A stretch of DNA of 64,000 bases from Candidatus Cloacimonadales bacterium (GCA_963665815.1 OY762463.1:1856001-1920000); one strand, 5' to 3'; positions 1 to 64,000 are shown, counted from the first letter of the stretch. Made by a program: numbers and translations. Notes: a model not told the origin generated them from the letters alone.

Positions 1-1073
1 TCAGCAGAGATCTTCATTTTTCCATGGTTTACAATAATTAGTGTACTAATATTATCAATAAGTTCATTATCAAGAGTTATCCGACTATTTCCTGAATAAA
101 AGTTGCCCGATTTGCTCAATAGAAACCTGAAATCCAGATGTTCATCCGTTAAAACAGCATTCTTAATAAAACGAAGATCATTATCAGGATAATCAGCCAG
201 GCACAAAATTGTTTTTTTGCTATCCAGAATGTTTATTGACGCATATTTCCTGTTATTATCCGGATTTACATCTCTCAGAGTATCAGAAATATTCTCACCG
301 AAAGCAACCATGGCTGATATTTTATGTTTACCTTTTCTCAATCCGCCAATATTTATCTCATGAGTAAAATCTGTAGATAAAAATTTGTACTTCTTCGTTA
401 CTTTACTAGAACCATCAATAAATATTTCTATGTTATATGGTCCCTCATACTCATTCAATCTTCCGGATATACTGATTATCTGATCTTCATTCTCAAAACC
501 TTTTTTGTTTGAGATAACTGATGTAAGGCTCAGATCATTTACGTCAGTTTTGATTTCAGGGATACACACCGAAACAGGGATATTCAATTTCTCGATACTT
601 GAAAAATCATTATCGTGAAACCAGCCGTCTGAAACCAATACAATTTCCTGAATAAGTTCATGATTGTATATCTTCAATAGCTTCCGAACGGAAGAGATTA
701 ATTTCGAATCTGTCGTTCTGATAGAATCGTTATGATTTCTAAGATTTTCTGCAAAATCAAATGTCTGAGTTTTTTTGCTGAATTGTTTATTCAGAGCATC
801 AGAGAAATCCTTGAAAACAGCCTTTTTAGAACCATTTGCAAGAGTCTCATTCATACTGTCTGACACATCATTCAGAACAATCACTTTGCTTCCTGACGTG
901 GATGTATTTTCCAGAGTCAGAACAGGATTGAATAAAAGAATAAACACAAAACTGATTGCTATTGCACGCAATGCAGCCAGAAGAATTCTTCTCTTGAAAT
1001 CAAGTTCCGGCTTTGTCCTTCTGTAGTATATATATGATATTACAATACTTAATAATATTACAAAGATTACCAT
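1..1073 (-). CDS. Membrane-anchored VWA-domain protein (3' end runs off the window)
   Basis: Not in the ORF track. ATG at 1073-1071 overlaps the upstream TAA (TAATG). Translation MVIFVILLSIVISYIYYRRTKP...LLAALRAIAISFVFILLFNP...VIVLNDVSDSM...IVLVSDGW gives two N-terminal TM helices, a MIDAS DxSxS motif and a downstream SDG. Confidence 0.75.
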   Translation of the reverse strand, partial: MVIFVILLSIVISYIYYRRTKPELDFKRRILLAALRAIAISFVFILLFNPVLTLENTSTSGSKVIVLNDVSDSMNETLANGSKKAVFKDFSDALNKQFSKKTQTFDFAENLRNHNDSIRTTDSKLISSVRKLLKIYNHELIQEIVLVSDGWFHDNDFSSIEKLNIPVSVCIPEIKTDVNDLSLTSVISNKKGFENEDQIISISGRLNEYEGPYNIEIFIDGSSKVTKKYKFLSTDFTHEINIGGLRKGKHKISAMVAFGENISDTLRDVNPDNNRKYASINILDSKKTILCLADYPDNDLRFIKNAVLTDEHLDFRFLLSKSGNFYSGNSRITLDNELIDNISTLIIVNHGKMKISA

Positions 1074-2353
1074 TAAAATAACAGTCTAAGACTTAATGCA
1101 GTCTCTACTCCTTTTGAATAATTACCTGGGAAAAGAAAATCATAAGATGTAACAGAGAAATCAATTTCTAATCTGTTACTTCTGTATCCTGAAGAATATG
1201 TGAAAGCATAAGCCGTTGTTTCATCTCCATTACTAAGCCCTAATCTTAATGGTACTCTATCCTTAACTATGTATTCACCTGCTATTGAAATTTGAGGTTT
1301 TGCACAAGTTGATACCGTTGTTTTTGTGCTTTGTTTCCAGTCAAAGGATACGTTAGAGCTTTCATTTATTTTATATAGACTTCCAAATTTAAACACTAAT
1401 GGAAGAGTTGTTGTCCAGCCTTCGGAATCCTCAGTAACATTATCACTTTCTATTACATCATCATCGAGTTCCTCAATATAAACACTGTCTGCATTGGCAG
1501 TAATGTAATTTCTTTCTGCACTTCCACTCCAGTTGATGAATCCAAATACATTATCAAAGGCAAGCCCAACTGATAAGTTGTCCATGATATCATCCGATGA
1601 AAAGCCTATTGAACTTTTAAGACCAAAACCACCAGCAGCTTTATCGAGCTCAATATTCTGATCAAGATGAAGTCCACCATCTCCGGCAATCAACTCAGCA
1701 TCGAACTTATGTGTCCTCATACTCATTAAACCGATCAATGCACTAACTGATACTCCAACCTTAACTTCCGGAATTTTGTAGTTACTTTCAGGGTTCTCAA
1801 TGAAAGGTAATACGTTTTTAAGGTAAAGACCGGAGTAAGCATATGTGACATCCGTATAACCAAGCACAGATACTCCATTTTCACTTTTATCAAAAGTATA
1901 TACTCTATTGTATTCATTTCCATTCAATAACAAATCAAAATATTTTTTCGAAAACTTCCCTTTGGCATAAAAGTTCGTACCAATGGAAAAACCATGGTTT
2001 CTTGATGAAGTGGCAAAAAGTAGTGTTGATATCTTAAACTTAAGTTTTACTGCATCTTCAAGCTCACCCAGAATATCTTTTTTATCGCTTTCTGTCAGAT
2101 ATTTGCCGACGTTATCATTGTACAAGTTAATAGAAAAAGAGTTGTTGAGTATTCCTCCACTGAAGCACATAAAGCTGTAATCCCGATTAAAATCCCTGTC
2201 ATTGGCAAGATTAGCCGGATTCCAGTATATTGCATTCACTCCATTTGCTCTCTGAAGAAAGCTCTCTCCGTACATTGCAGAAGCAGGTACATCTGTAGCA
2301 GATATAAGACTGACAATTGATAAAAGTGCTGTAAAAATTAGTAATTTTCTCAT
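1073..2353 (-). CDS. Outer-membrane beta-barrel protein (FadL/PorV/DUF5723-like superfamily)
   Basis: Signal peptide MRKLLIFTALLSIVSLISA, N-terminal AIYWNPANL motif, amphipathic strands and C-terminal Phe. Start moved to ATG 2353 (GAGGT RBS). Confidence 0.6.
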   Translation of the reverse strand: MRKLLIFTALLSIVSLISATDVPASAMYGESFLQRANGVNAIYWNPANLANDRDFNRDYSFMCFSGGILNNSFSINLYNDNVGKYLTESDKKDILGELEDAVKLKFKISTLLFATSSRNHGFSIGTNFYAKGKFSKKYFDLLLNGNEYNRVYTFDKSENGVSVLGYTDVTYAYSGLYLKNVLPFIENPESNYKIPEVKVGVSVSALIGLMSMRTHKFDAELIAGDGGLHLDQNIELDKAAGGFGLKSSIGFSSDDIMDNLSVGLAFDNVFGFINWSGSAERNYITANADSVYIEELDDDVIESDNVTEDSEGWTTTLPLVFKFGSLYKINESSNVSFDWKQSTKTTVSTCAKPQISIAGEYIVKDRVPLRLGLSNGDETTAYAFTYSSGYRSNRLEIDFSVTSYDFLFPGNYSKGVETALSLRLLF

Positions 2354-2360
2354 CAATACC

Positions 2361-3896
2361 TCACTGCTTAATATGTAGTTTTGCATCAAGATGCACTTTT
2401 ACGTTTATGTTATCATCAGGATTTATTATCACTTCTCCATCCGTACTCTTCATGTGAAGTCTCAAACCTATAAATATCTCATCATTCAGGAAGGTGTTTC
2501 TTATTTCATCATTATCCAAAAAAATAAATAATGAATCTGTAGACATTGCATTCACATGTGTATTCTCTAAAGGTCCGGGAATCTTAAGAATCGGATTATG
2601 GAAAATCTCAGTTGTATCATTAATACCGGAAAAATACAAACTTACTCCGGCACTGACAGGAAATGAATTATCAAGAATGATAGAAACTCCACCGCTCTTA
2701 ACATATTCCTCTATATCGGCTCTGTTATCTTGTGAAATGGTTTGCGAAAATGTTGTATCAGGTGTAATGGTATTTTCCAATAATGTAAAAATGAAAGGGG
2801 CTTCACCTGTAAAGCTACCTGAAACTCCGCATCCTGCTCTTGCAAAACCATTTATTCCCTCATCTCCCCCAATAACATAACTGGCTTCAGTAAGCTCAAA
2901 TCTATCCGGGAAGATATTTGCAAGATAACCAACCGAATCAGTTAAAGCTATAGTCGATTCACTTGGATGTTCAAAACTGGACGCAGCATCAAAAACTACA
3001 TCATCAGCATCAGTAATTCTTATAAATCGAGTTCTCCCAGTTTCAGTATTAATTGCTGTTAATTTCCCTCGAAACTTAACTTGAAATCCCAGCTCATTAA
3101 CAGTATGAATAAATAATTTTGCACCATCAGGAGCAATTCTGACAGTATTCTCAATATTGTCAGGATAGTTAATATCATTATCCTTCGCATAATCATCAAT
3201 ATTGAAAACCTGATTATAGAAAGTTCCTTTCATTTCTTCAAAATATATATCTTCATCAAACGACAGTCTTATCATATCACCAATAACAGGAGTATCATAA
3301 GAGGATGTCATAATAACACTCAAAGAATCGAGTAATCCTGTGTTATTGATGTCTCCAATAGTATAGTATTCATTCGGAGAAACATATGATAAATCAATTT
3401 CGCTATGTCCAAAATTCTGAGATGTATATGTCTTTTCCAGTACATTACCGTCCTGATCTTTTACTTCTGGAAATTGCAGAACAACAGTCTGAAGATTTCC
3501 GGTATTATGCTGAATATCAACATCCAGAGTCCATTGAGAGATAAGTCCGTATGAAACCCTTAAATAGCTGGTTGAAGATTCTTCAAGTATGTTTAAAGCT
3601 CCCTTCAATGTTGTATCCGGAATAATTGTAACGTAAGGATAAGAATTGATATTATTAGCCTTAATATGTATCGAGTCATCAATGGATTCACTTCTCAGAT
3701 CCCCCTCGTATTGCACAAATAGAGAATCGTTTCTAATAACAAAGTCTGTTGAGTCTTCAATCTCATGCATATAATATGTCTTGTTCAGTAAGGGCAAATC
3801 AAAGTTAACATCCCATTCTGGTGCCTCGAACTCTTTAACGCAGCCGCAAAGGATTGTTAAAATCAAAATAATACCCGCAATACAGATATTCTTCAT
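2361..3896 (-). CDS. Hypothetical lipoprotein, acidic and beta-rich
   Basis: Type II signal peptide with lipobox ILCGC; GGAGG RBS upstream. Confidence 0.65.
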   Translation of the reverse strand: MKNICIAGIILILTILCGCVKEFEAPEWDVNFDLPLLNKTYYMHEIEDSTDFVIRNDSLFVQYEGDLRSESIDDSIHIKANNINSYPYVTIIPDTTLKGALNILEESSTSYLRVSYGLISQWTLDVDIQHNTGNLQTVVLQFPEVKDQDGNVLEKTYTSQNFGHSEIDLSYVSPNEYYTIGDINNTGLLDSLSVIMTSSYDTPVIGDMIRLSFDEDIYFEEMKGTFYNQVFNIDDYAKDNDINYPDNIENTVRIAPDGAKLFIHTVNELGFQVKFRGKLTAINTETGRTRFIRITDADDVVFDAASSFEHPSESTIALTDSVGYLANIFPDRFELTEASYVIGGDEGINGFARAGCGVSGSFTGEAPFIFTLLENTITPDTTFSQTISQDNRADIEEYVKSGGVSIILDNSFPVSAGVSLYFSGINDTTEIFHNPILKIPGPLENTHVNAMSTDSLFIFLDNDEIRNTFLNDEIFIGLRLHMKSTDGEVIINPDDNINVKVHLDAKLHIKQ

Positions 3897-3906
3897 TTAA
3901 CCTCCA

Positions 3907-4908
3907 TTAGAAATAAATATTCGTTATTTCCTCTGAGATATTAATATGCCTTTTATCAATAATCTTGTCAATAATAATAGGAATTTTCTGAATATTCAAT
4001 GTCGTTTTCAATTTCTTAAGATACTTCTGTTTGAATCCCTTAAGCAAAGAAACATCTTTGGGGGATATATGAAGTGTCTTCCCCTTCTCGTACAACATCA
4101 CAACTTTCTCAACATACAATTCAGCCTGTACAAGTTCTCCAAATGCAGGATGATATGGTCCTGCTATGACATTGTCGGCATTGACTAACACATCTGAATG
4201 CAAGCCCACCTTAATGACATTAGTTCTATTTTTCTCAGATTCTTTAAAGAGAACAGCCGAATATCTGAGAGCATCATCCATAGATATTGGAGAATATAAA
4301 CCTTTTTCATACATTGTACAGAGCTCTGTATTTTTCAGTACAATTACAGGATATATCCTTATATAGTCGGGTTTCACTTCTTTGAGAATTCGAAGAGTCT
4401 CTGCAAATGTTTCTCCGGAGAAACCGGGAAGTCCTGGCATAAGCTGTACACACAGACGAAATCCACTCTCCTTAACTAAACGACATGCATTTATAGCTGT
4501 TTGTGAACTGTAACCACGTTTTGTACTCCTGAGCTCCTCATCTGAAAAACTCTGTATCCCCAACTCGACAACTCTTGTATTATGTGCTTTGTATAAATCA
4601 ATATCGCTTTTCAGAAAGCTGTCAGGTCTTGTGGAAAATCGTATGAAAGTAGTTATTTCATCAAAAAAGGGAGATTCTGTGACTGATTTCAGCAGTACAT
4701 CCTGTTCTGAGACAGGCAATGAAGTAAATGTTCCACCGAAGAAAGCAACTTCTCTCTCTTTAGAATCATCATTCCGTAGAAATCTATCAATTTCAGGTTT
4801 AAATTGATCAATTGAGAAATCATTCTTTCTTGTAATAATATTCTGATCACAGTATATACACTTGAAAGGGCAACCAGAATGTGGAATGAAAACCGGATAA
4901 ATTCTCAA
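3907..4908 (-). CDS. Radical SAM protein, Elp3/YhcC-like
   Basis: CPFKCIYC (CxxxCxxC), FFGGTF, STRPD and ELGIQS motifs; overlaps the end of rnc. Confidence 0.85.
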   Translation of the reverse strand: MRIYPVFIPHSGCPFKCIYCDQNIITRKNDFSIDQFKPEIDRFLRNDDSKEREVAFFGGTFTSLPVSEQDVLLKSVTESPFFDEITTFIRFSTRPDSFLKSDIDLYKAHNTRVVELGIQSFSDEELRSTKRGYSSQTAINACRLVKESGFRLCVQLMPGLPGFSGETFAETLRILKEVKPDYIRIYPVIVLKNTELCTMYEKGLYSPISMDDALRYSAVLFKESEKNRTNVIKVGLHSDVLVNADNVIAGPYHPAFGELVQAELYVEKVVMLYEKGKTLHISPKDVSLLKGFKQKYLKKLKTTLNIQKIPIIIDKIIDKRHINISEEITNIYF

Positions 4909-5678
4909 ATTTCAAGACTTGCACAAGCGTCTTTTGCAGCGTTCTGCTCAGCCTGTTTTTTATTGGAACCTTTCCCGAATCCGCATTTTTTACCATTCAC
5001 TGAAACTTCAACACTGAACACTTTCTTATGATCAGGTCCTTCTTCGTTCACAACTGTATACTCAGGTGGTTTCTGATATAAAGACTGTGAATACTCCTGA
5101 AGCTTACTCTTGAAATTTGTTAATGCATCAGTTTTAACGAGAAGCTCAAATCCTTCGAAAATAAACTTCTTGATAAAACGTCTGGCTTTCACCAGATTAG
5201 AATCAAGATAAATAGCACAAATCAAAGATTCCATAGCATCGGATAAGATTGATTTTCTCTGAGCTCCGCCTGATCGTCTTTCCTCTTCGCTCATCAGAAT
5301 AAATTTTCCCAGATCAAGAGTTAAGGCTTTCATAGCCAGAAATTTTTCAGATACTATTTTTGATTTCAGTTTGGATAATGTTCCTTCCGGACTTTCAGGA
5401 AATTTCATGAATAATTCTTCTGCTACAACAAGTCCGAGTATGGAATCTCCGAGGAACTCCATTCTTTCAAAAGCAGAAATGGCTTTTGGATCATTGTTAT
5501 TCTTTCTAAAATAAGAAAGGTGCATAAAAGCTGCACGCAGCAAAGAGATGTTCTCAAAATTGTAATTTATTGCTTTCTGAAATTCTTTTGCGTTTTCAAG
5601 CCAGACAGGATCATCTTCAAGTTTTTGATCCTGTCTGTTTGTTAAATATTCTATTATGCTTTTTAAAATCTTTTTCAA
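4905..5678 (-). CDS. rnc: Ribonuclease III
   Basis: ERMEFLGDSILG signature and C-terminal dsRBD (KSKLQEY...GKGSNKKQAEQNAA). Confidence 0.97.
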   Translation of the reverse strand: MKKILKSIIEYLTNRQDQKLEDDPVWLENAKEFQKAINYNFENISLLRAAFMHLSYFRKNNNDPKAISAFERMEFLGDSILGLVVAEELFMKFPESPEGTLSKLKSKIVSEKFLAMKALTLDLGKFILMSEEERRSGGAQRKSILSDAMESLICAIYLDSNLVKARRFIKKFIFEGFELLVKTDALTNFKSKLQEYSQSLYQKPPEYTVVNEEGPDHKKVFSVEVSVNGKKCGFGKGSNKKQAEQNAAKDACASLEI

Positions 5679-5696
5679 AAGCTGAAATACCTTCTT

Positions 5697-6941
5697 TTAG
5701 TTTTCGTATTTTTTAAATACAATAGTACTGTTATGACCACCAAAACCAAGTGAATTACTAATAGCAGTATTCACATTCTGTTTGATAGACACATTTGGAG
5801 TGTAGAACAGATCACAGTCTGGATCAGGTGTTGTATAATTGATAGTAGGATGAATTATACCTTCACAGATTGTCTTACAGCAGACTATAGCCTCGATTGC
5901 TGCAGCTGCTCCAAGAGAGTGACCTACCATTGATTTTGTTGAACTGATTTTTAAGTTATCAGCATGTGCACCAAATACTGTTCTGATTGCCTGAGATTCT
6001 GTTTTATCGTTAAGCGGAGTAGATGTTCCATGAGCATTAACGTAATCTACATCTTCAGGTTTGAGACCGGCATCTTTAAGGGCACCAGCCATAGCTCTTG
6101 CTCCACCTTCTCCATTATCGGCAGGAGCTGTAATATGGAATGCATCACAGGTTGCCATATAGCCTTTAATCTCAGCATAAATTTTCGCTCCACGTTTCAG
6201 AGCATGCTCAAGTTCTTCAATTACAATAACACCTGCACCTTCTCCCATTACGAATCCATCTCTATCCTTGTCGAATGGTCTGGAAGATCCTTTAGGATCA
6301 TCGTTTCTGGTACTGAGTGCTTTCATGTTACTGAAACCGGCTACAGCAAGCGGAGTAATTGCAGCTTCTGCACCACCTGTAACGATCGCATCAGCTTCAC
6401 CATACTGAATTGCCCTGAAAGCAGTTCCAATTGCATGGTTTGCTGAAGTACATGCAGATACAACATTAAAATTAATTGCTTTAAGATTATGTCTGATCGC
6501 AATATGTGCAGGAGCAATATTTGATATCATTTTTGGAATAAAGAAAGGAGAAACTCTTCTCGCTCCCTTCTGATACATTTTGATAGCTTCCTCTTCGAAA
6601 GTCAATTGACCACCAATTCCTGCTCCGAAGATACATCCTGCTCTTTCAGGCTCAAAGTTATCTGCTTCAGTTAATCCTGAGTCTTTTACTGCTTCTTCAG
6701 CAGCTATGATTGCATATTGAGTAAAATTATCGATTTTCTTAGCTTCTCTCTTGTCGAAATAATCTTTTGAATCATAATTTTTTATTTCAGCAGCAAATTT
6801 TACATTATAGTCTTCTGTGTTAAAATGGGTTATATAATCAATTCCGCATTTACCGTTTATAAGTCCGTTCCATGTTTCATCAGCGTTTTTTCCGATGGAA
6901 TTAATAGTTCCAATTCCTGTAACTACAACACGTCTTTTCAT
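5697..6941 (-). CDS. fabF: 3-oxoacyl-ACP synthase II
   Basis: RRVVVTGIG, SACTS catalytic Cys, NAHGTST, KSMVGHSLGA, NSLGFGGHN. Confidence 0.97.
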   Translation of the reverse strand: MKRRVVVTGIGTINSIGKNADETWNGLINGKCGIDYITHFNTEDYNVKFAAEIKNYDSKDYFDKREAKKIDNFTQYAIIAAEEAVKDSGLTEADNFEPERAGCIFGAGIGGQLTFEEEAIKMYQKGARRVSPFFIPKMISNIAPAHIAIRHNLKAINFNVVSACTSANHAIGTAFRAIQYGEADAIVTGGAEAAITPLAVAGFSNMKALSTRNDDPKGSSRPFDKDRDGFVMGEGAGVIVIEELEHALKRGAKIYAEIKGYMATCDAFHITAPADNGEGGARAMAGALKDAGLKPEDVDYVNAHGTSTPLNDKTESQAIRTVFGAHADNLKISSTKSMVGHSLGAAAAIEAIVCCKTICEGIIHPTINYTTPDPDCDLFYTPNVSIKQNVNTAISNSLGFGGHNSTIVFKKYEN

Positions 6942-7040
6942 ATCATCCTCTTTTTTTAATAGATTCTTACTTCAAAGAAAAAAGCTGTTTGAGATTTGTA
7001 AAAGAAACTTCATTTCTTTTAAAAATATCGAAAAGCATTT

Positions 7041-7068
7041 CCGGTCTCCCCAAATCTGAGAAGACCGG
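7041..7068. other. GC-rich hairpin between acpP and fabF
   Basis: CCGGTCT..AGACCGG inverted repeat just downstream of the acpP stop. There is no immediate U-tract on the coding strand, so it may act as an mRNA stabiliser or partial terminator. Confidence 0.5.
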
Positions 7069-7077
7069 TTTTTTAAA

Positions 7078-7311
7078 CTATCCTAATTTTCCTTTAAGAT
7101 AATCAATAGCGTTGCCAACTGTTCTGAGCTTTTCAGCTTCTTCATCAGGAATTTCAATATCAAATTCTTCTTCGAATTTCATGATTAATTCAACAGTATC
7201 TAAAGAGTCTGCGCCAAGATCTTCGATGAAATTCGCTTCATTAGTGATTTCACTTTCATTAACGTCTAATTCCTGTACTATTATTTCTTTTACTTTAGCA
7301 GCGATATCCAT
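7078..7311 (-). CDS. acpP: Acyl carrier protein
   Basis: [12 protein letters not shown] phosphopantetheine site; 77 aa, acidic. Confidence 0.98.
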
Positions 7312-7331
7312 AAGGATCCTCCTTGTATTGA

Positions 7332-8078
7332 TTACATAATTAGTCCACCGTCGACATTAAGTGTCTGTCCGGTGATATATGAAGCTTCGTCAGAAGCTAA
7401 AAAGAGACATAAATTAGCGACATCTTCCGGTTTACCCATTCGAGCAAGCGGAATTGCCTTAGCATAAGATTCTACTACTTTTTCGTCAAGAATCTTTGTC
7501 ATTTCGGTTTCTATAAAACCCGGAGCTATTGAGTTAGCTCTGATATTTCTGGATGCAAACTCTTTTGCTGTTGATTTTGTAAAGGCAATAATTCCACCTT
7601 TTGAAGCAGCATAGTTAGCCTGTCCGGTATTGCCCATAATTCCAATAACTGATGCAATATTGATTATTGAACCTGTCCTTTTTTTCATCATAGGACGTAC
7701 AACATTCTGAGTACAGATAAATGTTCCTTTCAGATTAACATTAATTACAGCATCCCACTCTGAATCTTTCATCTTCATAATGAGATTATCTTTTGTAATA
7801 CCTGCATTATTCACAAGAACATCTATTTTTCCATATTTCTTGAATATATTGGAGAATGCTTCTTTTACATTATCTGCATCTGTGACATTCACAACATATC
7901 CGTCCGCAGCAAAATTCATTTCTTTAAGTTTTGCTACCGCATCATTCACTGCGTCTTCCTGAAGATCAATTATGATTGTCTGAGCTCCTGCTGCTGCAAA
8001 ACGTTCAGCAATCGAAAAACCGATTCCTCTTGCAGATCCTGTAACAATTACAACTTTATCTTTTATGCTTGCTATCAT
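7332..8078 (-). CDS. fabG: 3-oxoacyl-ACP reductase
   Basis: [16 protein letters not shown] and YAASK SDR motifs, within the fab operon. Confidence 0.96.
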
Positions 8079-9025
8079 GATTCTATCACCTCAATTGCTT
8101 TGTCAATATCTTCCGGTTTATCAATACTGATAACCTTAGCTTTTCGGTTGATTTTTCTCATCATACCGGCAAGCACTTTCTGCGGACCAAATTCTATAAA
8201 CAGTTCTACTCCACTGTCAATCAATAAATTCATAGAATCTACCCAAAGGACAGAAGAAGTAACCTGATCTGCAAGATTTTTTTTAATCTTTTCAGTATCG
8301 TTTGTCGGTTGAGCATCTACATTAGATACTACCGGAACATCAGTATCATTAAATCCGATATCGGCAATTTCTTCATTAAGCCACTCAGCAGCTTTCGCAA
8401 TCATTGGTGAATGGAAAGGACCGCCAACCTGAAGTTCAACAATGCGTTTTGCATTTTGTTCTCCGGCAAGTTCCATTGCTTTGTCGACTCCGGCTCTTGA
8501 TCCGGAAATTACTGTTTGAACAGGTGTATTATAATTTGCAGCAACAACGATTCCTGCCTGAGAAGCTTCTTCACAAATTGCTTTAACTGCATCCGGAGAT
8601 AATCCCAGAATAGCAGCCATTGCAAATGGTGATCCGTCGTTAGCCTTGATCATGAACTCTCCACGTTTATGAACAAGATGAAGAGCATCGTCCCAGTTTA
8701 ATACACCATTCGCAACCAAAGCTGAAAATTCACCAAGTGAATGACCTGCAACAAAATCAGGAGTAATATCCAGTTTTTCCTGCAGCGCTTTCATTGCGGC
8801 AACACTGTGAAACAGAATTGCTGGCTGAGTATATTTTGTTTCTTTTAATGATTCTTCAGGTCCTTCAAGCATTATACTCTTAAGCTGAACTCCATGTTTT
8901 TCATCAAACTTGTTTAACTCAGCAGTATATCCTGAAAAACCTTCGATATATTCCTTAGCCATTCCAACATATTGTGCTCCCTGTCCCGGGAAAAGAAAAG
9001 CTACTCTTTTTCCTTTGTATGACAT
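8075..9025 (-). CDS. fabD: Malonyl-CoA:ACP transacylase
   Basis: FPGQGAQ, TQPA, GHSLGE and FHS motifs. Confidence 0.97.
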   Translation of the reverse strand: MSYKGKRVAFLFPGQGAQYVGMAKEYIEGFSGYTAELNKFDEKHGVQLKSIMLEGPEESLKETKYTQPAILFHSVAAMKALQEKLDITPDFVAGHSLGEFSALVANGVLNWDDALHLVHKRGEFMIKANDGSPFAMAAILGLSPDAVKAICEEASQAGIVVAANYNTPVQTVISGSRAGVDKAMELAGEQNAKRIVELQVGGPFHSPMIAKAAEWLNEEIADIGFNDTDVPVVSNVDAQPTNDTEKIKKNLADQVTSSVLWVDSMNLLIDSGVELFIEFGPQKVLAGMMRKINRKAKVISIDKPEDIDKAIEVIES

Positions 9026-9035
9026 AATAATCTCC

Positions 9036-10034
9036 TTAATAGCGGAATAAGAGAGCGCCGGATGTCAGACCTGCCCCAAAAGCAGTCATCAATACAACAT
9101 CTCCTCTCCTGATATTTTTGAGTTTGATAGCTTCATCAAGAGCTATTGGAACTGTCGCAGCGGAAGTATTCGCGTATTTTTCGATGTTAACAATAACTTT
9201 CTTGTTCTGAATCTTAAGTTTCTTTCCAAGAGCCTGAATAATTCTCAGATTAGCCTGATGCGGAATAAGCCAGTCAATCGATTCCACATCCATCTTGTTT
9301 CTTTTCAGAACAACATCACAAAGATGATACATTGATTTTACAGCAAGCTTGAAAATCTTGTTTCCTTCCATGTGAACAGTATGAAGATTCTGTTGAACAG
9401 TTTCTTGAGAAGCAGGCATTTTTGAACCACCTGCCGGTTGAATCAACAGTTCACCAAAGTTTCCATCTGCCGACACTTCGGAATCAATAACTTTTGCAAT
9501 ATCAATATTTTCTGCTCTACTGAAAACTGCAGCTCCGGCACCATCACCGAATAAAACACAAGTCCCACGATCATTCCAGTTGAGAATTCTTGTAAGCGTT
9601 TCTGCTCCAATAACAAGTATGTGTTTCTTTGTACCATTTTCAATGAATTGCTGAGCAATGTTAGCTCCATAGATAAACCCGGTACAACCTGCAGAAACAT
9701 CAAAGGCTGTTGCTGTGTTTTTTATACCAAGTTTCTTCTGAACAAGACAGGAGGTTGAAGGAAAAGCATGGTCTCCGGTCACAGTACAGACTATAACCAT
9801 CTCAATATCTTTTGCTCTTAAACCTGCAGCTTCAATAGCCTGTTGTCCGGCTTTTGCAGCTAAATCTGAAGTTGTTTCACCTTCAGCAGCAACTCTTCGT
9901 TCCTGCATTCCGGTTCTGGTCCGGATCCACTCGTCGTTTGTATCGACCATGCGTTCCAGATCATGATTAGTGAGTACTTTCTTAGGTAAATATCTTCCTG
10001 TGCCGCTTATTTTTGCGAAATATTTTTGAACCAT
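9036..10034 (-). CDS. fabH: 3-oxoacyl-ACP synthase III
   Basis: AGCTGF, FGDGAGA, PHQANLRII and NTSAA motifs. Confidence 0.97.
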   Translation of the reverse strand: MVQKYFAKISGTGRYLPKKVLTNHDLERMVDTNDEWIRTRTGMQERRVAAEGETTSDLAAKAGQQAIEAAGLRAKDIEMVIVCTVTGDHAFPSTSCLVQKKLGIKNTATAFDVSAGCTGFIYGANIAQQFIENGTKKHILVIGAETLTRILNWNDRGTCVLFGDGAGAAVFSRAENIDIAKVIDSEVSADGNFGELLIQPAGGSKMPASQETVQQNLHTVHMEGNKIFKLAVKSMYHLCDVVLKRNKMDVESIDWLIPHQANLRIIQALGKKLKIQNKKVIVNIEKYANTSAATVPIALDEAIKLKNIRRGDVVLMTAFGAGLTSGALLFRY

Positions 10035-10071
10035 AACTCCTCCGAGTATGAAGGATCACTCTTTTACATTA

Positions 10072-11067
10072 TCACTCAACCATAAACGATTCAACAGCGT
10101 GTTCTATAAAACCTGATTCAGCTATTTTGGAACCAAACTTTATAGCATTCATTATTGCAGTGGAATTTGAACTTCCATGAGCAATTATCGTGTTACCATT
10201 CAAACCGAATAATAAAGCTCCGCCGTATTCTGAATGATCCAATTTTGTCTTTAAATATTTGAAAGCAGGCATAGCGAGGAATGCACCGATTTTTGTCAGC
10301 CAATCCTTCTGAATCTGCTCTTTAAGCATTTTCATGATCATCATGGCAACACCTTCAACGGTTTTCAGCATTACATTTCCGACAAAACCATCACAGACAA
10401 CTACGTCAACGTTACCGTCAAGCAGTTGCTTACCTTCAATATTTCCGACAAAGTTAATGTCATTTCTTTCCTGCAGCATAGAGTATGTCTTTTTAGCAAG
10501 CTCATTACCCTTACTGCTTTCTTCTCCAATGTTTAATAAAGCAACTTCAGGATCTTCTCTATTATAAAAAAAACGGGAATATACTCTCCCCAGTATAGCA
10601 AATTGAACTAAATGCTCCGGAGTACAATCTACATTAGCTCCAACATCAAGGAACAATGTTGGTCTGTTCAATGTAGGAAGCACCATTGCAATGGCAGGTC
10701 TCATCACGTTCTTTATTCTTCCGTAGGTAAATAAAGACGAAGCCATGACAGCACCGGTGTTTCCAGCACTTACCATAAAGTCAGCAAGACCTTCTTTGTG
10801 CAGTCGAGATGCAGTTACCAATGACGAATCCTTCTTCTTCTTTACAGAAGTAGAGGCTTTATCATCCATAGAAATAACGTCCTGAGCGTGTACAATCTCT
10901 ATCCTGTCAGCTGGATAATCGAATTTCTTCAGTTCTTTCTCCAGTACTTCTCTTTTGCCAACAAGCAGAATCTTTTCGCAGACGTTTTCCTTAATGGCCT
11001 GAACAGCTCCCTCAACTTCTGGTAAGGGAGCATTATCACTGCCAAATGCATCTAAAGCTGCTATCAT
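10072..11067 (-). CDS. plsX: Phosphate acyltransferase PlsX
   Basis: DAFGSDNAP, SAGNTGA, DVGANVD, CDGFVGN and HGSS motifs. Confidence 0.96.
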   Translation of the reverse strand: MIAALDAFGSDNAPLPEVEGAVQAIKENVCEKILLVGKREVLEKELKKFDYPADRIEIVHAQDVISMDDKASTSVKKKKDSSLVTASRLHKEGLADFMVSAGNTGAVMASSLFTYGRIKNVMRPAIAMVLPTLNRPTLFLDVGANVDCTPEHLVQFAILGRVYSRFFYNREDPEVALLNIGEESSKGNELAKKTYSMLQERNDINFVGNIEGKQLLDGNVDVVVCDGFVGNVMLKTVEGVAMMIMKMLKEQIQKDWLTKIGAFLAMPAFKYLKTKLDHSEYGGALLFGLNGNTIIAHGSSNSTAIMNAIKFGSKIAESGFIEHAVESFMVE

Positions 11068-11249
11068 TACTGAGCTTTCACTTCTACTATTTTACGACCT
11101 TTATAAAAACCACATTTGTCACATACTTGATGTGGTCTAGCTGGTTCACCGCAATTTGAACAGGTATTCCATGTTGGCATCTCTGCTTTAAAGTGCGTTC
11201 TTCTCTTATCTCTTCTTGATTTAGAAGTTTTCCGTTTTGGTACAGCCAT
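11067..11249 (-). CDS. rpmF: 50S ribosomal protein L32 (Zn-ribbon form)
   Basis: MAVPKRKTSKSRRDKRR with CSNC and CDKC. Confidence 0.98.
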   Translation of the reverse strand: MAVPKRKTSKSRRDKRRTHFKAEMPTWNTCSNCGEPARPHQVCDKCGFYKGRKIVEVKAQ

Positions 11250-11358
11250 GTTATCTCCTTTTCTATTTCAACAATCAATCAATATCATATGATCGCTGAC
11301 ACCATATAACTTCATTCATTCCAATGAGTTAAATCACAAATATATTTTAAGATTTACA

Positions 11359-11386
11359 AAATTATTTTTCCAGCCTTTCTTGTCAA
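11359..11386 (-). promoter_or_regulatory. Putative sigma-70 promoter of the rpmF-fab operon
   Basis: TTGACA at 11386-11381, 16-nt spacer, then TAATTT. Confidence 0.4.
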
Positions 11387-11403
11387 GAAATTTGGACACT
11401 ACT

Positions 11404-12708
11404 TCAGCCTCGCTTTGTTCGTATTATTCTGTCCTGCTTCGCTTTTACCCCATCGGTAATCTCATACGATTGAGCTATTCTGTCGGCAACATGTCTGCCT
11501 TTTTCCTTATCATCACAGAAAACAAAACCCATTTTTTCTCCTGTTTTCACTTCATCACCAATCCTGAAAAATAACTCTGCTCCGGATCCATAATTTAACA
11601 CGGAATCCACTTTTTTTCTGCCGGCATCTATATCTATCAGAGCATATCCAATAGACTGGCTGTCTATTACGGAAATATGTCCGTCTGCTTTACTCACTAT
11701 CGGAACTTTGTATTTACAGAACGGTAGCAAGTCTGTATTATTACATACTTCAGGATTTCCTCCCTGCAATTCTATCCATTCTGCAAAGACATCAAGCGCT
11801 TTTCCAGAATTTATAGCTTTTTCAACAGCTTCCGAAGCTTCAGCTTCATTTTTACAGCATTTAGATAAAATGAGCATTTCCATTGCCAGCTTTTTGGTTA
11901 TGATATGCAGATCGGGATTATCCGCCCCATTCAAGTAATCAATGCTCTCTTTTATTTCAAGAGCATTTCCGACATACTTGCCAATTGGAGAGTTCATATC
12001 TGTGAATACGACGGTAACATCCTGCCCGAACTTTCTGCCTGTTTCAGCAAGAAGAACTGCCAGACGTTTTGCTGTTTCCATGTTCTTCAGAAATGCCCCT
12101 GTGCCCACTTTAAGATCAATTACCAGATTCTGAGCTCCTTCTGCAATTTTCTTACTCATAATACTTGCAGTGATGAGAGGAAGACTCTCAACTGTTGCTG
12201 TAACATCTCTAAGACCATATATAAGCCTGTCAGCAGGAACCAGTTTTTCCGATTGACTGATAATACTGAATCCAACCTTATCAATAATATTTCTGAAATC
12301 AGATTCCGAAAAGTTCGTACGCAATCCGGGAATAGATTCCAATTTATCCAGAGTCCCACCGGTATGCCCTAATCCTCTGCCGGATATCATAGGTATTCTC
12401 GCACCGCATGCCGCAACAATAGGTGCTAGCGGAATTGTTATCTTGTCCCCAACTCCACCTGTTGAATGTTTATCTACTGTATTCCAGCCTCTCGGAAAAT
12501 CTATTCTGTCTCCGGAATTGACGTAAACACCGGTCAAAGCCTGAATTTCTTCCACTTCCATATCCTGAAAATAGATTGCCATCAACATGGATGACATCTG
12601 GTAATCAGGAATACTACCATCTATATATCCTTCAACGAAATACTTCATTTCGTCTACATTAAGTGCATTCCCCATTCTCTTTTTAAGAATCAGTTCCACA
12701 GGATTCAT
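11404..12708 (-). CDS. pdp: Pyrimidine-nucleoside / thymidine phosphorylase
   Basis: DKHSTGGVGDK, SGRGLGHTGGTLDKLESIPG and SIMSKK motifs. Start moved to MNPVEL (GAGGAG RBS). Confidence 0.95.
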   Translation of the reverse strand: MNPVELILKKRMGNALNVDEMKYFVEGYIDGSIPDYQMSSMLMAIYFQDMEVEEIQALTGVYVNSGDRIDFPRGWNTVDKHSTGGVGDKITIPLAPIVAACGARIPMISGRGLGHTGGTLDKLESIPGLRTNFSESDFRNIIDKVGFSIISQSEKLVPADRLIYGLRDVTATVESLPLITASIMSKKIAEGAQNLVIDLKVGTGAFLKNMETAKRLAVLLAETGRKFGQDVTVVFTDMNSPIGKYVGNALEIKESIDYLNGADNPDLHIITKKLAMEMLILSKCCKNEAEASEAVEKAINSGKALDVFAEWIELQGGNPEVCNNTDLLPFCKYKVPIVSKADGHISVIDSQSIGYALIDIDAGRKKVDSVLNYGSGAELFFRIGDEVKTGEKMGFVFCDDKEKGRHVADRIAQSYEITDGVKAKQDRIIRTKRG

Positions 12709-12734
12709 AATAACTCCTCTTTGGCTTAAAATAG

Positions 12735-12765
12735 AAAACAGGCTGACGTTTTTCACCAGCCTGTT
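12735..12765 (-). terminator. Probable intrinsic terminator after the aminotransferase
   Basis: AACAGGCTG..CAGCCTGTT stem with a short T run on the minus strand. Confidence 0.55.
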
Positions 12766-12810
12766 ACTATATTAACTGTAATTCAAATTACTAATCAAGT
12801 TATTTTTTTA

Positions 12811-14010
12811 CTAATCCATCAATTTTTTAATTATTACTGAGAGCCTTTTTACTCCCTCTTCAATCTGATCTGCTGTCGGATATGAGAAATTGAGTCTGAT
12901 TTCATTCTGTTTTTCAAAACCGGTAGGATAGAATTTTGATCCGGGTATAAAGCTTACTTTTTCATCTCTTGCCTTCTCAAACAACTCGTCACAGCAAATG
13001 TTTTCAGGTAATGTTACCCAGACAAACATACCACCCTCAGGATTTGTCCATTTAATTCCTTCCGGCATATATTTATCGAGAGATGAAAGCATTCTTTCTC
13101 TGAGAGGTTTGTAATATTCACATATTGTTTCAATATGTCCGGGAAGTAGCTTCTCATTAATAAAGTTTGTTACACATCTTTGAGAAACACAGTCAACACT
13201 TACGTTGACTTTTTCCATCCATGAGCTCATTTTTTCAATAACTTCCTGTGAACCTGCAGCATATGCCATTCTTAATCCCGGTCCCAGAATTTTTGAGAAT
13301 GATTTTACTAATGTAACGATATCTGAACCTGCTTCTCTCGATATTTCAAAAATTGATTTTATGTGCTCACCGGTATATCTCAACTCAGCATAAGGGCTGT
13401 CTTCAAGAATCTGAATATTATTTTCCTTACATATCTCAAAGATTTCCTGTCTTCTGCTAAGATCCATTGTTTTACCGGTAGGATTCTGGAATTCAGGAAT
13501 CACGTACAGGAACTTAATCCTATCTCTGTGTTCTTTGATTGCTTTTTTGAGTTCTTCCGGAGTAATACCTTTATCATCCATATCCAGACCAACAATTTTC
13601 GCACCCATAGTTTCAAAAGATATTAATGAACCAAGAAAACTCGGAGCTTCAGCGAGAATAACATCTCCCTCATCAATAAATACACTTGTATACAGAAAAA
13701 TAGCATTTGTTGAGCCCACAGTAATAAGAAGTTCATCATCTGTGAGTTCGGTATTTACTAATGTTTTCAATGCCTGTTTTAATTGAGTATCACCTTGAGA
13801 TGCACCATACTGAAGAACATCTTCACCGTCTTCAAGAACAGTTTTTCGGTACATATCGGCAATCAATTTTTTGTTAAATGTTTTAGGAGAGGGAAATCCT
13901 CCTGCAAGAGAGATCAACCCCGGAATATTCTTGGTTGACGCAACTAAAGCTCTGATCATGGAAGACTTCATCTTTAAGGTCTTTTCGGAATAATTTGCTT
14001 TAAAATCCAT
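12811..14010 (-). CDS. PLP-dependent aminotransferase, class I (LysN/ARO8-like)
   Basis: ISLAGGFP, PEFQNPTG, EDSPY, SFSKILGPGLR and PEGGMF motifs. Start moved to MDFK (GAGGT RBS). Confidence 0.88.
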   Translation of the reverse strand: MDFKANYSEKTLKMKSSMIRALVASTKNIPGLISLAGGFPSPKTFNKKLIADMYRKTVLEDGEDVLQYGASQGDTQLKQALKTLVNTELTDDELLITVGSTNAIFLYTSVFIDEGDVILAEAPSFLGSLISFETMGAKIVGLDMDDKGITPEELKKAIKEHRDRIKFLYVIPEFQNPTGKTMDLSRRQEIFEICKENNIQILEDSPYAELRYTGEHIKSIFEISREAGSDIVTLVKSFSKILGPGLRMAYAAGSQEVIEKMSSWMEKVNVSVDCVSQRCVTNFINEKLLPGHIETICEYYKPLRERMLSSLDKYMPEGIKWTNPEGGMFVWVTLPENICCDELFEKARDEKVSFIPGSKFYPTGFEKQNEIRLNFSYPTADQIEEGVKRLSVIIKKLMD

Positions 14011-14039
14011 TGATACCTCTTTTTGTATATTATATTTTT

Positions 14040-14074
14040 TTGACAAAAATTAGAGATTAACCATTTTGAGTCAA
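14040..14074. promoter_or_regulatory. Overlapping divergent sigma-70-type promoters
   Basis: Plus strand TTGACA-N16-CATTTT and minus strand TTGACT-N16-TAATTT, between divergent genes. Confidence 0.4.
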
Positions 14075-14148
14075 TGAAAGTTTCCAATTGATTGCTCTGC
14101 ATAACTACATGAACTATCTGCAAAGCTTTCAAATATTAAGGAGTTTCT

Positions 14149-15726
14149 ATGGAACGCATCCTTTATAACGCAAAAATCTTTACTATGAATACCGAAATGG
14201 ACATATTCGATTCAATTTTGATTTCCGGAAATAAAATAATAAGCGTCGGAACATACGATGAATGTTTACAGGCATCTGCACAGAAAGATAAAACTGTAAA
14301 AATTGATTTGAAAGGACGAGTTATTCTCCCCGGGTTAATTGATACTCATACTCATTTCTATCAACTGGCAAAACTACAGTATGAAGTCAATCTATCAAAT
14401 TGCTTCAGCTTGAAAGATACTGTAAACTACCTCAGGAAATATCGCAGAAATATGAATCCCCAGATTCAATGGATTAACGGAAGCGGCTGGAATACCAATC
14501 TCAACAAAAGCAGATGGAACAGGTATACACTTGATGAAATATTCCCGGATATCCCTGTGAGTATTAAGAGTTGGGATCTGCATACTAAAATTTGTAACTC
14601 AGTTGCACTTGAAGCTGCAGGAATTACTGAAGATTTTAAGTATACCGGAAAAGGAAAAATCGGGAGATTCCCTGATGGCACACCTGACGGATTCCTATAT
14701 GAAGAAGCCTGGGATCTGATAAACGATGTCATGATTCCCCTACCTGAGAAACTGATGGAGAAAGCTATAAAATCAACCATACATGAATGCTGGAAGCTGG
14801 GACTCACAGGAGTTCACTTCATGGAGGGGGAAAATCAGGCAGAGCTTCTCAGGAAAATATCTGATAATGGAACTCAATTCCGCTTCTTCTGGCATTTTCC
14901 GGAGTCCTGCCTGGATGATTTCATTGAGCAGGGAATAATATCATATACCGGAACTGATATGTACAAAATATGCGGCTTGAAATTATATGCTGATGGTTCA
15001 GTCGGTTCTCGCTCCGCTTATATGAGTAATCCGTACTCTGATGGTTCGTATGGATTCCTTACTTGGAATAAAAATGAATTGAGAGAAACAATCCTCCGGG
15101 CTGCAGAAAACGGCATTTCTTCCACTGTTCATGCAATTGGTGATAAGTGTAATACAATTGTAATTGAAGCAATAACCAATGCAATAGACGAGACCCAACT
15201 GAGCAAGCTGTTCAGAGTTGAACACGCACAATTCATACAGAGCCCAGATATAAAAAAACTGTCTGAGTACAACATTTTTACAGCCATGCAGCCTATACAT
15301 ATGAAATACGATATTACTAACATTCATAAATTTCTGCCATCATCAGAGTCGCTGGCATATAGAACCAGAGATATATTAAGCTCAGGGATCAAGGTTGGAT
15401 TTGGTTCCGACGCTCCGGTCGCAGAGATCAATCCTTTCCACTGTATATACTCGGCACTAAGCAGAAAAGCAGGCAACAGACCTGACGAACAGACCTGGTT
15501 CCCGGGTCAGGCTATTACTCCGATAGAAGCACTAAAAGCCTTTACGATAGACGCAGCCTATGGATCTATGTCATCTGAATCACTGGGATCATTGGAACCA
15601 GGTAAATATGCCGATCTGATCGTAATTGACAACTTTGAGGGGAAACCTGATGAATTCTGGCTTGACGTGAAATCACAATTGACGATGGTGAACGGAAAGA
15701 TTGTATATAACAATATAGAGAAGTAG
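14149..15726 (+). CDS. Metal-dependent amidohydrolase, YtcJ-like (Amidohydro_3)
   Basis: PGLIDTHTH, KLYADGSVGSRSA, HAIGD, RVEHAQ, GSDAPV and GSLEPGKYAD motifs. Confidence 0.9.
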   Translation: MERILYNAKIFTMNTEMDIFDSILISGNKIISVGTYDECLQASAQKDKTVKIDLKGRVILPGLIDTHTHFYQLAKLQYEVNLSNCFSLKDTVNYLRKYRRNMNPQIQWINGSGWNTNLNKSRWNRYTLDEIFPDIPVSIKSWDLHTKICNSVALEAAGITEDFKYTGKGKIGRFPDGTPDGFLYEEAWDLINDVMIPLPEKLMEKAIKSTIHECWKLGLTGVHFMEGENQAELLRKISDNGTQFRFFWHFPESCLDDFIEQGIISYTGTDMYKICGLKLYADGSVGSRSAYMSNPYSDGSYGFLTWNKNELRETILRAAENGISSTVHAIGDKCNTIVIEAITNAIDETQLSKLFRVEHAQFIQSPDIKKLSEYNIFTAMQPIHMKYDITNIHKFLPSSESLAYRTRDILSSGIKVGFGSDAPVAEINPFHCIYSALSRKAGNRPDEQTWFPGQAITPIEALKAFTIDAAYGSMSSESLGSLEPGKYADLIVIDNFEGKPDEFWLDVKSQLTMVNGKIVYNNIEK

Positions 15727-15738
15727 AAAGGGAAAATT

Positions 15739-16200
15739 ATGATAAAACAAATAAGTGTAATAGGACAAAGTGGAATTATAGATGAAGATTTACAGAAGGC
15801 TGCCTTCAGAATAGGTAAAGCAATCGCAGAAAACGAAAAGATACTGATCTGTGGAGGAAGAGACGGAGTAATGGAACAGGCCTGCAAGGGTGTTCATTCA
15901 GTTGGAGGAACTTCTGTGGGGATAATGATGGGATACGATAAAGAAGAAGCAAACGAGTTTGTTGATATTGTAATACCTACCGGATTGAATCAGGCGAGAA
16001 ATACTTGTGTTGTCTCGTCAGGAGATCTCGTAATTGCTATTGGTGGTTCTTATGGCACACTCAGTGAAATAGCTCTGGCGAAATCAATGGGAAAACGAGT
16101 AATTGGCTATAATACCTGGTCAGGCAAGGGTCATGTTTCCGATCTGGAAATAGAAAATAAATCAGTTGACGAAATATGCAGGATATTAGCAGACTGTTAA
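15739..16200 (+). CDS. TIGR00725 family (LOG-like nucleotide-binding) protein
   Basis: CGGRDGVME, ARN and IGGSYGTLSEIA motifs. Confidence 0.85.
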   Translation: MIKQISVIGQSGIIDEDLQKAAFRIGKAIAENEKILICGGRDGVMEQACKGVHSVGGTSVGIMMGYDKEEANEFVDIVIPTGLNQARNTCVVSSGDLVIAIGGSYGTLSEIALAKSMGKRVIGYNTWSGKGHVSDLEIENKSVDEICRILADC

Positions 16201-16326
16201 CAGATTTCAGAAATAGTTGTAATTTAGCAACATATGGATTTTCTAATTTTTTTAATAAAAAAAACATTGACATCAAAGTCGGGTTTTTCGAATGTGTTCA
16301 CCTGTAGATTAAATATGGAGATTTAA

Positions 16327-16692
16327 ATGATCATAGCATTATCAATATTGTTCGTTATAATATGTGTTGCAACTGTACTCATAATACTTTCGCAATCCAG
16401 CAAAGGTGCCGGAATGGAAGGTTTACTTGGTGGTGCTGCATCTAACGTGTTTGGTTCACAAGGTGGATCAGACGTTTTGAAAAAAGCAACAAAAGGTCTC
16501 GTTGCTGCATTCTTCATTGTCTCCCTGTTTATCGGCTGGTACATCAACGGTCATTCAAAGCAGACCAAAGTTAATAGTCCTGCTCTTGATAAATATCGTC
16601 AAAAAATGATGAAACAAAAACCGGCAGCTACTCAGGAAGATCTTCAGGAAATGGAAGTTACTCCTACAGAAACAAAAGATACTGATAAGTAA
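16327..16692 (+). CDS. secG: Preprotein translocase subunit SecG
   Basis: Two TM helices around QSSKGAGM..FGSQG..LKKAT; followed by tRNA-Leu as in the usual secG-leu synteny; TTGACA at 16267-16272. Confidence 0.93.
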   Translation: MIIALSILFVIICVATVLIILSQSSKGAGMEGLLGGAASNVFGSQGGSDVLKKATKGLVAAFFIVSLFIGWYINGHSKQTKVNSPALDKYRQKMMKQKPAATQEDLQEMEVTPTETKDTDK

Positions 16693-16709
16693 AAAGTACA
16701 TAAGTGATT

Positions 16710-16797
16710 GCAGAAGTGGTGGAATTGGCAGACACGCAAGACTAAGGATCTTGTGCCCAATGCGGGTGTGCGGGTTCGAGTCCCGCCTTCTGCACCA
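16710..16797 (+). tRNA. tRNA-Leu, anticodon AAG
   Basis: Acceptor stem GCAGAAG/CTTCTGC, discriminator A and encoded CCA. Anticodon stem CAAGA/TCTTG closes loop CTAAGGA (AAG at 16744-16746). Long variable arm; T arm GCGGG-TTCGAGT-CCCGC. Confidence 0.96.
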
Positions 16798-16807
16798 AAT
16801 ATAAACT

Positions 16808-16837
16808 AAGACTGTTGAATTTTCAACAGTCTTTTTT
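16808..16837. terminator. Intrinsic terminator between tRNA-Leu and convergent GAPOR gene
   Basis: AAGACTGTTGAA/TTCAACAGTCTT inverted repeat followed by a T run. Confidence 0.8.
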
Positions 16838-16839
16838 AT

Positions 16840-18717
16840 TTATTCAAACTCTTTCAGTGACTGATGTATCCCTTTATGTATCTCATACCAGAAATCGAGT
16901 GCAGATTCGTATTGTTCACGTTTAAACTTTTCAGCCCAGTCCAGCAATCCCTTTTCTGTAGATTTATCTACTTCAATCTTTCTTTTCAGGAAAGTTCTCA
17001 CATAATCAATATTTCTCTGCGATTCCCAGAAGATTCCCGAGTTTCTGCTATTGATACGTGATGCAGTGAGTTTTAAACTGGTCTGGAACTCTTCTCTTAA
17101 GTCATACAGCTTTTCAATAAACTCAGGTAACATCTCTTCTGCCCAACCTCTGTGAAAACGACAAACGCCCATGTTATCCATCACCAGCTCTCCCTGAAAA
17201 CGCTCTGCTGAAAGTTCACCCAAATCTCTGGGTAAGAAGAATTCATTACCATAATACATGTAGTACTTACCCATTATTGCCATTGGAGAAAGCACTCCCG
17301 GAGTCCAGTATTGATTCGGCACCATCCAACCTTTTCTTGCGAAGGCAACATATACAAACTTATCTATTATTGCTTTTCCTTTCTTACGAGATATTCTTCT
17401 GCCGAATTTTCTTGCTCCTTCTGAAAGATCTAACAAGCCACGTTTACCCACAATAGAATCAAGCAGTTCAATAGCAATATCAGCATTATGGTGTGAATCT
17501 TTAACAACATCAAAACCCTCAGGCTCAAAAACAGGCATGTTGGAAATTCCAACCTCATCCATTGTCAGCAGTCCTTCAGATACACAATCCATTAACCAGG
17601 CGAGTACTCCACCCACAGATATAGAATCAAAACCCAGCATGTCTGCATAGTGCACAACTTTTTCCGCAGCTCGTTGATCAAAAATACCGCATAAAGGTCC
17701 CATCGTCTGGTATGGTTCATAGTCTTTCTTATATTTGTTGTTCATTTTTTTACAGAGAGCAGCACAAGGTTCTCCACAGTTTTTCTGTTGCCTAGTTTCA
17801 ATAGTTTCCTCGTTAAACTGTTTCAAATAATGATCCAACACAAGCTCCTTGTGCAGCTTAAGGCGTTTTTCCTCAGTCCAGTAAATACTTTTATAGTTGA
17901 AAGCCAGTATCCTACCGCCTATGCCTGCATAGTTTACTCCGAATGTTCCACCGGTCTTAAATTTCGGATCAAATCTGTATTTGGTGGTGACTTCAAAATC
18001 CTTAACAGCCAGTATCTGATCATACTTGTTCTTAAACCATTTATCAGCTACTTTTCTATCCCTGAAATCTTCTTCAATATGAGTTCCTCCATAAATAATC
18101 GACGTTATACCGTGTTCTCGAAAAAGCTTAGACCCGAATCCACCTCGACCTGCCCAGGTATCTACATGACTAAGCTCTCCATTCCTGTATGGAGCAGAAC
18201 ATATACCACCAAAGTCAGTGGTTACGGCTGAAGGTCCACATGCCAGGACACGAGGGTCGGATTCATATTCTCCGGTATGATTAACCAAAACATTATTCAT
18301 CAGCTCATAAACACCCTTTTCTCCAGTATTCCAGATTCTCTTAATATCCTGTGGAATAATCTCCACCTGGATTTCTTCCCCATGTGCTCTGCGTAGTTTG
18401 AGTAAAGATGGACTTGATGTCTTGCCGACAATCGACAGAATGTTTATCCCTAAATTGTTGAATTCCAAACCGGCTCCTCCCATGGAAGAGATATAAAATC
18501 CTCCCCAACAAGGTGAAAACCCCGTAAAGATGAGTCTGTTTGATCCAGGCAAAATTGAACCAGCAAATATTCCTGTTCCAATATTCAAACTGTTGTAACG
18601 TCCCGAAAGAAACAATCCAAGATCAACCGGTCCGAAGAAATCACCTAATTTATATCTGTCTATCCGGTAAAAAGACGTATTTACATTAATTGTTAAAACT
18701 TTCAATGCTGTTTCCAT
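16840..18717 (-). CDS. W/Mo aldehyde:ferredoxin oxidoreductase family; resembles glyceraldehyde-3-phosphate:ferredoxin oxidoreductase (GAPOR)
   Basis: AGRGGFGS, CGEPCAALCKK and DYEPY..GP..GIFDQRAAE..DMLGFD motifs, plus C-terminal CRFHRGW. These recall the archaeal GAPOR subfamily. Confidence 0.8.
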   Translation of the reverse strand: METALKVLTINVNTSFYRIDRYKLGDFFGPVDLGLFLSGRYNSLNIGTGIFAGSILPGSNRLIFTGFSPCWGGFYISSMGGAGLEFNNLGINILSIVGKTSSPSLLKLRRAHGEEIQVEIIPQDIKRIWNTGEKGVYELMNNVLVNHTGEYESDPRVLACGPSAVTTDFGGICSAPYRNGELSHVDTWAGRGGFGSKLFREHGITSIIYGGTHIEEDFRDRKVADKWFKNKYDQILAVKDFEVTTKYRFDPKFKTGGTFGVNYAGIGGRILAFNYKSIYWTEEKRLKLHKELVLDHYLKQFNEETIETRQQKNCGEPCAALCKKMNNKYKKDYEPYQTMGPLCGIFDQRAAEKVVHYADMLGFDSISVGGVLAWLMDCVSEGLLTMDEVGISNMPVFEPEGFDVVKDSHHNADIAIELLDSIVGKRGLLDLSEGARKFGRRISRKKGKAIIDKFVYVAFARKGWMVPNQYWTPGVLSPMAIMGKYYMYYGNEFFLPRDLGELSAERFQGELVMDNMGVCRFHRGWAEEMLPEFIEKLYDLREEFQTSLKLTASRINSRNSGIFWESQRNIDYVRTFLKRKIEVDKSTEKGLLDWAEKFKREQYESALDFWYEIHKGIHQSLKEFE

Positions 18718-18836
18718 ATTTCCTCCGGATTTGCATTAAATTCTTTGCAGGACTGTTTTAAGTTGCTGAAATCTTGTTGTTAAAATTACCTGTTATTCTA
18801 TTATGCTAAGTCACTATTTAGCTGTAGTTCATTAAA

Positions 18837-18865
18837 AAAATACAGCATTTTCGAGGAAATGTCAA
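18837..18865 (-). promoter_or_regulatory. Putative sigma-70 promoter of the GAPOR-like gene
   Basis: TTGACA-N17-TATTTT on the minus strand. Confidence 0.5.
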
Positions 18866-18929
18866 TTTATAATAAGAATGGTTTATTGAGATTATTCCAG
18901 TTAATTCTTTTATCTTTAGTCAGTAGCTA

Positions 18930-20105
18930 TTAGCCTTCATTGAGTAACTTTTTATAGAGCTCTATAAGTTTTGCAGAATCCACAGCCCAGTTATATTTTT
19001 CTTTTACAGCCTGATAACCGTTCATACCAAGTCTGTTCCTGAGTTCAGAATCATTTATCAGTTTCTCAGCACACTCAGCAAAACTTTCAGGATCATCATA
19101 TCTGTAGATCAATCCTGATTCAGTTTCCTTAATAACCCTTTCAATTGATTTGCAATCAGAAGCTATAATTGGCTTTTGATTATACATGTACTGATACAGT
19201 TTGTTAGGTGAAGAGCAATCAGTCTGTATATGCCTTTTATGGGGCAACAACATAATATCTGCACTCTGCATCAGGTTGAGAGCTTCATATTGATTGACCC
19301 ATCCCAAAAAAACCACAATTTCTGAGATATTGTGTTCTTCTGCTTTTTGCTTAATATTCTGTAAATCGCATCCATCTCCTGCAACAATCAACTTTATATT
19401 ACTGTACTTTTCAGCAAGTAAGGAAAATCCTTCAACAACAATATCCAATCCTCTGATAGGAGTGATTCCACCTACAAAATAGAAACAAATTGTTGACTCA
19501 GCTTTGTTAAGATCAGAACCTCTCTCAATAAAAGGAAATGTATTCTGCACAGATATAGCATTAGCATTACTCGTAAGATTGAGACGTTCTTTCATCTCAT
19601 CCACAACACAAATTACACCATCTGATTTCAAAACCATAGTCTTTTCGTATTCATACCACTGCGAATCACTGGACAAAAGCTTTCCCAGAAAAGTATTCGT
19701 GTGGGCTGAAACCTGAAGAAATGCCGGCCAGTTTTCATGCAGATCCAATATCATTTTCAGTCCAAATCTTGTGGATATTTCTATCCCGATTTTTGCTAAA
19801 GGTAAATCATGAATATGAATTGCGTCAAACTTGTCTGTTGCCAGAATATCCCTGATGTACTTTCTCCAGTAATTGAAATAGAATGGAAATTTCAAAGCCC
19901 CTACATTGGTTTTAAATATAAATTTACTGATAAATCTTCGATGTATATGAATATCTCCAAACAGCTCTTTTTCAGTAAACTTTCTCTCCCTGCTAAAACA
20001 GGCAATGTGTACCTGATAACCAGAACTAATTAGTGCTTTTGCTTCCTTTTCAACCCTTATATCAGGAGGAAACTCTCTATCAAGAACCATTAATACTTTT
20101 TTCAT
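18930..20105 (-). CDS. Glycosyltransferase family 4 (GT-B)
   Basis: FPPDIRVEKEA, IHIHD, RGLD, SPNKLYQYM..KPIIASD and KYNW motifs. Start moved to MKKVL. Confidence 0.9.
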   Translation of the reverse strand: MKKVLMVLDREFPPDIRVEKEAKALISSGYQVHIACFSRERKFTEKELFGDIHIHRRFISKFIFKTNVGALKFPFYFNYWRKYIRDILATDKFDAIHIHDLPLAKIGIEISTRFGLKMILDLHENWPAFLQVSAHTNTFLGKLLSSDSQWYEYEKTMVLKSDGVICVVDEMKERLNLTSNANAISVQNTFPFIERGSDLNKAESTICFYFVGGITPIRGLDIVVEGFSLLAEKYSNIKLIVAGDGCDLQNIKQKAEEHNISEIVVFLGWVNQYEALNLMQSADIMLLPHKRHIQTDCSSPNKLYQYMYNQKPIIASDCKSIERVIKETESGLIYRYDDPESFAECAEKLINDSELRNRLGMNGYQAVKEKYNWAVDSAKLIELYKKLLNEG

Positions 20106-20328
20106 ATTTCTCCAACTTCGATACCATCTAAATTTACTATTTAAGGAAGGCAAGATATTTCTGTTAATTACAAATCTTTTCAGAATTGTGAAGTGAAAGA
20201 TTTATACTGTCCGATAGTATCTATAAATGTTCGTTTACGTACACTTTTTGAATAATATTCATATTCTTTTTATTCTTTTTTTTCAATACTTTAGATATAT
20301 TTAATGATTTTGCTTCATTTCTCTAAGT

Positions 20329-20344
20329 TGGAACTTTTTTTGCT
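20329..20344 (+). promoter_or_regulatory. Sigma-54 (-24/-12) promoter
   Basis: TGGAAC-TTTTT-TTGCT with exact GG-N10-GC spacing, about 30 nt upstream of ATG 20376. Confidence 0.7.
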
Positions 20345-20375
20345 TATATTTCTGTTAAATATCAGAGGAGGATAT

Positions 20376-23339
20376 ATGAAACATTCAATATTTATGCTTT
20401 TTCTTTTTGTAAGTCTCAGTATCTGGGGAATAATTAGTGTTCCGACAGATTACTCAACTATTCAGGGAGCAATAAATGCTTCTGTCAATGGTGATACTAT
20501 TATTGTAGATCAGGGAGTATACACTGAGAACATCAACTTCTCAGGCAAAGAAATCTTATTGACTTCGCAGATAATTAGCACCAATAATTATTCAGATGTT
20601 CAACTTACAGTACTTAATGGAGTCAATGGAGGAGTTGTAGTAGAGTTCACGAGTAATGAAACAAGCCTTTCAAAACTTAATGGATTCACTGTGAGAATGG
20701 GATCAGGAACTATGAACAATAACAGAGGGGGAGGAATATTAATCGAAAATGCGAGTCCCGAAATATCAAACTGCATTGTGAAAGATAATTCTGCATTCAA
20801 TGGTGGAGGAGCATTCATATCAAACTCATCTGCAAGATTCTATAATTGTGTTTTCAAAGATAATAACGCAATGCTTGAAGGCGGGGCAGCCATTGTTGTA
20901 AGTTCGGTTGACACACGATTCTATAATTGTCTGTTTATTGACAATGGAGCATGGGCAGAAACTGCTACTCTTGATGTCTGGTTCTCTGGAACGACGGAAA
21001 TAGTAAACAGTATTGTAAGAAACTCAAATGCTAATCATATTACAGAAAGTGGTAACGCCGTTCTGAATATCTCATATTCAAATATTGAAGGTGGATGGGT
21101 TGGGACAGGCAACATTGACGCTGATCCCCAGTTCGAGGATATTCAGAATGAACTTTTCAGCGTAACACCTTCATCACCATGTATAAATACCGGAGATCCT
21201 AATTCTTTGAATTATAATTTACCGATCTATGATTTAATGGGAAACCAACGTTTCAATGGTATAATTGACATGGGACCATGCGAACTTGAATCAGGAACAC
21301 TCGCGGCAGCCTTCAATGTAGCCCCGGACTCAGGATATGCACCTCTTACCGTAAATTTTTTAGATTTCAGCACAGGAAATCCAACTGCATGGGATTGGGA
21401 TTTTGACAATGATGGCACGACTGACAGCAATTTGCAGAATCCTCAACATACATACACTCAACCTGGTGTCTATACAGTTTCATTGACAATAAGCGATGGA
21501 ACTAATCAAAGCTCAGTAACAATGCAGGACTTAATAATTGTGTCTGAACCAAATGTAACTGCAGATTTTCAGGCAGACATTCTGATAGGAAATGCACCCC
21601 TAATTGTTTCTTTCACGGATTTATCTTCAGATGACTGCACTCTATGGGAATGGGATTTCGATAATGATGGAACTGTAGATAATATTGCGCAAAATCCGGT
21701 CTGGTCCTTTACAGAACCAGGAACATATACCGTGTCCTTAACAGCTTCGAACGGTTTAACAGATGATACAGAAGTAAAAACTGACTACATTGTTGTAAAT
21801 CCCTCGATTGGAGCAATGTACACTGTCCCGGATGACTATATTCACATAGATATGGCTATTGCTATGTGTAGTGATGGAGACACAATATATGTAAGACCCG
21901 GAACCTACGATGAATACATAGATTTCAGAGGCAAAGCATTAAGTGTTGTCAGTGAATATTTTTTTTCGGGTAATCCTGACCATATAGAGCAGACTGTTAT
22001 AGATGGAGGAAATTCAGGAAGACCTGTAATTTTCCAATCCGGTGAAAACTGGAACTCAAAACTTATAGGGTTTACAATCACCGGAGGAAATGCCTCTCTT
22101 GCTGAAGGTGGAGGTGTATACTGCAACGGAGCCTCCCCAACTCTTTCCAACCTGAGAATAACTAATTGTTCAGCCAGTGAAGGCGGTGCTATTGCCTGCT
22201 ATAACTCAACCGCAATAATTGCATCCTGTGAGGTATTCCTGAATAGTTCTTCAACTTCAGGTGGTGGTATCCTTGTTCATTCAAACTCAGATGTAAGGAT
22301 AGAGAACTGCCTAGTTTACGATAATAGCTCATTGATTGGCGGAGGTATTGCTTGCCAGCTAAGTAACTGTAAAATCGTTAATTGTACCGTAACGCTGAAT
22401 AACTCAACTAACAGCAATTTTGCCGGAGGAATAGACTGCTATGGCACTTCGGATGTGATTATACTGAACTCTATCATACATAGCAACTCATCTCCTCAAA
22501 TAGTAAACTCTCAAAATTTGTGGCTTAATAATTCTAACATAATGGATCCTGTTCAAAACGATACTGGGGCACTGCTGATAGAACAAGACAATATAAACTC
22601 AGATCCCGATTTTGTTAACTCCGATCAAAACGACTTCACACTGAATACATCATCTCCTTGTATTGATCTGGGAATTACAAGTATCGTTGTTAATGGTGAA
22701 TCTATTTCCGCTCCACAAAAAGATATTCGCAGCAACGACAGAGATACATCACCAGATGCAGGATGTTATGAAGTTCTTCCCGCTTTGAATGCTGAATTCT
22801 CAGCAAATCCCGTTTCAGGATCAGCACCTCTTCTTGTGACATTCACAGATTTGAGTTACCCCCAACCATCTTCATGGGAATGGGACTTTGATAATGATGG
22901 GATAACTGACTCAAACATACAAAATCCCCAATTCACTTATAATCAGAATGGGATATATTCAGTGAAGCTGATTGTACAAAATGGTACTGAAACCGATTCA
23001 ATTGTATACTCAAATCTGATAAATGTTCAGGAAGCAGCAAACATTGAGGATATAAACTCATTCAACACGGCTTTGCTTGGAAACAGCCCAAATCCATTTA
23101 ATCCGGAAACAAAAATTTCCTTCAGTCTGGAAAGACAACAGTATGTATCTCTTGAAATAGTTAACATAAAGGGTCAAAAAGTTACAATATTGTACTCAGG
23201 AATACTTGATCGCGGAAAACATGAATATATCTGGAATGGTGAAAACAACAACGGAGTAAAAACATCTTCAGGTGTTTACTTCATAAAAATGAAAACAAGT
23301 AAAAATACTTTTGTCCGTAAATGTATTATGCTCAAATAA
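20376..23339 (+). CDS. Secreted modular protein: beta-helix, PKD, PKD, beta-helix, PKD, FlgD-Ig/T9SS-type CTD
   Basis: Signal peptide; TIQGAIN..GDTIIV..GVYTENINF and GGG-rich beta-helix repeats; three WDFDNDG PKD domains; PNPFNPET..SGVYFIKM..KCIMLK C-terminus. GAGGAGG RBS supports start 20376. Confidence 0.85.
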   Translation: MKHSIFMLFLFVSLSIWGIISVPTDYSTIQGAINASVNGDTIIVDQGVYTENINFSGKEILLTSQIISTNNYSDVQLTVLNGVNGGVVVEFTSNETSLSKLNGFTVRMGSGTMNNNRGGGILIENASPEISNCIVKDNSAFNGGGAFISNSSARFYNCVFKDNNAMLEGGAAIVVSSVDTRFYNCLFIDNGAWAETATLDVWFSGTTEIVNSIVRNSNANHITESGNAVLNISYSNIEGGWVGTGNIDADPQFEDIQNELFSVTPSSPCINTGDPNSLNYNLPIYDLMGNQRFNGIIDMGPCELESGTLAAAFNVAPDSGYAPLTVNFLDFSTGNPTAWDWDFDNDGTTDSNLQNPQHTYTQPGVYTVSLTISDGTNQSSVTMQDLIIVSEPNVTADFQADILIGNAPLIVSFTDLSSDDCTLWEWDFDNDGTVDNIAQNPVWSFTEPGTYTVSLTASNGLTDDTEVKTDYIVVNPSIGAMYTVPDDYIHIDMAIAMCSDGDTIYVRPGTYDEYIDFRGKALSVVSEYFFSGNPDHIEQTVIDGGNSGRPVIFQSGENWNSKLIGFTITGGNASLAEGGGVYCNGASPTLSNLRITNCSASEGGAIACYNSTAIIASCEVFLNSSSTSGGGILVHSNSDVRIENCLVYDNSSLIGGGIACQLSNCKIVNCTVTLNNSTNSNFAGGIDCYGTSDVIILNSIIHSNSSPQIVNSQNLWLNNSNIMDPVQNDTGALLIEQDNINSDPDFVNSDQNDFTLNTSSPCIDLGITSIVVNGESISAPQKDIRSNDRDTSPDAGCYEVLPALNAEFSANPVSGSAPLLVTFTDLSYPQPSSWEWDFDNDGITDSNIQNPQFTYNQNGIYSVKLIVQNGTETDSIVYSNLINVQEAANIEDINSFNTALLGNSPNPFNPETKISFSLERQQYVSLEIVNIKGQKVTILYSGILDRGKHEYIWNGENNNGVKTSSGVYFIKMKTSKNTFVRKCIMLK

Positions 23340-23356
23340 TAACTCTTTTCACATAT

Positions 23357-23388
23357 TCAGGCACTCAGTACAATCCTGAGTGCCTGAG
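23357..23388 (+). terminator. Hairpin / terminator after the first PKD protein
   Basis: TCAGGCACTCAG..CTGAGTGCCTGA perfect 12-bp stem. Confidence 0.65.
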
Positions 23389-23533
23389 TTACTTATTGTT
23401 AACTACTATTCGGTATACTTTAATTGATGATATGAACCACATTCACGATACCACCACCCGTCCAGATAAATCATCTCATACACTCCTTAAATACTTGTTA
23501 TAAATACATTTATGATACATTTTGTTTCCCTTC

Positions 23534-23549
23534 TGGAACAAATATTGCA
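23534..23549 (+). promoter_or_regulatory. Sigma-54 (-24/-12) promoter
   Basis: TGGAAC-AAATA-TTGCA with GG-N10-GC spacing, about 35 nt upstream of ATG 23585. Confidence 0.7.
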
Positions 23550-23584
23550 TCATCTGAGATATCAATATTAAGGAGGAAGGCTAA

Positions 23585-25174
23585 ATGAAAAAATTCTTAA
23601 TTTTCATTACTCTCTTTATATCAGCAGGATTATTTTCTACTACCATCAATATCCCTGCTGATTACACAACTATTCAGGACGGTATTAATGCATCATCTGA
23701 TGGAGACACTGTCCGCGTAGCTCCTGGAACATACACGGAGCAAATTGATTTTTCAGGAAAGAACATTACTGTCGCAAGTGAATATGCTTTTGATTACGAT
23801 CTGACACATATTGATCAGACAATCATTGATGCAAACTGGGGCGGAAGAGTCGTAACATTTAACAATGGAGAAACGAACACAACATTGCTGATTGGATTCA
23901 CCATTCAAAACGGGGATACTCAAACTAATGGGGGTGGCATTCTTTGTGACGGAGCCTCTCCAAAGCTTATGAATTTAGTTGTAAAAGACTGTGCGGGAAA
24001 CCATGGCGGAGGTATCTCCCTGGAAAACTCTAATTCAGAGCTGCTCAACATTAAACTGACAATGAATTATTCAACCAGTGATGGTGCTGTGATTTACGTT
24101 GGCAACAACTCAGATGTATCTTTGAAGAACATTCTGGCATACAGTAATGATGGCAGCGGAGCACCGGGAATTGCATTTGATAATTCAACAGGTTCTGTTA
24201 TAAATTCCACAATAACCGGTAACTTTGTAATGTTTGGCAGCGGTGCCGGAGGTGTAAATTGTTCCGGATCATCGGATGTTGTTATCTTCAATTCTATTAT
24301 CTATGGTAACTCCTCACCACAAATAGTAAATTCCCAGAACTTATGGGTGCACTATTCATGTTATGAAGGTTCAATTACCAACAACACCGGAGCAACTCTT
24401 GATGAATCAAATACAATCACATCAGATCCTGCATTTTTTGATCCAAACAACTCTGATTATCATCTCACTCAAAATTCTCCGTGCGTTGATGCAGGTATAA
24501 GACAAACTTTCATCAACAACACAAATATCAGAGCTACTGCATCAGATATTGAGAACGTTCCTCGATCAATGATGTCCTTTTCTGAATACGATTATGGAGC
24601 GTATGAGTATTCTGCTCAGTTAACCGCCGGTTTTGTTGCGAATCCGACTTCCGGTGACGCACCATTGACAGTTGTCTTTACTGATCAATCTTTACCAGTT
24701 CCAACTTCTCATGACTGGGACTTTGAAAATGACGGAATCATTGATCACCATTTCCCGAATCCAACACATGTATATGAAATTCCGGGAGTATATGATGTAA
24801 AACTTGTTGTCAGAAATGGAACACAAGTCGATTCGATTCTGCTGGATAACTTTATTACTGTAAACGGCATCAGTAATGATGAAAATGTGAACTCAGTAAA
24901 AACAGATCTTACAGGAAATTATCCTAATCCATTTAATCCATCTACAATGATTAACTTCAGTATTTCCAAAGATCAGAATGTTAAAATAGATATTCTGAAT
25001 ATAAAAGGTCAGTATGTCAGAACGATATGCAACAAAAACTTTTGTGCAGGAGAAAACTCCGTTGTATGGGACGGACTTGATGCCAGAGGTGAAGATACCG
25101 GTTCGGGAGTATATTTTATCAAAATGCGCACTCCTGATCAGTTTTTTATCAAAAAATGCACGTTAATTAAGTAA
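23585..25174 (+). CDS. Secreted beta-helix/PKD protein with FlgD-Ig/T9SS-type CTD (paralog of the upstream gene's C-terminal half)
   Basis: Signal peptide; PADYTTIQDGI, NSSPQIVNSQNLW (shared with the upstream gene), WDFENDG and NYPNPFNPST..KKCTLIK. Confidence 0.85.
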   Translation: MKKFLIFITLFISAGLFSTTINIPADYTTIQDGINASSDGDTVRVAPGTYTEQIDFSGKNITVASEYAFDYDLTHIDQTIIDANWGGRVVTFNNGETNTTLLIGFTIQNGDTQTNGGGILCDGASPKLMNLVVKDCAGNHGGGISLENSNSELLNIKLTMNYSTSDGAVIYVGNNSDVSLKNILAYSNDGSGAPGIAFDNSTGSVINSTITGNFVMFGSGAGGVNCSGSSDVVIFNSIIYGNSSPQIVNSQNLWVHYSCYEGSITNNTGATLDESNTITSDPAFFDPNNSDYHLTQNSPCVDAGIRQTFINNTNIRATASDIENVPRSMMSFSEYDYGAYEYSAQLTAGFVANPTSGDAPLTVVFTDQSLPVPTSHDWDFENDGIIDHHFPNPTHVYEIPGVYDVKLVVRNGTQVDSILLDNFITVNGISNDENVNSVKTDLTGNYPNPFNPSTMINFSISKDQNVKIDILNIKGQYVRTICNKNFCAGENSVVWDGLDARGEDTGSGVYFIKMRTPDQFFIKKCTLIK

Positions 25175-25181
25175 CCTCCTC

Positions 25182-25219
25182 AAAAAAAAGGCTGTTGACA
25201 TAAATGTCATCAGCCTTTT
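25182..25219. terminator. Bidirectional intrinsic terminator
   Basis: A run, AGGCTGTTGACAT..ATGTCATCAGCCT, T run, between convergent genes. Confidence 0.8.
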
Positions 25220-25240
25220 ATATATTTTAGATATCTTTTT

Positions 25241-26737
25241 TTATACTTCTTTTTTCATTTGAGGAAACAGCAGAACCTCTTTTATGGATGTATTGTTTGT
25301 GAAAAGCATAACGAGTCTGTCTATACCGATTCCCAGACCACCTGTAGGAGGCATTCCATATTCCATTGCCTCGAGGAAATCTTCATCAACAACATTCGCT
25401 TCCAGATCACCGGACTCTCTCAACTTCGCCTGAGCTTCAAATCGCTGTCTCTGGTCAGTCGGATCATTCAACTCAGTAAAAGCATTTGCATATTCATTTC
25501 CTGTTATGAAGAGTTCAAAACGTTCTACAATATCATCACTACCCGGCTTTTTCTTAGCAAGAGGTGATATCTCCAGAGGGTAGTCGGTTACGAATGTAGG
25601 CTGAATCAGGTTTTCCTCAACAAAAATTTCGAAAAGTTCTTCAATAAGTTTTCCTGTTCCAGCATTTTCCGGAACTTCTATTTCTTTGCTTTTCATGAAA
25701 CTTACAATTTTATCTCTATCGAAATCCGAGAAATCCTCTTTGGTATATTCTTCAATCAGCTCTATCATTGTCGCTCTTCTGAAAGGAGTTTCCAGAGATA
25801 CTGTATAATCTCTGAATTTGAGATCAGTTGTACCATACAGATTTTTAGCAGCATCTGAAATCATATTCTCAGTGAGTTCCATCATACCTTCAAGATCAGT
25901 ATATGCCTGATAAAGTTCTATAGCTGTGAACTCAGGATTATGTGTCCTGTCCATCCCTTCATTTCGGAAGTTCTTTCCAATCTCATATACTTTTTCAAAT
26001 CCACCGATAATTAATCTTTTAAGGTACAGCTCAGTTGCAATACGTAAATAAAGCTGCATATCCAGAGTATTATGGTGAGTAATAAAAGGTCTGGCATTCG
26101 CTCCACCATATAAAGGCTGAAGAATTGGTGTTTCAACTTCCAGGAATCCCTTTTCTTCGAGATAGCTTCTGATAAATGAAATCAGTTTTGCTCTGATGAT
26201 GAAGTTATCTTTGTTATCCGGATTCAGGAGCAGATCAAGATATCTTTTTCTGAATCTTAATTCTATATCAGCAAATTCATCAAATCTGACAACTTTGCCA
26301 TCAACTTCTTTTTCTTTAACTGTTGGAATAGGACGCATATTTTTTGCCAGCATTCTCACACTGGATGCTTTCATGGAGTATTCACCTGTTTTTGTGTAAA
26401 AAGGTGTTCCTTCGATTTCTACAAAATCACCAAGATCGAAGAGTTTGAAAACTTCATAGTTATCTGTTCCAACAACTTCTCTGCTGACGTAAAGCTGAAT
26501 TCTTCCACTATCGTCTTCTACATTACCAAACCCAACTTTTCCCATACGTCGCATTTGTTTAAGTCTTCCGGCAATTACTACTGTCGCCGGATTATCTATA
26601 AACTCCTTTTCATTTTCGAGAAGAGAACTGATTTTGTGTGTTCTATTACACTTTCCCGGATAAGCCGGAATATTCATGCTGTTCAGTTTCTGCAGTTTTT
26701 GTTTTCTTAAACCAATCATCTGTTTTGTGTTATCCAT
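25241..26737 (-). CDS. lysS: Lysyl-tRNA synthetase, class II
   Basis: OB fold, GGANARPF, YLRIATELYLKRL, FRNEG..HNPEF and YGMPPTGGLGIGIDRL motifs. Confidence 0.98.
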   Translation of the reverse strand: MDNTKQMIGLRKQKLQKLNSMNIPAYPGKCNRTHKISSLLENEKEFIDNPATVVIAGRLKQMRRMGKVGFGNVEDDSGRIQLYVSREVVGTDNYEVFKLFDLGDFVEIEGTPFYTKTGEYSMKASSVRMLAKNMRPIPTVKEKEVDGKVVRFDEFADIELRFRKRYLDLLLNPDNKDNFIIRAKLISFIRSYLEEKGFLEVETPILQPLYGGANARPFITHHNTLDMQLYLRIATELYLKRLIIGGFEKVYEIGKNFRNEGMDRTHNPEFTAIELYQAYTDLEGMMELTENMISDAAKNLYGTTDLKFRDYTVSLETPFRRATMIELIEEYTKEDFSDFDRDKIVSFMKSKEIEVPENAGTGKLIEELFEIFVEENLIQPTFVTDYPLEISPLAKKKPGSDDIVERFELFITGNEYANAFTELNDPTDQRQRFEAQAKLRESGDLEANVVDEDFLEAMEYGMPPTGGLGIGIDRLVMLFTNNTSIKEVLLFPQMKKEV

Positions 26738-26975
26738 TTTTTTCTCCAATACGTTTTCTCTTCTTAAGATGCAGTATGACGCTGGGTTCTATGTCATAAT
26801 TATTTATTTCTAAACATCTTACTAGTATGAAGTTTTACATTTTCATACCGTTATGTTGTCAAGAAAATTGAAACTACTTTTAGTCTTAACTAAATTTCAA
26901 AGCATATATTTTTTTTTATTTTGCATTTATTCAAACCATATGTATAATATTTACAGAACCTTAAATTGAGGAAAA

Positions 26976-27368
26976 ATGTATAAAATAGAAAAAAGAGACT
27001 CAGGATATTTATTATTCTTTTCCGACAATATTGGTAAAGAAGAAATGCAGAACTGGTACGATGAAAGTATGGATTATCTGGAGAATGAGAAATCGGATGG
27101 CTTCCCGGTTATTGTTGATATGCGTGATTTGAAACCTTTATCTCCTGATGCACAGAAAATTATGATAGCCGGTCAACAACTATATAGAAATGCCGGTATG
27201 GGCAGATCAGCAGTAATCGTGAATAGTACTGCTACCGTTGGTCAGTTTCAGTCGATTGCCAAAAAATCAGGTATTTTCAGCACAGAGAGATATTTTGACG
27301 GAACTGAAAATGATGCAACCCATAAAGCTCTGAGATGGGCACATGAAGGTATTGATTCTAGTTCTTGA
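26976..27368 (+). CDS. Hypothetical protein, possibly STAS/SEC14 (SpoIIAA-like) fold
   Basis: 130-aa ORF with GAGG RBS and upstream TATAAT; VIVDMRDLKP and RSAVIVNS pattern. The fold call is tentative. Confidence 0.55.
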   Translation: MYKIEKRDSGYLLFFSDNIGKEEMQNWYDESMDYLENEKSDGFPVIVDMRDLKPLSPDAQKIMIAGQQLYRNAGMGRSAVIVNSTATVGQFQSIAKKSGIFSTERYFDGTENDATHKALRWAHEGIDSSS

Positions 27369-27427
27369 TGATTATTACATCTTTATCTTTTAAAATTCAC
27401 CCCTAAATCAATAATCTAATCACAATC

Positions 27428-28918
27428 TCATTTCTTAAACATCAATCCCTGAATAATATCTCCCGGTGTTATTGATGCTGTTTCTCTATATTCAGAGAGA
27501 ATCTCTGCTGTTGCCCCCAATAAATATGATCCGGAAACTGCAGCGTCTTTCAGGCAATATCCCTGTCCGATAAATGAAATGATTATTCCTGACAGAACAT
27601 CACCACTTCCACCAGTTGAGAGACCATCGTTTCCAGATTTTTCAAAGACACAGATTTCTCCATCACTGAAAACTGATACTGCTGACTTAAGCAGAACATT
27701 CACATTGAACTCAGATGTAAAATCAAGAAGCTGATGTATAGTATCCTCAATGTCATTTGAGATCAATCTTCTGAACTCACCAATATGTGGAGTAAGCAGG
27801 ATACTGTCTGATACGGCATTACTGAGAATTTCAGGATTCCTTGCCACAATGTTTATGCCATCAGCATCAATAACAACAGGTTCTTTAACAAACTCCAGAA
27901 TCGCTTTTACCAGTTCACCGGAGTAATCAGAAATTCCAAGACCAGGACCTATAAGAACACAATCATAGTCTGTCAGAAGTTCACAGAGTGCATTCCCATC
28001 AGGAAGTCCATTCTTTTCAGGAATCACTTTTGTCATTACTTCAGTCAGCTTGATCTCGAATATATCTTCCAGTCCTGCAGGGTGAAACAATGTTATTAAC
28101 CCACTTCCTGATCTGAGAGCTGCTTTGGAAGCCATCACGGCTGCACCAGTCAATCCTCTTGATCCAGCGATAATTGCTACTCTGCCGAAATCTCCTTTAT
28201 GACCGAATCTATATCTGCTCATTCTCAGGATATCAGTATGAAGAGAATAGTTAAAAGTAAATCTATCTTCAAGTAGTGGAGGTATTCCAATGTCAACTAC
28301 ATATAGTTCTCCGGCAGCCAGCAATCCCTCTCTGAGGAAATGTCCGCATTTTGGATATGCCATTGTGATTGTTGCATCAGCATTGATATATTCAATTCCC
28401 TGGCCTGTATCTGCATTAATTCCGGAAGGGATATCAATAGCATAGATAAATGCAGAAGATTCGTTAATCATGGTGAACAGATCTCTATAATGTCCTCTTG
28501 CAACACCTTTAAAACCAATTCCAAATAATGCATCAATATACAAGTCTGTTTCAGGGACTTCAACAGCATTTACTTCAAGTAAATCCATATCGGAAAGATC
28601 AATTATTTCAATGTTAAGCTTACGGCATAAGTTCAGGTTATGCTTTGTCTCCTGAGTCATTTTATCTTCATTACCACAAAGAGCAATTACGACATCAAAT
28701 CCATAGTTAAGAAGCCAGCGTGCAACTACAAAACCATCTCCCCCATTATTTCCGCTTCCGCAAAATACAACAACAGAAGTTCCATCGTCGTGATTTTCTA
28801 TTATAATTCTGGCACATTCAGCAGCAGCATTTTCCATCAATACACTACTTGCAATTCCAAATTCGTTCATGGTGTATAGATCAAGATCCTTCATCTGCTT
28901 AGCTGTAAGTACTTTCAT
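27428..28918 (-). CDS. nnr: Bifunctional NAD(P)H-hydrate epimerase/dehydratase (YjeF)
   Basis: LMENAA, GSGNNGGDG, DIPSG, HKGDFG, GPGLG, DADG, TPHIGE and GGSGDVL motifs. Confidence 0.95.
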   Translation of the reverse strand: MKVLTAKQMKDLDLYTMNEFGIASSVLMENAAAECARIIIENHDDGTSVVVFCGSGNNGGDGFVVARWLLNYGFDVVIALCGNEDKMTQETKHNLNLCRKLNIEIIDLSDMDLLEVNAVEVPETDLYIDALFGIGFKGVARGHYRDLFTMINESSAFIYAIDIPSGINADTGQGIEYINADATITMAYPKCGHFLREGLLAAGELYVVDIGIPPLLEDRFTFNYSLHTDILRMSRYRFGHKGDFGRVAIIAGSRGLTGAAVMASKAALRSGSGLITLFHPAGLEDIFEIKLTEVMTKVIPEKNGLPDGNALCELLTDYDCVLIGPGLGISDYSGELVKAILEFVKEPVVIDADGINIVARNPEILSNAVSDSILLTPHIGEFRRLISNDIEDTIHQLLDFTSEFNVNVLLKSAVSVFSDGEICVFEKSGNDGLSTGGSGDVLSGIIISFIGQGYCLKDAAVSGSYLLGATAEILSEYRETASITPGDIIQGLMFKK

Positions 28919-30135
28919 TATTCCTCCGGAAGCATGATTTCAATGGTTGTGCCTTCACTTATTGTTGATTCCAGCACTCTGATTTTACCTTTGTGATAAT
29001 CTTCAATAATTCTTTTAGCGAGACTAAGCCCAAGCCCCCATCCTCTCTTTTTACTTGTTACACCAGGTTCGAAAATCTTACTGAAGTCTGATTTAGGTAT
29101 ACCTTTGCCGGCATCCTGAATCAAAATAGATATATTTCTCTTATGACTGAATGCAGTAATAATTATATCTCCGCCTTTCTGAGTCATGGCATCTATACTG
29201 TTCTTAAGCACATTTTCAAGTGTCCAGCGGATCAAGTCAGCATCAATCAACGCCAGTTTACCTTCTATTTTGCTTATAACATGCAGATTAATCTTATTGT
29301 TGAGATTAGGCAGACGTTTTTCGAAATATGTTACAGTCTGCTGAATCATCTCATGTATGGAATGCGGATTACGCTTGATTGTCGATCCCACCTTACCAAA
29401 TCTGTTAGCAACCTTCTGCAGATGCTTCACGTCTGCTCTCATATTGTCTATCCATGACAGCATAGAATCATCACCTGATTCCAAGAGCCTCATCTGCAGC
29501 AAATCCATCCATGCCAGTAAAGATGACAGAGGAGTGCCAAACTGATGCGCTGTTTCCTTGGCAAGACCGACCCAGAGACTGTTTTTCTCAGATCTCCGCA
29601 CAAGAATGAATCCATAAAACCCAAAAGCAATGAATGATATTATCAATCCGATTTCAAAGAATGGCATATAACGGAGATATTTTACTGTCATGGAATCTCC
29701 GTAATGTACATACCCGAAAATTTTCTCTCCATAAATCTGCGGTAGCTTATAAGGAAGGCTTTTCATTGTACTCCTGAGAGCATCCTTCTCAATATTACTC
29801 AGGAAGTCATACTGAGTATTAATATCTTCCGAAATACCTACGTTCTTCCATAATTGAGGAATCCCCTCGGCATCAGCTATTATAAGAGGGTAATCAATTT
29901 TGTTTATCAAAGTCTCATTGAAGTAAGTTATCATATGAGATTCGAAATTTTTATCACCAACTATACTGAAATACTTCGCCAGTAAATTAGGCAGCACTTC
30001 CGAGTCTTTTCTTGTATGCCTTAACAGAATGTTAGAATAGAATACTATAAACACAAGCAGAAATGCACTACCTGAAAAGAAATAAATCTTCAGTATAAGA
30101 TTACTGTCTTTTCTTAATCTTTTCCCAAACTTCAT
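28918..30135 (-). CDS. Membrane sensor histidine kinase
   Basis: Two TM helices; H-box KETAHQFGTPLSSL, N-box ENVLKNSIDA, DAGKGI and GWGLGLS. Start uncertain (ATG 30135 lies inside the mazG 3' end). Confidence 0.9.
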   Translation of the reverse strand: MKFGKRLRKDSNLILKIYFFSGSAFLLVFIVFYSNILLRHTRKDSEVLPNLLAKYFSIVGDKNFESHMITYFNETLINKIDYPLIIADAEGIPQLWKNVGISEDINTQYDFLSNIEKDALRSTMKSLPYKLPQIYGEKIFGYVHYGDSMTVKYLRYMPFFEIGLIISFIAFGFYGFILVRRSEKNSLWVGLAKETAHQFGTPLSSLLAWMDLLQMRLLESGDDSMLSWIDNMRADVKHLQKVANRFGKVGSTIKRNPHSIHEMIQQTVTYFEKRLPNLNNKINLHVISKIEGKLALIDADLIRWTLENVLKNSIDAMTQKGGDIIITAFSHKRNISILIQDAGKGIPKSDFSKIFEPGVTSKKRGWGLGLSLAKRIIEDYHKGKIRVLESTISEGTTIEIMLPEE

Positions 30136-30874
30136 CCATTTGCTCCAGACTGGCTTCATAAATATCCAGATTGTTTTCTTTGTAATGTTTTTCCAAAAGT
30201 TTAAATCTCTTCTCAAACTTTGCAATAGATTTTTTCAGGGCAAACTCACTATCTATATTCAGTTTACGGGATAGATTAACAACAGAGAACAGAAGATCAC
30301 CAATTTCATCTTCTATATCGTCTTTATCCTTCAGTTTTACAGCTTCTACAAGCTCCTCTGTTTCTTCTCTAATTTTATCAAAAACAGGCTCAGGTTCACT
30401 CCAGTCAAACCCGGCAGAAGCTGCTTTCTCCTGCATTCTCCAAGCAATGATCAAAGCCGGCATACTCATGGGAATACCGTCAATTATAGAACGATCCTTC
30501 TTCTCCTTCTCCTTCTTCTTAAGACGTTCCCAGTTGAGTTTTACTGTAGCAGCATCAGTCATTTCCGTATCACCAAAAATATGTGGGTGCCTTCTGATAA
30601 GTTTTTCCGATATACTCTGTAATACTTCTGCGTATGTAAACTGTCCCTGCTCGTTGGCAATTCTTACCTGCATTGTTATGTGCAGAAGCAAGTCACCCAA
30701 TTCTTCTTTCAAATGATCGGAATCGTTGTTTTCTATAGCTTCAACAACCTCATATAGTTCTTCTATCATATTAGGAACAAGTGATTTTGATGTCTGTTTC
30801 AAATCCCAGGGACATCCATTTTCAGGATCTCTCAATTTATTTACAATATTTATAAGTTCTATAAAATTTTCCAT
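30101..30874 (-). CDS. mazG: Nucleoside triphosphate pyrophosphohydrolase MazG
   Basis: LRDPENGCPWD, EELGDLL, KLIRRHPHIF and GFDW..EIGDLLF motifs. Confidence 0.96.
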   Translation of the reverse strand: MENFIELINIVNKLRDPENGCPWDLKQTSKSLVPNMIEELYEVVEAIENNDSDHLKEELGDLLLHITMQVRIANEQGQFTYAEVLQSISEKLIRRHPHIFGDTEMTDAATVKLNWERLKKKEKEKKDRSIIDGIPMSMPALIIAWRMQEKAASAGFDWSEPEPVFDKIREETEELVEAVKLKDKDDIEDEIGDLLFSVVNLSRKLNIDSEFALKKSIAKFEKRFKLLEKHYKENNLDIYEASLEQMDEVWEKIKKRQ

Positions 30875-30883
30875 TATATCCTC

Positions 30884-32959
30884 TCAGAATTTATATAGTT
30901 TCTCTTTATCTTCATATTTCATTTTGTAAAATGCGGCAATATCTTTGTTTTCAGGTTTTCTCAATTCAATATCATTTCTGATCATACTGAATGCATCCAG
31001 CTTGGAAGCTTGCAGAATTTCCTGATCCTTTACAATATTCGCAAATTTGAAAATCGGCATCCCGGACTGCTCTGTTCCGAAAAAGTCTCCCGGACCACGT
31101 ATTTCCAGGTCGCGCTCAGATATTATAAAACCGTCTGATGTTTCCACCATACTGTTCAGTCTTTTGCGAGAGTTTTCAGAAATAGGCGGATAAGCAATGA
31201 GGTAGCAGAATGATTCGTGTTCACCCCTGCCAATTCTTCCCCGCAGTTGATGAAGCTGACTAAGCCCGAATCTCTCTGCATGTTCTATAACCATTACAGA
31301 AGCATTAGGAACATCTATTCCAACCTCAATAACTGTTGTTGCCACCAGTACATTTATCTTCTTCTCTTTGAACTGCACCATAATCTCATCTTTCTCAGCA
31401 TTCTTCATCTTACCATGTAGCAAACCTATATTATAATCCGTGTATACTTCCTCTTTCAACTGCTCGTATAGCTTATCTGCAGCCAGTAAATCCAACTTTT
31501 CGGATTCTTCTATTAAAGGACAGACAAAGTAAGCCTGTCGACCTTTTTTAAGTTCTTTGGCAATATCTTTATATAGTGTCTTCTTTCGGTTCCCTGATTT
31601 CCAGTAAGTCTTAATCGGTTGTCTGGTTGGAGGAAGCTCATCGATAATACTCAGCTCAAGATCTCCATACATAGTCATGGCGAGTGAACGCGGAATTGGT
31701 GTAGCCGAAAGGTGAATGACATCCGGAAGCTCTTTCTGATCTGCCAGAACTGCTCTTTGCTGTACCCCAAATCTATGCTGTTCATCAACACAAATCAGTC
31801 CCAAACGCGCAAATTTAACATCTTTCTGAATCAATGCATGGGTTCCTACAACAATATCTACTCCACCTTCTGCAATTACCTGCTTCTGATCTTTCTTTCC
31901 TTTGTAGTTTCCACCCTTAAGAAGTGAAACCGTTATTTTCTCCTGCGATGATAACAGTTTTCTCATACTCTTGTAATGCTGTTCCGCCAGAATTTCAGTT
32001 GGAGCCATCATTGCTGCCTGGTAACCGCTTTCCACTGCAGCAAGCATTGCCAGTACGGTAACAATAGTTTTACCGGATCCAACATCACCCTGAATCAACC
32101 TGTTCATCTGGAAAGGTTTCTGCATATCATCAAGAATCTCATTCAAGACTTTATTCTGTGCTCCTGTAAGATTAAAGGGTAATGAGTTCTTCAGTCTGTT
32201 TACTCTTTCGAATGTCAACTTGTGAGTAATTCCGGCAGGCTTCATTTTACGCTCAAGATTGTTACGAGCAAACATCAGTTGATGATAGAACAGTTCTTCA
32301 TATTTCAAACGCTTTGTGACCTGCTCTATGTTTGTTTTCTCCGTTGGGAAATGCAGTTTCTCCAGAGTAGCCTTTCTACTGAAAAACCTGTACTTACTGA
32401 TAATCCCCTGTGACAGATTATCTTCGATTTCCTTGTGATAGAGAAAAAAAGCATTGTATATCATTTTACGGATATGCCCGGAGGTTAATCCTTCTGTGAG
32501 ATGGTATACGGGAAGCACAGATCTCTTTTTCCAGAACTCTCCCATTTCACTAAAATTCTCAAGAAGTTCGAACTCAGGATGAATAATCTGTTTTCCACCT
32601 TTGTAATCCTTAACAAGACCACTAATCCAGATCTGATTCCCGGCTCTCATCTTCTCCGTTATCCATTTTCCATACCTGAACCAGGTAAGAGTCATGTTAT
32701 TTGTGCCATCAGATACTGTTACTGAAAGTTGTTTTTTGCTGCGATTGAGAAATTTCTCTTTCATCTCAACAATTATACAGGTTATGGAGCAGAATGTCTC
32801 CGGTTGTAAATCATTGATTTGAGCACTCAGATTTCTGTATATGTAGCTTCTGGGGATATGCTCCATCAAATCCATAATTGTATGAATTCCAAGCTTCTCC
32901 AGAAGTTTTGCTCTCTGCGATCCTACGCCTTTAAGGTACTGTACAGGTTCATATATCAT
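30884..32959 (-). CDS. recG: ATP-dependent DNA helicase RecG
   Basis: LKGVG, QGDVGSGKT, DEQHRFGV, SATPIPR, QLRGRIGRG and DLEIRGPGDFFG motifs. Start at MIYEP. Confidence 0.97.
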   Translation of the reverse strand: MIYEPVQYLKGVGSQRAKLLEKLGIHTIMDLMEHIPRSYIYRNLSAQINDLQPETFCSITCIIVEMKEKFLNRSKKQLSVTVSDGTNNMTLTWFRYGKWITEKMRAGNQIWISGLVKDYKGGKQIIHPEFELLENFSEMGEFWKKRSVLPVYHLTEGLTSGHIRKMIYNAFFLYHKEIEDNLSQGIISKYRFFSRKATLEKLHFPTEKTNIEQVTKRLKYEELFYHQLMFARNNLERKMKPAGITHKLTFERVNRLKNSLPFNLTGAQNKVLNEILDDMQKPFQMNRLIQGDVGSGKTIVTVLAMLAAVESGYQAAMMAPTEILAEQHYKSMRKLLSSQEKITVSLLKGGNYKGKKDQKQVIAEGGVDIVVGTHALIQKDVKFARLGLICVDEQHRFGVQQRAVLADQKELPDVIHLSATPIPRSLAMTMYGDLELSIIDELPPTRQPIKTYWKSGNRKKTLYKDIAKELKKGRQAYFVCPLIEESEKLDLLAADKLYEQLKEEVYTDYNIGLLHGKMKNAEKDEIMVQFKEKKINVLVATTVIEVGIDVPNASVMVIEHAERFGLSQLHQLRGRIGRGEHESFCYLIAYPPISENSRKRLNSMVETSDGFIISERDLEIRGPGDFFGTEQSGMPIFKFANIVKDQEILQASKLDAFSMIRNDIELRKPENKDIAAFYKMKYEDKEKLYKF

Positions 32960-32965
32960 GAAAGA

Positions 32966-32994
32966 AAAATGAAATTGTAGAAGCATAGTGTCAA
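32966..32994 (-). promoter_or_regulatory. Putative sigma-70 promoter of recG (leaderless geometry)
   Basis: TTGACA-N17-CATTTT-N6-ATG with no Shine-Dalgarno. Confidence 0.45.
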
Positions 32995-33014
32995 TAGATA
33001 TTAATTTTGATACG

Positions 33015-33044
33015 AAAAAAAGGCTGCTCGAAAAGAACAGCCTT
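33015..33044 (-). terminator. Intrinsic terminator of the kor-mce-mmd operon
   Basis: AAGGCTG..CAGCCTT stem followed by a T run on the minus strand. Confidence 0.75.
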
Positions 33045-33068
33045 AATGTATTTTAAATAATTTACTTC

Positions 33069-34190
33069 TTAGTTACCAAGAATTCCGAGAAGAACCCCGG
33101 CTGCAACAGCAGAACCAATCACACCGGCAACGTTTGGTGCCATAGCGTGCATGAGCAGGAAGTTATTCTTGTCGTATTGTCTACCGACGCTGTGAACAAC
33201 TCGAGCACTATCTGGTACTGCAGATACTCCTGAAGCCCCAATCATCGGATTGAGTTTTTCTTTCAGGAAGAGGTTCATGAATTTAGCAAACAGAACTCCT
33301 GAGGCTGTAGCGATACAGAATGATAATGCACCAAGTCCAAAAATTTTGATGGAGATAGGTCCAACAAAAACATCTGCCTGTGTAGAAGCACCCACACAGA
33401 GACCGAGGACAATTGTTACAATATCAATCAGTGCATTACTGGCAGTTTTCTGAAGCCTGTCTGTCACTCCACATTCTTTAAGCAGGTTTCCAAAGAAAAG
33501 CATTCCGAGAAGTACAGATGCACCCGGAGCAATAAATATTGTCACGAGAGCACCAACGATGGGGAATAATATTTTCTCACGTTTGGAAACCACGCGAGGA
33601 GTTTTCATTTTGATTAATCTTTCTTTTCTGGTTGTAAGTAATTTTATAATTGGCGGTTGAATAACCGGAACCAGTGCCATGTACGAGTATGCTGCAATAG
33701 CAATTGGCCCAATAAGCTTAGGAGCAAGCTTTGTTGAAAGGAAGATTGATGTAGGACCATCTGCCCCACCAATAATTCCAATCGCTCCCGCTTCAGCCAT
33801 ATTGAAACCAAGCATTCTTGCACCTATAAATGTAGCAAAAATACCGAGCTGTGCAGCAGCTCCAAGCAGAATCAGCTTCGGATTCGCTATCAGCGTTGAG
33901 AAATCGGTCATTGCACCAATTCCAAGAAAAATAAGTGGAGGGTACACACCGTATTTCACACCGAAATAAAGCTGATTAAGTACAGAGCCATCATAGTAAA
34001 CACCATAGTTGGCTGTTCCCGGAATATTACCAAGAATAATACCAAATCCGATAGGAACAAGAAGAAGCGGTTCGTAATCTTTGGCAATACCAAGCCATAC
34101 AAACAACAGACCTATGCCTATCATTACCATGTATTCCCATTGAACCTGGGCAAAGCCTGTAGTTGAAACGAAATTCAGTATTTCCTGCAT
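33069..34190 (-). CDS. mmdB: Na+-translocating decarboxylase beta subunit
   Basis: [29 protein letters not shown] and [14 protein letters not shown] motifs. Confidence 0.93.
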
Positions 34191-34918
34191 TAATCCCCCA
34201 GTCTGATCAGTGCCTGACCTTCCTGAACAGATTCACCTTTACTGACAAGAATTTCAGTCACTTTACCATGAGCATTAGCATTAATATCAGATTCCATTTT
34301 CATGGCTTCCAGGACTGCTACTACCGAATCAGGATTCACAGTATCACCAACTTTAACTTTGATATCGAGAATAGTTCCCGGTATAGGAGAAGTAACATCT
34401 CCACCTGCAGCTTGTACAGGGGCAGCTTGAGGTTGTGCAACAGGAGCTGCCTGCTGAGGAGCAGGTTTAGCAACCGGTTGAGGTGCAGGTTGTTCATTAT
34501 TCTGAAGCATGATTATATCATCTCCTTCCTGAACTGAAGCACCTTTACTGATGTTCACTTTTGTAACTATTCCTGAATATGGTGCAGCAATCTCAGATTC
34601 CATTTTCATAGCTTCGAGAGTGCATACTACGTCTCCTGCGTTAACAGAATCACCTTCTTTTACCATTATATCAATGATAACTCCGGGGATAGGAGCTTTT
34701 ACGCCACTTGTTGATCCGCCGGATTTCTGAGAAAGAGCAGGTAATCCCGGAGCAGATTTTTCTGATCGTACTAATTTAGGAGCACTTGGTAATTCTTCTG
34801 CATCAATTTCAACTCTGAATTCAACGCCGTTTACCATTACAACTGCTCTTGCACCATTATATTTAACTACTTTTGTTGTATATTTTTCACCGTTGATTCT
34901 CATATGATAGTTTTTCAC
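34190..34918 (-). CDS. mmdC: Biotin carboxyl carrier subunit with two biotinyl domains
   Basis: EAMKME occurs twice, separated by a Pro/Ala/Gln linker; GTG start with AAGGAG RBS. Confidence 0.88.
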
Positions 34919-34919
34919 A

Positions 34920-35546
34920 TTATCTCCTTTTATTAAAAGCACGATTTGGCATGTCTGTAATATTATAAGCTTTCCATAAAGATGACGGCATACGCTTCCA
35001 GGTCAGAAGCATTTTTTGCTGTCTTTCAGCATCAGAGACATGCATGTGCAATGTTGCAATTACGGCCGCAATAGCGTTCATGGAAGTCTGAGGCATATCG
35101 GTTGAAATTGTTCCGATATCAGTCTTAACGGAAACCGATGTAGCTTTCTGTGCTTTTGCTTCCTTTTTCTTTTCCTTCCATTTCTCGTAATTTGCCAGAT
35201 GCTCAAGCTGGGCAATAATGATTCCGATAATAAGCAAACTTGAAAAAACAACAAGCATTCCAATCAAAGTAATTGTTCCATACATTGATTTCTCAATTTT
35301 GTTGAATTCATCAATAGCTTTTTCGACATCAGCTTTTCCGAGATTAAGAGCACTCAGTTTAGTGCTGATGTTTACAGAATCAGAGACATTCATATAAGAA
35401 ATTAGTTTCTTGTATGGGATCCCGGTTTTCTGAGCAGTTTCCATCAGAGACATATCTGAAGTAATATTCAAATCTTCCGGATTCTCAGCCTGAATCATGG
35501 AAAAAAGGATCAGGAATAATATGCTTAAAACAAGTGTTTTTTTCAT
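34920..35546 (-). CDS. mmdD: OadG/MmdD-family membrane subunit with N-terminal exported extension
   Basis: ITLIGMLVVFSSLLIIGIII TM helix, IAAVIATLH and SLWK motifs; located between mmdA and mmdC. Confidence 0.75.
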   Translation of the reverse strand: MKKTLVLSILFLILFSMIQAENPEDLNITSDMSLMETAQKTGIPYKKLISYMNVSDSVNISTKLSALNLGKADVEKAIDEFNKIEKSMYGTITLIGMLVVFSSLLIIGIIIAQLEHLANYEKWKEKKKEAKAQKATSVSVKTDIGTISTDMPQTSMNAIAAVIATLHMHVSDAERQQKMLLTWKRMPSSLWKAYNITDMPNRAFNKRR

Positions 35547-35555
35547 ACTAAATCC

Positions 35556-37106
35556 TTATAAAGGGATGTTTCCATGCTTTCTAGGTCTGTTAACTTCTCT
35601 CTTCGATGCAAGCATTTCAAGAGATCTGATAATTCTGAATCTGGTTTGTGACGGTTCAATAATATCGTTTATATATCCTTTTTCTGCAGCAGCATAAGGA
35701 TTAGCGAATTTCTCTCTGTATTCGTTTTCTTTATTTTTGAGAACTTTTGCAGGATCTTTCGCATCTTTTGCATCTTTACGGAAGATAATCTCCACGGCAC
35801 CTGCAGGTCCCATTACAGCAATCTCTGCTGAAGGCCATGCATATACTACGTCAGCACGCATATGGATACTGTTCATCACGCAGTACGCTCCACCATAAGC
35901 TTTTCTCAGAACTACTGTCATTTTTGGAACTGTAGCTTCAGCAAAAGCATAAAGCAGTTTAGCACCGTTTCTGATGATTCCGTTATGTTCCTGATTAGAT
36001 CCCGGAAGGAATCCGGGTACGTCTTCAAGAACAAGAAGAGGAATATTAAAAGCATCACAGAATCTTACGAATCTTGCAGCTTTATTTGATGCATTATTGT
36101 CAAGACATCCAGCGAGGAATTTAGGCTGATTAGCTACAATACCTACACTATAACCGTTAAATCTTGAGAATCCGACAACAACGTTCTGAGCAAAGTTACG
36201 AGCAACTTCCAGGAACTCTCCGTCATCTGCAATAGATGCTATTACATCAAGCACATTATAAGGCTTGTTCGGATTATCAGGGATAATTGTGTTAAGCTCA
36301 TCACATGATCTGTCTATCGGATCAGATGGTGTTACGTAAGGTGGTTCTTCCATATTGTTGTTAGGAATATAGCTCATGATTTTGCGGATAAGAAGAATTG
36401 TTTCTTCTTCATTTTCTGTAACAAACTGTGTTACACCGCTTTTTGAGCCGTGAACCATCGCACCACCAAGTTCTTCGGTTGTAACGGTTTCGTTAAGTAC
36501 AGTTTTTACTACTTTAGGACCTGTAACAAACATATAACTGTTCTTCTTGTCCATGATAATAAAGTCTGTAATAGCAGGTGAGTATACCGCTCCACCGGCG
36601 CATGGTCCGAGGATTGCAGATATTTGTGGAATAACTCCGGATGCCTGTACATTTCTCCAGAATATTTCAGCGTAACCTGCAAGAGCATCTACACCTTCCT
36701 GAATTCTGGCACCGCCTGAGTCATTGAGCCCTATAACAGGAGCTCCGACTTTAAGTGCCATATCCATTATTTTACATATTTTGTCAGCATAGGTTTTAGA
36801 AAGAGATCCACCGAAAACTGTGAAATCCTGAGCAAAAACAAATACCATTCTGCCATTGATTGTACCACAGCCGGTTATTACACCGTCACCGAGAATCTTA
36901 TTCTTTTCCATACCGAAGTTTGTACATTGATGCTGAACAAACATGTCTATTTCTTCAAAACTATCGGGGTCCAAGAGATTGTTAACTCTTTCTCTTGCTG
37001 TCAACTTACCTTTGTTATGTTGCGCATCGATTCTTTTCTGTCCACCACCAAGAAGAGCTTTTTCTCTCTTCTCCTGCAGTTCTACGATGCTCTTTTTAAT
37101 TTCCAT
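35556..37106 (-). CDS. mmdA: Methylmalonyl-CoA decarboxylase alpha (carboxyltransferase) subunit
   Basis: [42 protein letters not shown] and RKHGNIPL motifs. Confidence 0.93.
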
Positions 37107-37127
37107 TTATCCTCCGGAAATAAGAAA

Positions 37128-37532
37128 TTAATGATCTTTTTCCTTACAGAGTTCTACGAGAACACCATAAGATGATTTTGGATGCAGGAATGCAATATCA
37201 GCACCATGTGCACCCGGTCGAGGTTCTTTGTCTATTAATCGTATATTGTTTTCTTCAGATAACTTAAGTGCTTCAGGAAGATTGTCAACTGCAAAAGCAA
37301 GATGCTGAATTCCTTCACCTTTCTTTTCAATATATTTTGCAATTGGTCCGTCAGGAGCTGTTGATTCAAGAAGCTCTATACGAGTATCTCCAACAGGAAT
37401 AAAAGCAACTTTTACTTTCTGAGATTCAACAACTTCAGTAGATTCAACCTCAAGTCCAAGTTTTTTATAAAACTCAATTGCATCATCAAGATTTTTTACT
37501 GCAATTCCTATATGACTTATGTATTTTACCAT
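37128..37532 (-). CDS. mce: Methylmalonyl-CoA epimerase
   Basis: HIGIAV, IELLE, GEGIQHLAF and FLHPKS..GVLVEL motifs. Confidence 0.95.
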   Translation of the reverse strand: MVKYISHIGIAVKNLDDAIEFYKKLGLEVESTEVVESQKVKVAFIPVGDTRIELLESTAPDGPIAKYIEKKGEGIQHLAFAVDNLPEALKLSEENNIRLIDKEPRPGAHGADIAFLHPKSSYGVLVELCKEKDH

Positions 37533-37542
37533 AACTATCTCA

Positions 37543-38088
37543 CTATTGTTCTTCTTTAGCCAGTTTGAATCCAAGTTTCATTGCTTTGATATTGAGATCA
37601 ACAAAAGCAGGTTTTACCGTATTGCGAATTGCCTGTTCGAGACTCTTAACAGTAACAACTTTGGTTAACTGAACAAGGAAAGATAAAGTAAGAATATTAG
37701 TAGGTAAAGCACTTCCGAGTTCTTCCATAGCAATTTCAGTGAAGTTCCTTTCGTATACAGATGAATCTATCATTGAAATATTTTTTACGTATGTAGAATC
37801 AGCAATCAGGATACCATCTTCTCTAAGGTCAAAGATGTATTTATCACAAGCTTCCTGAGTAAGTGCAAGAAGAACATTAAATTGAGTCGCTTCAGGATAA
37901 TAAATCGCATCATTACTGATAAGCACGTCAGCTCTACTTGCTCCACCTCTGGATTCAGGTCCGTAACTTTGAGTCTGAGTAACATTCTTTTTATCAAGAA
38001 CAGCTGCGTTAGCAAGAATAATACCTGCAAGAATCAGACCTTGTCCACCGCTTCCACTTAATCTGGTTTCAGTTCTGGTACTTTTCAT
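37543..38088 (-). CDS. korC: 2-oxoacid:ferredoxin oxidoreductase gamma subunit
   Basis: SGSGGQGLILAG and QSYGPESRGG motifs. Confidence 0.9.
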   Translation of the reverse strand: MKSTRTETRLSGSGGQGLILAGIILANAAVLDKKNVTQTQSYGPESRGGASRADVLISNDAIYYPEATQFNVLLALTQEACDKYIFDLREDGILIADSTYVKNISMIDSSVYERNFTEIAMEELGSALPTNILTLSFLVQLTKVVTVKSLEQAIRNTVKPAFVDLNIKAMKLGFKLAKEEQ

Positions 38089-38927
38089 TTTGACTCCTTA
38101 CCTTTTTTTAAGCTATCTACTAATCCTTTGTAAGCTTGAGTATACTCACGTTTTTCTTCCTGACGGAAGATACCGCGGATAATCTTTCCTTCTTTCTCTT
38201 CAGGTTTAAGTTTTTCAGCAGCAGCGATAGTGATAGAGTTTTCTTTCATCTGCATCATCATTTCCGGAGCTGCACCTTTTTTATTAAGTCTTCCGTAAAT
38301 AACAGGACAAGCACAGATAACTTCTACAACTGAAAGTCCTTTATGCTGAATAGCTTTTTTTATCATGTTTTCTGCTTCAACCGCATGATATGCTGTAGTT
38401 CTACCCACAAATGTAGCTCCTGCACCCATGGCAAGTTCACAGATATCAAATACAGGATCAATATTACCATAAGGCATTGTTGTTGCGCGATGTCCTGTAG
38501 GAGTTGTAGGTGAATATTGTCCACCTGTCATTCCGTAGATATTGTTATTAAGAACAATTATGTTTATATCAATATTTCTTCTTGCTGCGTGGATAAAGTG
38601 ATTACCACCAATTGCTGTTGCATCACCATCACCGGTAACAACAAAAACATTCATATCAGGTTTGTACATTTTAAGACCGGTAGCAAATGGAATTGCTCTT
38701 CCATGAAGAGTATGCAGTGTATTGAAGTCTGCATAAACAGGCATTCTGCTGGAACAACCGATACCTGATACCATTGCGATATCATCTTTTTTGATTTCAA
38801 GAGAATGGATAGCTCTGATGATATCACCAAGAACAATACCATTACTGCAACCCTGACACCAAACGTGTGGGAATTTCTTGTTATGTCTTAAATATTTATG
38901 TATTGTTTTTAATGCTATAGTTGCCAT
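38085..38927 (-). CDS. korB: 2-oxoacid:ferredoxin oxidoreductase beta (TPP) subunit
   Basis: WCQGC, SGIGCS, HTLHGR, GDGD..IGGNH and NNNIYGMTGGQ motifs. Confidence 0.92.
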   Translation of the reverse strand: MATIALKTIHKYLRHNKKFPHVWCQGCSNGIVLGDIIRAIHSLEIKKDDIAMVSGIGCSSRMPVYADFNTLHTLHGRAIPFATGLKMYKPDMNVFVVTGDGDATAIGGNHFIHAARRNIDINIIVLNNNIYGMTGGQYSPTTPTGHRATTMPYGNIDPVFDICELAMGAGATFVGRTTAYHAVEAENMIKKAIQHKGLSVVEVICACPVIYGRLNKKGAAPEMMMQMKENSITIAAAEKLKPEEKEGKIIRGIFRQEEKREYTQAYKGLVDSLKKGKESK

Positions 38928-40088
38928 CTATTGTTCCTCCTTGATCTTCTTCAGGATTTCTCTCGGAGTAATCAGTTCTCCATCAACTCTCTGAATTGGT
39001 ATGATCTTTCCGTCTTCCTTATCTTTTGCAAGTCTCTCAATTTCATGAATAAACTGACCCTGATTCAACTCAGGAACAATTACTGATTCAACATTCTTGA
39101 GCATTTTCTTAACTGCATCATCCGGGAATGGCCATATTGTCAATGGTCTGAGAAGTCCCACTTTCAAGCCTTCACTTCTTGCCATCATTACTGCAGCTTT
39201 TGCTGAACGTGCTGTAATACCTGCAGCAAATACAGCAATTTTCGCATCATCCATTTTGAAGCTTTCGATTTGAACAAGGTCTCTGATGTTTGTTGTGATT
39301 TTCTTTTTGAGACGTTTCATCATCACATCAACTTCATTAGCCTTGTTCGTTGGAAAACCGTATTGATCGTGAGCAAGTCCGGTTACGTGGAATCTGTAAC
39401 CTTCGCCAAAACTTGCAACAGGAGAAAGATATTTCTGAGTTTCTTCGTAATGTTTATACCATTCAGGTGGAACAGTAGGTTTAATTCTGTTGATGATTCT
39501 GATTTTTGATACATCTGGAACCTCAACAGCTTCTCTCATGTGTCCAAGTACTTCGTCAAGAAGAAGAACAACACATGTTCTGTATTTTTCAGCAAGGTTT
39601 ACCGCACGAATTGTTAATTCATAACTTTCTTTTACTGAGTCCGGATAAAGGACTATTGCCGGAGCATCACCGTGAGAACCCCAACGAGCCTGCATAATGT
39701 CACCTTGAGACGGTTTTGTAGGTAAACCTGTAGATGGACCACCTCTCTGAACATTAACTATAAGTGATGGAGTTTCAGTAATTTTTGCAAAACCAATTGC
39801 TTCCTGCATAAGAGAAAAACCAGGTCCACTGGTTGCAGTCATTGATTTTGCTCCTGCAAGTGATGCACCTATTACAGCTGCGATACTTGCAATTTCGTCT
39901 TCCATTTGAATAAATGTTTTTCCTGCAGCAGGCAGTTTCTGAGAGAGAATCTCAGCAACTTCAGTTGAAGGGGTAATTGGATAGCCTGCAAAAAAATCTA
40001 CACCGGCATCCATTGCTGCTAATGCTATTGCTTCATTACCTTGCATCAGCTTTATGGTTTTCTTTTCTTGTTCATTCTTTTTTGGCAT
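38928..40088 (-). CDS. korA: 2-oxoacid:ferredoxin oxidoreductase alpha subunit
   Basis: GYPITPSTE, QMEDEI, TSGPGFSLM and QRGGPSTGLPT motifs. Confidence 0.92.
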   Translation of the reverse strand: MPKKNEQEKKTIKLMQGNEAIALAAMDAGVDFFAGYPITPSTEVAEILSQKLPAAGKTFIQMEDEIASIAAVIGASLAGAKSMTATSGPGFSLMQEAIGFAKITETPSLIVNVQRGGPSTGLPTKPSQGDIMQARWGSHGDAPAIVLYPDSVKESYELTIRAVNLAEKYRTCVVLLLDEVLGHMREAVEVPDVSKIRIINRIKPTVPPEWYKHYEETQKYLSPVASFGEGYRFHVTGLAHDQYGFPTNKANEVDVMMKRLKKKITTNIRDLVQIESFKMDDAKIAVFAAGITARSAKAAVMMARSEGLKVGLLRPLTIWPFPDDAVKKMLKNVESVIVPELNQGQFIHEIERLAKDKEDGKIIPIQRVDGELITPREILKKIKEEQ

Positions 40089-40097
40089 ATCAACTCC

Positions 40098-40397
40098 TTA
40101 TCTTTTAGCACCTGTTATTGCGAAATCAGGGCACAATCTGTCACATGTACCACAGTGGATACATTTTTCCGGATTTTTAACGTATGGAGCGCCATCTGCT
40201 TTTCTGGCAAGCACTTTTGTCGGACAAAATGTTGCACAGATTCCGCATTTTTTACACCACTCATAATAAATAAACACCGGAGATTCTTTATAATCACCGG
40301 ACGTATTAATCTCAGTATCTTCAACTTCCATTTTTGCTGGATCACTATCGTCAAGAATGATCGACCCTTCTCGGTGTTTCTCAATCTTTTCAAACAT
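40098..40397 (-). CDS. korD: 2x[4Fe-4S] ferredoxin delta subunit
   Basis: CKKCGICATFCP and CIHCGTCDRLCP; AAGGAG RBS. Confidence 0.9.
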   Translation of the reverse strand: MFEKIEKHREGSIILDDSDPAKMEVEDTEINTSGDYKESPVFIYYEWCKKCGICATFCPTKVLARKADGAPYVKNPEKCIHCGTCDRLCPDFAITGAKR

Positions 40398-40523
40398 TTT
40401 TTACTCCTTGAGTTATGAATTGTGCCAAAGACTAAAAAGTGCCCTTTTTCTTACAAGTTTTTTTAAGAAAAATAATACACCTTAAATTCTTTTGAACAAT
40501 TTCTATATTATTTTAACTTTAAA

Positions 40524-42053
40524 TTACTTAATTAATACAGCTTTGGAACTGAGAGAATAATTACCAGTTTTCAAAACCATAAGATATACTCCACTTGAGA
40601 CATTAATCCCATTTTCATTAATTCCATTCCACTTAAGAATATTAGTTCCTTTCCGGAATGTTCCTTCTTTGATTGTCCTTATTTTCTGGCCTTTAACATT
40701 ATAAACACAGAATTCACCTTCTGCGGCTTCAGTCAGGTCAAATTTTATTGTTGTCTCCGGATTAAACGGATTCGGATAAATATCCATTGAATTGTCATAT
40801 TGTACAACATCCTCAGATATTCCCACTGTTAAACTCAGCAGATCATCTCTGTTAAGTTCTGTAGATGGTGACTGATATGCCGGTGCAACACCTGCTACAG
40901 CCCATCGAATATACCCCGAAGAAGGTACATACTGAATAACATGAAGATTATGCATTACACCACAGGCATGATACATTAATGACAGACTTTTCTGTAGTGT
41001 TACATTTGTTGTATCTTCTATTGAACTTGAAAGAGCTGAATATCTGGAGCATGCTGAAGGAGATATCAATTCTCTGAAATGGTTTGTTGCAGCAAGATTA
41101 TCACCTGCAATAGCCGTATTGTCTGTCACATTTCTGCTGGTTAACCCAAGATTATCATTTATTTCAAATACTGTTGCAAACTCATACTCAGCCATATGTG
41201 TTACAGACTGCACAATAGCACCAAAAGCACAATTATCATCGGTCAGTGCTTGTCTTACATCATCAATGTTTGATACATTATCATCATTACAGTCTCTGCT
41301 TTCTACAGCTTTTCTGAGAGTTAATAATATTGGACTATATGTGTGTCCGGGAACTCTCGTATTATCATTTCCCATATTCTGGAAAACTGCCACGCCACTC
41401 TCATTTATTGCAGAAAGCGCTCCAAACATACCCGGGAATCCAAAGGAAAACCATGGTTGCTCATCGACTTCAGATGGTTCATGCACAATAATCATTGAGT
41501 TTGAACTGAGATGAGAGCTTACTGACCAGTCAAGATATCTTGTAATAACCAGTTCACCATTTAAATTATCATTTTGAGTAGCATTACCCCAGCTTGTCAG
41601 ACTTGAACATCCACCTGTATGTTCCGGATCACAATATCTATTGAAAGTCGTAGAAAGATCCGGTATTGTGTTGCATATAAGAACATCTATATAATCAATA
41701 TCCCTGTTTAAATAAGTAGAATGAACTGATGCTCCTGCGTCCTGAATACCTGTAACAATTGCCATTGCCTCTGTAACATATAAAGAATCACATACGAAAT
41801 TTGCTTCAAAATATGATCTCATTCCATTGTAATATTGAGATTGCCCCATAAGCATAGTTCCTATGACATAGTTATCGAATACCTGAAGAAATTTTTCGGC
41901 AACAAGATAACCGTGAGCATAACCTCTTTCCTGATGCGTTCCCCATAATTTCATTACGGTTTTACCATTAACATCAGTTATAAAACCATTGACTTGTCCA
42001 AAAATTGATATAACAATTGTTAATAAGAGAATTAGCATTATTTTCTTTTTCAT
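40524..42053 (-). CDS. Secreted C45-family Ntn-hydrolase with FlgD-Ig/T9SS-type CTD
   Basis: Signal peptide; GTHQERGYAHG, GGCSS autocleavage Cys, RYLDW, INESG and TNHF motifs; YPNPFNPET..KAVLIK. Confidence 0.82.
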   Translation of the reverse strand: MKKKIMLILLLTIVISIFGQVNGFITDVNGKTVMKLWGTHQERGYAHGYLVAEKFLQVFDNYVIGTMLMGQSQYYNGMRSYFEANFVCDSLYVTEAMAIVTGIQDAGASVHSTYLNRDIDYIDVLICNTIPDLSTTFNRYCDPEHTGGCSSLTSWGNATQNDNLNGELVITRYLDWSVSSHLSSNSMIIVHEPSEVDEQPWFSFGFPGMFGALSAINESGVAVFQNMGNDNTRVPGHTYSPILLTLRKAVESRDCNDDNVSNIDDVRQALTDDNCAFGAIVQSVTHMAEYEFATVFEINDNLGLTSRNVTDNTAIAGDNLAATNHFRELISPSACSRYSALSSSIEDTTNVTLQKSLSLMYHACGVMHNLHVIQYVPSSGYIRWAVAGVAPAYQSPSTELNRDDLLSLTVGISEDVVQYDNSMDIYPNPFNPETTIKFDLTEAAEGEFCVYNVKGQKIRTIKEGTFRKGTNILKWNGINENGINVSSGVYLMVLKTGNYSLSSKAVLIK

Positions 42054-42447
42054 ACTCATTCCTGTTTTAAATTTTATCTGCTATATTTGATTATACATTT
42101 TCTGTCAAGGTTTTGAGTCCGATTATTTAAATAAATAATTTCTTCAGCCATTTTGTAATGCAAAAGATCTTTACATAGTTACAACAGCTTTTCTTGATTT
42201 CTCTCGAAAATAAGTGTTGAGTTCTTATCTCATTCAAGTATAATGCTTTCATCTTCTCTGACATCCGGGATATGTTAAAAGATTTCGATAGTATGCAAAG
42301 CTGTCATCCATTATAGTAAAAAATTGGAATCCCCCGTTTTTTCTTGAAAATCTGACTTCAAGAAAATTGGAAGGATTTTTAGCAGACATTTCTTAGAAAA
42401 ATGCATTCTTCATTTTCTTTGGGTTTCGGGGGGATGCATGCTATTGT

Positions 42448-42478
42448 AAAAAAGCCTGCCGGATTAATCAGCAGGCTA
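42448..42478 (-). terminator. Intrinsic terminator after the second CTD paralog
   Basis: AGCCTGC..GCAGGCT stem followed by a T run on the minus strand. Confidence 0.75.
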
Positions 42479-42522
42479 TAGAAAACGCAATTTTGTATGA
42501 ATTAATTTGATTTAGTTTGTTA

Positions 42523-44820
42523 TTATTTCAGCAATACTGCTTTAGTAATGTCTGTTGCTTCGTTTGTTTTAACTTTAATGAAGTAAACACCGGATGCAGA
42601 GTCTGTATTACTATCTGTTTTTCCATCCCATTTCAATGCTTGCTTACCTGCACCAAATTTCCTGTCAGCTAATTGTCGAACCTTCTGTCCTTTTATGTTG
42701 TATACTGCAACATCAACATTCGATTCCTTCTTCAAATTGAACTGAATATTTGTTTCAGGATTAAAGGGATTTGGATAATTATTTAATTGAAGTCCATTAT
42801 AATCAGATGCAAGTTCTTGATCTTTTATACCTAACCTGTCAAGATCAACATCAATCACTCCATAGTAGACAGCTCCACCCTCATCGTCAACAGTATCATC
42901 TTCATTTTCCTGTACACTTGATCCATATTTGTTATCAGCATAGAATGAAACATGTAATCTGGCAACTTCAGGTGATGGTTTTTCTATTGTATTTCCCATA
43001 GTCCAGTAGACTAGGCTTTCATTAGGAAATTGAGTCCTTAGCTGTTGATCATAGAAGAAGTTCACAGTATCCGGAGGACCTGTCTGATTTTGGTAAATCT
43101 CTGTATCATATACATTGTAAAGTTCTATCGGATCCGACCAGTGATTCCCATTATCTACTGATAATACAATATGACAACCTGGACGTTCAAACATTGGATG
43201 AGTATTCAAACCAGCATCGTGTGTCCTGAAGTTCATAGCACCTTCACCATACATTGCTGCAAGCCATCTTCCGTCCTGTGATCGAGCATATCTGAAATAA
43301 TTTTCATGGAAATCCTGATCAAGGTCATGATGCCAGAGTGGTAGAAAATACTGATTCCAGGTCCAGTGCCTTAATGTATCAAGTGCACCGTCATTATCTA
43401 CATCCCAAGGTGCTCTCGGAAATACATCATCACTTAAATATGAACCATCAGGAGCTTTATTCTCAGGATGTACCGGATTAAATGTTATCATCTCCTCTTC
43501 ACTTGCCGCATCAGGATCAAACACAAATTCAATAACTTTTGTATTCATGTAAAAAGAGGTTATCATAGTGTCTGTTCCGGTATAGTTATAATACTTTGGA
43601 GTCAGTGTACTCATAACATGAAAACGACCATAATTGTCCTGAGTTGCATTCATATGAGAGCCAAAATAAATACTCCAGAAAAGACTGTCTCCAGCTGAAA
43701 TATTACCCGTTGTTGGGAAATATGAGTAAAGAGTATCTGTTTGCGGATCTCTGAACTGAGGATTTTCGAATTCGAAACTTATTCCCTGGTCGTGAGATAC
43801 AAACTCTCCCTCGCCGTAATTATTGTTATAGTATGATCTTATCGTAGGAGTCATCAATCCGAATCGATCAACTACTCCCGTTTTGTAGTAATATCCGAAC
43901 AACACTATTTCCTGACCATTTTCAGATACGCATATTCCTTTCTGAAACCTACCCCATTCATCATTGACATACATGTTCCAGTCATTCAATTCCTGAAATG
44001 TCTTGTATGTCCATCCGTTATCATCAATCTGACCTGTATTATCATTCAGATCTGCATAGGCAAATAGAATATTTTCGGAAGCTGATGCTGTAGTATCAGT
44101 GCCTGTTATCGGATTATGCGATTTATTGTTACTGGCAAACAGAAATATTCTCGAAACATCGTTATCCATTCGTCTGATGAAAATATTTGGCCAAACATAC
44201 TGATCATCTACCTGAGTTCCATAGTTACCGCCGTAATCTGAATTATCAAACACACTGATAGATGTATAACTCAGATCTTCGAGCAGGGAATACTGATCCA
44301 TAACAAGTTTTATTTCAAACTCATTATCACCATCATAATCGCTATGAAATGCAATATAAGTTCTCTGAGTCACAGGATCAATTGCCAGACTTCCATAACC
44401 TTGTCTTTGGGTAGCCGATGCTACACCAGAATTAAAGTTGACAGTTCCGTCATATCCTACCATGTAACTTTTAACATATCTGTCAGTGTTTTGCTGGATC
44501 TGTAATGACATAACCATCTGATCTCCCAGAGTGACACCGGGATTAATCGCTGCAGGGAATGGATCCTGCTTAACAATTGGATTTGTATTATAGCTTGATG
44601 GGAAATAATCATATTTTGAAGTTGTGATCAAGCTGGGAGCAACATGCCAAAAATAAGTAATGTCCTTATCATCGTCTGATGCTCTCTCCTTCAATTTGAA
44701 ATTAGAATTTTTTGCAGGAACATACCTTTTAGAAACTGAATCATCTCTTTTCATGTAATCATCCGCCAAAATCACTACTGAAAAAGAGATAATAATTACA
44801 AATACAAGTAATTTTCTCAT
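42523..44820 (-). CDS. Secreted acidic protein of unknown function with T9SS-type CTD (paralog B)
   Basis: Signal peptide MRKLLVFVIIISFSVVILA; BNR-like SVDNGNHWSDP; NYPNPFNPET..KAVLLK. GGAGG RBS supports start 44820. Confidence 0.8.
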   Translation of the reverse strand: MRKLLVFVIIISFSVVILADDYMKRDDSVSKRYVPAKNSNFKLKERASDDDKDITYFWHVAPSLITTSKYDYFPSSYNTNPIVKQDPFPAAINPGVTLGDQMVMSLQIQQNTDRYVKSYMVGYDGTVNFNSGVASATQRQGYGSLAIDPVTQRTYIAFHSDYDGDNEFEIKLVMDQYSLLEDLSYTSISVFDNSDYGGNYGTQVDDQYVWPNIFIRRMDNDVSRIFLFASNNKSHNPITGTDTTASASENILFAYADLNDNTGQIDDNGWTYKTFQELNDWNMYVNDEWGRFQKGICVSENGQEIVLFGYYYKTGVVDRFGLMTPTIRSYYNNNYGEGEFVSHDQGISFEFENPQFRDPQTDTLYSYFPTTGNISAGDSLFWSIYFGSHMNATQDNYGRFHVMSTLTPKYYNYTGTDTMITSFYMNTKVIEFVFDPDAASEEEMITFNPVHPENKAPDGSYLSDDVFPRAPWDVDNDGALDTLRHWTWNQYFLPLWHHDLDQDFHENYFRYARSQDGRWLAAMYGEGAMNFRTHDAGLNTHPMFERPGCHIVLSVDNGNHWSDPIELYNVYDTEIYQNQTGPPDTVNFFYDQQLRTQFPNESLVYWTMGNTIEKPSPEVARLHVSFYADNKYGSSVQENEDDTVDDEGGAVYYGVIDVDLDRLGIKDQELASDYNGLQLNNYPNPFNPETNIQFNLKKESNVDVAVYNIKGQKVRQLADRKFGAGKQALKWDGKTDSNTDSASGVYFIKVKTNEATDITKAVLLK

Positions 44821-45007
44821 TTCTTCCTCCATGAGTACTTTACACAATAACCAGGACAAAAATCATTATTGAGGTTCATGAATTTTGGAATTCATTTGGA
44901 AACTCCTTAAAGTTAATTGTCTTGAGGTGACAATGATGATTTTCAAATCCCATCATCGACTCCTATCAGTGCAAAGATATCTCCTTAATTCATACAATTA
45001 AATATGA

Positions 45008-45023
45008 AGCAAAAAATATTCCT
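45008..45023 (-). promoter_or_regulatory. Possible sigma-54 promoter of paralog B
   Basis: AGGAAT-ATTTT-TTGCT with GG-N10-GC spacing, just downstream of the paralog A terminator. It has A instead of T before GG. Confidence 0.4.
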
Positions 45024-45064
45024 AATCATTAATGAATTGATATTTTTTTATTGATTTATTCAAT

Positions 45065-45099
45065 AAAAAAAAAAGAGAGGAGCAAAATTACTCCTCTCT
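45065..45099 (-). terminator. Strong intrinsic terminator ending the TBDR-PorV operon
   Basis: AGAGAGGAG..CTCCTCTCT stem followed by about 10 T on the minus strand. Confidence 0.85.
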
Positions 45100-45120
45100 C
45101 TAAGCTTTAAAGCATTTATA

Positions 45121-47421
45121 CTATTTCATGAGTACTGCTTTTTTAACATCTGTAGTTTCACCTGATTGTACTTTAATAAAGTATACACCTGATGATACAG
45201 ATTTGCTTGAATTATTGTCACCTTCCCATGTAAGTGTACGTTTTCCAGCCTGCATTTTTTCGTCTGCAAGTGTTTTCACGAGCTGACCTTTTACGTTATA
45301 AACGCTTACGTTAGTGTGAGCATCTTTTTTAAGGTTGAAGCTGATTGTTGTTGTTGGGTTGAATGGGTTAGGATAATTGCTTAATTCAAGTCCATTGTAT
45401 TCCGGAGCTGAAGAATTATTGTTACCAACATGTTCTAATTTAGCGTAATCAATATCAATTACACCGTAGTATATTGTTCCACCTTCTTCATCTACTTCGT
45501 CACCTTCATTATCCTGAATAGATGAACCGTATTTGTTATCGGCATAGAATGCTATAGGAAGACGTGCTTCTCTTGGTCCTATTTTTTCAATTTTGTCACC
45601 CATATACCAGTAAATAAGTGATTCATTAGGGAACTGTGAACGAAGAAGTTGATCGTAGAAGAAGTTTACTGTATCAGGATTGTTTGGATCATCCGGATTG
45701 TCGTAAATTACTGTATCATAGATGTTATAAAGTTCGATAGGATCTGACCAGTGATTACCATCATCACCGGAAATCACGATGTGACATCCTGGTTTTTCAT
45801 ACATAGGGTGTGTATCAAGCTGGTTATCATGAGTTCTTTTATTCATTGCACCTTCGCCATACATGGCAGCAAGTAAGTGTCCATCTTCGCTGCGTGCATA
45901 TCTGAAATAGTTTTCATGGAAAGCTTGATCAAGTTCATGATGCCATAATGGAAGGAAATACTGATTCCATGTCCAGTATCTGAGAGTATCTCTTTCACCG
46001 TCAGCGTCAACATCCCATGAAACTCTTGGGAACACGCTGTCATCTAGATAAGTACCATCAGGCATTTTATCTTCTGGATATACCGGATTGAATGTAATAC
46101 GTTCTTCGTCTGTGGCTGCATCAGGATCAAAGATGAACTCAATAACTTTTGTACTGAAATAGAATACATAACCTAAAGTATCAGCACCATCGTATGAGTA
46201 GTACTGAGGGCAGATAGTATTCATTACGTGGAATCTACCTTGACCATCTTGAGTAGTCATTAAGTGTGATCCGAAATACAGATCCCAGAAAAGGCTGTCA
46301 TTTTCCATGATGTTATCATCTGTTGAGAAGTAGTAATACAGTGTATCTGTATCAGGATCTCTGAACTGAGGATTTTCTTGAGGAAGATTGATATCTTTAT
46401 CAAAAATATCGAAATCACCTTCGCCGTAATTATCGTTATAATAAACTCTCATTATTTGTTTTCTGAAATTGAAACGATTTCTTGTATCATCTTCTGTATA
46501 GTAACCGTAAAGAACAATTTCTTGTCCGTTTTCTGAAACATAAATACCTTTTTGGAAACGTCCCCAATTATCATTGTCATAGTTATTCCATGCATTCATT
46601 GTAGGGAATGTTTTGTATGTCCATGCATCATCAGGGATAACGGCTGATGAACCTGTAATGTCAGCATAAGCAAAAAGAACATTTTCTGAAGCTGCTGCTG
46701 TAGAGTCATCACCAGTAATAGGGTTATGTGACTTATAGTTGTTACCGAAAAGAAAGATCCTAGAAACACCATTAGGCATAGTTCTGATAAACATTGTAGG
46801 CCAGATATATTCATCATCAACCTGTGTTCCGGCTGTTCCACCGTAAACCTCGTTATCAAAAGAACTAACTGCAGTATATGAAAGAGCTCCGGTAATTGAA
46901 TACTGGTCTGTTACTGCTTTCATTTCATATTCACCGTCACCATCAAAATCTGAGTGGAATGCGATGTAAGTTCTTTGAGTATTAGGATCGATTGCAAGAG
47001 TAGGATAACCTTGTCTCTGTGTAGCTGATGCAACACCTGCATCATCAACTTGAGTACCATCGTTGCTTACAAAGTAACCTTTTACATAACGGTCTGTGTT
47101 TTGTTGAACTTGAAATGTCATAACCATCTGGTCACCGAGATCACCGGCAATACCAGAAAATGCTTTTTGATATGTAAGTGGACGATTCTGATATGCTCCA
47201 GGGAAGTAATCATATTTTGAATCGACAACTGGTTGCGGAGCTACATGCCATGAATATTCAATATCCTTTTCATCGTCAGAAGCTCTATCCTTAAGTATAC
47301 TCTGTGGGTTTTCCACAGCAAATTTCTTTGACTGTTTCTTCGGCTGAGATTTCATAAAATCAGCTGCAAATAATCCTAAAGAAACAGAAAGAATAAGAGT
47401 TATTATTAATAACTTTCTCAT
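45121..47421 (-). CDS. Secreted acidic protein of unknown function with T9SS-type CTD (paralog A)
   Basis: Signal peptide; long blocks shared with paralog B (GVASATQRQGY, WGRFQKGI, WTWNQYFLPLWHH); SGDDGNHWSDP; NYPNPFNPTT..KAVLMK. Confidence 0.8.
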   Translation of the reverse strand: MRKLLIITLILSVSLGLFAADFMKSQPKKQSKKFAVENPQSILKDRASDDEKDIEYSWHVAPQPVVDSKYDYFPGAYQNRPLTYQKAFSGIAGDLGDQMVMTFQVQQNTDRYVKGYFVSNDGTQVDDAGVASATQRQGYPTLAIDPNTQRTYIAFHSDFDGDGEYEMKAVTDQYSITGALSYTAVSSFDNEVYGGTAGTQVDDEYIWPTMFIRTMPNGVSRIFLFGNNYKSHNPITGDDSTAAASENVLFAYADITGSSAVIPDDAWTYKTFPTMNAWNNYDNDNWGRFQKGIYVSENGQEIVLYGYYTEDDTRNRFNFRKQIMRVYYNDNYGEGDFDIFDKDINLPQENPQFRDPDTDTLYYYFSTDDNIMENDSLFWDLYFGSHLMTTQDGQGRFHVMNTICPQYYSYDGADTLGYVFYFSTKVIEFIFDPDAATDEERITFNPVYPEDKMPDGTYLDDSVFPRVSWDVDADGERDTLRYWTWNQYFLPLWHHELDQAFHENYFRYARSEDGHLLAAMYGEGAMNKRTHDNQLDTHPMYEKPGCHIVISGDDGNHWSDPIELYNIYDTVIYDNPDDPNNPDTVNFFYDQLLRSQFPNESLIYWYMGDKIEKIGPREARLPIAFYADNKYGSSIQDNEGDEVDEEGGTIYYGVIDIDYAKLEHVGNNNSSAPEYNGLELSNYPNPFNPTTTISFNLKKDAHTNVSVYNVKGQLVKTLADEKMQAGKRTLTWEGDNNSSKSVSSGVYFIKVQSGETTDVKKAVLMK

Positions 47422-47462
47422 TTTTTCCTCCTCAATTCATACAATTTATATTGTTTTAGCAA

Positions 47463-48521
47463 TTAATATTCCATTTTTATTGTTAAACGGTGAGCACTTT
47501 CAATGAATGACTCTTCAAGCCATCCCATTCTTGAATATGAATAATCAACACTGAATATACCTATTGATGACGGTATTTTTAATCCTAAACCATAGTTAGA
47601 AGGCATAACGGCTTCAAAACCATCGTATCTTTCTTCAAGGTCAGTATTAAATTGTTTACCGGTTCTTAAGTATAAAAGACTATATTTGTACTCAAATCCA
47701 AGGTTGAAGGATTCTCTTCTGTCAACACAGTTGTTGATCTGAAAAGCTCCCATAAGGTATGTAAGATCTTCTCTTGTCTGATACAGATCGATAGAAAGCC
47801 CGAATGAAAAATTCATTGGTATTTGAGATGTAAGATTGTCACCATCTTCATCAACTTCACCATCGCCATCATTATCAAGCAAATCGAACGGATCTTCACC
47901 ACTTCTGCCATCACCATCCTCATCAATATCAAACTCAACTTCACCACCGAAATTGCTCAAAGCCATACCAATAGTAAGGTTTCTCCAGTGTGTGTTATAC
48001 TGAGATCCAATATCAAATGCAATAGTATTTACTGCGTATTTATACAATTCTTCTCTGAGATATTTACCTGTAAATCCAAATGAGAACTTATCAGTAAATT
48101 GTCTACTGTATGTAAGACCAGTACTGAGAGCCATACATGTAAACTTTTCACCTGTGAATCCTTCTTCTTCTGTTGTGATTTCCATATCATCCATATGCAT
48201 CATATAAGCATGGAATGCAAATACTCCGAGATCATTGTAAAAGGATGCTGCAAAATAATCAAACATAATGTCTGCAACATAATCAGTATGAGAAAAGAAA
48301 AGCTGATTCTTCTCTTTTAAAGCAAGACCACCTGGATTCCAGTATGTAGATGAAATATCATCTGATACTGCAACATAGGCTTCTCCCATACCAATCGCGC
48401 GTGCATCTGTGGTAATTTTCAGAAACTGCATATCTGCAGTACCTGTTTTTGAGAAAACTTCTGCAAACATGTTTGAGGCAAAAAGAGAAATTACGAATAG
48501 TGTAATAAGTATTTTTTTCAT
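47463..48521 (-). CDS. PorV/PorQ-family outer-membrane beta-barrel
   Basis: Signal peptide; KTGT..QFLKI..DARAIGMGEA..DISSTYWNPGGL; C-terminal DYSY..HRLTIKMEY. Confidence 0.8.
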   Translation of the reverse strand: MKKILITLFVISLFASNMFAEVFSKTGTADMQFLKITTDARAIGMGEAYVAVSDDISSTYWNPGGLALKEKNQLFFSHTDYVADIMFDYFAASFYNDLGVFAFHAYMMHMDDMEITTEEEGFTGEKFTCMALSTGLTYSRQFTDKFSFGFTGKYLREELYKYAVNTIAFDIGSQYNTHWRNLTIGMALSNFGGEVEFDIDEDGDGRSGEDPFDLLDNDGDGEVDEDGDNLTSQIPMNFSFGLSIDLYQTREDLTYLMGAFQINNCVDRRESFNLGFEYKYSLLYLRTGKQFNTDLEERYDGFEAVMPSNYGLGLKIPSSIGIFSVDYSYSRMGWLEESFIESAHRLTIKMEY

Positions 48522-48531
48522 TTTTTACCTC

Positions 48532-51500
48532 CTACTTGATTATTACAAATTTGTCGACTTGAATTTCTTTAGTCTTCAAATCTCTTATTGAATAAAGATA
48601 AACACCGGCTGTGATAACCTGATCGTTTTTGGAAAGCATGTCCCAAGGGTGCATACCTGATCCGGCTAAAGCTTCGTTTCCATCTTTACTTACGTTAATT
48701 ATATCGTAGAATGTCTCACCATGATGCTCGAATTCATCAACTAAGTCTCCGGCAAGAGTGTAAACTCTGATTTCGCAATCTTCCGGTAAGTTCATAAACC
48801 ATATTCTCTTACTCTTATCACCCTTTGTATCATTCTCAATTCTTCCGTCAAAAGAAGATTGACCAATATAAGGATTTGGTACGACAAAAATATCGTCCAT
48901 GTTCTTTGAACTTGTTGCTCCCGGGAAATAAGCCATTTTGTTAGCATCTTTTCCACTTTCAAGATATTGAAGATTGTTTGCCGGCATACCGCGGTCGAAT
49001 GCTGTCACAGAAATATAATATTCCACGCCAACAGGTAAATAATCAATTTCAGCCTTGTAGTATCTTGATGCAAGTCTTAAATCTGAATTATCATTGAAAT
49101 ATTGAGCATCCAGAAGGTCGTTTTCACCAAGGTGTTCTTCAATAGGTATTAACTTGTCATCATATAATGCAAGATAAATTTCTGCTGAAACATCAGGATT
49201 CTTCATGATAAGAGCTTCAAGTATAAAAGCTTGATCGTGGTAATCCGGATTATATTTCTTATTGACTGCCGGATTCTTTAAATCTGCAAGATATTCATTG
49301 ATCTTATCGATGTCATTCATTTCCGGATCATAAAGAGGATAACCATATATTTTATCACCAATCTCATAATTTACTAATTCATAGTTTTCATTATAATGTT
49401 TATAAACCATATCATTTTCATCAGCGAATCTGGCGTTAGGTAAGCCTTTGTCTACACCAAGATCTCCACCGAAATCTGTGAAGTTAGCAGCAGGATTGTT
49501 TTTAACGATATCATAATCTATCATATCCTGATATGTATCAACTTTATCCCATCTTCCTGACATTTCCCAGAATTCAGATTCTCCTCTTCCCTTTTTACTC
49601 CAGAGAGAATATCCCTGGAAGTCATGTCTAAGTCTGTTACCTGTTACCGGATCAATAATAGCATTTTCATTTAACTGCTTTGCAGGAATTCCGGTAAGAT
49701 CAGGCAAATAACTTGGAAGTGCAGAGTTCTGATCCTGATATCCCATCTGTTCATCACTTACAGTCATATAATCTACAGTGAACTCGGATCTGTTATCCCA
49801 GTATACATTAAGTCTTTTTCCATCTCTCGATAAAACTGATGTCATTTTAGGGAATTGAGGTGGTTCAGGTGGATTATAATGAGGGAAAGTGTCTGGTTTA
49901 ACAACATTTGTTAAAGATTGAGCTTCACCGTAAATCTGTTTAGCCCAAGCTGATGTTTGTTTAAGTTCTTCAACTGTTTCTCCAGGGAACACAGCGATAA
50001 CAATCTTCATTGTTTTACCGGGTTCAAGATTCCATGACTCCTCTGTTGGATTATCTGATAAACCCTGCATATCACCATAGAATGCAAAAAGATATCTTGT
50101 ATCGTCAGGAGAATCTACTTGCTTTTCAGGAAAATCCCTTAGAGAAGTAAACTTATCTGTGTTAGGGTTTCTATCTGTAAGAAGCCAGTACTTTTCATTA
50201 TTTGTTCTTTGACCTGTCAGTAAATCTTCCTGAGTAGGTTTTGTGTCATTAGGACCATCACCTCTATTCCAGAACCAGCAGGCAAACTCAAGATTATCAG
50301 GGTCAGGAGTACAAACTCTTGATCCAATCATACCGGTTGTAAGACCACCGTCTTTATCTTTGTCGTATGTGTAGGCAAATTCAAACCCTTTACCTCTTAC
50401 ATAACTACTGACATCATCCTTTGATCTTTCATCACCCTGCCAGGACTGAGGTCCAACGTCAGAGTCCATATAAATACCCATAGCACAATCATAGAGAGTC
50501 TCTTCACTATCTAAGTTCATGTTTGTTATATCGAACTCAACATATACAAGGTTTTTGATATAATCATAACTCCATTGATAACTCATCTGTCTTACCTGAA
50601 TATTCAGGGATTTGTGATCTGAAGATACAGCTTGTTGACCAAGATCTCTTTCAGGTCCTGTAGCAAGAATAGGAGAATAATCATAATAGTAACCAATCAA
50701 ATCCTGTTCAGATATTGGAAAACCATCTTCATCAATGATTCCGTCACCATCATCATCAACTAACTCAGTCATTGAGCCTGTTTCCCCGCTGCTTACAAGA
50801 CTATCAGCTATTGATAAATCCTGGAATCCAAGAGGGAACCAGATATTGATATTATCTTCGATTATATCATTTGGATTATTTGCTCCGTAGAAAAATCCTG
50901 GATAATCTTTACCAAAGCTGTCAAATACTTCAGGAAGTTCATTTCCATTTCTAAACGGAACTGCAGTACCTACGGGGTCTTCATCAATTTTACCATCATT
51001 ATCATCATCAACTCCACGTCTGTGTTCACGAATTGTAGCTTCAATGACTTCATCGGTATTGGTATATATATCATATATATTGTTATGCTGTGAGTTAAGC
51101 ATTGGTTTATCAATTCTATTAAACAACGGAAGTAATTCATAAATACTTGCATCACCATCAAATCCAACTGACACGAGTGTATCGATGACAGGATTATTGA
51201 TATAAACAGGATCCCAGCCATCATCACCTTCAGCCATTGTTCTGCGAGTACTATCTACTTTCACAGAATCATCATATTCATACTCATAATAATAGTATAG
51301 TCTCTGGTTTAGACTGTTCAGTCTGTATTTTTTTGCTCCGAACCATAATGCTCCTTGAAAAAGGTAATCTATGGAACTTCCTTTAGGGTACTCCAGAGAA
51401 GGCCAATCCCCATTGGAGCCTGATCCAAAGAATCCATAATTAGAAACTCTCAAGCTTATGTTACCTTTATCGTGATACTTATCAATATCCAATTGCTTTT

Positions 51501-51594
51501 TTGCTCTATGCTGGTCAACCATCTCAGCAGAAGCAAAGCATGTCAGACTGATTAATATCAGAAACATAAACCATTTTGAATTTAATTTGCTCAT
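48532..51594 (-). CDS. Large secreted protein (1020 aa) with FN3-like segment and divergent VPNPY-type CTD
   Basis: Signal peptide; SNYGFFG..EYPKGS..YLFQGALWFG, QMSYQW, DSDVG, YYISVTAFD and VVPNPY..NLP..VYTLAGDLV..GVYLY..KFVIIK. Confidence 0.75.
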   Translation of the reverse strand: MSKLNSKWFMFLILISLTCFASAEMVDQHRAKKQLDIDKYHDKGNISLRVSNYGFFGSGSNGDWPSLEYPKGSSIDYLFQGALWFGAKKYRLNSLNQRLYYYYEYEYDDSVKVDSTRRTMAEGDDGWDPVYINNPVIDTLVSVGFDGDASIYELLPLFNRIDKPMLNSQHNNIYDIYTNTDEVIEATIREHRRGVDDDNDGKIDEDPVGTAVPFRNGNELPEVFDSFGKDYPGFFYGANNPNDIIEDNINIWFPLGFQDLSIADSLVSSGETGSMTELVDDDGDGIIDEDGFPISEQDLIGYYYDYSPILATGPERDLGQQAVSSDHKSLNIQVRQMSYQWSYDYIKNLVYVEFDITNMNLDSEETLYDCAMGIYMDSDVGPQSWQGDERSKDDVSSYVRGKGFEFAYTYDKDKDGGLTTGMIGSRVCTPDPDNLEFACWFWNRGDGPNDTKPTQEDLLTGQRTNNEKYWLLTDRNPNTDKFTSLRDFPEKQVDSPDDTRYLFAFYGDMQGLSDNPTEESWNLEPGKTMKIVIAVFPGETVEELKQTSAWAKQIYGEAQSLTNVVKPDTFPHYNPPEPPQFPKMTSVLSRDGKRLNVYWDNRSEFTVDYMTVSDEQMGYQDQNSALPSYLPDLTGIPAKQLNENAIIDPVTGNRLRHDFQGYSLWSKKGRGESEFWEMSGRWDKVDTYQDMIDYDIVKNNPAANFTDFGGDLGVDKGLPNARFADENDMVYKHYNENYELVNYEIGDKIYGYPLYDPEMNDIDKINEYLADLKNPAVNKKYNPDYHDQAFILEALIMKNPDVSAEIYLALYDDKLIPIEEHLGENDLLDAQYFNDNSDLRLASRYYKAEIDYLPVGVEYYISVTAFDRGMPANNLQYLESGKDANKMAYFPGATSSKNMDDIFVVPNPYIGQSSFDGRIENDTKGDKSKRIWFMNLPEDCEIRVYTLAGDLVDEFEHHGETFYDIINVSKDGNEALAGSGMHPWDMLSKNDQVITAGVYLYSIRDLKTKEIQVDKFVIIK

Positions 51595-51621
51595 TAAATT
51601 CCTCCAATTTATTATACTTTT

Positions 51622-52263
51622 TTATTCTAATGTGAAATTCAAGGCAAACTCAAGCCATACAGCTACTGGTTCTCCCTGAAATTTTGCAGGTGTGTATTCA
51701 AATTTTTTCACTGCATTGACAGCTGCTTCATCAAGTCCTCCGGGACCTGGCATCAGCGATCTGACTACAACTACTTCACCTACAGTTCCATCTTCGTAAA
51801 TCTCAACTCTGAGACCAACGTTACCTTCTATCTCAAGTTCCTTAGCAGTTTCCGGGTATTCAGGTTTTACCTGTTTAATTAACACAGGTGGATCCTCAAA
51901 CATTTGGAATATTGGAGTTTTTCCACGAGTTTTAGGTGGAGCTTTTTTCTCTTCAAATTGGCTGATAGCAGTATTCTCAATTGTTTCAATGATTGATAAT
52001 TCATCTTCTTCAGATTCTTCACCAATATCATCAATAACAATTTCAAGATCCTGAACTTTTTGTTCTTCCGGAGGCTTAATTTCATCCGGTATGTCTTGAA
52101 TAACGTCTTGAACAATTACATTATCAGCAACTTGAATGTCTCTTGCTTTCACCTTAATCTCAGGTGTTACCAGAAATGCAAACAGAGCTAGTAAAACTGT
52201 CAGGCTAAGACACTTTTCATAGTAAGTACTCGCTACATCTTTCCAGTCATGATACTTTTTCAT
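51622..52263 (-). CDS. tonB: Energy transducer TonB
   Basis: N-terminal TM helix, acidic linker and TonB_C domain PEYPETAK..IEGNV..LDEAAVNAV..PAKFQGEPV. Confidence 0.88.
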   Translation of the reverse strand: MKKYHDWKDVASTYYEKCLSLTVLLALFAFLVTPEIKVKARDIQVADNVIVQDVIQDIPDEIKPPEEQKVQDLEIVIDDIGEESEEDELSIIETIENTAISQFEEKKAPPKTRGKTPIFQMFEDPPVLIKQVKPEYPETAKELEIEGNVGLRVEIYEDGTVGEVVVVRSLMPGPGGLDEAAVNAVKKFEYTPAKFQGEPVAVWLEFALNFTLE

Positions 52264-52271
52264 AATTCCTC

Positions 52272-52682
52272 CTAAAGCTTCTTGGCCTCAAACGTAACTG
52301 TAAGAGCTTCTGCTTCTCTCAGCTTGTTCATAATATCAGCCATAACGCCATATTCAGCTTTCGTATCAGTTCTGAATGCAACAATCATATTAAAATTCTG
52401 TGCAAGTTTCCTCTGCATAGTCGGACTAATCATAGGAATTGTAAGAATTCTGTCATCAACTGAGATTTTTCCACTTCTGTTTACATATACCGTAACCGCA
52501 TTCTTTCTTGGAATCTTTTTAATAATTTCTTCATGAGCCTTTGGCATAGTGATCCGCAGACCTCTTTCTTTTACAAAGACTGTTGAGACCATAAAAAATA
52601 TTAATAAAAGAAATGCTATATCCGACATTGACGCAGTGGGAATCAGTGTTTCAGGTTTTGACTGTTTTTTAATATTTGCCAT
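52272..52682 (-). CDS. exbD: ExbD/TolR family protein
   Basis: PTASMSDIAFLLLIFFMV with the conserved TM Asp. Confidence 0.9.
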   Translation of the reverse strand: MANIKKQSKPETLIPTASMSDIAFLLLIFFMVSTVFVKERGLRITMPKAHEEIIKKIPRKNAVTVYVNRSGKISVDDRILTIPMISPTMQRKLAQNFNMIVAFRTDTKAEYGVMADIMNKLREAEALTVTFEAKKL

Positions 52683-52691
52683 TTCCCACTC

Positions 52692-53114
52692 CTAATTTGT
52701 ACCTAAGGATATTTTCTGAGCACCTGCCATACGAAGCCTGTCAAGTACATCAACCATATTCTTATAGTTACTTTTTCTATGAGTTTTTAATGAGATAACC
52801 ATATCAGGATTATCGGATACAATTTTATTTACCATACCTTTAATCTCTGACAATGCAACTTCTTGCGGCTCATTCTTTCCAACTTTAATTTGAATCTTCC
52901 CGTCCTGACCAACCTGGATCTTCGTAACATTTTCTGCCTGAAGTTTGACCTGGTTTTCTGTTGTATCTGATTTAACAGGAAGAGTTAAGCCTATACCTTT
53001 TTTAATATCAAATTTTGTTGTTGTAAGAAAGAAAACAAGAAGAAGAAAAGCAACATCTGAAAGAGATGCTGTGGGGATGCCCCCTAAATTTCTTTTTTTC
53101 TTTCTAATGAACAT
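52692..53114 (-). CDS. exbD: ExbD/TolR family protein
   Basis: PTASLSDVAFLLLVFFL with the conserved TM Asp. Confidence 0.9.
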   Translation of the reverse strand: MFIRKKKRNLGGIPTASLSDVAFLLLVFFLTTTKFDIKKGIGLTLPVKSDTTENQVKLQAENVTKIQVGQDGKIQIKVGKNEPQEVALSEIKGMVNKIVSDNPDMVISLKTHRKSNYKNMVDVLDRLRMAGAQKISLGTN

Positions 53115-53948
53115 CTATTCCCCCTGATTTTCTACCAGAGTTTCAATAAGTCTTTCTGAACCTTTTTGCATGTCAATAACCATTCCGTCTACCATTGACA
53201 TGAACATGTTGTTAAAGAATTGAACAGGAATAGCAACAGCAAGACCGGCTGCTGTTGTGATAAGAGCTATTTTAATACCGGAAGCAACAATTGTAGGGTC
53301 CACTTCACCGGCAGCAGCGATATCATCAAATGCTGTGATCATACCAATAATTGTACCAAAGAAACCAAACATAGGCGCAAGGTTAATAGTTGTGTTAAGT
53401 GGAACAAATCCTTTTTCAAGGAAAGCCATTTCAAGAACACTTGCAGCTTCGATTGCTTTTTCAACTGCTTCAACGCCTTTGTCAACTTTAAGTAAAGCCA
53501 TTCTTACGATTACTGAAACAGGTCCTCTTGTTTCTTCACAAAGAGTAATTGCTTCGTCGTATCTTTTATCTTTTACTAAAGGTAAAAGCTTATCAAGAAA
53601 ATCTTCTACTTTAATTTTAGCATATTGTAATGATACAAGTTTCCAGATGATTGTTGCAATCGCCCATAAAAGCAGAATAAGGATTGGCCACATTGTGAAT
53701 CCACCCTGGATAAATATATTAACCGCAGTGCTTCCGAATATAGCTTTTGCAAGTTTTTCCATTCCACCAACTTCTGGTGACTCTTCCATTTTATCGTCTG
53801 AAACGGCTGCTTCTGTCTCCTGAACAGCCTCATTTCCAACTGCTGTGCCTTCTTCCATTACTTCAGTTTCCTGGGCAAACAAATTGCCTGCGAAAACTAA
53901 CTGAAATGCGAACAGTACTATCAGTAACATGATACTACTTTTTCTCAT
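53115..53948 (-). CDS. exbB: ExbB/MotA/TolQ proton channel
   Basis: GGFTMWPI, APMFGFFGTIIGMI and GIKIALITTAAGLAVAIP motifs; N-terminal signal peptide and acidic extension. Confidence 0.92.
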   Translation of the reverse strand: MRKSSIMLLIVLFAFQLVFAGNLFAQETEVMEEGTAVGNEAVQETEAAVSDDKMEESPEVGGMEKLAKAIFGSTAVNIFIQGGFTMWPILILLLWAIATIIWKLVSLQYAKIKVEDFLDKLLPLVKDKRYDEAITLCEETRGPVSVIVRMALLKVDKGVEAVEKAIEAASVLEMAFLEKGFVPLNTTINLAPMFGFFGTIIGMITAFDDIAAAGEVDPTIVASGIKIALITTAAGLAVAIPVQFFNNMFMSMVDGMVIDMQKGSERLIETLVENQGE

Positions 53949-53985
53949 TCTTGTATCCTCCTTAATATCAATTATTATTTTAAAA

Positions 53986-56900
53986 TTAGAATTTATATGA
54001 AAGTTCTAAACGGAATGTTCTTCCGTCTGTTCTATTATTTGGATTTGCTGATGAAAGATAATGTACATACTTCATATCCTCAGAAACAAAATCAGATACT
54101 CCTGTAGATAAGTCAGCACCATCTTCGTATGGATCACCTGTTTTTGAGTAAACATTGACTACATTTCTTTTATCAAACAAATTATTTATTGTAAATGTAA
54201 CAGCAAACTGTTGTTTTTCTTTGAATTCTATATTTTTTCTGAAGAAGAGGGATGCTTCATCAACATAATCCTGCTCTTTACTATATTTCTCAAGAGCTCT
54301 GTCATCTTCATTAACTGGAGTGTAAGGTCTTCCAGAGCTAAAAGTGTAATTAAATCCTGTATTAAATCCACCTTTCCAGCCAAAAGGAACGTTGAAATCT
54401 GTTCCGGGAATGTAAATCTCATCATCTTTAGCAATGATATAATTCATTCTGAATTTAGCACTGTGTCTGATATCCCATGGAAGCCTGAATTCTCTGAGGC
54501 TTGTACGAGTAATTTCAGGAGTAGCACTGTCATTATTACCTTTAGACCATGAAAGTGAGTATGAGAGCCCCATACTAACATGATTTTCACCATTAATTTT
54601 ATTAAGTTCAATTTCAAGTCCTCTTGAACTACCGTAATCTTCAGATACATATTGGAAATATTTAATATCAGTATCAGTATCAAGAGTATCAAACTTTGTA
54701 CTCACATAGTTATAAATGTTTTTATAATATGCTTGAATTGATATATCATAATCTTTAAAATCATCTGCAAACTGGTGTTGGTAACCAACTTCATATGTCA
54801 CAGTAATCTGTGGTTCAAGTTCTGAGTTACCAATCGGGTCATTACCTACATCATCAACTGCAGGATCTTTTGTTGTAAAAATGTGTTTCATATTAGGTAA
54901 CTGATTCTGATAGTTATAAAGGAATGATACATTATCTCTCTCAGAAATCGGATACAAAATACCAAATCTTGGAGAAATAAGTAATTGAGATGTGTCTCCA
55001 TCAAATTCCATTTTTCTGAACCCACCATCAATTTCCTGAATTTCGTAACTGTCATGTAAATACCACCAGTCAAATCTTAATCCGGCATTAACTTTCATAC
55101 CTTCAAAAGTGAACTGATCCTGAATGTAATAAGCCGCCTGCCATGGAGATGCTTTATAACCTTCTCTTTGACCGGCAGATCGCATTATCATATATCTGTA
55201 AAATTCCGGTTTGTAATAATAAATCCTTGTATCATCACCATTATCACCATGCATTACTAATACTGAGTCGCAAATATCATTTTCAGGATAATATTCCCAA
55301 TCAAGATTATCATCAATTGCTATTGTTCCTGTTGGATTTAAATCTAACTTATCAAATGCAATATAAGCGTTGTTGTTAACTTTACCTTCATCATAGTATG
55401 TCAGATTGTTAGCATCATCTCTTTCAATGAAATGTCTCTGGATCTCCAGACCGGTTTTTATCTGATGACCTAAATCCAATGGGTTATACTGAAAATCAGA
55501 TCTGAATTGAATGTTCTCAGTTGTATTGTCCTTAACTGAAGCAAAATATGATCCCGGAGGTGAGTACCCCTGAATCGCTTTATCAACATCATCTGCCTTT
55601 TCATTCCATTTCCATTGGTTAGCTTTTAAATAACCGAGACTGTCAAGAACACCGTCTGAATCTCTATCAATACTATAAACACCATAATATTCCAGAATTG
55701 GATTATAATTAGCATAGTCAAGTTTCCAGAAGTCACCTTCACTTAATTGACGAGGAGATTCCTTTGTGTTCTTCTTATAATAAGAAGCTTTCACCTTGAG
55801 AATGTTACCACTGAAGGTATAGTCATAATTACCTACAACCTGCATCAGAGAGTTCTCAGTAACTGCAAAGTTTTCAAGTGCATATTTCATTGATTGATTA
55901 TAAGGATAATTCTTGGAATTCTCTCCCCTGACAGCAATTGTCATTTTCTGAGAAGGAGTGAATGCATACTTGAATTTTGAGTTGTAATTATATGAATTAT
56001 AATTTCTTTCATCAATATCAATACCAAGAAAACTGTCTCTGTCTTCATAAGGTCTATTGTCAACATTATAAATCTCATTAGCTAATAAATGTCTACCCCC
56101 AAAAGTATAATCTTCATAAGGATTATTCTCTCTCCACTGACCGTCTCTACCATCTGATCTGGCAAGAGCGGCATTAATAAAGAATGTGAACTTTTTGGCT
56201 AAAACATCATTAAATGGAAGTATAGGTCCTCCAAGCGTGAACGCAACTCTATCATAATTGTATCCATCTACCAGAAAGTGATCTGTAGAATACTTGATAG
56301 TTCCTTCGTATTCTTCTGTACCGCTTTTTGTAATAATATTCATTACACTTGACTGTGAGTTACCATACTCTGCAGGGAAACTGAACATTTGAGAAGTAGT
56401 GTGAACAGCGTCCATATCAACTGAAAGTGCAGCACCACCATCAACAGGGTCACTAACCTGCATACCGTCAATCATAATTGTTGTTTCATTAGCTCTTCCG
56501 CCACGAGCATGAGATACTCCGCCAACTGTCACTGTTCCGGGAGACTGTGCAATAAGATCATTAATACTTTCAATATTCTTTTCTTCAAGATCTCTGGAAG
56601 TATTCTGACGTTTACTTGTACCCGCAGTCGCATTCAGTCTTTTTACTTTCTGTCCCGTTACTACTATAGGACCAGTCTTTATAGCATGAACACCAAGTTT
56701 AACATTCAGAGTTCTGGTTACATCAAGCTGAATCTCAATATCTTCATAAACTGTTTCCTGATAGCCCATTCTCTTGAATTTAACAACATACTTACCGGGG
56801 TACAAACCGACTATCTGATATGCTCCCTTTTCTGATGTCATTCCATTACCTTGCAAATCATCGCCAAGATAAACAAGAACGATCGCTCCCTGCAATGGTT

Positions 56901-57009
56901 CGCCTTGTTCGTTCTTCACCTTCCCGACTAAATTACCCGTCTCTCCGGCATGTAGAGCTATACTTGCTCCAAAGCATATTAACAGAAGCAGCAATTTTAC
57001 TTTCCGCAT
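53986..57009 (-). CDS. TonB-dependent receptor with N-terminal carboxypeptidase-regulatory-like domain
   Basis: Signal peptide; TGNLVGKV..PGKYVV..GYQ; plug HARGGRANE..IDG..PAEYGN..NIITKSG; barrel NAGLRFD, SPRFG, GNSELEP, INNLFD; C-terminal Phe. Confidence 0.9.
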   Translation of the reverse strand: MRKVKLLLLLICFGASIALHAGETGNLVGKVKNEQGEPLQGAIVLVYLGDDLQGNGMTSEKGAYQIVGLYPGKYVVKFKRMGYQETVYEDIEIQLDVTRTLNVKLGVHAIKTGPIVVTGQKVKRLNATAGTSKRQNTSRDLEEKNIESINDLIAQSPGTVTVGGVSHARGGRANETTIMIDGMQVSDPVDGGAALSVDMDAVHTTSQMFSFPAEYGNSQSSVMNIITKSGTEEYEGTIKYSTDHFLVDGYNYDRVAFTLGGPILPFNDVLAKKFTFFINAALARSDGRDGQWRENNPYEDYTFGGRHLLANEIYNVDNRPYEDRDSFLGIDIDERNYNSYNYNSKFKYAFTPSQKMTIAVRGENSKNYPYNQSMKYALENFAVTENSLMQVVGNYDYTFSGNILKVKASYYKKNTKESPRQLSEGDFWKLDYANYNPILEYYGVYSIDRDSDGVLDSLGYLKANQWKWNEKADDVDKAIQGYSPPGSYFASVKDNTTENIQFRSDFQYNPLDLGHQIKTGLEIQRHFIERDDANNLTYYDEGKVNNNAYIAFDKLDLNPTGTIAIDDNLDWEYYPENDICDSVLVMHGDNGDDTRIYYYKPEFYRYMIMRSAGQREGYKASPWQAAYYIQDQFTFEGMKVNAGLRFDWWYLHDSYEIQEIDGGFRKMEFDGDTSQLLISPRFGILYPISERDNVSFLYNYQNQLPNMKHIFTTKDPAVDDVGNDPIGNSELEPQITVTYEVGYQHQFADDFKDYDISIQAYYKNIYNYVSTKFDTLDTDTDIKYFQYVSEDYGSSRGLEIELNKINGENHVSMGLSYSLSWSKGNNDSATPEITRTSLREFRLPWDIRHSAKFRMNYIIAKDDEIYIPGTDFNVPFGWKGGFNTGFNYTFSSGRPYTPVNEDDRALEKYSKEQDYVDEASLFFRKNIEFKEKQQFAVTFTINNLFDKRNVVNVYSKTGDPYEDGADLSTGVSDFVSEDMKYVHYLSSANPNNRTDGRTFRLELSYKF

Positions 57010-57124
57010 TAATAGGCCTCCCTTTATCTATTTAAAAATATTTTTTTTCATCTGACAAAAACATTCCGAGAATTGTTAGATGTCAATTAATTTTTGTAAT
57101 AATAACTATCAATAATCGTTCCAT

Positions 57125-57955
57125 TTAAAACGATCTGTTTAAATTCCAAGATTCTGAAGCGTATTTTTCTTCCAACAGTTTATTTGTAAAAGCTTGTTCT
57201 GAATCTGTCAAAAGGCTTGAATAAACAAAATTGTCAGTTTCCCAGTTTTTTTCAAATCCTCTGGCAAGAATTTCTGAGACTTCAGTAAATGTATATTGTT
57301 TTATTGTAGTATGTGCGTTAATAAATGTCGTTTTTTTTGTTAACAGTCGGGACAAACGTAAACGTTGTTTACTATCAAGTTTTTTCATTATGAATGCAAC
57401 TTCAGACTGATCATAATCTAACTGAATAGATCCATGCTGTAAAAGATATCCGTCCCTGCGAAGCTGTGCTGAACCGACAATCTTCCTGTTGTCAACCTTG
57501 AGTTCATACCTCGAACTTGATGTAAAACACGGATTACCTGCCATTCTCTGTTCACCGGAACTTAGGAATCCTTTTTCAAACTCCACCGGAACACCAAGGT
57601 CTGACAATCCAACTGCAAGGGCTTGACTTATTTTAGCATATGATTCCGTAACACCTGATCCGCCAAAAACCGATACCGGAGCAGTAATACAGTAAGTTAC
57701 CTCCATTTTATGAAGAACAACTCTACCGCCTGTAGGTCTGCGTACAAAATCCCAGCCATTCTCTTTAAGAGTCAGAAAATCTATCTCTTCTTCTGCATTC
57801 TGATGATAACCGCATGAAATTGTCGGATTATTCCAGTCATAAAATCGAATTGTCGGAATAGAATCTCCGCTTTTTAAACCTTGCATTAAAGCTTCATCGA
57901 CAGCCATATTCTCGGCTGCCGATCTTTTATTATCCAGAATTATTCGCCATTGCAT
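57125..57955 (-). CDS. Lipoate-protein ligase A family / octanoyltransferase LipM-like
   Basis: NMAVDEAL, VRRPTGGRVVLH, CF, KIVGSAQ and LQHGS motifs. Confidence 0.9.
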   Translation of the reverse strand: MQWRIILDNKRSAAENMAVDEALMQGLKSGDSIPTIRFYDWNNPTISCGYHQNAEEEIDFLTLKENGWDFVRRPTGGRVVLHKMEVTYCITAPVSVFGGSGVTESYAKISQALAVGLSDLGVPVEFEKGFLSSGEQRMAGNPCFTSSSRYELKVDNRKIVGSAQLRRDGYLLQHGSIQLDYDQSEVAFIMKKLDSKQRLRLSRLLTKKTTFINAHTTIKQYTFTEVSEILARGFEKNWETDNFVYSSLLTDSEQAFTNKLLEEKYASESWNLNRSF

Positions 57956-58980
57956 CAGAAACTGAGCCTTACCTTTTCAGCAGTGTCACCCTTGACAATT
58001 TCTCCGACAGGAATCCCATCAGTAGCTGAAATTATTTTATCAGCATTATCTTTATCTGCTACTACCATGAATCCTATTCCCATATTGAAAGCACTGTACA
58101 TTTCAGGCAGTTCCACGTTTCCTGCATTCTGCATGAAATTAAACACTGCAGGAGTCTCCCAGACTTTCGTATCTATCTCTGCTCTGAGTCCATCAGGAAT
58201 AATCCTCTTGAGATTACCAACAATACCGCCACCGGTAATATGAGCCATACCATGTACAAATTCCGGCAATGCCCATTCTTTAAGTTCAGGATAATATGAT
58301 TTATGTATACTGAGCATTACTTCTGCAACAGTCTTACCGCATTCCGGTATTATACTGTCCACAGTCATTTTCTGCTTATCAAAAATTATCTTACGGGCAA
58401 GAGAATATCCATTTGTATGAAGTCCGGTAGATGAATAGCCAATAACAATATCACCTTCGGAGATACTTTGACCGGTAATAATGTTATCTCTTTCAATCAG
58501 ACCAACGATTGTTCCGGCAAGATCAAAATCATCTTCGCTGTATATTCCCGGCATTTCAGCCATTTCTCCGCCAATGAGAGCCATTCCGTTTTCCTGACAA
58601 GCTTTGGAAAAACCGGAAATAATTTTCTCAATCACTTCTGGATGCAGTTTACCAACACCAATATAATCAAGAAAATACTGTGGATGAGCTCCCTGTACGA
58701 AAATATCATCTACACAATGATTAACCAAGTCCTGTCCAACCGTGTCGTAAATACCAGCCATAACAGCTATCATTAATTTAGTACCGACTCCGTCAGCACT
58801 TGAGACAAGCACAGGTTTCTTCCATTTTTCAAGGTCTATATTATAAAGACCTCCAAATCCGCCAATATGACTGAGAACATTCTCATTAAAAGTCTTCTTC
58901 ACAAGTGGTTTAATTCTTGAAACAGCATTTTCTCCGGCATGAATATCTACACCGGCTTCTTCGTAAGTTAGTTTTCCCAT
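57955..58980 (-). CDS. purM: Phosphoribosylformylglycinamidine cyclo-ligase
   Basis: YEEAGVD, DGVGTK, GGEMAEMP, GLHTNGYSLAR, HITGGG and FNMGIG motifs. Confidence 0.97.
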   Translation of the reverse strand: MGKLTYEEAGVDIHAGENAVSRIKPLVKKTFNENVLSHIGGFGGLYNIDLEKWKKPVLVSSADGVGTKLMIAVMAGIYDTVGQDLVNHCVDDIFVQGAHPQYFLDYIGVGKLHPEVIEKIISGFSKACQENGMALIGGEMAEMPGIYSEDDFDLAGTIVGLIERDNIITGQSISEGDIVIGYSSTGLHTNGYSLARKIIFDKQKMTVDSIIPECGKTVAEVMLSIHKSYYPELKEWALPEFVHGMAHITGGGIVGNLKRIIPDGLRAEIDTKVWETPAVFNFMQNAGNVELPEMYSAFNMGIGFMVVADKDNADKIISATDGIPVGEIVKGDTAEKVRLSF

Positions 58981-58992
58981 AATGTTTCAGTC

Positions 58993-59904
58993 CTATTTTG
59001 CATTTTTGATAATTGACATCGAATCCAGCATATATTTCATACGCTTTTCAATATCTTTGGTTTTAACCTTTTTCAGTTCAGTCATACTGAAATCCTGAAT
59101 ATTGAATGAAGCCATTACAGATCCATGTATCATAGCAAGTTTAACTGCATGTTGAGAAAAATCGTTCTTTCCTGCAATATATCCCATGAAACCACCTGCA
59201 AAACTGTCACCAGCCCCTGTCGGATCAACAACATTTCTAACCGGATAAACAGGAGCAAAGAATGTAAAAGCTTCTGAAATTGCAAAAGCTCCGTATTCTC
59301 CCTGCTTGATAACAACAAGTTTTACACCGTATTCAAGAGCAGCATCTGCCGCCTGGAATACATTTTTCTTACCTGTAAGCTGTTTTACTTCATCTTCATT
59401 GATGAAGAGAATATCAACATCCTTTATTACATCAAGAAGATCATCTTTACATGATTCAATCCAATAGTTCATTGTATCAATAGCAATTATTTTTGCATGA
59501 TCAAGCTGATCCAGCACTTTCCTCTGAAGTTTTGGATGAATATTACCAAGGAACAGACACTCTGTTGATTTATAACTTTCAGGTATTATCGGATCAAAAT
59601 CTGCAAATACGTTAAGTTGAGTATCAAGAGTTATTGCCTGATTCAGATTATCATATTTTCCAACCCATCTGAAAGTTTTACCTTCGGCTATTTCAAGACC
59701 TTCAGTATCAATATTGAATCCATTCAGCATATCAATATATTCCTGCGGGAAGTCCTGACCAACTACTCCTACGATTCCGGTCTTACAGAAATTACGGCTT
59801 ACAAGTGAAGCATAATATGCAGAACCTCCGAGCACTTCGTTAACCTTTCCACTGGGTGTTTGAATTGTATCAAGTGCGACAGAACCAACTATTGTCAGTT
59901 TCAT
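58993..59904 (-). CDS. PfkB/ribokinase-family kinase
   Basis: VGSVALD, LGGSA, INEDE and DPTGAGDSFAGG motifs. Confidence 0.9.
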   Translation of the reverse strand: MKLTIVGSVALDTIQTPSGKVNEVLGGSAYYASLVSRNFCKTGIVGVVGQDFPQEYIDMLNGFNIDTEGLEIAEGKTFRWVGKYDNLNQAITLDTQLNVFADFDPIIPESYKSTECLFLGNIHPKLQRKVLDQLDHAKIIAIDTMNYWIESCKDDLLDVIKDVDILFINEDEVKQLTGKKNVFQAADAALEYGVKLVVIKQGEYGAFAISEAFTFFAPVYPVRNVVDPTGAGDSFAGGFMGYIAGKNDFSQHAVKLAMIHGSVMASFNIQDFSMTELKKVKTKDIEKRMKYMLDSMSIIKNAK

Positions 59905-59928
59905 GTGATCTCCTCATTTTTTTGCTTT

Positions 59929-60126
59929 TTATTCAATTTCTATTGTTTGTTCCTGTTTATGGAAAAAGGATTTCATTTTCTTTATATCTTCTGAAGAAAA
60001 GTTCTTTATAACTATAATCAACAGAGCAACAGCCAGAATCCTTATAATAAGGTTCGACCATTTATTGGATTTGACTGATTTACGTTCGTCGTATCTTCTT
60101 CTGATCAGTTCATGAAATAGTTTCAT
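59929..60126 (-). CDS. Small single-TM hypothetical protein
   Basis: 65 aa; start overlaps the aminotransferase stop (TAATG) and the ORF fills the operon gap. Confidence 0.6.
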   Translation of the reverse strand: MKLFHELIRRRYDERKSVKSNKWSNLIIRILAVALLIIVIKNFSSEDIKKMKSFFHKQEQTIEIE

Positions 60127-61334
60127 TATAAAAGACTTTCAAGACCTGCTTTGAATCTGCTGATACCCTCTTTAATGTTTTCCATACTGTTTGCATATGA
60201 GAATCTGACATAGCTCAGAGCTCCAAATGCCTGTCCGGGAACCAGAGCCACATGGTATTTTTCAAGCCAGTAATTGCAAAGATCTACTGTGCTGTTCAGG
60301 TTTTTCTTGTTATTAAACAGATAGTATGAAATATTAGGCATTGCATAGAATGCACCTTTAGGCATGTAGCAGGAAATGTTAGGAAGCTTATTCAACTCTT
60401 CCACAAGATATCTTCTTCTTTTATCAAATTCCTTTCTCATCATTTCTACAGATCCGTCATCCTGAGTTAAAGCTGCAATTGTTGCCATCTGAGCAATACT
60501 GCATACATTAGATGTCAAGTGGCTCTGAATTCTGCTTGCTCTTTTAATGACTTCAGCAGGTCCGGCACAGTAACCGACTCTCCAACCAGTCATGGAGTGA
60601 CTTTTGGAAACACCATTAATCACGATAGTGTTTGCCTGCATTTCAGGAGAAAGAGAAGCGATTGAAACATGTTCTCTTCCGTCATAGACCAACTTTTCAT
60701 AAATTTCGTCAGAAATAACAAATATATTGTATTTAAGGCAGACTTCTGCAATTTCTTCAAGCTGTTTACGTCTATATACTGTACCTGTAGGATTATTAGG
60801 GCTGTTAAGCATCAGCACTTTGGGAGTAGTATGAGAATTGATTGCATCTTCAAGCTGTTTTCCGCTTATTTTAAAACTGGATGCATCATTAGTCTGCCTG
60901 GTCGGCAGTAAGATTGGAAATGCATCAACCATTTCAACCTGAGAAGTATAACTTACCCAGTATGGTGAAGGAATCAGCACCTGATCTCTCGGATCACATA
61001 AAGTCATAAGAACCTGAAAAATTGAAGCTTTTGCACCTGGAGAAACAAGAATATTTTCCGGATCATAATCAAGATTGTTATCCTTCTTGAGTTTATGACA
61101 TATTGCTTCTCTGAGCTCAACCACACCCTGTGTATTTGTATATCGGGTATGATTATTGTTTATTGCATCAATTCCAGCCTGCTTAATGTAATCTGGGGTG
61201 AAATAATCAGGTTCTCCCACACCGAAATTTATAACATCAATTCCCTGTGCTCTCATGCTTTTAGCTTTTGCAGATACAGAGAGAGTCGGTGAAGGAAGAA
61301 TAGCTTTTGCTCTGTTAGCAATCTTTACGCTCAT
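60126..61334 (-). CDS. aspC: Aspartate aminotransferase (class I)
   Basis: GEPD, NSPNNPTG, SDEIY and NGVSKSHSMTGWRVGY motifs. Confidence 0.88.
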   Translation of the reverse strand: MSVKIANRAKAILPSPTLSVSAKAKSMRAQGIDVINFGVGEPDYFTPDYIKQAGIDAINNNHTRYTNTQGVVELREAICHKLKKDNNLDYDPENILVSPGAKASIFQVLMTLCDPRDQVLIPSPYWVSYTSQVEMVDAFPILLPTRQTNDASSFKISGKQLEDAINSHTTPKVLMLNSPNNPTGTVYRRKQLEEIAEVCLKYNIFVISDEIYEKLVYDGREHVSIASLSPEMQANTIVINGVSKSHSMTGWRVGYCAGPAEVIKRASRIQSHLTSNVCSIAQMATIAALTQDDGSVEMMRKEFDKRRRYLVEELNKLPNISCYMPKGAFYAMPNISYYLFNNKKNLNSTVDLCNYWLEKYHVALVPGQAFGALSYVRFSYANSMENIKEGISRFKAGLESLL

Positions 61335-61369
61335 AACTACCTCTTAATTTAATATATTTTTTTACTTAA

Positions 61370-62359
61370 TTATACAGACATTAATAGAACAAGGATTGAA
61401 GTATTGACTATATCATCTACAGAGCATCCTCTGGAAAGATCACATATTGGTGCAGCGAGTCCCTGAATAACCGGACCAATTGCTTCTGCACATGCAAATC
61501 TTTGAACTAACTTGTAACCGATGTTTCCTGCCTGAAGGTCAGGGAATACAAGTACATTAGCTTTACCGGCAACATTACTGTTCGGAGCTTTTGAAGCAGC
61601 AACTTTTGGAACGATGGCAGCATCAAGCTGAAGCTCACCGTCAAAATCGAAATCGACTTTTCTATCTTTAAGTATTTCTACTGTATTTCTCACTTTCTGT
61701 ACAAGTTCGTGATCCGCAGATCCTTTTGTTGAGAATGAAAGAAGTGCAACTTTCGGATCATCACCAATAAGTTTCTGTCTTACTTCTGCTGTTGAAACAG
61801 CTATATCTGCAAGCTGATTTTCATCTGGCTGAGGTACAACAGCACAGTCAGCAAAAAGGAATACTCTATCTGATCCCATGAAATCTTTTGCAACCATAAT
61901 GAATGAACTTGATACGGTTTTTAGTCCTGCTTTTACACCGACAACCTGCAAAGCTGATCTCAGAACATCTGCAGTAGTGTTAGCTGCTCCGGCAACCATC
62001 CCTGAAGCATGTTTGAACTGAACAAGTAATGCTCCGAAATACAGAGGATTCTTTACAGCAGCTTCAGCCTGTTCTCTGGTTATCCCTTTTTTCTCTCTTT
62101 TCTTGAAGAAGAAATCTATGAATTCAGGAAGCAGTTCTGATTCATCAGGATTCATAATTTCGGCACCTGAAACATCAACGCCAAGTTCATTGCATTTTTC
62201 TTTTATCTTTGCTTCATTTCCAACAAGAATTACTTCACAGATTTCTTCCTGTAAAATAATTTCTGTAGCTTTGAGCATTCTATCATCACCTGATTCCGGC
62301 AGTACAACTTTACCTTTAAGCTGTTTTGCTTTTTCTTTAAGATTATTTATAATATCCAT
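61370..62359 (-). CDS. pta: Phosphate acetyl/propionyl-transferase (short form)
   Basis: VVLPE, FADCAV, LSFSTKGS, DGELQLDAA, FPDLQAGNIGYK and DLSRGC motifs. Confidence 0.95.
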   Translation of the reverse strand: MDIINNLKEKAKQLKGKVVLPESGDDRMLKATEIILQEEICEVILVGNEAKIKEKCNELGVDVSGAEIMNPDESELLPEFIDFFFKKREKKGITREQAEAAVKNPLYFGALLVQFKHASGMVAGAANTTADVLRSALQVVGVKAGLKTVSSSFIMVAKDFMGSDRVFLFADCAVVPQPDENQLADIAVSTAEVRQKLIGDDPKVALLSFSTKGSADHELVQKVRNTVEILKDRKVDFDFDGELQLDAAIVPKVAASKAPNSNVAGKANVLVFPDLQAGNIGYKLVQRFACAEAIGPVIQGLAAPICDLSRGCSVDDIVNTSILVLLMSV

Positions 62360-62360
62360 T

Positions 62361-64000
62361 CTATTCTCCTTCAATTACAATTTTTGTTATATCTGCAAAG
62401 TTCATAAATAAATCTACTATAAATTTCAGAAGAACATATCTATTATTCCTGAGTTTAACATCTTCAGCATTAACCAGAACTTCATCAAAAAATCTATGTA
62501 TAAAACTGTTCAATGTAATCAGAGTCTGGATAACAAGCTCATAATCTCTTTGTTCCAGCTGTTCACAAACAAGTTTTTCAACTTTCTGATACTCAGAAAA
62601 TAATAAAGTTTCAGCTTCTTCTAAAAATAAATCTCTGTCAACCTTTTCAAATACTTTTACTTTAGAAATAATATTTGCTGCTCGCTTATAACCGGAAACA
62701 AGACTATCAAACTCATCCGTTCCCTTAATATTCTGCAATACTTCAGATTTAAGAATTATTTCGTAAATATTGAAAGTATCACCTATCAATACACTATCTA
62801 CTACATCATAATCATAGTTAACTGATTTCAGATACCATTCTATTCTCTGTTTAAAATACTTAACAACAAAATCAAAGTGTTCTGTATTAAACTTATCTCC
62901 AAGTGCAGAAATGGAGTTTTTCACAAATTCTATCAGATTTAAATCGAATTTTCTGTCTGCAATGATTCTTACAACACCATTTGCGGCTCTTCTCAATGCA
63001 AAGGGATCTTTTGATCCGGTTGGAAGCATGCCAACTCCGATAATACCGCAAATCGTATCCATCTTATCAGCAAGAGCAACAATTGCACCGGCAGGTGTTA
63101 CAGGCAGTTCACTTTTCTCACCTATCGGCTTATAATGATCATTGATTGCTTCAGCAGTTGTTTTATTCTCTCCTGTTTCAAGAGCATAAACATGTCCCAT
63201 ATATCCCTGAAGCTTTGTGAAAGCTTTTTCACTGAGCATCTCCGTCACAAGATCTGCTTTACATAATAATGCTGCTCTTACCGCAGATTCTCCCTCAGCT
63301 TTCTCAACACCCAGTTTCTGTACTAAAAATTCAGCATTCTTTTTTATTCTCTCAGCCTTCTCACTCAGAGTTCCAAGATCTTTCTGGAAGACTACTTCAT
63401 TGAGTCGCTCTGCATGTTGTGAAAGAGGTTTTTTAATATCTTCCTGATAGTAGAATAATGCATCTTCAAGACGAGCATCAACAACCTTTTCATTTCCTCT
63501 GCGAATAACTTCAGAAAAATCAGGATTACCATTGGAAACAAAAATAAACTGGTCTGTAAGATTTCCTTCCTCATCAACTACTGTGAAATATTTCTGATGA
63601 TATGATAATGTGAGTCTGATAATCTCCTGAGGTAAACCTGTATATTTACTGTCATATCTGGCGAGTATTGCCGTAGGAAATTCAACAAGATCCGTAACTG
63701 TATCAAGTAAAGCCTGATCATCAATTATCTTTATTGAATTTTGGGAGCATATTGCATCTATCTGATTTTTTATTATCTGTTTTCTTTCATTCCTGTACAC
63801 AATAACTTCGACGGTCTTTAAATCATCGACATAGCTGTTTGCAGATTTTATTATAACAGGATTAGGGATTTTGCGGAATCTTGTACCAAATGATTCTCTA
63901 GCGGACTTAAGACCGTTGTACTCAAAATCAACAACTTCATCATCGAGCAGCATAACAATCCATCTGACAGGTCTGGCAAAATAGAATTTCTCAGAATTCC
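62361..64000 (-). CDS. glyS: Glycyl-tRNA synthetase beta subunit (5' end outside the window)
   Basis: Frame open to the window edge (FARPVRWIV); HQKYF, GNEKVVDARLEDA, KADL, LQGYMG and GSKDPFALRRAA motifs. Confidence 0.95.
   Translation of the reverse strand, partial: NSEKFYFARPVRWIVMLLDDEVVDFEYNGLKSARESFGTRFRKIPNPVIIKSANSYVDDLKTVEVIVYRNERKQIIKNQIDAICSQNSIKIIDDQALLDTVTDLVEFPTAILARYDSKYTGLPQEIIRLTLSYHQKYFTVVDEEGNLTDQFIFVSNGNPDFSEVIRRGNEKVVDARLEDALFYYQEDIKKPLSQHAERLNEVVFQKDLGTLSEKAERIKKNAEFLVQKLGVEKAEGESAVRAALLCKADLVTEMLSEKAFTKLQGYMGHVYALETGENKTTAEAINDHYKPIGEKSELPVTPAGAIVALADKMDTICGIIGVGMLPTGSKDPFALRRAANGVVRIIADRKFDLNLIEFVKNSISALGDKFNTEHFDFVVKYFKQRIEWYLKSVNYDYDVVDSVLIGDTFNIYEIILKSEVLQNIKGTDEFDSLVSGYKRAANIISKVKVFEKVDRDLFLEEAETLLFSEYQKVEKLVCEQLEQRDYELVIQTLITLNSFIHRFFDEVLVNAEDVKLRNNRYVLLKFIVDLFMNFADITKIVIEGE

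Follow-up and report, generated by a model that had tools for sequence, protein, structure and literature searches.

What does a TonB-dependent transporter (TBDT) do in one operon with a PorV-like outer-membrane barrel and with secreted proteins that carry, or resemble carriers of, type IX secretion system (T9SS) C-terminal domains (CTDs)? This question is raised by a locus in the window, that is, the whole 64-kb stretch of DNA analysed here, for which no published description of the gene cluster was found. The answer that we favour, at a probability of roughly 0.45, is an import system that lacks SusD and has its surface partner anchored through a cognate carrier of T9SS type; such a system would be phylum-wide in Cloacimonadota.

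Layout of the operon and its Ton system

Eight genes form the run, in the 5'→3' order TBDT, ExbB, ExbD, ExbD, TonB, X, PorV/PorQ-family barrel and paralog A, and all features described below lie on the minus strand. The ORF check of the window recovered every gene at the coordinates given here, and the intergenic gaps calculated from these coordinates, from the TBDT to paralog A, are 37, 0, 9, 8, 27, 10 and 41 nt, in agreement with the tight run (0–41 nt) of the initial annotation. Upstream of the TBDT lies a 115-nt intergenic region (57010..57124), the presumed promoter region, which contains GGGAGG 8 nt ahead of the TBDT start and gave no Rfam match at the gathering score; a gap is also kept here in relatives, where purM and the TBDT gene are separated by a median of 196 nt and a minimum of 169. 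At its other end the run is closed by an intrinsic-terminator-like hairpin with a T run (45062..45101), detected by hairpin search and folding. Its 13-bp stem (45101..45072) precedes the T run, and with a dG of -19.2 kcal/mol (z -4.66) and 0/200 shuffles folding as well, it deserves the description as strong that it had been given. Paralog B (42523..44820), likewise described before as following the run, stands on its own some 300 nt downstream of paralog A, and a further terminator-like hairpin stands after it (42453..42477; dG -15.4, z -3.63).

By eye, the N-termini of the operon proteins resemble signal-peptidase-I signals. Neither a SusD partner nor a lipobox had been seen at the locus, and this reading holds: the SusD family found no match among the 47 window ORFs scanned (14 + 33, the latter at 1e-5), SusC/RagA found none in the operon or the rest of the window, and a lipobox-like pattern is rare among relatives of X (1/35), the TBDT (1/26), the PorV-like barrel (0/32) and paralog A (2/32), without conservation.

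The first gene (53986..57009) encodes an Oar-class TBDT of 1007 aa, with a CarboxypepD_reg domain and a plug. CarboxypepD_reg (PF13620) matches residues 27–105 of the window copy (E 1.9e-13, 51 bits against a cut-off of 32.3) and is present in 26/26 orthologs. The identification as a TonB-dependent receptor is otherwise carried by these orthologs, 24 of which match Plug. Their joint profile matches PDB plug domains at E 1.3e-8 to 2e-5, among them those of the solved importers Cir, FepA, PfeA and YncD (E 1.3e-8 to 2.4e-6). The window copy itself, however, reaches Plug (PF07715) only below threshold (E 0.024, 15.6 bits against 23.9) and matches no Pfam barrel family and no NCBIfam model, SusC/RagA included; barrel families were matched by 6/26 orthologs (PF00593 in 2, OMP_b-brl_3 in 3, OMP_b-brl_4 in 1). 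Its plug region (about residues 110–268) is followed by a long C-terminal barrel region terminating in ...LSYKF, and PIVVTG near residue 113 is a candidate TonB box, noted by eye only. Named relatives are annotated as 'TonB-dependent receptor' or 'carboxypeptidase regulatory-like domain-containing protein'.

The next four genes encode the motor. The ExbB-type proton channel (53115..53948; 277 aa), which has a signal-like segment at its N-terminus as well as an acidic extension, matches MotA_ExbB at 93.6 bits against a cut-off of 22.9, and the two ExbD proteins (52692..53114, 140 aa; 52272..52682, 136 aa) reach 78.6 and 72.9 bits against the Pfam ExbD cut-off of 25.4. TonB (51622..52263; 213 aa) comprises a membrane anchor, an acidic linker and TonB_C at residues 133–212 (66.5 bits in Pfam; tonB_Cterm 44.6 bits against 27.1). 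Since all motor proteins score under the cut-offs of the NCBIfam equivalogs for ExbB, TolQ, ExbD, TolR and TonB, the assignment to the ExbBD rather than the TolQR subtype is made from the adjoining TonB gene.

Protein X, its predicted carrier and the propeller proteins

The sixth gene (48532..51594) encodes X, a secreted protein of 1020 aa. Its N-terminal and central part is an all-beta module containing acidic DxDxDG motifs, and a 175-residue C-terminal domain follows. No Pfam family was found in X, none recurs among 35 diverse relatives, and PDB sequences gave no match; the relatives themselves, recognised by sequence search, numbered 476 in one search and 1500 representatives at E<=1e-3, and a KSB1 member of the family used as query returned 2332 matches. 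The structure model (pLDDT 66.7) has an all-beta, beta-sandwich core with weak beta-sandwich matches in Foldseek (TM <=0.15), and neither Pfam, PDB sequence nor fold searches identified a substrate, a binding fold or a catalytic site. PorU, the sortase, was considered as an identity for X and rejected, given that X has no C25 gingipain-like domain, leaves NF033707 and Pfam unmatched and is modelled with a beta-sandwich core; a Foldseek match between PorU and X spans 191 columns (E 1.6e-3). In 10 of the 11 relatives scanned, the X-like N-terminal and central module carries an ordinary type A CTD instead of the tail of X, which marks the body of X as a cargo-like module.

The tail itself (residues 840–1020; 48532..49077) is a divergent T9SS-CTD-like beta-sandwich with the motifs VVPNPY ... 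YTLAGDLV ... GVYLYS ... KFVIIK. Models of type A and type B CTDs did not match it at threshold, nor at E values from 0.01 to 10. It shows a weak match to the PorZ C-terminus (E 0.0085, 14.5 bits), which recurs in 4/11 distant relatives and in P0121; its best Foldseek match is again PorZ (5m11, E 1.8e-4), and hhalign aligns it with the CTD of paralog A over 59 columns (probability 78.8%, E 1.6e-5). The tail is thus described as a divergent, PorZ-like CTD, where the likeness is weak evidence of relatedness only.

Adjoining X is the gene for a FadL-like outer-membrane barrel of 352 aa (47463..48521), which belongs to the PorV/PorQ family NF033709 (180 bits against a cut-off of 90, residues 29–351), as do 32/32 of its orthologs, the KSB1 one included. 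The barrel, PorV-like at the level of this family, stays below the equivalog cut-offs of PorQ (85.8 of 220), PorV (75.1 of 250) and PorV2 (60 of 325). An acidic loop spans about residues 198–228. When X residues 840–1020 were modelled together with the barrel, the complex scored 0.90 (runs 0.89, 0.90, 0.90) against 0.00 for the best of three controls, with contacts agreeing to at least 88% between runs and a partner pLDDT of at least 70; the mark applied is reached by 58/80 solved complexes and by 2/110 mismatched pairs. The predicted interface on X (residues 903–908, 945–952, 988–1004 and 1011–1019) coincides with the conserved motifs of the family. Because CTD–carrier complexes have already been solved, the score may mirror likeness to these and is no measure of binding for this pair. 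With this reading of the score, the model predicts that a dedicated PorV-family barrel holds the C-terminal domain of X, in line with the earlier proposal of a CTD protein held by a dedicated PorV paralog.

The last gene of the run (45121..47421) encodes paralog A, 766 aa with a beta-propeller and a T9SS type A CTD at residues 683–763 (Por_Secre_tail, PF18962, 43.1 bits; TIGR04183 42.5 bits against a cut-off of 23). Paralog B, 63% identical over 770 columns, has a type A CTD too (TIGR04183 42.1 bits against 23; Por_Secre_tail also matched), and both carry signal peptides by eye. For paralog B, the listed TTG start (44859) lies too far upstream; the ATG at 44820, giving 765 aa, is preferred because the alignment of A and B begins at residue 14 of the listed ORF and GGAGG stands 7 nt before this ATG. 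The propeller of A contains one Asp-box and has weak sialidase/BNR matches. Its model (pLDDT 70.4) retrieves PL24, PL25 and PL42 lyases, GH145 and sialidases in Foldseek (E 4e-9 and weaker), with a target TM of up to 0.58 at about 10% identity, a likeness at fold level only; PorZ is also among these matches (E 7.8e-7). Relatives of A are 26–31% identical, against about 50% for X, and occur in one to four tandem copies; in this the propellers recall those genes of polysaccharide utilisation loci that are specific to a substrate. The window encodes at least five type A CTD proteins, and no sprA-like gene was found in its 64 kb.

Conservation across Cloacimonadota and a reordered locus in KSB1

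The synteny survey retained 80 loci, one of them outside Cloacimonadota, with two X loci in five assemblies and one in the others. The genes make up a compact unit that is kept across the phylum. Where a Cloacimonadota locus offers 6 kb or more upstream of X, the TBDT, ExbB, two ExbD and TonB are present in 52/54 cases; a PorV-like gene adjoins X in 69/75 of those with at least 1.3 kb downstream; and a gene resembling paralog A is found in 50 and absent in 11 of the 61 with at least 3.8 kb downstream. Median gaps within the operon are 7.5–25 nt (50–71 loci). As this order is kept in relatives with only about 50% protein identity, it goes beyond chance. It is nevertheless important to stress that the upstream genes pta, aminotransferase, pfkB and purM, unrelated housekeeping genes, are also kept in most loci; since these share the conserved order, order alone is weaker evidence, and synteny leaves functional coupling unproven. 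Seven loci contain a second X copy that arose late and has neither barrel nor TBDT nearby, and from these unlinked copies X is apparently able to work without adjacent partners.

The single locus outside the phylum, from KSB1, corresponds to the triad of receptor, VPNPY protein and PorV that the initial annotation named for FCB-associated phyla. It forms one same-strand run, with gaps of at most 31 nt or overlaps, of an X-like protein, one protein each with a CTD and with fn3, a TBDT (with CarboxypepD_reg, Plug and OMP_b-brl_3), a PorV-like barrel and a propeller of NHL type. The gene order differs from that in Cloacimonadota, and the run includes no Ton motor, so the association of transporter, X and barrel recurs on its own.

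Surface capture and import weighed against other readings

In the import system proposed here, an Oar-class TBDT would be co-expressed with an ExbB-ExbD-ExbD-TonB motor and a set of accessory proteins of its own at the cell surface. X would leave the cytoplasm via Sec, cross the outer membrane in the manner of T9SS cargo and probably be kept on the surface by its divergent PorZ-like CTD, which would stay bound to the neighbouring cognate barrel. Such retention has counterparts in Bacteroidota, where the CTDs of PorZ with PorQ, of PorU with PorV and of type B cargo with PorP/SprF stay bound to their carriers at the surface. Paralogs A and B, as variable and often duplicated propellers with type A CTDs, would be displayed or released nearby; together with X they may capture a polymer as substrate, possibly a peptide or a glycan, perhaps cut it, and pass it on to the transporter, which TonB would presumably open for uptake with proton-motive force. 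For the T9SS it is established that cargo genes adjoin the genes of their carriers and that the carrier anchors cargo at the surface (PMC12618676; PMC10994853); type B CTDs show this genetic linkage as a rule (PMC12618676). The pair at this locus resembles PorZ–PorQ and PorU–PorV of Porphyromonas and the PorP/SprF carriers of Flavobacterium in that a secreted protein with a CTD-like tail adjoins, and is predicted to bind, a FadL-like barrel. It differs from them in that the tail lies under the type A/B thresholds and the barrel under the PorV, PorQ and PorV2 equivalog cut-offs, X has neither a PorU nor a PorZ body, the pair is placed inside a TBDT/Ton operon and its hosts lie outside Bacteroidota.

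It could also be argued that X and the barrel belong to the type IX machinery of Cloacimonadota, as an attachment complex equivalent to PorU–PorV or PorZ–PorQ rather than as accessories of the transporter, with the TBDT and Ton proteins acting separately in a shared envelope operon. The order of X and then barrel mirrors the porU-porV order of Bacteroidota, X is well conserved and mostly confined to one locus per assembly, its tail is similar to the CTD that PorZ retains, paralog A combines a propeller with a CTD and has PorZ among its fold matches, and the type A CTD proteins of the window need such machinery. Yet X has neither a C25 domain nor an NF033707 match and its modelled core is all-beta, its module is found joined to type A CTDs of the ordinary kind as cargo would be, paralog A, unlike a core component, is variable, duplicated and missing from 11/61 loci, and the KSB1 locus retains the TBDT with X and barrel in spite of its different order. 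We consider this reading unlikely. We consider it just as improbable that the run unites two unrelated modules through inherited synteny, the organism's general Ton system plus a single TBDT on one side and a T9SS cargo–carrier pair with further cargo on the other, whose functions would be coupled by nothing but shared transcription. In other bacteria, clusters of the ExbB-ExbD-ExbD-TonB kind are used by many transporters, the housekeeping genes upstream are conserved as well, and unlinked copies of X occur; against this stand the short internal gaps, both in the window and as medians in relatives, beside a purM–TBDT gap of at least 169 nt, and the reappearance in KSB1 of TBDT, X-like and PorV-like genes as one tight run, reordered and without the motor.

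A slightly less probable reading than either turns the direction of transport around: the TBDT would move X and/or the propellers outward, or extract the carrier–cargo complex, in a TonB-energised export or surface assembly. By analogy, Oar of Myxococcus xanthus with its Ton system is the precedent for this model, one that the initial annotation did not name. Oar is encoded with tonB1-exbB1-exbD1-exbD2 and is needed for PopC secretion, and it shares with the window's transporter the CarboxypepD_reg extension and plug, ahead of a barrel that is putative in the window copy, together with a motor of one ExbB, two ExbD and a single TonB (PMC6434023). Moreover, T9SS barrel, carrier, CTD cargo and ExbBD-like motor each have a counterpart in the operon, and the energy-requiring step of the T9SS is the release of the carrier–cargo complex (PMC10994853). 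There are differences too: PopC, the known client of Oar, has no CTD, no PorV-like barrel is involved, and the window TBDT has no Pfam barrel family match in its barrel region. To our knowledge, nearly all characterised TBDTs import, and the KSB1 triad without a motor also speaks against export, as do further type A CTD proteins encoded elsewhere in the window, which imply a general export route. The same doubt attaches to its broader form, in which the Oar-class TBDT and PorV-like carrier of Cloacimonadota, KSB1 and related phyla would be a TonB-powered route that exports VPNPY-type CTD proteins or pulls them to the surface, with ExbBD-TonB and a 22-strand barrel replacing PorLM and SprA in a second T9SS-like pathway.

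The import system anchored by a carrier barrel remains our preferred reading, and under it the cluster looks like a lipoprotein-free counterpart of the nutrient-capture loci of Bacteroidota. As in SusC/SusD loci, a TBDT is co-encoded with predicted surface accessories and with variable, duplicated, enzyme-like genes. Unlike these, the operon has no SusD, no lipoproteins and no SusC/RagA match in its TBDT, it includes the Ton motor, and its anchoring would be achieved by a CTD and a barrel rather than by lipid.

Cloacimonadota are abundant fermenters of anaerobic digesters and anoxic sediments. If the preferred reading is true, phyla outside Bacteroidota would achieve surface capture and TonB-dependent import without lipoproteins, by tethering the capture protein to a T9SS-type carrier barrel. 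The Pfam-less X family, with its 1500 representatives, would gain a testable role, and the tail of X would add a third class to the T9SS-like domains for sorting or anchoring, one with a carrier of its own. Should export prove true instead, the single case of Oar and PopC would be generalised to a widespread secretion route.

Gene organization of the locus

Eight open reading frames (ORFs) lie on the minus strand between 57009 and 45121, with spacers of 37, 0, 9, 8, 27, 10 and 41 nt. The first encodes a TonB-dependent transporter (TBDT) of 1007 aa with a CarboxypepD_reg domain (53986-57009, -), and is followed by the genes for ExbB (53115-53948, -; 277 aa; MotA_ExbB, 93.6 bits), two ExbD proteins (52692-53114 and 52272-52682, -; 140 and 136 aa; 78.6 and 72.9 bits) and TonB (51622-52263, -; 213 aa; TonB_C, 66.5 bits). 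The run continues with a secreted protein of 1020 aa without a Pfam family, here called X (48532-51594, -), an outer-membrane barrel of 352 aa (47463-48521, -) scoring 180 bits against a cut-off of 90 for the PorV/PorQ family NF033709, and paralog A (45121-47421, -), a protein of 766 aa with the type A C-terminal domain (CTD) of type IX secretion system (T9SS) cargo (TIGR04183, 42.5 bits vs 23). At its end lies a hairpin of 13 bp with a T run behind it (dG -19.2 kcal/mol, z -4.66) and, some 300 nt beyond, paralog B (42523-44820, -), which is 63% identical to paralog A and is followed by a terminator-like hairpin of its own. The gene run described in the initial annotation, with its ORFs, spacers of 0-41 nt, terminator and downstream paralog B, was thus recovered; only the start of paralog B needed correction, to the ATG at 44820, which is indicated by alignment to paralog A and preceded by GGAGG.

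The spacer upstream of the transporter gene is 115 nt long and contains a ribosome-binding site, GGGAGG. No Rfam family reached its gathering score within 42000-58000, including any riboswitch or leader 5' of the transporter gene that might have named the substrate, and a promoter scan was uninformative (64 sites vs 71.9 expected). The N-termini of all six non-cytoplasmic proteins carry, as judged by eye, signals of the signal peptidase I type. Lipobox-like patterns are rare among relatives of these proteins (X, 1/35; transporter, 1/26; barrel, 0/32; paralog A, 2/32) and neither SusD nor SusC/RagA models matched any of the 47 window ORFs scanned, in agreement with the earlier claim that the locus has neither a lipobox nor a SusD-like partner.

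Three further proteins with a T9SS type A CTD are encoded in the window: one with three PKD domains and a beta-helix (20304-23339, +), one with PKD (23585-25174, +) and, immediately following paralog B, an acyltransferase/hydrolase-like protein of the C45 family (40524-42059, -). The region 33069-40088 (-) encodes a Na+-translocating decarboxylase (OAD beta, a protein in which a biotinyl stretch occurs twice, OAD gamma, a carboxyltransferase and a glyoxalase-type epimerase-like protein) and then subunits of a 2-oxoacid:ferredoxin oxidoreductase, genes consistent with a Cloacimonadota genome geared to the fermentation of amino acids or propionate. At E 1e-5, no Pfam family matched the ORFs 1073-2389 and 2361-3896 (both -; 438 and 511 aa).

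The window copy of the transporter is divergent, with Pfam Plug below threshold (E 0.024), no barrel family match and, when the single sequence was searched against the PDB with phmmer, nothing but one chance-level match. A profile built on 26 orthologs recovers the plugs of FepA, PfeA, YncD and the colicin I receptor (E 1.3e-8 to 2.4e-6); scanned singly, these orthologs show CarboxypepD_reg in 26/26 cases, Plug in 24/26 and a barrel family in 6/26. Named relatives, from Cloacimonadota, are labelled 'TonB-dependent receptor' or 'carboxypeptidase regulatory-like domain-containing protein'. Judged by sequence, the transporter is built like members of the Oar subclass, and Oar is, to our knowledge, the only well-documented TBDT acting in export. 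The composition of transporter and motor has a characterized parallel, because Oar of Myxococcus xanthus is encoded with tonB1, exbB1, exbD1 and exbD2 (according to an excerpt of PMC6434023); the two loci are alike in TBDT subclass and in having one TonB, one ExbB and two ExbD.

Protein X, its barrel and the propeller proteins

By sequence comparison, X is a member of a very large family for which Pfam holds no model. A word-index search returned 476 matches, of which the top 120 are about 50% identical and, wherever named, are Cloacimonadota 'hypothetical proteins', and an exhaustive search found 1500 representatives at E<=1e-3, 454 at 1e-10 and 82 at 1e-30 (the taxonomy of distant relatives being taken from record names and Atlas labels). 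Its neighbours by language model are clusters without annotation, from Cloacimonadota and Eiseniibacteriota. Relatives also occur in KSB1, Calditrichota, Krumholzibacteriota, Fidelibacterota and WOR-3. A domain map built on the best 149 relatives distinguishes two kinds: 83 proteins of ~600-1100 residues with a special C-terminal domain of 175 residues, 51 of which also have the N-terminal and central stretches, and ~23 proteins of ~650-1400 residues in which the N-terminal and central module precedes a T9SS CTD of the ordinary type A (10/11 scanned). No Pfam family recurs among 35 diverse relatives, and sequence searches of the PDB with X, single or as a profile, gave no match.

The AlphaFold model of X is moderate and mostly beta (pLDDT 66.7, pTM 0.58). 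Its best Foldseek match in the PDB is PorZ (E 1.8e-4, 157 columns), and further matches include PorU (1.6e-3) and the beta-sandwich N-domains of GH116 and cellodextrin phosphorylase (~1e-3); all have TM <= 0.15 and were treated as uninformative save for the PorZ/PorU tail and the GH116/cellodextrin-phosphorylase-type beta-sandwich. Acidic DxDxDG-type, calcium-binding-like motifs occur in X (GVDDDNDGKIDEDP and VDDDGDGIIDEDG, residues ~195-210 and 279-293) and in a loop of the barrel (residues ~198-228; DIDEDGDG...DNDGDGEVDEDGD); they are invariant or nearly so in alignments and lie outside the interface predicted between the two proteins.

The C-terminal domain of X is marked by the motifs VVPNPY, NLP..C.IRIYTLAGDLV, WD..S...Q.IASG.YLFS and GKFVIIK, and matches neither the type A nor the type B CTD model. 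Weak matches to the PorZ C-terminus were obtained with X itself (E 0.0085), its ortholog P0121 and 4/11 distant relatives, and at profile level the tail aligned with the type A CTD from paralog A at a probability of 78.8% (E 1.6e-5, 59 columns). We take this tail to be a divergent variant of the CTD fold that carries inserts. As to the "PorV-like barrel" of the initial annotation, membership of the PorV/PorQ family stood and assignment to a particular equivalog did not, the scores being 75.1 bits against a cut-off of 250 for PorV, 85.8 against 220 for PorQ and 60 against 325 for PorV2; all 32 orthologs behave in the same manner.

Models of the barrel in complex with X residues 840-1020 scored 0.89, 0.90 and 0.90, the best of three controls reaching 0.00, with contacts agreeing to at least 88% between runs and a partner pLDDT of at least 70. 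The mark applied was reached by 58/80 solved complexes and 2/110 mismatched pairs, counts that apply only approximately here, since own alignments were used. The predicted interface involves X residues 903-908, 945-952, 988-1004 and 1011-1019, which are the conserved motifs of the family, and barrel residues 25-36, 82-85 and 110-129, among others. CTD-carrier complexes have already been solved (excerpt of PMC10994853), and the result may therefore show likeness to them without demonstrating the binding of this pair. In Bacteroidota, as stated in excerpts of PMC12618676 and PMC10994853, cargo with a CTD other than type A typically has the gene of its own carrier barrel as a neighbour, and this barrel serves as its surface anchor; X and the barrel fit this pattern. 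The coupling of carriers to GldK by cysteine disulfides (PMC12635249) was set aside, since it concerns SprF and PorG, not PorV.

Paralog A is modelled as a beta-propeller plus CTD (pLDDT 70.4, pTM 0.71). Its Foldseek matches comprise PL24 and PL25 ulvan lyases, a PL42 rhamnose-glucuronate lyase, GH145 enzymes and sialidases (E from 4e-9, target-normalized TM up to 0.58), with PorZ at 7.8e-7, and the profile of its orthologs weakly matches the Asp-box region of sialidases. With these fold matches, an identity of only 26-31% to Cloacimonadota counterparts and the presence of one to four tandem copies, paralog A behaves as a substrate-specific accessory gene and not as core machinery.

Conservation within and outside Cloacimonadota

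A scan of genome contigs with the pattern I[RQ][IV]YTLAGD yielded 529 stretches, 523 of them confirmed, and all ORFs of the best 80 of these 523 loci (79 from Cloacimonadota records, one from KSB1) were searched with the window proteins. Where at least 6 kb is available upstream of X (54 of the best 80 loci), TBDT, ExbB, two ExbD and TonB are found in 52/54; the exceptions are L012, with none of the set, and L056, in which one ExbD match is missing and X, the PorV-like gene and pfkB are each in two pieces, suggesting frameshifts or assembly errors in the record. TonB lies directly upstream of X in 63 of the 68 loci with at least 1 kb there. Downstream, a PorV-like gene comes next in 69 of the 75 loci with at least 1.3 kb (67 by the distance rule, plus L023 and L037, whose longest ORFs overlap X by >150 nt), and a paralog-A-like gene is present in 50 of the 61 with at least 3.8 kb. 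Within Cloacimonadota, the synteny survey that the initial annotation had called for thus bears out the gene order, both in the full upstream set and in the barrel adjoining X. Median spacers within the run are 24, 9.5, 9, 7.5, 14, 10 and 25 nt (n = 50-71), and the gap between purM and the transporter gene is at least 169 nt, with a median of 196 nt (n = 43). The upstream genes pta, aminotransferase, pfkB and purM are likewise kept in most loci, so that plain chromosomal synteny accounts for part of the conserved order.

The X-like protein of the KSB1 locus (L080) has 2332 relatives, the named ones belonging to candidate division KSB1 (including Ca. Oleimicrobiaceae) and Calditrichales. Its gene is part of a same-strand run, with spacers <=31 nt or overlaps, that encodes in this order the X-like protein (741 aa), an 893-aa protein with a CTD-type Ig domain and weak matches to DUF5689 and an OB-fold (5118-7799, +, in that locus), a 525-aa fn3 protein, a 915-aa TBDT (CarboxypepD_reg, Plug, OMP_b-brl_3), a 353-aa PorV-like barrel and an NHL propeller. 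No ExbB, ExbD or TonB gene was found in the 15 kb of this locus that the analysis covered. Transporter, X and barrel are thus together in a second phylum, at one locus, in another order and without a motor, which argues for a coupling of the three and against mere inherited neighbourhood; the triad of TBDT, VPNPY protein and PorV that the initial annotation placed in FCB-associated phyla is seen outside Cloacimonadota in this single instance. Two X relatives (P0128 and P0130) carry a Lamin Tail Domain. This domain and the DUF5689/OB-fold type both occur in extracellular nucleases, a hint that the substrate might be a nucleic acid.

In seven loci (L012, L021, L022, L028, L058, L063 and L071) a second X copy stands apart from any TBDT, Ton or PorV-like gene in the flanks available, and five of the seven belong to assemblies in which a linked copy is present as well. 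A midpoint-rooted FastTree phylogeny of 72 full-length X copies, read without support values, places the five full-length unlinked copies in one clade inside the linked ones, and therefore one late duplication is indicated. At L012 the unlinked X is surrounded by other CTD proteins and a sigma-54 two-component pair; a nearby 1035-aa ORF (19231-22338, -, in that locus) has no Pfam match and is not an X relative by phmmer.

A candidate import system with a tethered surface partner

The most economical reading, to which we tentatively assign a probability of about 0.45, is a SusD-less import system whose surface partner is tethered to a cognate carrier barrel. That X and the barrel are instead part of the T9SS apparatus itself seems unlikely: X could not be retained as a divergent PorU, because it has no C25 domain, and paralog A behaves unlike core machinery. 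We also regard it as improbable that two modules share an operon with no functional coupling, an explanation that draws on the conservation of pta, aminotransferase, pfkB and purM as well, and against which stands the recurrence of transporter, X and barrel in the rearranged, motorless KSB1 locus. TonB-driven export or extraction of CTD proteins, in the manner of Oar, has a precedent in M. xanthus, where Oar is needed to secrete the protease PopC (excerpt of PMC6434023); for the present locus we hold it to be quite unlikely.

Literature searches returned no published description of the combination of TBDT, Ton genes, X and barrel, nor of T9SS core genes in Cloacimonadota; in the papers covered, this phylum was linked with T9SS only via CTDs or by citation, and no pairing of it with GldK/SprA/GldN, or relevantly with TonB, was found, nor one of PorV with related candidate phyla. 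Each part is of a known kind, namely a TBDT, a Ton motor, a PorV/PorQ-family barrel and CTD cargo. What is new is that these parts are combined, that the X family, for which no model exists, has a CTD-like tail of a class of its own and a dedicated barrel, and that a lipoprotein partner is absent altogether. In the proposed import system, the secreted protein X would be the surface partner, held by its CTD-like tail on the cognate barrel in place of any SusD-type lipoprotein, the variable propeller proteins would supply substrate specificity and, in Cloacimonadota, the Ton motor would be co-expressed with the system that it serves.
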